Below are positions 1 through 31,325 of a stretch of 31,325 nucleotides of DNA, piece after piece. A program made the translations under genes and the position numbers. How positions within the stretch are numbered: position 1 is the first letter of the stretch; every line of letters begins with the position of its first letter. The notes below the pieces were generated by a model, which did not search any database, was not told the DNA's origin, and was given only the letters and a program-made list of their open reading frames with translations. This DNA comes from a virus (Duplodnaviria > Caudoviricetes), in the IMG/VR virus record IMGVR_UViG_3300050143_000043, positions 1 through 31,325 of that record, one strand, 5' to 3'.

Positions 1-3
1 TGG

Positions 4-231
4 TCACCACGTCAGGTTATCCAGCACCTGCTGGGGGTCGATGTTCAGCTTCTTGCCCTGCGACTGCTCGCGGGCTTCGATGCACTTCGTGATGGCACCC
101 AGCAGGCCGTGCTTTTGGGCGCTGTACTTGCGGGCCACCATGCGTTTGCCCTTGCGCCAGTTCGTGCACACGTACAGGTGCAACTCGCCCGACTTCATGG
201 GCATCCAGTAGGCGTTGATCGAGTGGCTCAT
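4..231 (-). CDS. Small hypothetical protein, possibly with an AP2-like DNA-binding fold
   Basis: 75 aa; ATGA overlap with the upstream gene; RKYSAQKHGLLGAITKCIEAR resembles the phage AP2-domain pattern. Confidence 0.55.
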   Translation of the reverse strand: MSHSINAYWMPMKSGELHLYVCTNWRKGKRMVARKYSAQKHGLLGAITKCIEAREQSQGKKLNIDPQQVLDNLTW

Positions 232-1016
232 TCGGCTTCACCTCCCGGGCTTTCGCCGCAGCCGTCGCTGAAGTCGCCCAGGTGCTGCTCTTCGCGGTCG
301 ATGAGCTCGCGTGCCTTGCGGACAGCGAAGCGGTGGGCGAGCTCGGGGCGGCTGAGCATGGTGGTGGGCTGAATCACAGCCCGAATCTCTGCATCCAATT
401 TGTCGCGGTAGGGCGAAGCAGGTAGGCAGCAGAGCAATGTCTCGATGGCGGGTGGGAGTTCTCCTTGCCCGACCATTTTCCCGGCGTCAGGAAAATGGTG
501 CTCGGCGCTCTCGGCCCCTTCGCTGAAGTGGATGGGCATGCCTAAGGCTGTCGCGATTGAGTGCTCAAGGCGGGCGCCCTTCGACTTAGTCCAGCCGGGC
601 AGCATGTGGATGGCTTCGCAAGTCGCCAAGCCTGCAATGTCGTGGCGCAAGTAGTCGCCCCAATCAGCACCCTCGACAATGCCGTGGTCTGCTGGGTTCA
701 GCACTGTCCAGCCTTCAGCCCGCAGCGCGTCAGCTTTGGCATTGAAGGCGGGGAAGTTGAAATGCTCAATGCCCGTCATCGGCCCAGCCACATAAATGCG
801 GCGCTCACGCGAAGCCGACAAGCGCACGGGCGCATTCTCAGACCAGGGTTGCCAGCCTTTCACAGGATCAGACTCAGCCACGAACCGGAGCAACCGCTCA
901 GCCTCAGCCATGGCCTTTTGGTACTCGGCCTCGCTTGGGCGGTCGCCTTCAATCTCGCAGTCCATGGCCGCGCACACGGTGTGCAGGCGCTCCAGTGCTG
1001 TGCGTAGGGTGGTCAT
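228..1016 (-). CDS. DUF4406-like (nucleoside 2-deoxyribosyltransferase-like fold) phage protein
   Basis: Motifs IYVAGPMTG..FNFPAF, VLNPA and MLPGWTKSKGARLE; ATG at 1016 overlaps the upstream stop (ATGA). Confidence 0.8.
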   Translation of the reverse strand: MTTLRTALERLHTVCAAMDCEIEGDRPSEAEYQKAMAEAERLLRFVAESDPVKGWQPWSENAPVRLSASRERRIYVAGPMTGIEHFNFPAFNAKADALRAEGWTVLNPADHGIVEGADWGDYLRHDIAGLATCEAIHMLPGWTKSKGARLEHSIATALGMPIHFSEGAESAEHHFPDAGKMVGQGELPPAIETLLCCLPASPYRDKLDAEIRAVIQPTTMLSRPELAHRFAVRKARELIDREEQHLGDFSDGCGESPGGEAE

Positions 1017-1351
1017 GCAAAAAGCTCCATGGTTTGAGGTGCGCCACCGCTCTGGCGGCGCTTTGCGCTGGCTCGCAGTTCGGCCAGCCACGTGCGGTGG
1101 TCGTTGAGGTTGGCGGCCTCGATGCTGGCGCGCAGCTGGGGCATCAACAGGTGCACAAAGGCGCCGGACGCTACGAAGGGCCACCACCAGGCCCCGTTGT
1201 GCGGGCGGTGCATCACGTTGCACTCGGCGGCCACCTTCCAGCGGCCAATGAGTCGGGCACGCTCGGCCAGGATGTCGACGCCCTGGGTGTTGCGGCGCTC
1301 GCGGCGCATGCGCTGCACGGCTCGGGCTTTGTCGGTCTCGAAGTAATTCAC
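1013..1351 (-). CDS. Hypothetical phage protein
   Basis: GTG at 1351 overlaps the upstream stop (GTGA) and its own stop overlaps the next ATG; 112 aa. Confidence 0.6.
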   Translation of the reverse strand: MNYFETDKARAVQRMRRERRNTQGVDILAERARLIGRWKVAAECNVMHRPHNGAWWWPFVASGAFVHLLMPQLRASIEAANLNDHRTWLAELRASAKRRQSGGAPQTMELFA

Positions 1352-1620
1352 GCTGGGTCTCCCATCAGCAGTTCGCGCTGCACCGGTGCGGCCGACACGG
1401 CACGCAGACCCACTTGCCAGAGCACCGGGCCAGTGATGCACACCGGCACGTTGACGCTCAGGGTGCGATGGCCATGGCGCAGCGTCAGGATCACGCTGGT
1501 GTACATGTGCTGCTGGCTGGTGACGATCCACGACTTGCGGCGGGCCAAGGTGGCGCCCACGGCAATCGCCTGCATGTTGCGCTCGAAGCGCTCGCGGGTG
1601 CGGACTCCGGCGCCGGTCAT
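1348..1620 (-). CDS. Hypothetical phage protein
   Basis: ATG at 1620 overlaps the methyltransferase stop (ATGA); 90 aa. Confidence 0.6.
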   Translation of the reverse strand: MTGAGVRTRERFERNMQAIAVGATLARRKSWIVTSQQHMYTSVILTLRHGHRTLSVNVPVCITGPVLWQVGLRAVSAAPVQRELLMGDPA

Positions 1621-3350
1621 GCTGCGATCTCCTGAGCCCACTGCTCGCGGTAGTTGGCCGCCACGATTCGATGCATGGGCAAGGGGCTCACGCTGTTGCC
1701 GCACATGTGGACCTGTGCCGTTTTCGTCAGCAACTTACCTGCGGCGGTTCGGTCAATGATGTATGTCGCTGGGAAGTCCTGGGCGTTGTAAAGCTCACGC
1801 GGCACAAGCATGCGCAGTGTGATGTCAACGATGACCCAGGGCTCTCCACGCAGCCAAACTGTGACCAGTGCAAGGCGGTCATGTGTGGTCACCGTGGTCG
1901 CTGGGTCGCGCAGGTCGGCCCACTGGCCTCCGGTGCCGTGGTAGCGCATGAGGAACGCAGCGCAGCGTAAAGCGCCAGCTTCCTGATCCCTGCTTAGTTT
2001 GACCTCGACCATTTGCTGCTGGCTGCCGCTAGTGGTCACGGTGCTCATGGGCTGGCGCAGGTCTCGCGCCGGCGTGGTGTTGAACCCTCCGTTGGCCTGC
2101 ACCATGAATGCAGTTGCCAGCGACTGGCCGCCACCGCTAGCTGTGATCGTGCCCACCGGTCCGTTGATGTCGTTCACGCCGTGGCTGCGGCGCTTGGTCG
2201 AACCCTTGCCCTCGCCGTGCCCGGCCTGCACCAAATAGGCCGATGCCAGTGCGTGCTTGATGCCACCCGCCACCACGGTGCCCAGGGGTGCGCCCAGATC
2301 CAGCGCTCTCGCGGCCTGGCCCTCTCGCTCTCCATAGCCAACCTGCACGAGTGTGGGTGAAACCAAGGCGTGATGTGTGCCGCCGGCGATGACCGTACTC
2401 AAGGGGTCATTGATGCTGTGGACACTCTTGTGGGCGGGGCTGGTGCCGCGAAGCGGTGCAATGAAGGGCTCGGCAGCGTCCAGCACATAGCGTTTCAGGC
2501 CGACCGCGATCCGTTTCATCGTTGCTTCAGCAAGCGGGCGAGGTCGGTCGAAAATGCTGCGCCCTTCAATGCTCCAGTCGATGCACTCGTGCGCTGGGCG
2601 CCATGCTTGCTGCCCCTTTTTTGGTCGCTTGGCGTGTGTCTGCTGAGGCCAGACCACCGGCTGACCATCGAAGCGAGCCACAACATAGAGGCGTTCTCGC
2701 GTGCTGTGGGCACCCATGTCTGCATTGCAGATCACACACCACTCGATGGAGGTGGCCCCCATGGCTCGTAAGCCCTCGACGAAGTGCGTCCAGTTGCGGC
2801 CCGTGCGCTTTGGGCATGGAACCAGCCACTGGTCATGTACTGGGACTCGCTCACCAGGTCGTGCCACACGGTTCTTGCCGGTGGTCGGGTCGATTTCTAG
2901 CGTGAGCACGCGGCGGGTGTCGGGGCAACGCTTGGCAACCAAAGGTGCCCAAAGAAGCATTTGTTTGACGTTCTCCAGCGTGACAACACGGGGCTTTGTC
3001 TTGCCAACCCACTTGTGCACCGCCCAGGCCAGACTGCGGATGGCTCGACTGCGAGGCTGGCCCCCAAGGGCTTGGCTGTGGTGCGTGCAATCTGGGCTGG
3101 CGTGCAGCAAACCGACGAGCTGACCGCCTGTGGCCTCCAGTGGGTCAACCTCAAACACGTCGCTGCAGAAGTGCTTGGTCTGCGGGTGGTTCATCTCATG
3201 CATGCCAACTGCATCTGGGTTGTGGTTGACTGCAATGTCCACATGCCGGCCGATGGCCTGCTCGATGCCGGTGGAGGCACCGCCGCCACCCGCGAAGAGA
3301 TCGACCACCAGCTCATGGTGCAAGGGAAGTGCAAATTGAGGGGTCAGCAT
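1617..3350 (-). CDS. DNA (cytosine-5)-methyltransferase, phage orphan type
   Basis: Motif I VDLFAGGGG, catalytic SPDC, ENV, RERLY and C-terminal CGNSVSP; ATG at 3350 overlaps the RT stop (ATGCTGA). Confidence 0.93.
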   Translation of the reverse strand: MLTPQFALPLHHELVVDLFAGGGGASTGIEQAIGRHVDIAVNHNPDAVGMHEMNHPQTKHFCSDVFEVDPLEATGGQLVGLLHASPDCTHHSQALGGQPRSRAIRSLAWAVHKWVGKTKPRVVTLENVKQMLLWAPLVAKRCPDTRRVLTLEIDPTTGKNRVARPGERVPVHDQWLVPCPKRTGRNWTHFVEGLRAMGATSIEWCVICNADMGAHSTRERLYVVARFDGQPVVWPQQTHAKRPKKGQQAWRPAHECIDWSIEGRSIFDRPRPLAEATMKRIAVGLKRYVLDAAEPFIAPLRGTSPAHKSVHSINDPLSTVIAGGTHHALVSPTLVQVGYGEREGQAARALDLGAPLGTVVAGGIKHALASAYLVQAGHGEGKGSTKRRSHGVNDINGPVGTITASGGGQSLATAFMVQANGGFNTTPARDLRQPMSTVTTSGSQQQMVEVKLSRDQEAGALRCAAFLMRYHGTGGQWADLRDPATTVTTHDRLALVTVWLRGEPWVIVDITLRMLVPRELYNAQDFPATYIIDRTAAGKLLTKTAQVHMCGNSVSPLPMHRIVAANYREQWAQEIAA

Positions 3351-4696
3351 TTCGTAGCCTTTCGGTAGATCTTGGTCAGGTCGCCCTTCACGCTGTGCCC
3401 GCGCGCCATGAGGGCGTTGGCCAGGTGTGAGCGGTCTTTGTGGCTGTGGCTGGCTTGGCGCAGCAGGCCCATGTAGCTGTTGCCCGCTTCGAAGACCTCG
3501 TCGTCTGGCATGTCCTCGATGCGCTGCATGGCAACGCGCAGGGTGCGCGGCCTGGTCGTACGCCGCCATGGCTTGATGACGTGGCCGACAAAGTCAATGC
3601 CGCGCTCGACGGGCTGCAGGATGGTCTTGCGTGGGTTGAGCCGCACGCCCAGGGTTGAGGGCAGGAAGGCGTCAATGTCAGCCAGCGCAGCGTTCAGGCG
3701 CTGGGGTGACTGGTCCAGCAGGATGAAGTCGTCGACGTAGCGCACGTAGTGGCGGATACGAAGCACGTGCTTCACACGCTGGTCGAGGTCATCCAATAAG
3801 ACGTTGGCGAAGAATTGCGACGACAGGTTGCCGATGGGTAGCCCCGTGTCGGCTGGCGCGTTGAACAGACGCTTGTGCTCGGGCACCAGCGCCAATAGCT
3901 CAGGCGCGCTGCGCACCTCAACATCAGTGCGAGGATCATGGAACAGGATGGTCTCGGCCAGGGCCATCCACCATGGCTCATGGATGCGCCGCGCCAGCTG
4001 GTGGCGCAGGATGGCCTTGCGGATCGAAACAAAGAAGTTGGACAGGTCCAGTTTCAGGTAGTGCGCGGGCACTGACCAGTTTTGCGTGATGGACCTGACA
4101 TGGCTCTCCAGGCGCTTGGCACCATAGAGCGTGCCGCGACCAGGGATGCATGCGCAGGTGTCGGCGGTGAAGCCGGCGTAGAAGCGGGCCGCGACGCGGT
4201 TGCACAGCAGATGGTGCACGATGCGATCGCGAAAGCCTGACGCCCAGACTTCGCGTGGCTTGGGGTGCGTGACCACGAAGCAGATTGAGCGACCTGGTGC
4301 CCAGGTGCCCTCCACCAGGTCGTCGTACAGGCGGCGCAGGTTGCGCTCAAGGTTGGCCTCAAAGGCCAGGGCGCTGTTGCTGTTGCGCTTGGTGCGGCGG
4401 CAATCGAAATAGGCCTGCACCAGCTCAGCGAATGAAAGATCAGCAGCAGCGTATCCATCTGCGGACGGCTCGGGCGCGGAACTCGTTGTTCTTGTTGTTG
4501 TTGTTCTGGTTGCCGTTGTTGAAGTTCTGATACCAGGCCCAGCCGGAGACATCGAGCGATCTACATCGCCCACCCGATTGCTCAGGTGGGAAACTGCGCC
4601 AGACCGTGCAGGCGCGCTGCCTGTGGTGTCCGTGGTGCGCGTGGCGGTGGCCTTGTGGGCCAGCGGCTCGACCAGATTGAAAGAACGCTCAGTCAT
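3344..4696 (-). CDS. DGR reverse transcriptase (Brt-like); start codon uncertain
   Basis: FRDRIVHH, YLKLDLSNFF, GLPIGNLSSQFFAN (the DGR-type SQ motif) and YVRYVDDFILL; no intron maturase or endonuclease extension; adjacent to TR and avd. The ATG at 4696 overlaps the avd stop; the RT-like sequence begins near 4440. Confidence 0.95.
   Translation of the reverse strand: MTERSFNLVEPLAHKATATRTTDTTGSAPARSGAVSHLSNRVGDVDRSMSPAGPGIRTSTTATRTTTTRTTSSAPEPSADGYAAADLSFAELVQAYFDCRRTKRNSNSALAFEANLERNLRRLYDDLVEGTWAPGRSICFVVTHPKPREVWASGFRDRIVHHLLCNRVAARFYAGFTADTCACIPGRGTLYGAKRLESHVRSITQNWSVPAHYLKLDLSNFFVSIRKAILRHQLARRIHEPWWMALAETILFHDPRTDVEVRSAPELLALVPEHKRLFNAPADTGLPIGNLSSQFFANVLLDDLDQRVKHVLRIRHYVRYVDDFILLDQSPQRLNAALADIDAFLPSTLGVRLNPRKTILQPVERGIDFVGHVIKPWRRTTRPRTLRVAMQRIEDMPDDEVFEAGNSYMGLLRQASHSHKDRSHLANALMARGHSVKGDLTKIYRKATKC
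4457..4550 (-). repeat. DGR template repeat (TR), 94 bp
   Basis: Minus strand reads GTC TCC GGC TGG GCC TGG TAT CAG AAC TTC AAC AAC GGC AAC CAG AAC AAC AAC AAC AAG AAC AAC GAG TTC CGC GCC CGA GCC GTC CGC AGA T: ten AAC codons, aligning without gaps to both VRs. Confidence 0.97.
4569..4590 (-). other. RNA hairpin 5' of TR (candidate DGR RNA element)
   Basis: Minus strand CCCACCUGA-GCAA-UCGGGUGGG: 9-bp stem with one U-G pair and a GNRA tetraloop. Confidence 0.65.
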
Positions 4697-5063
4697 GGCG
4701 GCCTTGGCCTCCATGAAGCGGGCGCGTAACGCTGCGGCGCCACCCGTTGGTCTGCTTGCCGATGCTGGTGCTCAGCTCGATGGCCCGCGCATAGGCTGGC
4801 TTCGAGATCAGGCGCTTGTCCATGGCGAGGCGGATCATCAGCTCAGCGACTTGCAGCCGCTCAAGCAGGTCCATCAAGTGCGGCGCCTTGTCTTGTGCGA
4901 CGTTGGCCCGAAACACCGCGATGGTGATCTCGATGCACTCGTTGGTGATCTTCTCGCCGATGGAGCGCTTGAAGTCCCGTGGCATGTTCTTCACGAAGTC
5001 CGTGGAGACATCCAGCAGATCATAGGCAGCCTTGTAAATCGGCAGTTGGGTGTGGGTGGCCAT
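4689..5063 (-). CDS. avd: DGR accessory variability determinant (Avd-like four-helix bundle)
   Basis: 124 aa, helical and basic; LPIYKAAYDL, MPRDFKRSIG and SIGKQTNGW motifs; lies between target and TR. Confidence 0.9.
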   Translation of the reverse strand: MATHTQLPIYKAAYDLLDVSTDFVKNMPRDFKRSIGEKITNECIEITIAVFRANVAQDKAPHLMDLLERLQVAELMIRLAMDKRLISKPAYARAIELSTSIGKQTNGWRRSVTRPLHGGQGRHD

Positions 5064-5081
5064 GCTGATCAAATGACTGAA

Positions 5082-5540
5082 TTACTCAATGACCAATCTG
5101 CGGACGGCTCGGGCGCGGAACTCGCCGTACTTGAAGTCGTAGTACTGGCCGCCGTAGCCGAAGTCCTGAAACCAGGCCCAGCCGGAGTTGGTCTCGTGCT
5201 GCTGGCCAGACCAGTAATAGGCGCACTCAAACTCGCCCTTAAGGTTCGCGAAGAGCAGGGACTGCTCGGCCCGGGTGGGCAGCGTGCCGCCCTGCTTCTC
5301 GGCCCATTCAACAGCCTGTTGCCACGTCTGGTCTTCAACATCACCGGGCAGCAGCACCAGGTGGTGAGTGGGCTTGCCGTCGGCACCCAGGATCAAGCCC
5401 GCGTAGCGCTCGCCCTGGGCCAGTTCGATCTGAGCCGTTGGGATGCTGAGCGTGGTGGGCAGTGCGGCCTTGAAGGCCTCGATCATCTTGGCCAGCTGGG
5501 TGTGCTGAGCTTCGATCTGTTCAAGCGTCACTGTGGACAT
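5082..5540 (-). CDS. DGR target protein 1, DUF1566/C-type-lectin-like fold with C-terminal VR
   Basis: 152 aa; TWQQAVEWA, LPTRAEQSLL, YYWS, AWFQDF and RARAVRR pattern; carries VR1; GAGG RBS upstream. Confidence 0.92.
   Translation of the reverse strand: MSTVTLEQIEAQHTQLAKMIEAFKAALPTTLSIPTAQIELAQGERYAGLILGADGKPTHHLVLLPGDVEDQTWQQAVEWAEKQGGTLPTRAEQSLLFANLKGEFECAYYWSGQQHETNSGWAWFQDFGYGGQYYDFKYGEFRARAVRRLVIE
5096..5187 (-). repeat. DGR variable repeat VR1
   Basis: 92 bp collinear with TR 4457-4548; 15 mismatches, all at TR adenines (8 A>G, 7 A>T). Confidence 0.97.
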
Positions 5541-5569
5541 GTGTGCACCTCAATTAAATGGATGAATGA

Positions 5570-5929
5570 TCAAATGGGCAATCTGCGGACGGCTCGGGCG
5601 CGGAACTCGTTGGTCTTGGTGCTGCCGTGCTGGTAGCCGTAGTTGAAGTCCTGATACCAGGCCCAGCCGGAGACGCGGTGGTGGGTCTCGTTGCTCCAGT
5701 ACCAGTCCTGTTTGAACTGGTCGCGGTGGTTGGCCCACAGCAGGGCCTGCTCGACGCGTGTGGGCAGGTCGCCACCGATGCTCTTGGCCCAGTCCATCTG
5801 GGACTGCCAGGTGGCGTCGTCGTTGTCGCCGGGCAGCAGGATCACGTGGTGGCCTTCGCCCTTGTGGTCGCTGATGAAGCCGATGTAGGTCTCGCCCTCG
5901 TTCAGAGGGGGTTTTTCGAGTGCTTGCAT
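5570..5929 (-). CDS. DGR target protein 2, DUF1566/C-type-lectin-like fold with C-terminal VR
   Basis: 119 aa from ATG 5929 (AAGGA RBS); paralogous to target 1 (HVILLPGD, LPTRVEQALL, WYWS, RARAVRR); carries VR2. Confidence 0.92.
   Translation of the reverse strand: MQALEKPPLNEGETYIGFISDHKGEGHHVILLPGDNDDATWQSQMDWAKSIGGDLPTRVEQALLWANHRDQFKQDWYWSNETHHRVSGWAWYQDFNYGYQHGSTKTNEFRARAVRRLPI
5581..5674 (-). repeat. DGR variable repeat VR2
   Basis: 94 bp collinear with TR; 9 mismatches, all at TR adenines (4 A>G, 2 A>T, 3 A>C). Confidence 0.97.
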
Positions 5930-6048
5930 GTCTGGTCCTTTTGGTTGGGTTGGTGGCGCTTTGCCAGTCACTTGGGATAGGCGCCCTCGCTCGCGATCAC
6001 CACTCAGGCGTTGACAGTGGCCGTGCTGGGCCCCTGGGTGGGAGTGGT

Positions 6049-6759
6049 TCAGTCAGCCGCGCCGCCGTCGCCGGTCGACAAGCTGGGGTCATCGCCCTCG
6101 GCCAGAGCCTTGGCAGCCTCCCAGCCAGCAGTCCAGCGGGCCACCAACTCGTGGCGCATCACCGGGCAGTCGCTCTTGGGCTTGTCTTCCAGATAGGCCT
6201 GGTAGCCCTGTTCGTAGGCCTGCTCCAGTTCGGAATCAAGCGGGCCATCACCCAGCGACAAGATGCGCGCATCGCTCACGTCATCGCCTGGGCCGGGCTC
6301 CATGCCCTTGCCGTCGCCGTTCGGGTCGTACTCGTGGCCCAGGTCCATGGCGCGCTGGTCGTCTTCGCCGCGCACGGCAGCGACTTCGCCCATGTGGGCC
6401 TCGGCGTCGGCCAGGGCGATCAACACCGTCTTGCCCTGGCAGTCAATCAGGCCATGGCGGTTCGGGTCGTTCTTCGACATCGACAGCACCGCCTTGATGC
6501 CGTCCTTCACGGTGATCTGCTCCAACTCGGCCACCACGGTCACGCGGCCATCGCTGGCGATCAGGTGGGTGGCCATCTGCACGCAGGTGGTCACGCGCTT
6601 ACGCAGACGCTCGATCACATCGTCCTGCTTGTTTTTTGCCAGCTTGGGCCACACGTCGGGCAGCAGCTTGATCTCTTGCACGAGGGCCTGCAGCAGGTCC
6701 ACGCCAATGGTGTTGGCCGTCATGGCCAGGGTGTTCTTTTCGGGGTCTTGCTTGCTCAT
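6049..6759 (-). CDS. Phage protein with a C-terminal ribosome modulation factor (Rmf)-like motif
   Basis: 236 aa; LEQAYEQGYQA..CP..RWTAGWEAA parallels the Rmf pattern LERA..RGYQAG..CPY..WLGGW. Confidence 0.75.
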   Translation of the reverse strand: MSKQDPEKNTLAMTANTIGVDLLQALVQEIKLLPDVWPKLAKNKQDDVIERLRKRVTTCVQMATHLIASDGRVTVVAELEQITVKDGIKAVLSMSKNDPNRHGLIDCQGKTVLIALADAEAHMGEVAAVRGEDDQRAMDLGHEYDPNGDGKGMEPGPGDDVSDARILSLGDGPLDSELEQAYEQGYQAYLEDKPKSDCPVMRHELVARWTAGWEAAKALAEGDDPSLSTGDGGAAD

Positions 6760-6948
6760 TGCTTGGTCCTGGGTGAAAAGTGGTGGGGTGTATGTGACCG
6801 CCCGGCGCGACTCGGGCTATTGAGGCCTACCAACCAACGACGGTTGAAAAGGAGAAAAGTGCCTGCCTCTCACAGGGCTTCCTGCGGTCGAAACTGGTGG
6901 GCGGTGTTGCATCCCCCGGGAACCCCCAGAGGCACCGCCCGGAAGGGG

Positions 6949-7968
6949 TCAGGCCTGTGCGGCCAGTTCGTTGTCGCGCTTGGTCAAGGCTTCAAGCATC
7001 GAGGCCTTGTCTTCGCCTTCAGGCATGAGCTCGACTTCGTCGCCGATCAACTGCAGCGCTGCCAAGTCGGAGCAGTCTTCGACTTGCTTGAGGCCCGCCA
7101 CCAAATCAAAGGCTGCCGACTCATCGGCCAGCGCTGGCGCATCGGGGTTGATCTCTCCCGTGGCCATGTCCACCATGCCCATGTCGACCATTGGGTTGTC
7201 TTGAGGCAGGCCGATCTCGGCTTGCTCGTCCAGGCCAACGGCGCGGGCCATCTCGATGGATACGGGCAGGTACTTGAACAGACGGCGCACCACTGTCTTT
7301 TTCGCCATCTCCTCAAAGGCGCTGATCCATGGGCTGTCGGTCTTGCCGTACTTGATGGCTGTCTTGTAGCCCTGCGATTCGTTGCGGATGCGCTCGATCT
7401 CGGCGCGGCTCATCACATCGAACTGCACACCGCCGTCCTTGAGCTTTGCGACGGAGTAGACGAATGTGAGGGGGCCGCGATCAACTTTGTCCCAGGCTGG
7501 AATGTGGGTCAGGTTCGAATCCAGGCCCAACTGCACATGGAACTGGTCGGCCTCGTAGACGGCGCGGGCTTCCAGGCTGACGATCTGGCCAGAGCGGCGG
7601 GCCAAGTCGATCATGCCGCGATAGCCCACGATGAACTGCACCTCGGTGATGCCCTTGCGGCGGTTCTCAAAGGGCAGCAGGTAGGCGTGACCCAGGGCAC
7701 CACCGGGCTCCAGGCCCAACTGCGCGCACTGCATGATGGCGCCCAGGAAAGAGGCTTGATCCGAGTCGCCCAGCTTGGGGTTCTTGCGCACCTCGGTCAG
7801 GGCGATGCGCGCCAGGCGGTCGGCGGTCATGTGCTTGGGCAGGGCCAGGGCCATCTGCTTCTTCACGTTGTCGTCAGACAGCAGGCCTGCGATGGTCTTT
7901 GGCTTGTCGGCCTTGGTGGCGACGGCGGTGTTTTTGGTTGCGACGGCGCGCAGTGCTTGGGATGTCAT
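6949..7968 (-). CDS. recT: RecT-family single-strand annealing recombinase
   Basis: ALPKHMTADRLARIA, AQLGLEP, AYLLPF, FIVGYRGMIDLARRSG and EMAKKTVVRRLFKYLP. Confidence 0.95.
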   Translation of the reverse strand: MTSQALRAVATKNTAVATKADKPKTIAGLLSDDNVKKQMALALPKHMTADRLARIALTEVRKNPKLGDSDQASFLGAIMQCAQLGLEPGGALGHAYLLPFENRRKGITEVQFIVGYRGMIDLARRSGQIVSLEARAVYEADQFHVQLGLDSNLTHIPAWDKVDRGPLTFVYSVAKLKDGGVQFDVMSRAEIERIRNESQGYKTAIKYGKTDSPWISAFEEMAKKTVVRRLFKYLPVSIEMARAVGLDEQAEIGLPQDNPMVDMGMVDMATGEINPDAPALADESAAFDLVAGLKQVEDCSDLAALQLIGDEVELMPEGEDKASMLEALTKRDNELAAQA

Positions 7969-7974
7969 GACGGA

Positions 7975-8859
7975 TCACTCCTTGGTTGAAACGAGACGGA
8001 AATCCACGTAGGTCGTGGCGGGGTAGCTGATCGTTGCGGCCTTCTTGCTAATCAACTTGCGACGAAACTCTTTGCCGTCCGGGTAGACGAGGCGGGCTGC
8101 ATTGCCCATCTCGGCCAGCAAGTGGGCGCGGGCGCCCTCGATCACGCCCTCGTACTTGGCGGCCATCTCTTGCGCGGTCTGCATGACGGCGCGCCAGTGC
8201 TCGTGCATGGCCGTGGCCTCGATGGCGGTTCCATCGGTGCCTGGGTAGAGCTTTCGTAGGGTGTCCAGCGTCTTGCGGTCGCCGAAGTCCAGGGGCGGCT
8301 GCTTCTTGGGCTCGACGTACTTGGTCCAGAACTCAAAAGCCTGCTCGCGCATGGCGGCAATGGTTTCGTCGTCACGCTCGACGATGTAGGGCTTGAGGTC
8401 GTCGCCGATCAGGGCGAAGACGCGGGCGCGGTCGCGCTTGTGGATACCCAGGCCCCACTGCACTTGCGCGAGGTAATGCAGGGGCAGCTGGTCGGTTTCG
8501 TGGTCGCCCCATTCCTTGGCCTTGAAGGGGTGAACCGTCTTGATCTCGATGTTCTCGTCTGCCGTCTCGGCGTCGATCTCGGCCGCGAACATGGGAACTT
8601 CGGCGTCGATGTACCGCTCATTGCGGTTCACGATGACCAAGCCGTGTTCGGACTCGATCATGTCGATGATGTAGGGCTCAAGACGAGAGCCGCGGCGCTT
8701 GGCGGCCATGTTGCGGCCATCCTCCACCGGGGGCTTCATCTTGTCGATCCACAGGTCGGTGGCGGTCTTCCATGGGCTGATACCCAAGATGGCGGCGATG
8801 TCGCTGCCGCCGATGTATTTGCGGCGGTCGTGCGTGACGGGTTCGGCAATGGCGTTCAT
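7975..8859 (-). CDS. YqaJ-like viral recombinase/exonuclease
   Basis: RRKYIGGSDIAAILGISPW, G..LEP, EIKT and YLAQVQW; adjacent to recT; GAGG RBS before ATG 8859. Confidence 0.92.
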   Translation of the reverse strand: MNAIAEPVTHDRRKYIGGSDIAAILGISPWKTATDLWIDKMKPPVEDGRNMAAKRRGSRLEPYIIDMIESEHGLVIVNRNERYIDAEVPMFAAEIDAETADENIEIKTVHPFKAKEWGDHETDQLPLHYLAQVQWGLGIHKRDRARVFALIGDDLKPYIVERDDETIAAMREQAFEFWTKYVEPKKQPPLDFGDRKTLDTLRKLYPGTDGTAIEATAMHEHWRAVMQTAQEMAAKYEGVIEGARAHLLAEMGNAARLVYPDGKEFRRKLISKKAATISYPATTYVDFRLVSTKE

Positions 8860-8872
8860 GTTGTCCTCGGGC

Positions 8873-8992
8873 TCAGCCCATCGAATGAATGGCGGGCATG
8901 CCGGCCTCGATCCAGGCAATGGCTGCCAGGGCGACCAGCACGGCAAGGCCGGAGATCTCTTTCACTGCGGCAATCAGCTCGTCGGTGGTCAT
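8873..8992 (-). CDS. Small hydrophobic peptide (39 aa, MTTDELIAAVKEISGLAVLVALAAIAWIEAGMPAIHSMG)
   Basis: Read manually; fills the gap in the operon and has one hydrophobic segment. Confidence 0.5.
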   Translation of the reverse strand: MTTDELIAAVKEISGLAVLVALAAIAWIEAGMPAIHSMG

Positions 8993-9010
8993 GGGTTCGC
9001 GGGCCACGGC

Positions 9011-9229
9011 TCAGCCCTCCACGTGCTTGAGCACAGCCAGCAGCACCACGGCAGCCAGCAGGCAGGAATAGATGGCGCGGTCTTGCGTACCCCGGTCAGA
9101 GGGCGGGGCGCAGGCCAAGCGGGTGAACTGCAGGCCTGCAAGGCAGGCCAGGGTGCGCCACTGCACCAAGGCATTGCGCACGGCGCGGCGGCTCAGCACA
9201 TCGAGGCGGCGAAGGGTGGGGCGGTTCAT
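9011..9229 (-). CDS. Hypothetical protein with a hydrophobic C-terminus
   Basis: AGGAGG RBS; ATGA overlap with the upstream gene. Confidence 0.55.
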   Translation of the reverse strand: MNRPTLRRLDVLSRRAVRNALVQWRTLACLAGLQFTRLACAPPSDRGTQDRAIYSCLLAAVVLLAVLKHVEG

Positions 9230-9699
9230 GCGGCCTCCTTTCGTGACTTGCGTGGGGCACGGCTGCGCAAATCTGTGTGTCGACACGTCTGTGTGGATGC
9301 TCCGCCCTTGAGGTAGTCAGGATCTCCATGAGCGCCCATCAGATTGATGTGGCCCGACATGTCGCGGCTTATCTCGTCCGGGCTGGGCTCAAACAGGGCC
9401 AAGCCAAAGGCCTTGCCGATGCTCTCGGCATTACTTTTTGCAGCACCCATGGCGCCCTCAAGCTCAGCAATCCGGGCTTTCATCGCCTCGATGGTTTGCG
9501 CCTGCAAGGCGATCTGCTCAAGCGCATCCTCGCGCCACAAGATGCCGGGGACGTTTGGCGCCTTCAGGGCCATGCCCACCATGTCGCGCCACACGGCGGC
9601 GGCGAACTCTTCGGTGTTGACGATGGTGTCGCCCTCGGAATCAGCAAGGACCGCCAGCATTTCGGGCAAAGCCTCAATGGGAAGTAGGGCGAGCGTCAT
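9226..9699 (-). CDS. Hypothetical phage protein (coiled-coil segment)
   Basis: 157 aa; ATGA overlaps at both ends. Confidence 0.65.
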   Translation of the reverse strand: MTLALLPIEALPEMLAVLADSEGDTIVNTEEFAAAVWRDMVGMALKAPNVPGILWREDALEQIALQAQTIEAMKARIAELEGAMGAAKSNAESIGKAFGLALFEPSPDEISRDMSGHINLMGAHGDPDYLKGGASTQTCRHTDLRSRAPRKSRKEAA

Positions 9700-9956
9700 G
9701 CCGACACCCCGAACCTGTGCTCAGCGGCCACACTCACAGCCTCTTGGCCAATGAACTCGAACAAGTCCGAGTCGGCGCGCTTGAGCATCTCCATCGCCTT
9801 CTTGCTGTCGATGCCTTCAAGCAAGTTGGCCAGCGCTTCGACGAGTTGGTCGTCGCTCACTTCGACCTCAATCTCCAGCGTGGGAGCTTGCGAGGCCAGA
9901 TGACGAGGCGTGATCGTGGTGATGGCGCGGCATGGCACGCAGATGGCGCGGCTCAT
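9696..9956 (-). CDS. Hypothetical phage protein
   Basis: 86 aa from ATG 9956; ATGA overlaps. Confidence 0.65.
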   Translation of the reverse strand: MSRAICVPCRAITTITPRHLASQAPTLEIEVEVSDDQLVEALANLLEGIDSKKAMEMLKRADSDLFEFIGQEAVSVAAEHRFGVSA

Positions 9957-10300
9957 GCCGTCACCCCGCAAGCCTTGGCGGCAGCGTTGAAAGCCAAGCG
10001 ATTCAGGCGGGCACGGTCACCGCACACGATGCGGCCGGTGCTGTCTGGGGCGTGCCACAGACCCAGCGACGAAGCCTTGATGCCCGAAGCGCAGGCGTAG
10101 CCCTTGGGCATGCGCTCCACGCCACGCTTGATGTCAGCGGCGCGGTACGAGTTAACCGGCACCCGGTCGATGATCTCCAGCGAGTCAACCGCATAGACGT
10201 ACACGTCGTCGTGGTTGTAGGCCGGAATCAGCACGTCCGCAGGGATGCTCGCCAGGGTGGCGATCAGTGCGGCGGCGAGGTTGTTGTCTGCGTGTCCCAT
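9953..10300 (-). CDS. Hypothetical protein, first gene of the pL operon
   Basis: 115 aa from ATG 10300 (AGGTG RBS), directly downstream of the predicted pL. Confidence 0.65.
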   Translation of the reverse strand: MGHADNNLAAALIATLASIPADVLIPAYNHDDVYVYAVDSLEIIDRVPVNSYRAADIKRGVERMPKGYACASGIKASSLGLWHAPDSTGRIVCGDRARLNRLAFNAAAKACGVTA

Positions 10301-10331
10301 CTTGTGCACCTGTTGGTGTGTCGATGGGTGA

Positions 10332-10360
10332 AGTATGCACGATGCATAACCACAATGCAA
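10332..10360 (-). promoter_or_regulatory. pL-like sigma70 promoter
   Basis: Minus strand TTGCAT (10360-10355), 17-bp spacer, CATACT (10337-10332); overlaps the OL operators. Confidence 0.7.
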
Positions 10361-10372
10361 GCAGTATGCATA
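10334..10372. promoter_or_regulatory. OL operators (two 15-bp sites)
   Basis: Palindromic TATGCA-CGA-TGCATA (10334-10348) and CAAGCA-GTA-TGCATA (10358-10372), 24 bp apart; same motif as OR. Confidence 0.8.
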
Positions 10373-10417
10373 ACACAGCGCAAGATTAGATCAAGTGATC
10401 TAAAAATGCATGGGCGC

Positions 10418-10442
10418 AAAAAAGCCCGCTCGGGGCGGGCTT
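10418..10442 (-). terminator. Rho-independent terminator ending the cI-lipoprotein transcript
   Basis: Minus strand AAGCCCGC-CCCGA-GCGGGCTT-TTTT. Confidence 0.8.
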
Positions 10443-10571
10443 GGTGGCAGTGTGTGGCGGTCAGCTGAACAGAGATCTCAGCCAGTCAACCGCAGCGGCC
10501 AGGCAGGCCAGCGCCAGCAGGCGCGGCATAAGCCAGTGCATCAATCTGTACAGGGATCGGGGCATGGAAAC

Positions 10572-11204
10572 TCAAAGGGCAGGGGGTGTCGCTTTGTTTT
10601 GAGGCAGGTCAAACATGCCCACAAGCTGGACTGCGTGAGCGGTGCCGCCCGCGCTGTTTGGGTAATCAAAGCGCCCAATGACGACGCCACAGAATCGGGC
10701 TCGGCTTCTGTCGACCAATTCACCCGTGCTGCCAATCGCAACGAAGCGATATATTTTACTGGACTCGCCAAACATGCCGCCAATAAAGAACTTGTCCCCG
10801 TTGAATTCTTCGGCTGCAATTTCAATGATCGAGCCAGAGGTGCAAATTCTTTTGCCCCTCTCTTGCTCTGAGTCTTTCATTACCAAAGCCACCTTTGTTT
10901 GAGGCAGCTTCTGAAGCTCATCCCATTTCAATCGTTTGGCACCCCAAGATGCGAGCACAGCAGCGCCAGGGCTCAAATTGCCGTGCTCATCTGAAAACAT
11001 GGGGGCAAGGGCGGCCACGGCTTCGTCCAAGCTGGCCCATTCGCGTTTTGGCTCCACCTTGGGGGCTTCTGCTTCTGTAGCCTGTGGTGCGGTGGCCTGC
11101 GGTGCATTCGAAGCTTCCTCATGTTTCGAGCAAGCACCAAGCCCAAGAGTGAAGGCTAATCCAATCGCAGTCAATGCTACCTGGTAACTCCCTGACCTAC
11201 TCAT
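10572..11204 (-). CDS. Lipoprotein in the immunity region (candidate superinfection exclusion or lysogenic conversion)
   Basis: Hydrophobic leader ending in lipobox LGAC, then an Ala/Pro linker; visibly more AT-rich than its flanks; downstream of cI. Confidence 0.8.
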   Translation of the reverse strand: MSRSGSYQVALTAIGLAFTLGLGACSKHEEASNAPQATAPQATEAEAPKVEPKREWASLDEAVAALAPMFSDEHGNLSPGAAVLASWGAKRLKWDELQKLPQTKVALVMKDSEQERGKRICTSGSIIEIAAEEFNGDKFFIGGMFGESSKIYRFVAIGSTGELVDRSRARFCGVVIGRFDYPNSAGGTAHAVQLVGMFDLPQNKATPPAL

Positions 11205-11417
11205 AAACCCTCACCTTTCCTGATTAACAAATATTTAACGAATTTCTGACACCCACATGTTTGCGGGGTGCTCATTCCCTCTTGAGGGGGATGACTTGCG
11301 CCATGCGCAAAGGATCTGAAAAAACCGGCTCAGATCTAATACTTGTGGAAAATCTCGCAAAGACAAGGATCTTGGCTGACTTGTAACCTGTGGTGGGGCG
11401 TATATCGCCCAAACCAT

Positions 11418-11927
11418 TCAGGCTGCGTTTTTCCTGTCGGTGAGGGTTCCCCCCAACGTTCTAGATTTATCAGTTTCTGGATGCCTGCTTGCCATATTTG
11501 CCAGATATTCAAGCTGTGCCCTGGCCTGCTCGGCTCGCCCTGGATCGCCAGGGTCATCAATCACATACCTGAGCGCAGTGATCGCCGTCTCCAGCTGCAA
11601 CCCCGAGAGGTTGCCCAGCAAACGCGAAATGTGATCGGGCAGGTCGCCAAGTGAAACGGGCTCAGCCTTGGTGATGACAACCACCCCTTTGGGCTCATCC
11701 ATCCAGCCCAGGGGCTTGTCCATGACCTTCTCAAGCTTGGTGGCCAAGTCGTCGCCGACGTTACGGGCGCCGCTGGTCATGGCGCTGATGTGTGACTTCG
11801 GTGTGCCGGCAAGAAGCGCAAGCTTGGTCACTCCACCAGCTTCTTCTGCAAGCTCGGACAGGCGCAAGCGACGGCTCACCCTAAACGGGCGCTCCGTAGG
11901 CTCTTGCTCCATGTCGCTTTTATCCAT
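11418..11927 (-). CDS. CI-like HTH repressor with no recognisable S24 peptidase domain
   Basis: HTH region GGVTKLALLAGTPKSHISAMTSGARNVGDDLATKLE..PLGWMD; divergent from cro across the operators. Confidence 0.85.
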   Translation of the reverse strand: MDKSDMEQEPTERPFRVSRRLRLSELAEEAGGVTKLALLAGTPKSHISAMTSGARNVGDDLATKLEKVMDKPLGWMDEPKGVVVITKAEPVSLGDLPDHISRLLGNLSGLQLETAITALRYVIDDPGDPGRAEQARAQLEYLANMASRHPETDKSRTLGGTLTDRKNAA

Positions 11928-11937
11928 GTCTTAACTC

Positions 11938-12000
11938 TATGCGACTTGCATAACGTGGAGTTGCGCAGTATGCTTCGGCCTAAGTTGCGCAAAGTGCATA
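11938..12000. promoter_or_regulatory. OR operators (three 15-bp sites) overlapping a pR-like promoter
   Basis: TATGCG-ACT-TGCATA (11938), TGCGCA-GTA-TGCTTC (11962) and TGCGCA-AAG-TGCATA (11986), at an exact 24-bp period; pR is TTGCAT (11946)-17 bp-TATGCT (11969). Confidence 0.8.
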
Positions 12001-12002
12001 CC

Positions 12003-12266
12003 ATGGACCTCAAAACCTACATCAACTCTCTGCCCCGTGGCGGCGCCGCGGCTCTCGCCGGGAAGCTGTCCATCACACCCGTCTACTTGTCTCAACTGAC
12101 GACGAGGCAAGACGGCCGCAAACCATCGCCCGAACTGTGTGTGTCGATCGAGACCGAGACGCAAGGCGCCGTTCGTCGCCAAGACCTGCGCCCGGACGAC
12201 TGGAGCCGCATCTGGCCCGAGCTCATCGGCCAACAGATGTCGGCGCAAGCACAAGGGCAGGGCTGA
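12003..12266 (+). CDS. Cro-like (YdaS family) regulator
   Basis: 87 aa; GGAAALAGKL..YLSQL and IETETQGAVRRQDLRPDDWSRIWPEL. Confidence 0.88.
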   Translation: MDLKTYINSLPRGGAAALAGKLSITPVYLSQLTTRQDGRKPSPELCVSIETETQGAVRRQDLRPDDWSRIWPELIGQQMSAQAQGQG

Positions 12267-12414
12267 GCCATGCGCAGCGCGCAGCACCGCCCCAAAGCCA
12301 TACGCGCCTCCCTGGCGCCTATTGGCTTGATGACCCCATTTCGTTCTTCGGCTTTTCATAAGCCGGATTGAGCTCTTTTTTTGCCTCCATGCGATAGGAA
12401 ACCAGGGGAAAGCA

Positions 12415-12810
12415 ATGGAAACCATTCGACAGATGCCACCCACGCAGCGCGAGTTGTACCCGTGTGCCGTCGTTCCTGCGCCTCATATGGCCCCGCTTGA
12501 GTTCATCGCTCAGGCCTCGTGGGCTGGTGTGCTGCGCTACTGCGTACAGCGCTGCGGCTCGGACGACTACGAGATCGCCGACAAGCTGGCCATCAGCCAC
12601 GGCTACATGGCCAAGGTGCTCAAGGGCACGGCCCAGCTGGCAGGTCAGCGCCTGACCCGCTTCATGGAGATCACGCAGTGCGTGGCACCCGTGCAGTGGC
12701 AGGCCTATCACGTGGGCGCCGATCTGGTCATGCGTGACCCGGCCGCCGCTCGTATCCATGCGCTGGAGGCTGAGATCGCCAAGCTGCGCGAGGGGAGGGT
12801 CGCAGCATGA
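12415..12810 (+). CDS. HTH regulator in the CII position
   Basis: DYEIADKLAISHGYMAKVLKG HTH plus a C-terminal coiled coil; follows cro. Confidence 0.7.
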   Translation: METIRQMPPTQRELYPCAVVPAPHMAPLEFIAQASWAGVLRYCVQRCGSDDYEIADKLAISHGYMAKVLKGTAQLAGQRLTRFMEITQCVAPVQWQAYHVGADLVMRDPAAARIHALEAEIAKLREGRVAA

Positions 12811-13103
12811 GCAAGCCCAAACCCTCAGTCATCCGCCTGTCCGACGACGGCCACTGGTGCATCTGCCACAAGTCCTTGCACCTGCTGGCCAAGCTGCCAG
12901 CGCTGCCCCTGCGCCTCAAGGGCCCAGGCATCGACGCCGTGCGCGACTTCGTGCAACTGAGCATCGGCGGCGGCCAGTTCCTGGCTGATGTCATCACGGG
13001 CACGATCTACGACCGCACGGGCGAGCACAACAACAACGCCCAGCTGCGCGTGCTGTACGTGCCCGAAGTGTGGCCTTCGAAGGTTGCCGAGGTGAGTGCA
13101 TGA
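12807..13103 (+). CDS. Hypothetical phage protein
   Basis: 98 aa; ATGA overlaps at both ends. Confidence 0.65.
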   Translation: MSKPKPSVIRLSDDGHWCICHKSLHLLAKLPALPLRLKGPGIDAVRDFVQLSIGGGQFLADVITGTIYDRTGEHNNNAQLRVLYVPEVWPSKVAEVSA

Positions 13104-14764
13104 GCGCAGTCCTCGACGCCGAATTCGATCTGGTCGACGACACCAGCGCCTTCTTTGCCCCCGTCTCGTCCGACCTGATCGACAGCCTGATTGGTCAGTA
13201 CGAGCAGATGCGCGTGAGGGTCGAGCGCGTGGCCGAGATCATGAGTGGCCCCGACATGGATGGGGCGCTGCATTATTTTGCCGAGCACGCAGCCGCGCAG
13301 GACCACCATCTCTCTCGCACAACTGTCAGCAGGATGTTCGATCTGACGGGCGCCATCGCCCATCTGAACGCCGCGTTCTGGTCCAAGGCCATGCAGCTGA
13401 CCGATGTGCTGGATGCCATGCCGCAGCAACGCCGCAATGAGTGGAACGAGTCGATCAGGAACCCGCTGGGCGTCAAAAAAGAGCGCTCCAACAGCGAATG
13501 GGTGACGCCACCCATCCCTGAGTTCACCGACGAAAACGTGCGCTCGACCCTCAAGGGACTGTTGCTCCAGCGCGAGACGTTCTTTGCTGAGCGTGTTGAC
13601 GGCATCTTTCGCGGCCTGTCAAAGTCCCACATCACCAACGCCCCCGAGGGCTTCGGCAAGCGCATGATCATCGCGCGCGCCGTGAACGAGTGGGGTTCTG
13701 TCGAGCACGGCACCGCTGGCGTGATCAACGATCTACGCTGCGTGATCGCCAAGTTCATGGGCCGAGACGAGCCCAAGTGGGATGCCAGCAGCGCCGTTGT
13801 GCGCTTTGCGCGTGGTCGCCGCGGTGAGTGGATCGACCTCGACGGTGGCGCCATCCGCATTCGCGTCTATGCCATCGGCACCGCCCATCTGGAGGTGCAC
13901 CCGGACATGGCTTGGCGCCTGAACTGCGTGCTGGCGCAGCTGTACCCCGCCGCAATCCCCTCACAGTTCCGCGAGCGCCCCAAGAAGAAGGCCAAGGCCT
14001 ACAAGCTGATCGGCCGCCCGCTGCCGTTCGCTGTGCTGGCGAGCCTGGGCGCGGTCGAGCCTGCGCGAGACCTGAACCCGGATCACGGCTATCGCAAGGA
14101 CACATGGGTCAAGGTGCCCGGCTGCTGGGACTTCAAGTCATCCAGCCGAGCCGCTCAGGTGCAGGCCGAGGCCGACCGGATCATGGAGAGCATCGGCGGC
14201 ACCAAGGTGCGCGAGCTTCGCTGGGCATTCGACTACGACCCCACCGAGGTGCTGCAAGAGATCTGCGCCAGTGGCTGCGTGCCTGACCAGAAGGCCCACC
14301 AGTTCTATCCCACGCCCGAGCGCCTGGCCCGCATCGCTGTGGACATGGCTGACATCGAAGAGCAGCACACATGCCTGGAGCCTAGCGCTGGCATGGGTGG
14401 GCTGGCTGACATGATGAAGCAGGCTTCGGCGTGGACTCACTGCGTCGAGGTCTCCCCACTGCACTGCAAGGTGCTGGAAGCGAAAGAGCACAGCGTCACG
14501 CAAGCCGACTTCTTGGCTTGGGCTGGTCATCCCGTCGATCGCATCGTCATGAACCCACCATTCAGCGAAGGCCGCTGGCAGGCGCACGTGCAGCACGCGG
14601 CATCTCTGGTGCGTCCTGGCGGCAAACTGGTGGCCATCCTCCCGGCCAGTGCTAAGGGCAAAGACCTGCTGCCGAGCTTTGACTGCGCTTGGCATGGCCC
14701 CTTTGACAACGAGTTCCCGGGCACGAGCGTCAGCGTCGTGATCTTGAAGGCGGAGGCAGCATGA
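13100..14764 (+). CDS. DUF4942-like protein with a C-terminal amino-(N6A-type) methyltransferase domain
   Basis: QFYPTP, LEPSAGMGGL (SAM binding), IVMNPPF (catalytic) and LVAILP; ATG 13100 overlaps the upstream stop. Confidence 0.85.
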   Translation: MSAVLDAEFDLVDDTSAFFAPVSSDLIDSLIGQYEQMRVRVERVAEIMSGPDMDGALHYFAEHAAAQDHHLSRTTVSRMFDLTGAIAHLNAAFWSKAMQLTDVLDAMPQQRRNEWNESIRNPLGVKKERSNSEWVTPPIPEFTDENVRSTLKGLLLQRETFFAERVDGIFRGLSKSHITNAPEGFGKRMIIARAVNEWGSVEHGTAGVINDLRCVIAKFMGRDEPKWDASSAVVRFARGRRGEWIDLDGGAIRIRVYAIGTAHLEVHPDMAWRLNCVLAQLYPAAIPSQFRERPKKKAKAYKLIGRPLPFAVLASLGAVEPARDLNPDHGYRKDTWVKVPGCWDFKSSSRAAQVQAEADRIMESIGGTKVRELRWAFDYDPTEVLQEICASGCVPDQKAHQFYPTPERLARIAVDMADIEEQHTCLEPSAGMGGLADMMKQASAWTHCVEVSPLHCKVLEAKEHSVTQADFLAWAGHPVDRIVMNPPFSEGRWQAHVQHAASLVRPGGKLVAILPASAKGKDLLPSFDCAWHGPFDNEFPGTSVSVVILKAEAA

Positions 14765-15495
14765 CCAACACAACGCAGCAACTCAGCCTGCTCAACCTAG
14801 GCCGGCCAGCGCAATTCGATTGGGACCGGCACTACCGCGAAGCCGAAAGGCGCGTGCAACCCGTCGACCCATCCGAGCACATCGACCTGAGCAACGCCAA
14901 CCAGTCATCGAGCGCGATGACGCTGGAAAACACCCTGATCCTCATGGCCTGCAGCGCGACCAAGCGCCCGCTGCCTGAGGGGCAGTGCTCCATGCCACTC
15001 ATGGAGATGTACGACGGCCCAATGTGGCAGACCCTGCGCACCCGCCTGGGTGAGCGCCACGCCCGTGTGGTGGTGCTGTCTGGCAAGTTCGGGATCATCG
15101 GTGCCAGCGCGCATTGGGCACCCTACGAGGCCCGCATCAGCCCGCAGAAGGCCGATCACCTGATTCGCCGCGGCCTGCTGGAGCGCCAGGACTGGTTTGG
15201 TGAGTTGCCAGAGCTGACCACCTCACCGCTGAGCGACCTCAAGTGTCCGACGACCCGCATCAACTCTCCCGAGCCTTTCCGCCCGTTGCCATGGCAAGGC
15301 GTGATCGTCGCAGCCGGTGGCGAATATCGCCGGGTGTTCATGGCCTTGCTGCGCCAGCTGCAGCAGTGGGGAGACCTGGCACCCGACGCCGCGATCCTGG
15401 CCACGCGCGGCGGTATCGGTGAACAGCGCTCGCAGCTGGGCGCCTGGGTCAGCCAAATCGCTGGCGACGAGTTGAAGGAGGCGCAAGCAGCATGA
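14761..15495 (+). CDS. DUF6884/YaaA-like domain protein
   Basis: ILMACSATK..MEMYDGPMW..VLSGKFGII..AGGEY..GIGEQ pattern; ATGA overlaps. Confidence 0.65.
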   Translation: MTNTTQQLSLLNLGRPAQFDWDRHYREAERRVQPVDPSEHIDLSNANQSSSAMTLENTLILMACSATKRPLPEGQCSMPLMEMYDGPMWQTLRTRLGERHARVVVLSGKFGIIGASAHWAPYEARISPQKADHLIRRGLLERQDWFGELPELTTSPLSDLKCPTTRINSPEPFRPLPWQGVIVAAGGEYRRVFMALLRQLQQWGDLAPDAAILATRGGIGEQRSQLGAWVSQIAGDELKEAQAA

Positions 15496-16361
15496 GCACA
15501 CGCCCCTCGTTCCAGTTCTACCCGGACGACTGGATCTCAAACCCCAACCTGCGCCGCTGCACCTTTGCCGAAAAGGGCATCTGGCTTGAGGTGATGTGCA
15601 TCCTGCACGACCAAGACGAATACGGCGTGCTGCGCTGGCCTCTCAAGGAGATCGCCGAGACGGTCAAGTGCCGCACCTCTGAGTTGCAGGGCCTGATTCG
15701 CAAGGGTGTCCTCAAGGGCGACGACAAGGCCTTGGCCGAACCCTTCATCTACACGCCCCGCAGTGGCCGCAGGGACGGCCCGCCCGTCACCTTGCTGCAC
15801 CCTCAGGCCGGGCCAATCTGGTACTCAAGCCGCATGGTCAAGGATGAGTATGTCCGCACCATACGTGCCGAAATGTCGGGCAACGGTGGCGCATCAAAGG
15901 CATCACCAAAGCCTGCACCTAACCCCCCCTTTGGTGAAGGCATTGGTGTGGGCTTTGGTCCCCGTAGCGCGGACACGCCCGCAGCCCCGTCATCTTCATC
16001 TTCATCTTCACCTTCAGTAAATACACCATCAGCAACAGCGCACGCGGACAGCGTCGACGGCGTGGTGTTCGCCATCACGGCCGACTGGTCTCCGGGCCCT
16101 GGGCTTGAGGTCCAGGCAAAGCTGATGGGCGCCCCGGTCAAGGACGAGGCTGCCATGGCCGAGGGCTTGGCCGAGTTCGTCGCCTACTGGCTCACCCGAC
16201 CCGGCGAAGTGCGAACGCAGGCCCAGTGGGAGAACGCCTTGGCCAAGAGCCTCAAGCACCGGCAGGTGACGGGCACAGCGCAAGCCGCCCGCCAGAGCAC
16301 AACGCGACCAGCCCCACGCCAGAGCAACCACGGAGGACACGATGCCGTTGAACCCGCTTGA
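15492..16361 (+). CDS. Phage replication initiator (O-position) with a DnaT-like C-terminal domain
   Basis: N-terminal PSFQFYPDDW, Ser/Pro linker, C-terminal FAITADWSP..LAEFVAYW..TQAQWENALA; precedes the loader ATPase. Confidence 0.8.
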   Translation: MSTRPSFQFYPDDWISNPNLRRCTFAEKGIWLEVMCILHDQDEYGVLRWPLKEIAETVKCRTSELQGLIRKGVLKGDDKALAEPFIYTPRSGRRDGPPVTLLHPQAGPIWYSSRMVKDEYVRTIRAEMSGNGGASKASPKPAPNPPFGEGIGVGFGPRSADTPAAPSSSSSSSPSVNTPSATAHADSVDGVVFAITADWSPGPGLEVQAKLMGAPVKDEAAMAEGLAEFVAYWLTRPGEVRTQAQWENALAKSLKHRQVTGTAQAARQSTTRPAPRQSNHGGHDAVEPA

Positions 16362-17112
16362 CCTGTCGGGGTTGCCCGACATCGACTTTCCATTCCTGAT
16401 CGGCGCGACCGGCTCTCTCGTCGACTACCGCGAGATGGCCGACTGCCCAACACACGGCCAGTACCTGGTGCGCGACAGCCAGTACGCCCACAACCCCGGG
16501 GGCTGCCCGCACTGCCTGCGCACCGCCAGGGCCGAAGACCTGCTCAGCACCTGCAACATCCCGGCGCGCTTTGCCGCCTGCGAGTTCGACAACTACGAGG
16601 TCGAGACCGAGAAGCAGCACCGCGTGCTAGAGGCCTGCCAGGCCTATGCGGCCGAGTTCAAGGGCAACCTTGCAGCCGGTCGTGGCCTGATCATGCTGGG
16701 CAACCCCGGCACGGGGAAAAACCACCTCATCACGGCCATCTGCAAGGCCCTGCGCGCTCAGCGTTTCACGGTGCTCAGGGTCAAGGCCTCCGAGTTCCTC
16801 GACGCCTACTGGGCCAAGGAATTCGGCGAGCGCGACGAGTGGCTGAAGAGCCTGGCGCGTGTCCAGCTGCTGGTGCTCGACGAGGTCGGCCGATCCAGCA
16901 AGACCGACAACGCGCAGAACGCCTTTTTCCGGCTGATCGATGCCCGGTATGAAGCCATGAGGCCCACCGTTGTGCTCTCCAACCTCGACCGCCAAGGCGC
17001 GATTGAGGTGCTCGGGGATGCTGCATACGACCGCCTGACCGAGGCAGGCGCCCAGCGCCTCACGTTCGATTGGCAGAGCCGCCGTGCACAAACCGGCCGA
17101 GGCGCAGCATGA
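16342..17112 (+). CDS. DnaC/IstB-like helicase loader ATPase
   Basis: CPTHG..CPHC zinc motif, IPARF, Walker A GNPGTGKN, Walker B LLVLDEVG. Confidence 0.92.
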   Translation: MPLNPLDLSGLPDIDFPFLIGATGSLVDYREMADCPTHGQYLVRDSQYAHNPGGCPHCLRTARAEDLLSTCNIPARFAACEFDNYEVETEKQHRVLEACQAYAAEFKGNLAAGRGLIMLGNPGTGKNHLITAICKALRAQRFTVLRVKASEFLDAYWAKEFGERDEWLKSLARVQLLVLDEVGRSSKTDNAQNAFFRLIDARYEAMRPTVVLSNLDRQGAIEVLGDAAYDRLTEAGAQRLTFDWQSRRAQTGRGAA

Positions 17113-17327
17113 GGCAGTGGCTCAACTGCCCGACCACCGAAGCGCACGACCGCTACCTGACCCAGCTCAAGGCTGTGGCCACCGTGGACGGCCAACGCGA
17201 CTTCGTGGCACGGCTGATCCGCACCGAGAGCCGATTCCTCGCCAAGTGGGTTCGCGACGACTTCCTCGCGTGGCGTGCCCAGGCCAAGGCCAACAGATCC
17301 ACCACGAAACCCGACTTCGCAACCTGA
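17109..17327 (+). CDS. Hypothetical protein
   Basis: 72 aa; ATGA overlap with the loader gene. Confidence 0.6.
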   Translation: MRQWLNCPTTEAHDRYLTQLKAVATVDGQRDFVARLIRTESRFLAKWVRDDFLAWRAQAKANRSTTKPDFAT

Positions 17328-17341
17328 GGGGAGACAAGCAG

Positions 17342-17770
17342 ATGACATCGATCGTTTTCACCGTGCCCGGGCAGCCGCAGGGCAAAGGCCGCGCCAAGAT
17401 CGTCAAGATCGGCGGCTTCTCCCGCATGGCCACACCCGACAAGACTGTGGCGTATGAAGGGCTCATTGCTCACGCTGGGCACCAGGCCATGGCAGGCCGC
17501 CCGCTCATCGAGGGCCCTGTGGCCGTCGTGGTCGACATGCGCTGCCAGGTGCCTGCCTCGTGGTCGAAGAAGAAGCAGGCCCAAGCCTTGATCGGCGAGG
17601 TCAGGCCAGTCACGAAGCCGGACCAGGACAACGTCCTCAAAGCCATCTTTGACGGCCTGAACGGTGTCGCGTGGAAGGACGACGTGCAGGTGGTTGAGAT
17701 CGTCAGCCGCAAGCGCTACGCACCCCTGCCGGGCGTGTACGTCGAGATCAAGCTGCTGGGGGTGGCATGA
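17342..17770 (+). CDS. rusA: RusA-family Holliday junction resolvase
   Basis: FTVPGQPQGKGR and KPDQDNVLKAIFDGLNGVAWKDDVQVV; GGAG RBS. Confidence 0.92.
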   Translation: MTSIVFTVPGQPQGKGRAKIVKIGGFSRMATPDKTVAYEGLIAHAGHQAMAGRPLIEGPVAVVVDMRCQVPASWSKKKQAQALIGEVRPVTKPDQDNVLKAIFDGLNGVAWKDDVQVVEIVSRKRYAPLPGVYVEIKLLGVA

Positions 17771-18270
17771 ATCAGCCCCCCACCATGCTCGACCCCTGCT
17801 GCGGCAGCCGGATGATGTGGTTCGACAAGCGCGACCCCGCCGCTGTGTTCGGCGACCAGCGTCGCGAGACCATCACGGTCACGGACCGTTCGCACGGTCG
17901 CGAGGATGGCACCCGCGAGCTGCGCATCGAGCCCGACACCCTGATGGACTTCCGGGCGCTGCCTTTCCCTGCCGGCGCTTTCAAGCTCGTGGCCTTCGAT
18001 CCACCCCACCTAGTGCGCGCCGATCGCAAGAGCTGGCTGGCGGCCAAGTACGGCAAGCTGGGCCCGGACTGGCGCGAGGATCTGCGGCAAGGCTTTGCCG
18101 AGTGCTTCCGCGTGCTGGAGCCTCACGGCGTGCTGGTGTTCAAGTGGAACGAGACGCAGGTGAAGGTGGGCGAGGTTCTGGCCCTGACGCCCGAGCGCCC
18201 CAAGTTCGGCCAGGTCTCCGGCCGTGCTGGCATGACTCACTTCCTGGTCTTCATGAAAGGTGCCGCATGA
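17767..18270 (+). CDS. Small SAM-dependent (putative DNA amino-) methyltransferase
   Basis: LDPCCGSRMMWFDK, VAFDPPH and ECFRVL..GVLVFKW. Confidence 0.85.
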   Translation: MNQPPTMLDPCCGSRMMWFDKRDPAAVFGDQRRETITVTDRSHGREDGTRELRIEPDTLMDFRALPFPAGAFKLVAFDPPHLVRADRKSWLAAKYGKLGPDWREDLRQGFAECFRVLEPHGVLVFKWNETQVKVGEVLALTPERPKFGQVSGRAGMTHFLVFMKGAA

Positions 18271-18845
18271 CCGAGGCCGTCTTCCGCTCCGTCCACCAAG
18301 CCTTGCACGTCTCCCACCTCATGGCGATGCTGCCCCCCACAGCCAAGAGCAACACCCAGGCGATCATCGAGCAGCTGATGCGCGACGCTGGCGTGCTGCG
18401 CGAGGTCGAGCGCGACGGCACCCTGAACTTCCGGGGCCTGACGCCTCTGGAGGTCCGGGGCCAGTGCGCCATGGTGCGTGGCGCCGTGATCCACCACTGC
18501 ACCGAAGCCGAACGCATGGCGATCTGGGCATGGTTCGCCCACGACGCCAGCAAGGCCGAGGGCGTGCGCTTCCTGTGCAATTGGTGCGCGCCGCACTGGA
18601 CCGTGGAGAGCCGCCCGGCCCGAATGCTCATGACCTGGCGGGCCAACGTCACCGACGACAGCAAGGCCGCCCGGCACTGCTCGGTGCGCGACATCGAGGG
18701 CGAGCACGGTATTTCCAAGAGCGCTGTGCAGCGCCAAGTGGCCGCCGTCTCCAAGGCATGCCGAGGCCTGCGCGAGCGTGGGGCAGGGCGCCTGGAGGCG
18801 CTTTTTATCGCGCACGGGTTGGTTGATGATCCGGCGATGGTTTGA
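18267..18845 (+). CDS. Putative late-gene regulator (Q-position protein)
   Basis: 192 aa from ATG 18267; C-terminal HTH-like SVRDIEGEHGISKSAVQR; last large early gene before the pR'-like promoter. Confidence 0.6.
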   Translation: MTEAVFRSVHQALHVSHLMAMLPPTAKSNTQAIIEQLMRDAGVLREVERDGTLNFRGLTPLEVRGQCAMVRGAVIHHCTEAERMAIWAWFAHDASKAEGVRFLCNWCAPHWTVESRPARMLMTWRANVTDDSKAARHCSVRDIEGEHGISKSAVQRQVAAVSKACRGLRERGAGRLEALFIAHGLVDDPAMV

Positions 18846-18850
18846 GGGGG

Positions 18851-19027
18851 ATGACCATGTGGATTTTGATACTCACACTCTTGGCCCCGTCCGCTTCAGG
18901 CGGCAGTTCCATCGCTTCGGTGTCGGGCTTTACGAGCGCGGAGGCTTGCCAGGGCGCTGGCGCTCATTGGCTCAAGAATCGGCCTGAAGGCTGGGCAACG
19001 GCCTCGGCAGTCTGCGTGAGGGCCTGA
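18851..19027 (+). CDS. Small secreted or membrane peptide
   Basis: MTMWILILTLLAP hydrophobic leader; FTSAEAC..CV; GAGGGG RBS. Confidence 0.55.
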   Translation: MTMWILILTLLAPSASGGSSIASVSGFTSAEACQGAGAHWLKNRPEGWATASAVCVRA

Positions 19028-19029
19028 CC

Positions 19030-19200
19030 ATGAGCGAAGAACTCAGGCGCGCTCTGCGCCGATTGATTGACGGCATCGCCATCTATGCGGCCTGGTCCGC
19101 TGGCTACTCTGCCTCTGGGCGCCACCTCGTGGGGTTCCTAGCAGCCTGTGGCGTCGGGGCTTATGGCCTCTGGTGCTGGTTCGATGGGAAGGAAAGTTGA
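19030..19200 (+). CDS. Small membrane protein (56 aa)
   Basis: Manual translation MSEELRRALRRLIDGIAIYAAWSAGYSASGRHLVGFLAACGVGAYGLWCWFDGKES; two hydrophobic segments. Confidence 0.5.
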   Translation: MSEELRRALRRLIDGIAIYAAWSAGYSASGRHLVGFLAACGVGAYGLWCWFDGKES

Positions 19201-19315
19201 CCATGGCCTGCCCCAAATGCGGCTGCAAGGTGGCCTACCAGTTCGACGACCGAGACACAGGCACCAAGGCGCCGCTTTGCTCGAAGGGTTGAGCGTTGAC
19301 CAGCGTTGAAACCTG

Positions 19316-19345
19316 TTGACGCCCGTGGGACAGTTTGAGTACATT
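19316..19345 (+). promoter_or_regulatory. pR'-like late promoter
   Basis: TTGACG (19316-19321), 18-bp spacer, TACATT (19340-19345); upstream of terS and followed by a terminator. Confidence 0.65.
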
Positions 19346-19372
19346 TGTGCTACTTTCTGAAGATTGATGTCC

Positions 19373-19397
19373 AAGCCGCCCACCGAGGCGGCTTTTT
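19373..19397 (+). terminator. tR'-like rho-independent terminator
   Basis: AAGCCGCC-CACCGA-GGCGGCTT-TTT. Confidence 0.8.
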
Positions 19398-19439
19398 CAT
19401 GCCCGAACGGGAGGCCGCCATGTGATCCCGGAGCCCACC

Positions 19440-20024
19440 ATGTCGCCCAAAAAACTCACCCCGAAGCAACAGCGCTTTGTGGATGAGTACCTGGTCGACC
19501 TGAATGCTGCAGGCGCTGCCCGCCGCGCCGGCTACTCCGAGAAGTGGGCCAAGTGCTCAGCCGAGGAACTCATGCGCAAGCCTGAGATCCAGGCGGCCAT
19601 CCAATCCCGCATGAAGGACATGCAGCAGCGCACCGAGGTCACGGCCGACCGCTGGGTGCGCGAGCTGGCCGCCATGGCCTTTTACGACCCGGCCGACCTG
19701 GGCTCTGCCGAGATCAAGTCTCCCGCCGACATCAAGCTGCTGCCCGAGCAAGTGCGCCGGGCGATCATCGGCTGGAGTTGGGACAAGTACGGCAACTTCG
19801 TTCTCAAGCTCTCGCCCAAGACACCCAGCCTGGACCTGTTGGGCCGTCACCTGGGATTGCTAACCACCAAATTGGAAGTCACCGGCAAGGACGGCCAGCC
19901 GCTGCAAACCCAGCGCGTGCCCGCCGACCTCACGGGGCTGACCGATGACGAACTCGACGCTCTTGAACGGATCGCTTCCAAGCTTGGAGGCCATCCGGGC
20001 GGAACGCCTGCGCCGGACGCGTGA
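19440..20024 (+). CDS. terS: Terminase small subunit
   Basis: [28 protein letters not shown]; alternative GTG start at 19422. Confidence 0.92.
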
Positions 20025-21477
20025 GCGCTGCGAGAAGAGCCACCTCGAGTTCACCAAGGAATTCTTCAAGCACCGCCAGGGCATCGACTTCCTGGTCAAC
20101 TGGCACCACCTGTTGATCTGCGACACGGTCGAGCGCGTCATCCGTGGCGAGCTCAAGAACGTGGTGATCAACGTGCCACCGGGTTCGTCCAAGACCGAGG
20201 TCGTCTCGATCAACCTGATCGCCCGAGGCCTGGCCCTGAACCCTCGGGCCCGATTCCTGCACATCAGCTACTCGGACGACCTCGCGCTGCTCAACAGCCA
20301 GACGGCCCGTGACATCGTCCAGTCGGACGAGTACCAGGCCCTGTGGCCCCTGGCCATCGCTGACGACGCCAAGGCCAAGAAGCGCTGGAACGTCCTTCAG
20401 GACGGGCAGAAGGTGGGCGGCACCTACGCTGTCTCCCTTGGCGGCCAGATCACCGGCTTTCGGGCTGGTCACATGGCGCCAGGCTGGCAGGGCGCGATCA
20501 TCATCGACGACCCGCTCAAGGTCGAGGATGCCTACAGCAAGCCCAAGCGCGACGCGGCCAACCGCAAGCTGGTGTCCACGGTCAAGAGCCGAAAGGCCAA
20601 CCCGGACACGCCGATCATCGTGATCATGCAGCGCCTGGCTGAGCAGGACCCCACCGGGTTCATCCAGTCTGGCGCGATGCCCGGTCAGTGGGAGTTCATC
20701 CAGATCCCCGCGCTGATCGATGACGACTACGTGCGGGCCCTGCCCGAGCAGTACCGCAGCCTGATCACCACGGAGCCGCGCGACGAGTCGGGCCGGTTCA
20801 GCTACTGGCCCTACAAGGAGCCGCTGGCCGACCTGCTGGAGCTGGAGCAGAAAGACCGCTTCGTCTTCACCGGCCAGTACCAGCAGCGCCCCACGCCTTT
20901 GGGCGGCGGGATCATCCAGGGCGCCAAGTTCATCCGGTACTCGGCGCTGCCGCCGCTGCGCTTCCGCAAGATCTTCGCCGACACGGCACAGAAGACCGGC
21001 GAGCGCAACGACTTCAGCGTCTTCCAGTGCTGGGGCCTGGGCCAGGACGGCCGCATCTACCTGCTGGACCTGATCAAGGGCAAGTGGCCGGCGCCTGAGC
21101 TCAAGCGGCGTGCGCTGGCCTTCTGGGCCAAGCACCAGCCGAGCGGTGACTTCGACTCGCCCCTTCGCCAGATGCTGGTCGAGGACAAGTCGAGCGGCAC
21201 CGGCCTGATTCAGGACATCCAGTCCAGCGGATCGATCCCCATCAAGGGCATCGAGCGAGCGACCGACAAGCTCACCCGCGTGATGGACATCGTGTCTTTC
21301 ATCGACTCGGGCCTGGTGTGCATCCCCGAGGCGGCCAGCTTCACGAATGACTTTGTGGCCGAGTGCGAGGCCTTCACGGCTGACGACACGCACGCGCACG
21401 ACGACATGGTGGACCCCATGGTGGACGCGGTGAACGACATGCTGGCGCGGACTCGATCGATCTACGACAACTTGTGA
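19945..21477 (+). CDS. terL: Terminase large subunit
   Basis: [10 protein letters not shown] Walker A, IIIDDPLK Walker [26 protein letters not shown] and HDDMVD. Confidence 0.95.
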
Positions 21478-21565
21478 TTTCAGCAGCGCCTAGCTCGACG
21501 GGGTGAAAGCGGGTTTCCCTGACCCGTTGGCGCTGCGCCTATTTCGGGGCCAGCAAGGGGCTGGA

Positions 21566-22189
21566 ATGAAGAAGATTGATTTGACGGGCCGAACTTTCGG
21601 CCGCCTGACCGTGATTTCTGAGGCTCAAGCCAATTCTCGGAAAGTGCGTTGGTATTGCTCATGCGAGTGCGGTCAGACGTCGACTGTGTTGGCGTGCAAC
21701 CTCACCTCTGGCAAGACATCAAGCTGCGGGTGCATGTCAAAGGCTGGCCTCTCATTGGCTCGCAAACACGGTCTGCACGGGGCGCCCGAATACTCGGTTT
21801 GGCGCGGCATGAAAAACCGCTGCCTCAACCCTTTGGAGCCTGCATTCCGAAGCTACGGCGGGCGAGGAATCAAGGTTTGCGAGCGCTGGTTGAGCTTTGA
21901 GAACTTCAGGGCCGATATGGGCGAGCGACCCGAAGGCGGAACCATTGAGCGCATCGACGTCAATGGCGATTACTGCCCCGCGAACTGCAAGTGGGCAACC
22001 CTCGCAGAGCAGCAGGCGAATCGTCGCAACACGGTGCGCGTGCAGATCAACGGCAAGACCCAGCCTCTGAAGCACTGGTGCAAAGAGCTTGGGCGCAGCT
22101 ACAAGGCAGTTCACCTGCGACTTACGCGATACGGCTACAGCATTGACCGTGCGCTTGACCTGCCGAGTGGATCGGCTCTACTGACATGA
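21566..22189 (+). CDS. Free-standing HNH-type (homing-endonuclease-like) protein
   Basis: DLTGRTFGRLTV, WYCSCECG, SCGC, YSVWRGMKNRC, YGGRGIKVCERW and TIERIDVNGDYCPANCKWAT..QQANRR. Confidence 0.85.
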   Translation: MKKIDLTGRTFGRLTVISEAQANSRKVRWYCSCECGQTSTVLACNLTSGKTSSCGCMSKAGLSLARKHGLHGAPEYSVWRGMKNRCLNPLEPAFRSYGGRGIKVCERWLSFENFRADMGERPEGGTIERIDVNGDYCPANCKWATLAEQQANRRNTVRVQINGKTQPLKHWCKELGRSYKAVHLRLTRYGYSIDRALDLPSGSALLT

Positions 22190-23616
22190 CCAAGCCACGC
22201 CACGTCAAGACCGCAGGCGCGGCCCTGGCCAGCACCTCGCGCCCCGTGCGCGTGGGTGATGGTGGTGCAGCTGCCCTGCAAGTGGGCGACGGCCTTGAGA
22301 ACGTCGTCGCAGGCCTGGGCACCGACCGGGACAAGATGTCCTACTCGGTCTACGGCATGCCCCGTGTGCTCACGCGCATGGAGCTGGAGAACATGTACCG
22401 CGGCTCTTGGCTCGCCAAGAAGATCGTCAACGCCGTGGCCGACGACATGACCCGCGAATGGCGGCATGTGGTCTTCGACGACGAGAACGAGGCCAGCCAG
22501 TTCGCCATCGAGCGCGCTGAAAAGCGCTTTGGCATCAAGGCCAAGATGAACGAGGCCCTGCGCTGGTCGCGTTTGTACGGTGGCGCCCTGGTGATCATTG
22601 GCACCCGCGACAAAGATCTATCCAAGCCACTCAAGGTCGAGAACGTCAAGAAGGGTGATCTGCGCTACCTGCACGTGATCGACCGGTGGCGCTGCTCGCC
22701 TGCTGGCTCGCTGTGCATGGATCTGGACAGCCCGAACTTCGGCCTGCCTGAGCACTACATCCTGGCCGAGTCGGCACTGCGCGTGCACCACACCCGCGTG
22801 CTGCGCTTCAACGGCCAGAGGCTGCCGTACTTCGCCTGGCGCTCAAACGCCATGTGGGACGACAGCGAGTTGCAGCACACGCTGGACAGCCTGACCAACT
22901 GCGACACGGCCACGCGAGGCATCGCCACGATGCTTTTCGAGGCCAATGTGGACGTGGTCAAGTCTGAAGGGCTGGGCGATCTGCTGGCCACCAAGGGTGG
23001 CGAGGCGGTGATCACCAAGCGCTTTCAGCTGGCGGCCATGCTCAAGAGCTTCAACCGCATGCTGCTGCTGGACGGCACCGAGAGCTACGAGAAGAAGTCC
23101 AACAGCTTCGCCAACCTCGACAAGATCCTCCAGCAGTTCATGGTGGACGTCTCGGGTGCCTGCGACATCCCCATGACGCGCCTGTTCGGACAGTCAGCCG
23201 GTGGCCTCAATGCCAACGGCGACAACGACGTGCGCAACTACTACGACATGGTGTCTGGTAAGCAGGAAACCGAGTTGCGGCCCCAGCTGGAGTACCTCGA
23301 TCAGATCTTGGTGCGCTCCGAGTTGGGCGCCATGCCCGACGACTACCGCTTTGACTTCAACAGCCTGTGGCAGGTCTCAGAGGTCGAGCAGTCCGAGGTC
23401 GAGGCCAACCGGGCCACAAGGGACGCGACCTACATCGACAAGGGTGTGATCACGCCTGGTGTGGCTGCCCGGGATTTGAAAGAGCGCGGCACTTACCGCA
23501 ACCTGACCGACGCCGATGTGAAGGCGGCTGAAGCGGCCCAGCCTGAGCCCGGCCAGAAGCCCGATCCCGAAGGGGACGAGGGCAAGAAGCCGATCAAGCC
23601 AACCCCTGACGAGTGA
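22186..23616 (+). CDS. Portal protein (DUF1073 family)
   Basis: Follows terL; YRGSWLAKKIV..ADDMTREW, WSRLYGGA and IPMTRLFGQSAGGLNANGDND..NYYD. Confidence 0.9.
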   Translation: MTKPRHVKTAGAALASTSRPVRVGDGGAAALQVGDGLENVVAGLGTDRDKMSYSVYGMPRVLTRMELENMYRGSWLAKKIVNAVADDMTREWRHVVFDDENEASQFAIERAEKRFGIKAKMNEALRWSRLYGGALVIIGTRDKDLSKPLKVENVKKGDLRYLHVIDRWRCSPAGSLCMDLDSPNFGLPEHYILAESALRVHHTRVLRFNGQRLPYFAWRSNAMWDDSELQHTLDSLTNCDTATRGIATMLFEANVDVVKSEGLGDLLATKGGEAVITKRFQLAAMLKSFNRMLLLDGTESYEKKSNSFANLDKILQQFMVDVSGACDIPMTRLFGQSAGGLNANGDNDVRNYYDMVSGKQETELRPQLEYLDQILVRSELGAMPDDYRFDFNSLWQVSEVEQSEVEANRATRDATYIDKGVITPGVAARDLKERGTYRNLTDADVKAAEAAQPEPGQKPDPEGDEGKKPIKPTPDE

Positions 23617-24011
23617 CCGACATGACCATCGCAACCTGTGACGTCGTGTGCTCGCTGCTGGACCCGTCCAGCAACCCCGTCGAGGGTGCGCGCATCACGG
23701 CGCGGCTGACCAGCCACATCGTCAATTCGAGCCTGATCGTGCCCCTGGTCGAGTACGGCGTGACCAACGGCCACGGGGCCTGCACGCTGCCACTGGTGCC
23801 CAACAGCACCAGCGGTTCACGCACGACCTACACCTTTGAGATCTTGCTGCCCGGCGCGAAGGCGCCGACCTATTTCCACGACATCACTGTGCCCGCCGTG
23901 GCCACGATCACCCTGGCTGAGTTGCTGGGCTGGACTGGCTCCGGTGGCGGCTCGTTCCTGTGGGACGACGCCGCGATCTGGGACGACACGCAAACCTGGG
24001 CTGAAGCATGA
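23613..24011 (+). CDS. Hypothetical virion-associated beta-sandwich protein
   Basis: GTGA overlap with the portal stop; [21 protein letters not shown]; ends [13 protein letters not shown]. Confidence 0.7.
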
Positions 24012-24559
24012 CCATTCAAACCATCGAAAACGGCGTGACGCTGTATGCGTTCCGCACGACCGTCAATGCCAACTTCGCCGAGGTGTCGCAGCTGATCGCG
24101 GCCATCCCGGCAGGTCCGCAGGGCCCAGCTGGTGCCACTGGGCCTGCCGGCCCTCAGGGGCTTCAGGGGCCTGCTGGTCTGCAAGGTGCGCAAGGCTTGA
24201 AGGGCGACACTGGCGCTGCGGGTGCAGTGGGGCCGCAAGGTGCCGTAGGCGCAGCTGGCGCCAATGGAGCCTCTTACGTTCCTGCTGACACGGTGGCTGT
24301 ACTGGCCTCCCGCGCCTTGACCAGCGCAGATGCAGGTAAGACGCTGGAGGTGACGGCATCGGGCGTGACGCTCACGGTGCCAAACGGCCTGACTCTGAAG
24401 CCTGGTGTGGCCATCATCAAGCACAGCAGCGGCACATCCGTGACTGTCTCTGGCGGCGCCACCATCAATGGCGGCACAACCACTCTGGTCATCACCGCTG
24501 CTGTCGCAGCGTTGCTGCCTCGCAGTGCCGCTGACGCTTACACCCTTGCAGGTGCCTGA
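24008..24559 (+). CDS. Collagen-like triple-helix repeat protein
   Basis: 18 uninterrupted Gly-X-Y triplets (24113-24274) followed by a small beta-rich C-terminal domain. Confidence 0.88.
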
Positions 24560-24561
24560 TC

Positions 24562-26190
24562 ATGAGTTTTGAGCGCATCTTGACTGCGATTGCCGTGGCT
24601 GCGCAGGCTGCTCCCCCGCGCTATCGCATCGTGGCGATTTTGGGGCAGTCAAACTCTGTGAGCTATGGTGCATATGACGGCGCTGCTGATGCTGTCGATG
24701 CCCGCGTACTGCAGTACGGCGGCATTGCCGGCGAGCCAGCTACATACCGCCAGATCGTTCCAGTCAATGGGCCTCTGCGACAGCCAAACATTACTTACAA
24801 CCCATCTCAGACCAACTTTAACGGCATCGGCCATTCATTTGGGCAGGCCTATCTTGGGCAGCTTGGCAGTGGCGAGAAGGTTTTGCTGGTGCCGTGTGCA
24901 GTGGGCGGCATGGCGATCTTGGGCGGCGTGCGTTCGTGGTGCCCAGCAGGTGGCCGTGATTTTGAATTTGCGGTCAGCCAAGTGGCCGGTGCTCTGGCCG
25001 CTGCGCAGGCGGTTTACCCCGGTTCGTACATCGATGGCGCCATCATCATCCAGGGCGAGTCTGACGGCGATGCAGGTATCACCCAGGCCCAATACGCTGC
25101 CGCCAGCGGGGCACTCATGGCTGAGTTTCGCCAACGCACTGGCGCGGCCAATGCCTGGTTTGTTTGGGGCTCCATGGTTCCGGAGGCTATCGCCAATCGC
25201 GGTGGGTCCATCCAACAGATTGACCTTGCACACAAGGCCATTCCGACGACGATCCCGCGAACCGCATTTGTCTCAGGCATCAGCGGTCAGACTGCTGACA
25301 ACCTGCACTACCTGGCGCCAGCGGTGCGAACGATGGGCGCCAACATGGCCGCTGCGGTGTCCACGGCCATTGCCAACACCTCGCCAGTCGTGCCTGCTGA
25401 GCCTGCCGCCGTGACCCTGTCGAGCACGGCTCAAACGTCATCGCGAATCGATCTGTCGTGGACGGCTGCCAGTGGCACCTCTGATTACATCGTCGAGTAC
25501 AAGCGTACTGTCGATGCGACATGGCAGGTCTACGCTGACGCCATCGGCGCCACAACCAGTACCTCAATCACAGGACTGTCATCGGGTACGGCCTACGAAT
25601 TCCAAGTTTTTGCCTACAACGCGGGTGGTGTTGGGCCTGCATCCAATACGCTGACAGTCAGCACTCAGGCTGCGGCAGCCCAGGTTGTCCGCATGCAGAC
25701 CCTGGCCAACGTGATTGAGTCGGGATCTGCTGCAAATTGGGGTTATGCCTGGTCTGCCGGCAACCTCAACACGTCGATTGCCAACAGCCCAACCCCAGTG
25801 GCGGCAGCAAACGCAGACTTTGTGTTGAGCGCCCGCCTCGCTGGAGTAGCAGCAAGTGGATCAAGTGTGTTTGGTGTGCACACGGACGCCACAGCCACGG
25901 CTTATAGCGGCATGGCTCATGGTGTGTACAACAACACCGGCACGGGCAAATGGTCGGTCATTACTGGCGGCGCTACCGGTGTGACCCCATCCGGCAGCGC
26001 AAACATCGCGGCCACAGTTGGTGACATCGCGCGATACAGCAAAACAGGCACGACGCTCGTTGCTGAGATCTCCAAAGACAGCGGCGCCACGTGGACCAAT
26101 CTGCACACGTGGGCTGGTGCAACCGCCCGCGTCCCTGTCTTGGGCTTCGGCGCATCGGGCGCGGCCATCGACACTATTTCGCTGCTGTAA
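24562..26190 (+). CDS. SGNH carbohydrate esterase (sialate O-acetylesterase/DUF303-like) with a fibronectin type III domain and a C-terminal beta domain
   Basis: ILGQSN, IIQGESDG and DNLHY catalytic blocks; FN3 motifs IDLSWTA, YIVEYK and ITGLSSGTAYEFQVFAYN. Confidence 0.85.
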   Translation: MSFERILTAIAVAAQAAPPRYRIVAILGQSNSVSYGAYDGAADAVDARVLQYGGIAGEPATYRQIVPVNGPLRQPNITYNPSQTNFNGIGHSFGQAYLGQLGSGEKVLLVPCAVGGMAILGGVRSWCPAGGRDFEFAVSQVAGALAAAQAVYPGSYIDGAIIIQGESDGDAGITQAQYAAASGALMAEFRQRTGAANAWFVWGSMVPEAIANRGGSIQQIDLAHKAIPTTIPRTAFVSGISGQTADNLHYLAPAVRTMGANMAAAVSTAIANTSPVVPAEPAAVTLSSTAQTSSRIDLSWTAASGTSDYIVEYKRTVDATWQVYADAIGATTSTSITGLSSGTAYEFQVFAYNAGGVGPASNTLTVSTQAAAAQVVRMQTLANVIESGSAANWGYAWSAGNLNTSIANSPTPVAAANADFVLSARLAGVAASGSSVFGVHTDATATAYSGMAHGVYNNTGTGKWSVITGGATGVTPSGSANIAATVGDIARYSKTGTTLVAEISKDSGATWTNLHTWAGATARVPVLGFGASGAAIDTISLL

Positions 26191-26205
26191 ATGAGTGAGT
26201 GACTC

Positions 26206-27408
26206 ATGAAAACCTACACCGTCCAAGACCGATATGCGATCACCTCGCGCACGGTCACGCCGGAGGGCTATCTGGTCGCGCCTGGCGTGTTGGCCCGCAC
26301 CGGGGTGCAGGAGTACCGGGCTTACGAGCTCGGCCTGCACACCGAGGGCATCAACCCGCTCAAGGTGATCCGGCTGCACCGGCCTGCTGAAGAGGTCTTC
26401 GACCCTGAAAGCATGCGCTCTTTCGAGAGCAAGCCGGTCACGATCGAGCACCCCATCGAGCAGGTCACAGCTGAGAACTGGCGCGAGCTGGGTGTCGGCG
26501 AGGTGCGTGATGTGGCCCGCGATGGCGAGCGCATGGCCGCTGTGGTCATCCTCAAAGACAAGGCCGCGATTGAGGCCCTGCAGTCAGGCAAGCACGAGCT
26601 TTCCAACGGCTACAGCTTTTCACTGGACATGACGCCTGGCACGACCGCAGATGGTCGGCCCTATGACGGCGTGCAACGAAACATCCGAGGCAACCACGTC
26701 GCACTGGTGGATGCGGCCCGCTGTGGATCAGCGTGCCGAATTGCCGATTCTCAACCTGAAGAACCGAAAGGAATCACGATGCCCGAAGCTACGCGCAAGG
26801 TCGTCATCGATGGCATCACGCTGGAGGTGGGTGACACCGCAGCGTCGGCCATCGAGAGCCTGACCAAGCAACGCGACGACGCCCGCACTGAGCTGGCGAC
26901 CCTGCAACCCAAAGCCGCCGAGGCCGCTGGCCTGAAGGTGGCCCTGGACAAGGCCAACGCCGACATCGAGGTGCTGCGCAAGGACGTCATGACGCCCGAA
27001 GCCCGCGATGCCATGGTGGCCGACTGGACCAAGCTGATTGGCGATGCCAAGCGCCTGGTGCCCGAGATCGTCACCGACGGCAAGACCTGCCTGGCCATCC
27101 GCCGCGAGGTCGTGGGTGTCCTGGTTGCCAATGACGGCACCGCCAAGGCTGTGGCCGAGGCCGTGCTGGCTGGCAAGACGCTGGAGGCCGCCGACGCCGA
27201 CACGCTGCGCGCTGCCTTCAACGTGCTGGCCGCCTCGATCAGCACCACGGTGGACGACGCCGAGAGCCGCGCCAACGATGCCGCCCTGGCTGCAGCCCTG
27301 ACCAAGGGTGAAGGCCAAGGCAACGCCAGCAAGGGCCCGGTTCTGACTGGCCGCGATGCATTCATGCATCGCCAGTCCAAAGCCTGGCAGACCGGCGCCA
27401 ACCGCTGA
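26206..27408 (+). CDS. DUF2213-family prohead protease/scaffold protein
   Basis: TPEGYL, LARTGVQEY, PVTIEHP, ELSNGY and QRNIRGNHVALVDAARCG, then a helical C-terminus. Confidence 0.9.
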   Translation: MKTYTVQDRYAITSRTVTPEGYLVAPGVLARTGVQEYRAYELGLHTEGINPLKVIRLHRPAEEVFDPESMRSFESKPVTIEHPIEQVTAENWRELGVGEVRDVARDGERMAAVVILKDKAAIEALQSGKHELSNGYSFSLDMTPGTTADGRPYDGVQRNIRGNHVALVDAARCGSACRIADSQPEEPKGITMPEATRKVVIDGITLEVGDTAASAIESLTKQRDDARTELATLQPKAAEAAGLKVALDKANADIEVLRKDVMTPEARDAMVADWTKLIGDAKRLVPEIVTDGKTCLAIRREVVGVLVANDGTAKAVAEAVLAGKTLEAADADTLRAAFNVLAASISTTVDDAESRANDAALAAALTKGEGQGNASKGPVLTGRDAFMHRQSKAWQTGANR

Positions 27409-27448
27409 GCACAGCCCTATCCACATCTGAATCTGAAGGAGAGACGCA

Positions 27449-27949
27449 ATGTCCAAACCTGACCTGAGTTCCTACGGCGGTCGCTTGCGCGACCTGGGCT
27501 ATGCCGGCGAGATCGTCGATCTCAACAGCTCTGACATCGACAGCAAGATCAACGACCAAGCCACCGCTGTCGACTTCGGCGTGTTCGTGGCTCGCTCAGC
27601 TGCCGATGGCACCTGCAAGGCCCCAGCAGCCGACGCCGACATCCTGCTGGGCCTGTCGGTTCGCCATGCCATCCGGCCCGCCGACTCGTCCAACAACGTC
27701 ACGTACGCCAAGAACGACGCAGTGCCCTTCCTCAAGACGGGCTTCCTGTACGTGACGGCGTATGAGAACGCCACGCGCGGCGACACCGCCATCAGCGTGA
27801 CCGCTCAAAACGGCAAGGTCGGTTCGACCACGGGCGGTGCCGCTGGCACTGGCCGTATCGCAGCCGACGGCACAGGCAACAAGCCCAAGGTGATCTGGGA
27901 AACCACGACCACCGCGGGCTCCATCGGCATCGTCCGCATCGTCTCGTAA
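27449..27949 (+). CDS. Capsid decoration/cement protein
   Basis: 166 aa, Gly/Ala/Thr-rich; between scaffold and capsid genes; AAGGAG RBS. Confidence 0.8.
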   Translation: MSKPDLSSYGGRLRDLGYAGEIVDLNSSDIDSKINDQATAVDFGVFVARSAADGTCKAPAADADILLGLSVRHAIRPADSSNNVTYAKNDAVPFLKTGFLYVTAYENATRGDTAISVTAQNGKVGSTTGGAAGTGRIAADGTGNKPKVIWETTTTAGSIGIVRIVS

Positions 27950-27971
27950 GCAGTCCGCACCCCACAAACAC

Positions 27972-27999
27972 AAGCCGCCTTCGGGCGGCTTTTTCTTTT
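27972..27999 (+). terminator. Rho-independent terminator between the decoration and capsid genes
   Basis: AAGCCGCC-TTCG-GGCGGCTT-TTTCTTTT. Confidence 0.8.
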
Positions 28000-28016
28000 C
28001 CAGAAAGGGAATTGAA

Positions 28017-29051
28017 ATGCCCAAGCAAATTATTCTGGGTGACGGCCGTGCAGTGCACGTCGACGAAGCCCGCTTCAATGCCTTCGATGGCATCCGCCCC
28101 GAGTTGGCCCGCCGCCTCGCCACCGATGGCCCTATCGTGGGCCGCGATGCGCAAGAGGCCATGGCCTTCCTGGTCTCGCAGCTGGCCTACACCGAGGGTC
28201 AGGTTTTCGAGCGCCAGTACCAGCCCATGCAGTACGAGCAGCTGCTGCCCATCAGCTACGAGGCTGGCGAGTACGCTGACACGATCCGCTACGAGATCTA
28301 CGACTACGCCGGTCGCGGCAAGCGCACCAGCGGCAAGGGCAAGGACATCAACCTGGTCGATGTCGCCTACGCTGACAAGTCGTTCATCGTGGCCAACGGT
28401 AACGTGGGCTATGACTACACGACCGAAGAGCTGCGCCGCACTGCCTTCTTGCGCCGCCCCATCAGCGAGCGCAAGAGCGCTGCCGCCTTCGAGGCTTATC
28501 AGCGACACATGAACGATGTGGGCTTGTTCGGCGAGTCCTCGTCTGGCTTCACTGGCTTGTTCAACAACGCCAACGTGCCCCAAGGCAATGCGCCCACCGG
28601 TGGCTGGGGCTCGGCAACGCCCGACAACATCCTGGCCGACATCAACAGCCTGATCCAGAACGTGTGGACCAACACGGCCTACAACGATCAGGTCACCGAC
28701 ATCGTGATCGCCCCCGGCGCGTTCAGCACGATCTCGTTCAAGCCGCGTTCGACCACGTCGGACACGACCATCTTGAACTTCATCAAGCAGAACAACATCG
28801 CCAAGGTGCAACGCGGCATCGACATCAACTTCACGCCCGGCTACGGCCTGGACACTGCCGGTAACGGCAGCACTCGCCGCATGGTGGGCTACGTGAAGTC
28901 CGACACCCGCCTGGTGATGCACGTGCCTCTGCCGCTGCGCTTCCTGGCGCCTCAGATGATCGGCTTGTCCGTGCAGGTGCCCGGTGAGTACAAGTACTCG
29001 GGCGTGGAGTTCCGCTATCCCAAGAGCGCGTACTACTCCGACGGCATCTGA
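28017..29051 (+). CDS. Major capsid protein (DUF2184 family)
   Basis: 344 aa; FLVSQL, GYDYTTEEL, GLFNNANV and GVEFRYP; position in the head module. Confidence 0.9.
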   Translation: MPKQIILGDGRAVHVDEARFNAFDGIRPELARRLATDGPIVGRDAQEAMAFLVSQLAYTEGQVFERQYQPMQYEQLLPISYEAGEYADTIRYEIYDYAGRGKRTSGKGKDINLVDVAYADKSFIVANGNVGYDYTTEELRRTAFLRRPISERKSAAAFEAYQRHMNDVGLFGESSSGFTGLFNNANVPQGNAPTGGWGSATPDNILADINSLIQNVWTNTAYNDQVTDIVIAPGAFSTISFKPRSTTSDTTILNFIKQNNIAKVQRGIDINFTPGYGLDTAGNGSTRRMVGYVKSDTRLVMHVPLPLRFLAPQMIGLSVQVPGEYKYSGVEFRYPKSAYYSDGI

Positions 29052-29078
29052 TCGGTCGATTGATCGGCTGATGCACTG

Positions 29079-29106
29079 AACGGGCGGCCGAGCGGCTGCC
29101 CGTTTT
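29079..29106 (+). terminator. Hairpin/weak terminator after the capsid gene
   Basis: AACGGGCGGCC-GAGC-GGCTGCCCGTT-TT. Confidence 0.6.
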
Positions 29107-29132
29107 CAACACCCCAACATCTGGAGAGCCAC

Positions 29133-29408
29133 ATGGCCAAGATCCAACTGGAAAACATCCGCGAGCACGACCTGACCATCTCCGGCCTGAACGAGGCTGG
29201 TGAGCTCGTGCAAGTGAGCATCCCCGCCGCCCGCCTGTCCAATGGCGGCACCGGCGACATCATCAAGGGCGTGGCCGAAGCCGACGACGCCTTTGTCGAA
29301 GCCATGCGCAAGAAGTCGCCCGTGGTGGCCCATTTCTTCGGCGAAGGCTGGCTCACGGTTGCCAAGACTGAAACCGGCAAGGCCAAGGCCAAGGCTGCAG
29401 CGGAGTAA
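29133..29408 (+). CDS. Hypothetical head-module protein
   Basis: 91 aa; GGAG RBS. Confidence 0.75.
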   Translation: MAKIQLENIREHDLTISGLNEAGELVQVSIPAARLSNGGTGDIIKGVAEADDAFVEAMRKKSPVVAHFFGEGWLTVAKTETGKAKAKAAAE

Positions 29409-29414
29409 GGGGCC

Positions 29415-29780
29415 GTGACGCCGGACGAATTCCGCCAGCGGTTCCCGGAGTTCGCTGGCGCAGACACCACCCGCCTGCAGCGATTGATTGACGATGCGAC
29501 GCCGCATCTCGATGTCGACCGCTGGGGCGACTTCTACATTCAGGGCTTGAGCTACTTGGTCGCGCACTACGCTGCCATGACGGCGGCCATGAGCAGGCGC
29601 CAGCTGGTCAACGACCCCGAAGACGACGCCATCATGAAGAAGGCGGGCGACTCTGAAATCAAGTGGTCGGAGAAGGTCGCAGTGCTGCAGATCACCAAGA
29701 GCACTTTGGTGTCCACGCCCTACGGCCAGCAGTACATGACCTTGCGCAAGCTGATCGGACTCGGAGGCGTTTCGGTATGA
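29415..29780 (+). CDS. Head-tail adaptor (DUF4054-like)
   Basis: FRQRFPEF, YLVAHY and STPYGQQY. Confidence 0.85.
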   Translation: MTPDEFRQRFPEFAGADTTRLQRLIDDATPHLDVDRWGDFYIQGLSYLVAHYAAMTAAMSRRQLVNDPEDDAIMKKAGDSEIKWSEKVAVLQITKSTLVSTPYGQQYMTLRKLIGLGGVSV

Positions 29781-30115
29781 GCTTCCTGTACCCGCGAACC
29801 ATTGCCATCACCCGGCCCACCCAGGCCGGGACCGTGGGCGCTGTGGGCTATGGCGGGCAGGTGCCCAGCACCGAGGAACCCGTGGCCGATGGCATCGCCG
29901 CCAGCATCCAACTCAAGCGAGACGGACGCCAGCCGCGCGCCGACCTGCCGGGCGACGTTCACCTGACCGAGTGGCGAATCATGTTCAAGGGCGCGCGCGA
30001 CCTCGTGCAGGCCCGAGACGTGATCACGGACGATCTGGGCGTGCGCTACCAAGTGCAAGCCCCTTACTGGAACTCGCTGGGCTACAACTGCCTGTGCGAG
30101 CGCCTGGGAACTTGA
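29777..30115 (+). CDS. Putative head closure/completion protein
   Basis: ATGA overlap at 29777; 112 aa; RDVITDDLGVRYQV; position after the adaptor. Confidence 0.75.
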   Translation: MSFLYPRTIAITRPTQAGTVGAVGYGGQVPSTEEPVADGIAASIQLKRDGRQPRADLPGDVHLTEWRIMFKGARDLVQARDVITDDLGVRYQVQAPYWNSLGYNCLCERLGT

Positions 30116-30118
30116 GCC

Positions 30119-30973
30119 ATGGCTGATCTGTCCGACGTGTCGGCCACCCTGGTGCAGCTGGTGGCGTCCATCGTCTACCCGCAAGGGGTCAACGCCCCAT
30201 CCATCGCTGGCGTGCCGGTCAAGGTGTTCGAAGGCTGGCCTCTGCCGGCGCAGCTGGACGCGGATCTGGCCGCTGGCGCCTGCCAGGTGTCGGTCTACCC
30301 GCTACCCGGTGGCGAGACGCTCACGACGCGCTACCTCAACGATGGCGAGTCGGTCCTGTCCATCAACACCGCCACGCTGTCCCTGATCGTCGGCGGCCAG
30401 ACGGTGACGCTCACGGGCACGGCGCCCACCCCTGAGAACCCGCAGGTGCTCATGGTGGTGGTCAACGGGCAAGCCTACGACCACGCGGTTTCGGTCTCCG
30501 AGACGCTGCCCCAGGCCATGGCTGCATTGGGCGCCAAGGTGGCCGCCGATGTGCCGGGCACGGTCGTGGCAGGCCCTGTGATGACGCTGCCCGATGGCGC
30601 CCGCCTGACTGCTGCGCGTGTGGCTGTCACGGGCACCTACAGCGAAGACGTGCGCCGCCAGTCGCGCAGCTTCCAGATCACGATCTGGGCGCCAGACCCG
30701 GCCAAGCGCACCGCGCTGGCCAAGCCCATCGACATCGCGCTGGCCAAAGCCAAGTTTCTGCAGCTGCCCGACCAGAAGGCCCGCATGCTCTACAAGAGCA
30801 CGGGCGTGATGGACAACGCCCAGAAAGACGGCCTGTACCGGCGCGACCTGATTTACAGCGTCGAGTACGCCACCACGGAGATCACGACCACCACCACGGT
30901 GGCCTCTCAGACGGTGGCAATCACGCCTCAAGACCAGACGGCCCCGCCGTTCACCCAAACCCTTCACTTTTGA
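30119..30973 (+). CDS. Putative neck/tail completion protein
   Basis: 284 aa; VFEGWP, FQITIWAP and LYRRDLIYSVEY; precedes the sheath. Confidence 0.75.
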   Translation: MADLSDVSATLVQLVASIVYPQGVNAPSIAGVPVKVFEGWPLPAQLDADLAAGACQVSVYPLPGGETLTTRYLNDGESVLSINTATLSLIVGGQTVTLTGTAPTPENPQVLMVVVNGQAYDHAVSVSETLPQAMAALGAKVAADVPGTVVAGPVMTLPDGARLTAARVAVTGTYSEDVRRQSRSFQITIWAPDPAKRTALAKPIDIALAKAKFLQLPDQKARMLYKSTGVMDNAQKDGLYRRDLIYSVEYATTEITTTTTVASQTVAITPQDQTAPPFTQTLHF

Positions 30974-30985
30974 GGACAGCCAGCC

Positions 30986-31141
30986 ATGAAGCTGATCGTC
31001 TCCATCCCGTTTGCAGCCTTTGAAAAGGGCGCCGAGATCACCGACCCGCACCTGATCGACGAGATCCTGGCCAGCGAGCAGCAGGCCAACGTGGTCAAGG
31101 TGGCCGACCCTGGCCCCGAGACCGGGCCTGACGCGCCCTGA
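30986..31141 (+). CDS. Small hypothetical protein (51 aa)
   Basis: GAGGA RBS; manual translation MKLIVSIPFAAFEKGAEITDPHLIDEILASEQQANVVKVADPGPETGPDAP. Confidence 0.65.
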   Translation: MKLIVSIPFAAFEKGAEITDPHLIDEILASEQQANVVKVADPGPETGPDAP

Positions 31142-31163
31142 TTGACCTCAGACCCCCGAACGC

Positions 31164-31186
31164 ACCGCCCTTGAGGCGGTTTTTTC
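31164..31186 (+). terminator. Rho-independent terminator before the sheath gene
   Basis: ACCGCC-CTTGA-GGCGGT-TTTTT. Confidence 0.7.
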
Positions 31187-31208
31187 TTGCCCAAACGAAG
31201 GAGGCGCC

Positions 31209-31325
31209 ATGCCTGTCGTCCAGCAGGGTTCGATCAACACCACCGCGTTGATCGTTCCAGACCTTTACGTCCAGATCGTCCCGCCCAGCGTCTCGCTGCT
31301 CAATGGTGTGCCCACCAACGTGCTT
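31209..31325 (+). CDS. Tail sheath protein, N-terminus (truncated by the window end)
   Basis: AAGGAGG RBS; MPVVQQGSINTTALIVPDLYVQIVPP resembles the sheath N-terminal P-x-Y-V-x-I motif. Confidence 0.7.
   Translation, partial: MPVVQQGSINTTALIVPDLYVQIVPPSVSLLNGVPTNVL

Follow-up and report, generated by a model that had tools for sequence, protein, structure and literature searches.

In the prototype diversity-generating retroelement (DGR), that of Bordetella phage BPP-1, Avd-RT copies the RNA of a template repeat (TR), making its mistakes at adenines, and the resulting cDNA takes the place of a variable repeat (VR). The order there is mtd-avd-TR-brt; the only target is a large receptor-binding protein of the tail (class CLec1), and an RT-10 RNA sits between TR and RT (PMC5737381). 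Surveys take the DGRs of phages for devices of tail tropism (PMC8144416), most of whose targets are labelled tail proteins (section 9 of the same paper). Wu et al. 2018 catalogued a class of architecture B1 (TG-TG-AVD-TR-RT) with a CLec2 VR and category d1, that is DUF1566 only (PMC5758913, Table S1). In their survey a 20-kb range was searched for structural genes, and most such rows ended up with no phage evidence; multi-target DGRs near lineage 4 were considered probably not phage-associated, and the TR not translated (PMC5758913). A DGR has also been published for phage Magia (MT701587), with gp47, gp46, Avd gp45, RT gp44 and the remote gp57 (PMC7883833). The Magia paper names only gp47 and gp57, leaves the early location undiscussed and suggests a change of host range; we found that gp46 also bears a VR.

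The window analysed here is a 31,325-nt stretch from the record of a temperate tailed phage (Caudoviricetes), in which the following features matter:

11938..11952, no strand assigned: second copy of the palindrome below, predicted OR, between the cI-like and cro-like genes
10334..10348, no strand assigned: operator-like palindrome, predicted OL, immediately preceding the gene that opens the leftward arm
6949..8859, minus strand: yqaJ and recT, co-oriented early-arm markers upstream of the cassette
5570..5929, minus strand: target 1 (T1), 119 aa from ATG 5929, a predicted stand-alone Lcl_C/DUF1566 C-type-lectin-fold domain
5581..5674, minus strand: VR1, 94 nt, 9 mismatches to TR, each at an adenine
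5082..5540, minus strand: target 2 (T2), 152 aa, predicted N-terminal helix (residues 6-25) followed by an Lcl_C/DUF1566 domain
5096..5187, minus strand: VR2, 92 nt, 15 mismatches to TR, each at an adenine
4689..5063, minus strand: avd, 124 aa (PF22296, 46.4 bits against a cut-off of 40; phrog_3206)
4545..4727, minus strand: Rfam RT-15 structured RNA (RF03018), spanning the end of avd and the spacer to the 5' edge of TR
4457..4550, minus strand: TR, with 29 adenines and 10 AAC codons
3344..4696, minus strand: DGR reverse transcriptase, its frame continuous through RT-15 and TR
1617..3350, minus strand: C5 cytosine methyltransferase, with a 7-nt overlap between its start and the RT stop

A complete two-target DGR had been predicted from the sequence, and recounting bears this out: one TR faces two adenine-specific VRs, avd and RT are uninterrupted, and 24 of 24 mismatches fall at TR adenines, for which the chance is ~5.5e-13 under a model that places mismatches randomly along TR. 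The figure of 15^10 variants for the ten AAC codons is also arithmetically right. The RT matches PF00078 (E 9e-14) and phrog_1423 (E 5e-107), carries YVDD and has no stop in frame; Avd matches NF033474 at E 1.5e-13, yet under that model's cut-off. With adenine-only TR/VR pairs, an RT with the catalytic motif beside TR, an avd and a C-terminal VR in a protein of predicted C-type-lectin fold, the element is almost certainly a real DGR. In the IMH check VR1 and VR2 had a common 3' end, departing from TR from 5580 and 5095 onward. Unlike in BPP-1, a search for a GC-rich hairpin after the VRs returned only weak ones (-0.5 and -3.8 kcal/mol), and Table S1 of PMC5758913 likewise scores the hairpin of relatives as 'weak' or 'no'.

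The locus shares with BPP-1 the order VR, avd, TR, RT, adenine-specific changes and a CLec scaffold. It differs in having two targets of 119-152 aa, and RT-15 upstream of TR. In place of a tail receptor-binding target in the late region, we find targets in the leftward arm of a window that has no distal tail region. It falls within the B1/CLec2/d1 class by its gene order and its short DUF1566-only targets, of which that class has 2-3, and rows 35 and 40 of Table S1 of PMC5758913 are loci L130 and L127 of our RT search (68% identity). In contrast to the account of Wu et al., the cassettes surveyed here are located in the early arms of prophages, with an RT frame that passes through TR. Magia and vB_PL1 (PV072756) have the same order, T1-type, T2-type, avd, RT-15/TR, RT, with identities to the window of 65% for RT, 68-70% for Avd, 53-60% for T1 (gp47 and gp57 in Magia) and 54% for T2 (to gp46 in Magia). 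As in the window's lineage, their cassette lies in an arm with repressor, recT and integrase around it; they differ in phage backbone and probably in having another betaproteobacterial host, and in Magia a third target lies at a remote site. The cassette type is thus already catalogued (PMC5758913) and annotated in Magia (PMC7883833), and what we add is the paratope-like selection described below, the assignment of the spacer to RT-15 and the RT frame through RT-15 and the template. A literature search, mostly of papers outside subscription, found neither a functional study of this cassette nor a paper tying RT-15 to it.

RT-15, reportedly described in the supplement of PMC5737381, matches over its full model length with 170.4 bits against a gathering threshold of 82, and was found in 8/8 relatives scanned. 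The 456-aa RT reading frame takes in both the spacer RNA and TR. ATG 4696, which gives an 8-nt overlap with the avd stop, is its likely start, with 4714 and 4552 as alternatives; RT translation would be coupled to that stop and run through RT-15 and TR. For a count of the reading register 81 of 117 loci were usable. A functional leader peptide was rejected: entropy was flat over the codon positions of the leader, 0.70/0.73/0.74, against 0.68/0.53/1.21 in the RT core.

Profile and structure searches, which the original prediction had proposed, indicate small soluble Lcl_C/DUF1566 domains, and by the predicted models T1 and T2 adopt the CLec fold. Matches to PF07603 are under the cut-off (E 1.2e-5 for T1, 5e-5 for T2), and the models (pLDDT 95.9 and 95.0) both have as top Foldseek match in the PDB the C-terminal domain of Legionella Lcl, 8q4e (TM 0.70 for T1). 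An upstream GTG start would lengthen T1 to 133 aa. The lack of signal peptide and transmembrane segment claimed for both targets agrees with our heuristics (in place of SignalP): maximal 19-residue hydropathy is 0.19 for T1 and 0.82 for T2, and neither an export signal nor a lipobox was found, the latter being absent also from 274 family members. In this they differ from the LdtA-type CLec2 targets of Legionella and the Lcl C-terminal domain (PF07603), which are of the same fold family and are exported to the surface; T1 and T2 lack a collagen stalk as well as an export signal and a lipobox. Neither target matched a PADLOC family, and matches to filovirus glycoprotein (E above 0.004, 30 columns) were taken as chance. 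An obligate T1-T2 heterodimer is doubtful, because T1-type genes are found alone or remote and near-identical T2-type repeats occur in L055 and L161.

We consider it likely that the targets are soluble proteins outside the virion, and we lean slightly towards reading them, with their DGR-rewritten C-terminal tips, as evolvable binders that are produced in the cell following infection or induction and whose ligands are variable proteins of the host or of rival elements. In such a scheme cI would repress the leftward arm in the lysogen and the cassette would be expressed on induction. Avd-RT would then copy TR with adenine errors, the cDNA overwriting the tip encoded by VR1 or VR2, and the targets would stay in the cytoplasm to bind protein ligands, for example defence components. 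That the ligand is of the counter-defence or takeover type we suggest only tentatively. A still bolder generalization, which we doubt while finding it worth stating, is that a large lineage of proteobacterial temperate phages uses the DGR as an intracellular 'nanobody library' of 2-4 specialised single-domain binders. These would be freed from cI repression upon induction, randomised anew by an RT whose translation passes through its template, and selected for neutralising defence proteins that change fast or proteins of rival prophages.

Early expression of the targets seems reasonably likely from their setting. As claimed, the cassette lies on the same strand as recT, yqaJ and the C5 methyltransferase, and the nearest structural gene in the window is more than 13 kb away, with 13,493 nt separating the terS start and the first target. 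A 15-nt palindrome, a pattern picked only after the sequence had been read, occurs in exactly two copies in the window, which bound the immunity region; further copies with 2 mismatches lie at 10358 and 11986, and across the genome such copies are no commoner than expected by chance. The proposed placement of the cassette behind pL draws on gene order and the operator-like palindrome; a sigma-70 scan returned no promoter site. From T1 to the end of the window genes are 29 nt apart or overlapping. Upstream of T1 there are gaps of 189 and 119 nt, with room for a promoter of its own, and a weak terminator-like site at 6862-6876 (such sites number no more than chance would give); the Magia record annotates a terminator immediately upstream of gp47. 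The cassette may therefore have transcription separate from pL. This would suit a moron-like unit, expressed from its own promoter in the lysogen, whose variable proteins serve the host, for instance by recognising proteins of incoming phages in exclusion or sensing; the change of cassette neighbours with phage type, Mu-like phages included, also speaks for it. However, the orientation is always that of the leftward arm, remote targets are dispersed among the other genes of that arm, the RT overlaps the next phage gene, and no effector gene recurs beside the cassette among the neighbour families scanned, and we regard a moron as rather unlikely.

As to location, the original prediction of a non-tail site is supported: the targets lie in the leftward arm behind the cI/cro switch. 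The window stops 3.3 kb beyond the RT and is without integrase, sheath, baseplate and fibre-tip region, so that a tail target would still be compatible with this contig alone. A survey of homologous neighbourhoods, recommended at the outset, was informative on layout. It covers 130 non-redundant RT loci, the window and Magia among them; its counts are not independent, because the loci are related. The layout of the window proved to be the rule in the lineage: of the 106 loci whose upstream DNA is long enough, 99 carry 2-4 VRs or small targets, 258/262 targets are of at most 260 aa, integrase or excisionase lies downstream in 83/130 loci and upstream in one, and a co-oriented early marker (integrase counted) is present in 105 of the 113 loci of at least 10 kb. 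When 90 recurring neighbour families were scanned, the top hit was in no case a family of head or tail proteins. In one locus, L166, a VR-bearing target is joined to a domain of phage DNA metabolism that weakly matches a beta clamp.

These data bear on the possibility that T1 and T2 are virion accessories, small adhesin subunits held non-covalently on tail or capsid (T2 via its N-terminal helix) so that the DGR tunes attachment as in BPP-1. The CLec fold does resemble adhesin tips, the amphipathic helix is conserved in T2-type proteins, and both the habitual assignment of phage DGR targets to tails and the host-range proposal for Magia point this way. Yet the targets are on the strand opposite to the late genes, some 13.5 kb from terS; in whole genomes all VRs (3 in Magia, 2 in vB_PL1) are in the early arm and none in the tail genes of these two complete phages; and longer target forms are scattered singletons, with a tail-family match in 0 of 27 scanned. 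We hold this explanation to be unlikely; were it correct, the finding would be an ordinary one.

If instead the targets act within the cell, as we favour, they would represent a second phage use of targeted hypermutation, in an intracellular arms race. Tyrosine, glycine, serine and aspartate usage is typical of protein-binding paratopes in the antibody literature. At the 2274 AAY codons counted in 262 VRs the residues are chiefly Tyr (467), Asp (329), Gly (318), Asn (301) and Ser (272), with enrichment over expectation of 1.5x for Tyr, 1.6x for Gly (GGC) and 3.7x for Leu; Cys is depleted (20 observed versus 161 expected, 0.12x), as is Pro (3 versus 16). Adenines of CAG and GAG codons have changed in 4/423 and 3/222 cases, against 1436/2092 at the first position of AAC. 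Judged from these sequences, the variable positions appear to be under paratope-like selection, rich in Tyr and Gly. Codon bias may in part stem from sequence-context effects of the RT. Cysteine is low in the target bodies as well (0.7% versus 1.4%). We had considered tolerated cysteines as a sign of cytoplasmic location and rejected it; cysteine being depleted at variable positions and in target bodies, a reducing location gains no support from it. The same depletion, together with the lectin-like fold and a closest solved relative that is an extracellular adhesin domain (all structural matches of the targets are surface or extracellular binders), would fit proteins that are made in the cytoplasm and, once the cell has lysed, serve as soluble lectins or as decoys, acting on cells nearby or on virions of competitors. 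This is very unlikely, since an early-arm position would be ill-timed for a lysis product and the residue usage resembles that of protein-binding paratopes.

That the cassette is a selfish or dormant passenger, its targets having no selected function, is scarcely credible: orphan targets without RT do occur and the VR2 allele of the window is identical in contigs from 4/4 runs, but YVDD is present in 125/130 RTs, VR amino acids are non-random, T1- and T2-type targets group by position on a quick tree (14 changes versus 41.3 when shuffled), and in L081/L131, the one informative pair, 17/33 adenine sites and 0/69 others have changed under an identical TR. Near-identical locus pairs otherwise differ nowhere (21/22) and are apparently one element filed twice. 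The VR1 allele had no full-length match among the contig matches listed; 23/25 variants inside VRs among them are at TR adenines, a count that includes related phages and TR itself.

As intracellular binders, the targets would offer a disulfide-free 119-aa scaffold with ~10 freely varied positions, which would be a natural in vivo binder library. The same cassette is carried by the cultured phages Magia, vB_PL1 and vB_E192a and by prophages in Pseudomonas isolates, which puts the question within experimental reach.

Our data show that the cassette is a real, intact diversity-generating retroelement (DGR), an added member of a catalogued class. It lies on a phage contig of 31,325 nt whose gene order is lambdoid: the leftward arm is followed by cI-like and cro-like genes, by replication genes, and then by terminase, portal, protease and major capsid. 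Upstream of the reverse transcriptase (RT) gene, its parts are:

5570-5929, minus strand, target T1 (with VR1), 29 nt from T2
5082-5540, minus strand, target T2 (with VR2), 18 nt from avd
4689-5063, minus strand, accessory gene avd, -8 nt gap (overlap) to RT
4457-4550, minus strand, template repeat (TR) with ten AAC codons, between avd and RT

Against TR, VR1 has 9 mismatches in 94 positions and VR2 15 in 92; every one sits at a TR adenine, in agreement with the original prediction of RT, avd, one TR and two VRs with 24 of 24 mismatches at TR adenines. The chance of adenine-only mismatches is ∼5.5e-13, given 29 adenines in the 94-nt TR. No additional VR was found in the 31,325-nt window. Counting all TR adenines gives a nominal capacity of 9.6e15 variants; the earlier value of 15^10 from the ten AAC codons is kept as the more realistic ceiling, since adenines of CAG, GAG and AAG hardly vary in relatives.

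Searched with the RT, IMG/VR gave 581 matching stretches and the GTDB genomes 308; the top 80 from either source were taken forward, and 18 loci were added via a T1 search. The set of 170 RT-bearing loci, which includes the window and the complete phage Magia, reduces to 130 non-redundant ones at 95%. A betaproteobacterium is the likely host of the window, because named hosts among the best RT matches are mostly Betaproteobacteria and Pseudomonas. Among 106 loci with enough upstream DNA, 63 carry two VRs, 34 three, two four, three one and four none. Of the 130 non-redundant loci, 83 have integrase or excisionase on the downstream side and 1 on the upstream side, and a co-oriented early marker is present in 105 of 113 long loci. 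Genes of survey loci were called by a custom script. Best matches of neighbour families (90 of 148 listed recurring families scanned) are integrases, ParB, repressors, recombinases, SSB, methylases, nucleotide enzymes, two endolysins and one holin-like family; no structural (head or tail) family ranks first for any of these 90, and three have weaker structural secondary matches. Because survey flanks reach 10 kb at most, we inspected the complete phages Magia (three VRs) and vB_PL1 (two), and neither has a VR in tail genes. Extra genes, including methyltransferases, stand between avd or TR and RT in L049, L057, L061, L080 and Wu row 46, and one Burkholderiaceae contig holds two cassette copies 62 kb apart with identical TR and VR (L158, L159).

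The targets themselves are short, with a median of 156 aa in the survey (n = 262; 258 at most 260 aa). T1 and T2 both match Lcl_C/DUF1566 with scores below the Pfam cut-off; their predicted models are confident (pLDDT 95.9 and 95.0), the best structural match of both is the Legionella Lcl C-terminal domain, and viral structure matches include further short DUF1566 phage proteins. T2 has an extra predicted N-terminal helix, conserved across 45 aligned sequences. By hydropathy and lipobox heuristics neither T1 nor T2 carries an export signal; among 274 family members none has a lipobox and 10 have a mildly hydrophobic N-terminal stretch, and a 19-residue hydropathy window exceeds 1.6 in 7 of 262 targets. 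No tail-family match was found among longer forms (25 of 26 longer homologues and two long survey-locus targets scanned), several of the homologues being tandem doubles or resembling chance read-throughs. In a quick tree avd-adjacent and upstream targets cluster apart (14 and 17 changes versus 41.3 and 33.6 shuffled); Magia gp47 falls in the T1 group and gp46 in the T2 group. By these sequence relationships the pair is old and specialised; single and duplicated forms also occur. At L055:7709-9340 and L161:8387-9335 T2-type targets have recently duplicated in tandem; their bodies are identical and their VRs differ. Frozen or orphan targets, whose RT is deleted or truncated or which stand by themselves beside recT, occur in L003, L005, L010 and L181 (Shewanella phage vB_Sb_QDWS). 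In L166:681-1940 and P0014 a DGR-type CLec domain is fused behind a phage domain of weak beta-clamp similarity (phrog_3007, phrog_947, PF02767 E 0.009), and the L166 fusion carries a VR.

Across 2274 AAY codons the two adenines are not independent (chi-square 876): more frequent than expected are Tyr, Gly, Ser, Thr and Leu, less frequent Cys (0.12×), Ala and Pro (both 0.18×), and adenine-bearing scaffold codons remain fixed. The pattern looks like that of a selected binding surface, with RT context bias as an alternative, in loci that are related. Such amino-acid usage resembles antibody paratopes. Signs of activity were sought in leaf-litter runs, where the stretch is present as contigs. Rows inside VRs fall at TR adenines in 13 of 13 and 10 of 12 cases in two listings (among rows listed), the contigs behind them including related phages at 80-90% identity and TR itself. 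One contig of run X2 has eight TR-adenine changes in VR1, matching neither TR nor VR2; the VR2 allele of the window recurs without change in 4 of 4 runs. Elsewhere in the family, the pair L081/L131 differs at 17 of 33 adenine sites and at 0 of 69 others.

Viral DGR targets are mostly tail proteins according to the available part of PMC8144416. Magia was reported with a potential DGR, short targets 47 and 57 and a suggested host-range change (PMC7883833). The accessible portion of PMC5758913 gives the survey class as B1, CLec2, d1, and has short DUF1566-only proteins making up half of the targets in category d; Table S1 rows 35 and 40 there are our loci L130 and L127, and the phage-homolog column is blank for most such rows. 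Multi-VR DGRs of Burkholderia, Ralstonia, Pseudomonas and Collimonas appear in the available part of PMC3521204. The accessible portions of PMC12860723, PMC11661182, PMC13220884, 10.1101/2024.10.15.618418 and 10.64898/2026.09.22.753630 hold nothing on this cassette, and the literature searched yielded neither a functional study of it nor a statement that this lineage's DGR targets early-arm proteins. The present computations supply the early-arm position across the lineage, the lack of tail targets, the binder-like selection and the RT read-through. A putative intracellular counter-defence role of the targets is the most likely single reading.

As to control, a 15-nt palindrome, picked after inspection of the sequence, has exactly two copies, one at 10334, upstream of the gene that begins the leftward arm, and one at 11938, in the interval from cI to cro; 0 of 100 shuffles contain two. 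The copies fit predicted operators OL and OR under repressor control. This placement is compatible with the pL proposed originally, but the leftward promoter itself was not found by a sigma-70 scan. Transcription from a separate cassette promoter is possible, because gaps of 151, 189 and 119 nt interrupt the arm and the Magia record annotates a terminator upstream of gp47. Directly upstream of T1, 6049-6759 (minus strand, 236 aa) resembles ribosome modulation factor over a stretch at its C-terminus (PF04957 and NF011162 both above cut-off), with homologues close to the cassette in L008 and vB_PL1, the latter annotated FtsK. Directly after cI, 10572-11204 (minus strand, 210 aa) has a lipobox-like N-terminus and no family match and lies in an AT-richer stretch, and a hairpin with T-run lies beyond it near 10416-10440; it is a candidate lysogen-expressed exclusion or moron gene. 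The 31-kb window has three DNA methyltransferase genes (1617-3350, 13100-14764, 17767-18270). Within 21503-26190 an HNH gene (plus strand) separates terL from portal, and three extra genes lie between portal and head protease:

within 21503-26190, plus strand, 132 aa
within 21503-26190, plus strand, 183 aa, collagen-like repeats
within 21503-26190, plus strand, 542 aa, weak tail-protein matches

The avd-TR spacer is Rfam RT-15, carried by 8 of 8 relatives scanned; RT motifs, some proposed for DGRs, are described in PMC5737381, whose available main text lacks RT-15. From TR to the first conserved RT helix the window has no in-frame ATG. Of 117 loci, 81 were usable, and in 69 of them TR stands in one fixed register with RT; 64 of the 69 lack an ATG after TR, and all 64 have an upstream ATG before a stop, whereas the 12 off-register loci all have their own ATG. 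The common register holds in 12 of 15 spacer-length classes and in 84 of 108 loci by a frame-blind motif test. Upstream, the frame extends without interruption as far as the avd stop in 73 of 106 loci, and 66 of these have an ATG close to that stop. No codon-position signal was found in the RT leader, therefore it is the frame that is kept, not the peptide. RT translation would thus be coupled to the avd stop, ribosomes passing through the template RNA, whereas the accessible part of PMC5758913 states that no translation of TR takes place in vivo. In Pseudomonas loci such as L077, L081, L136 and L140 an in-frame stop has arisen within or just before TR, followed by ATG codons inside TR; in loci with such a stop an ATG follows it in 13 of 13.
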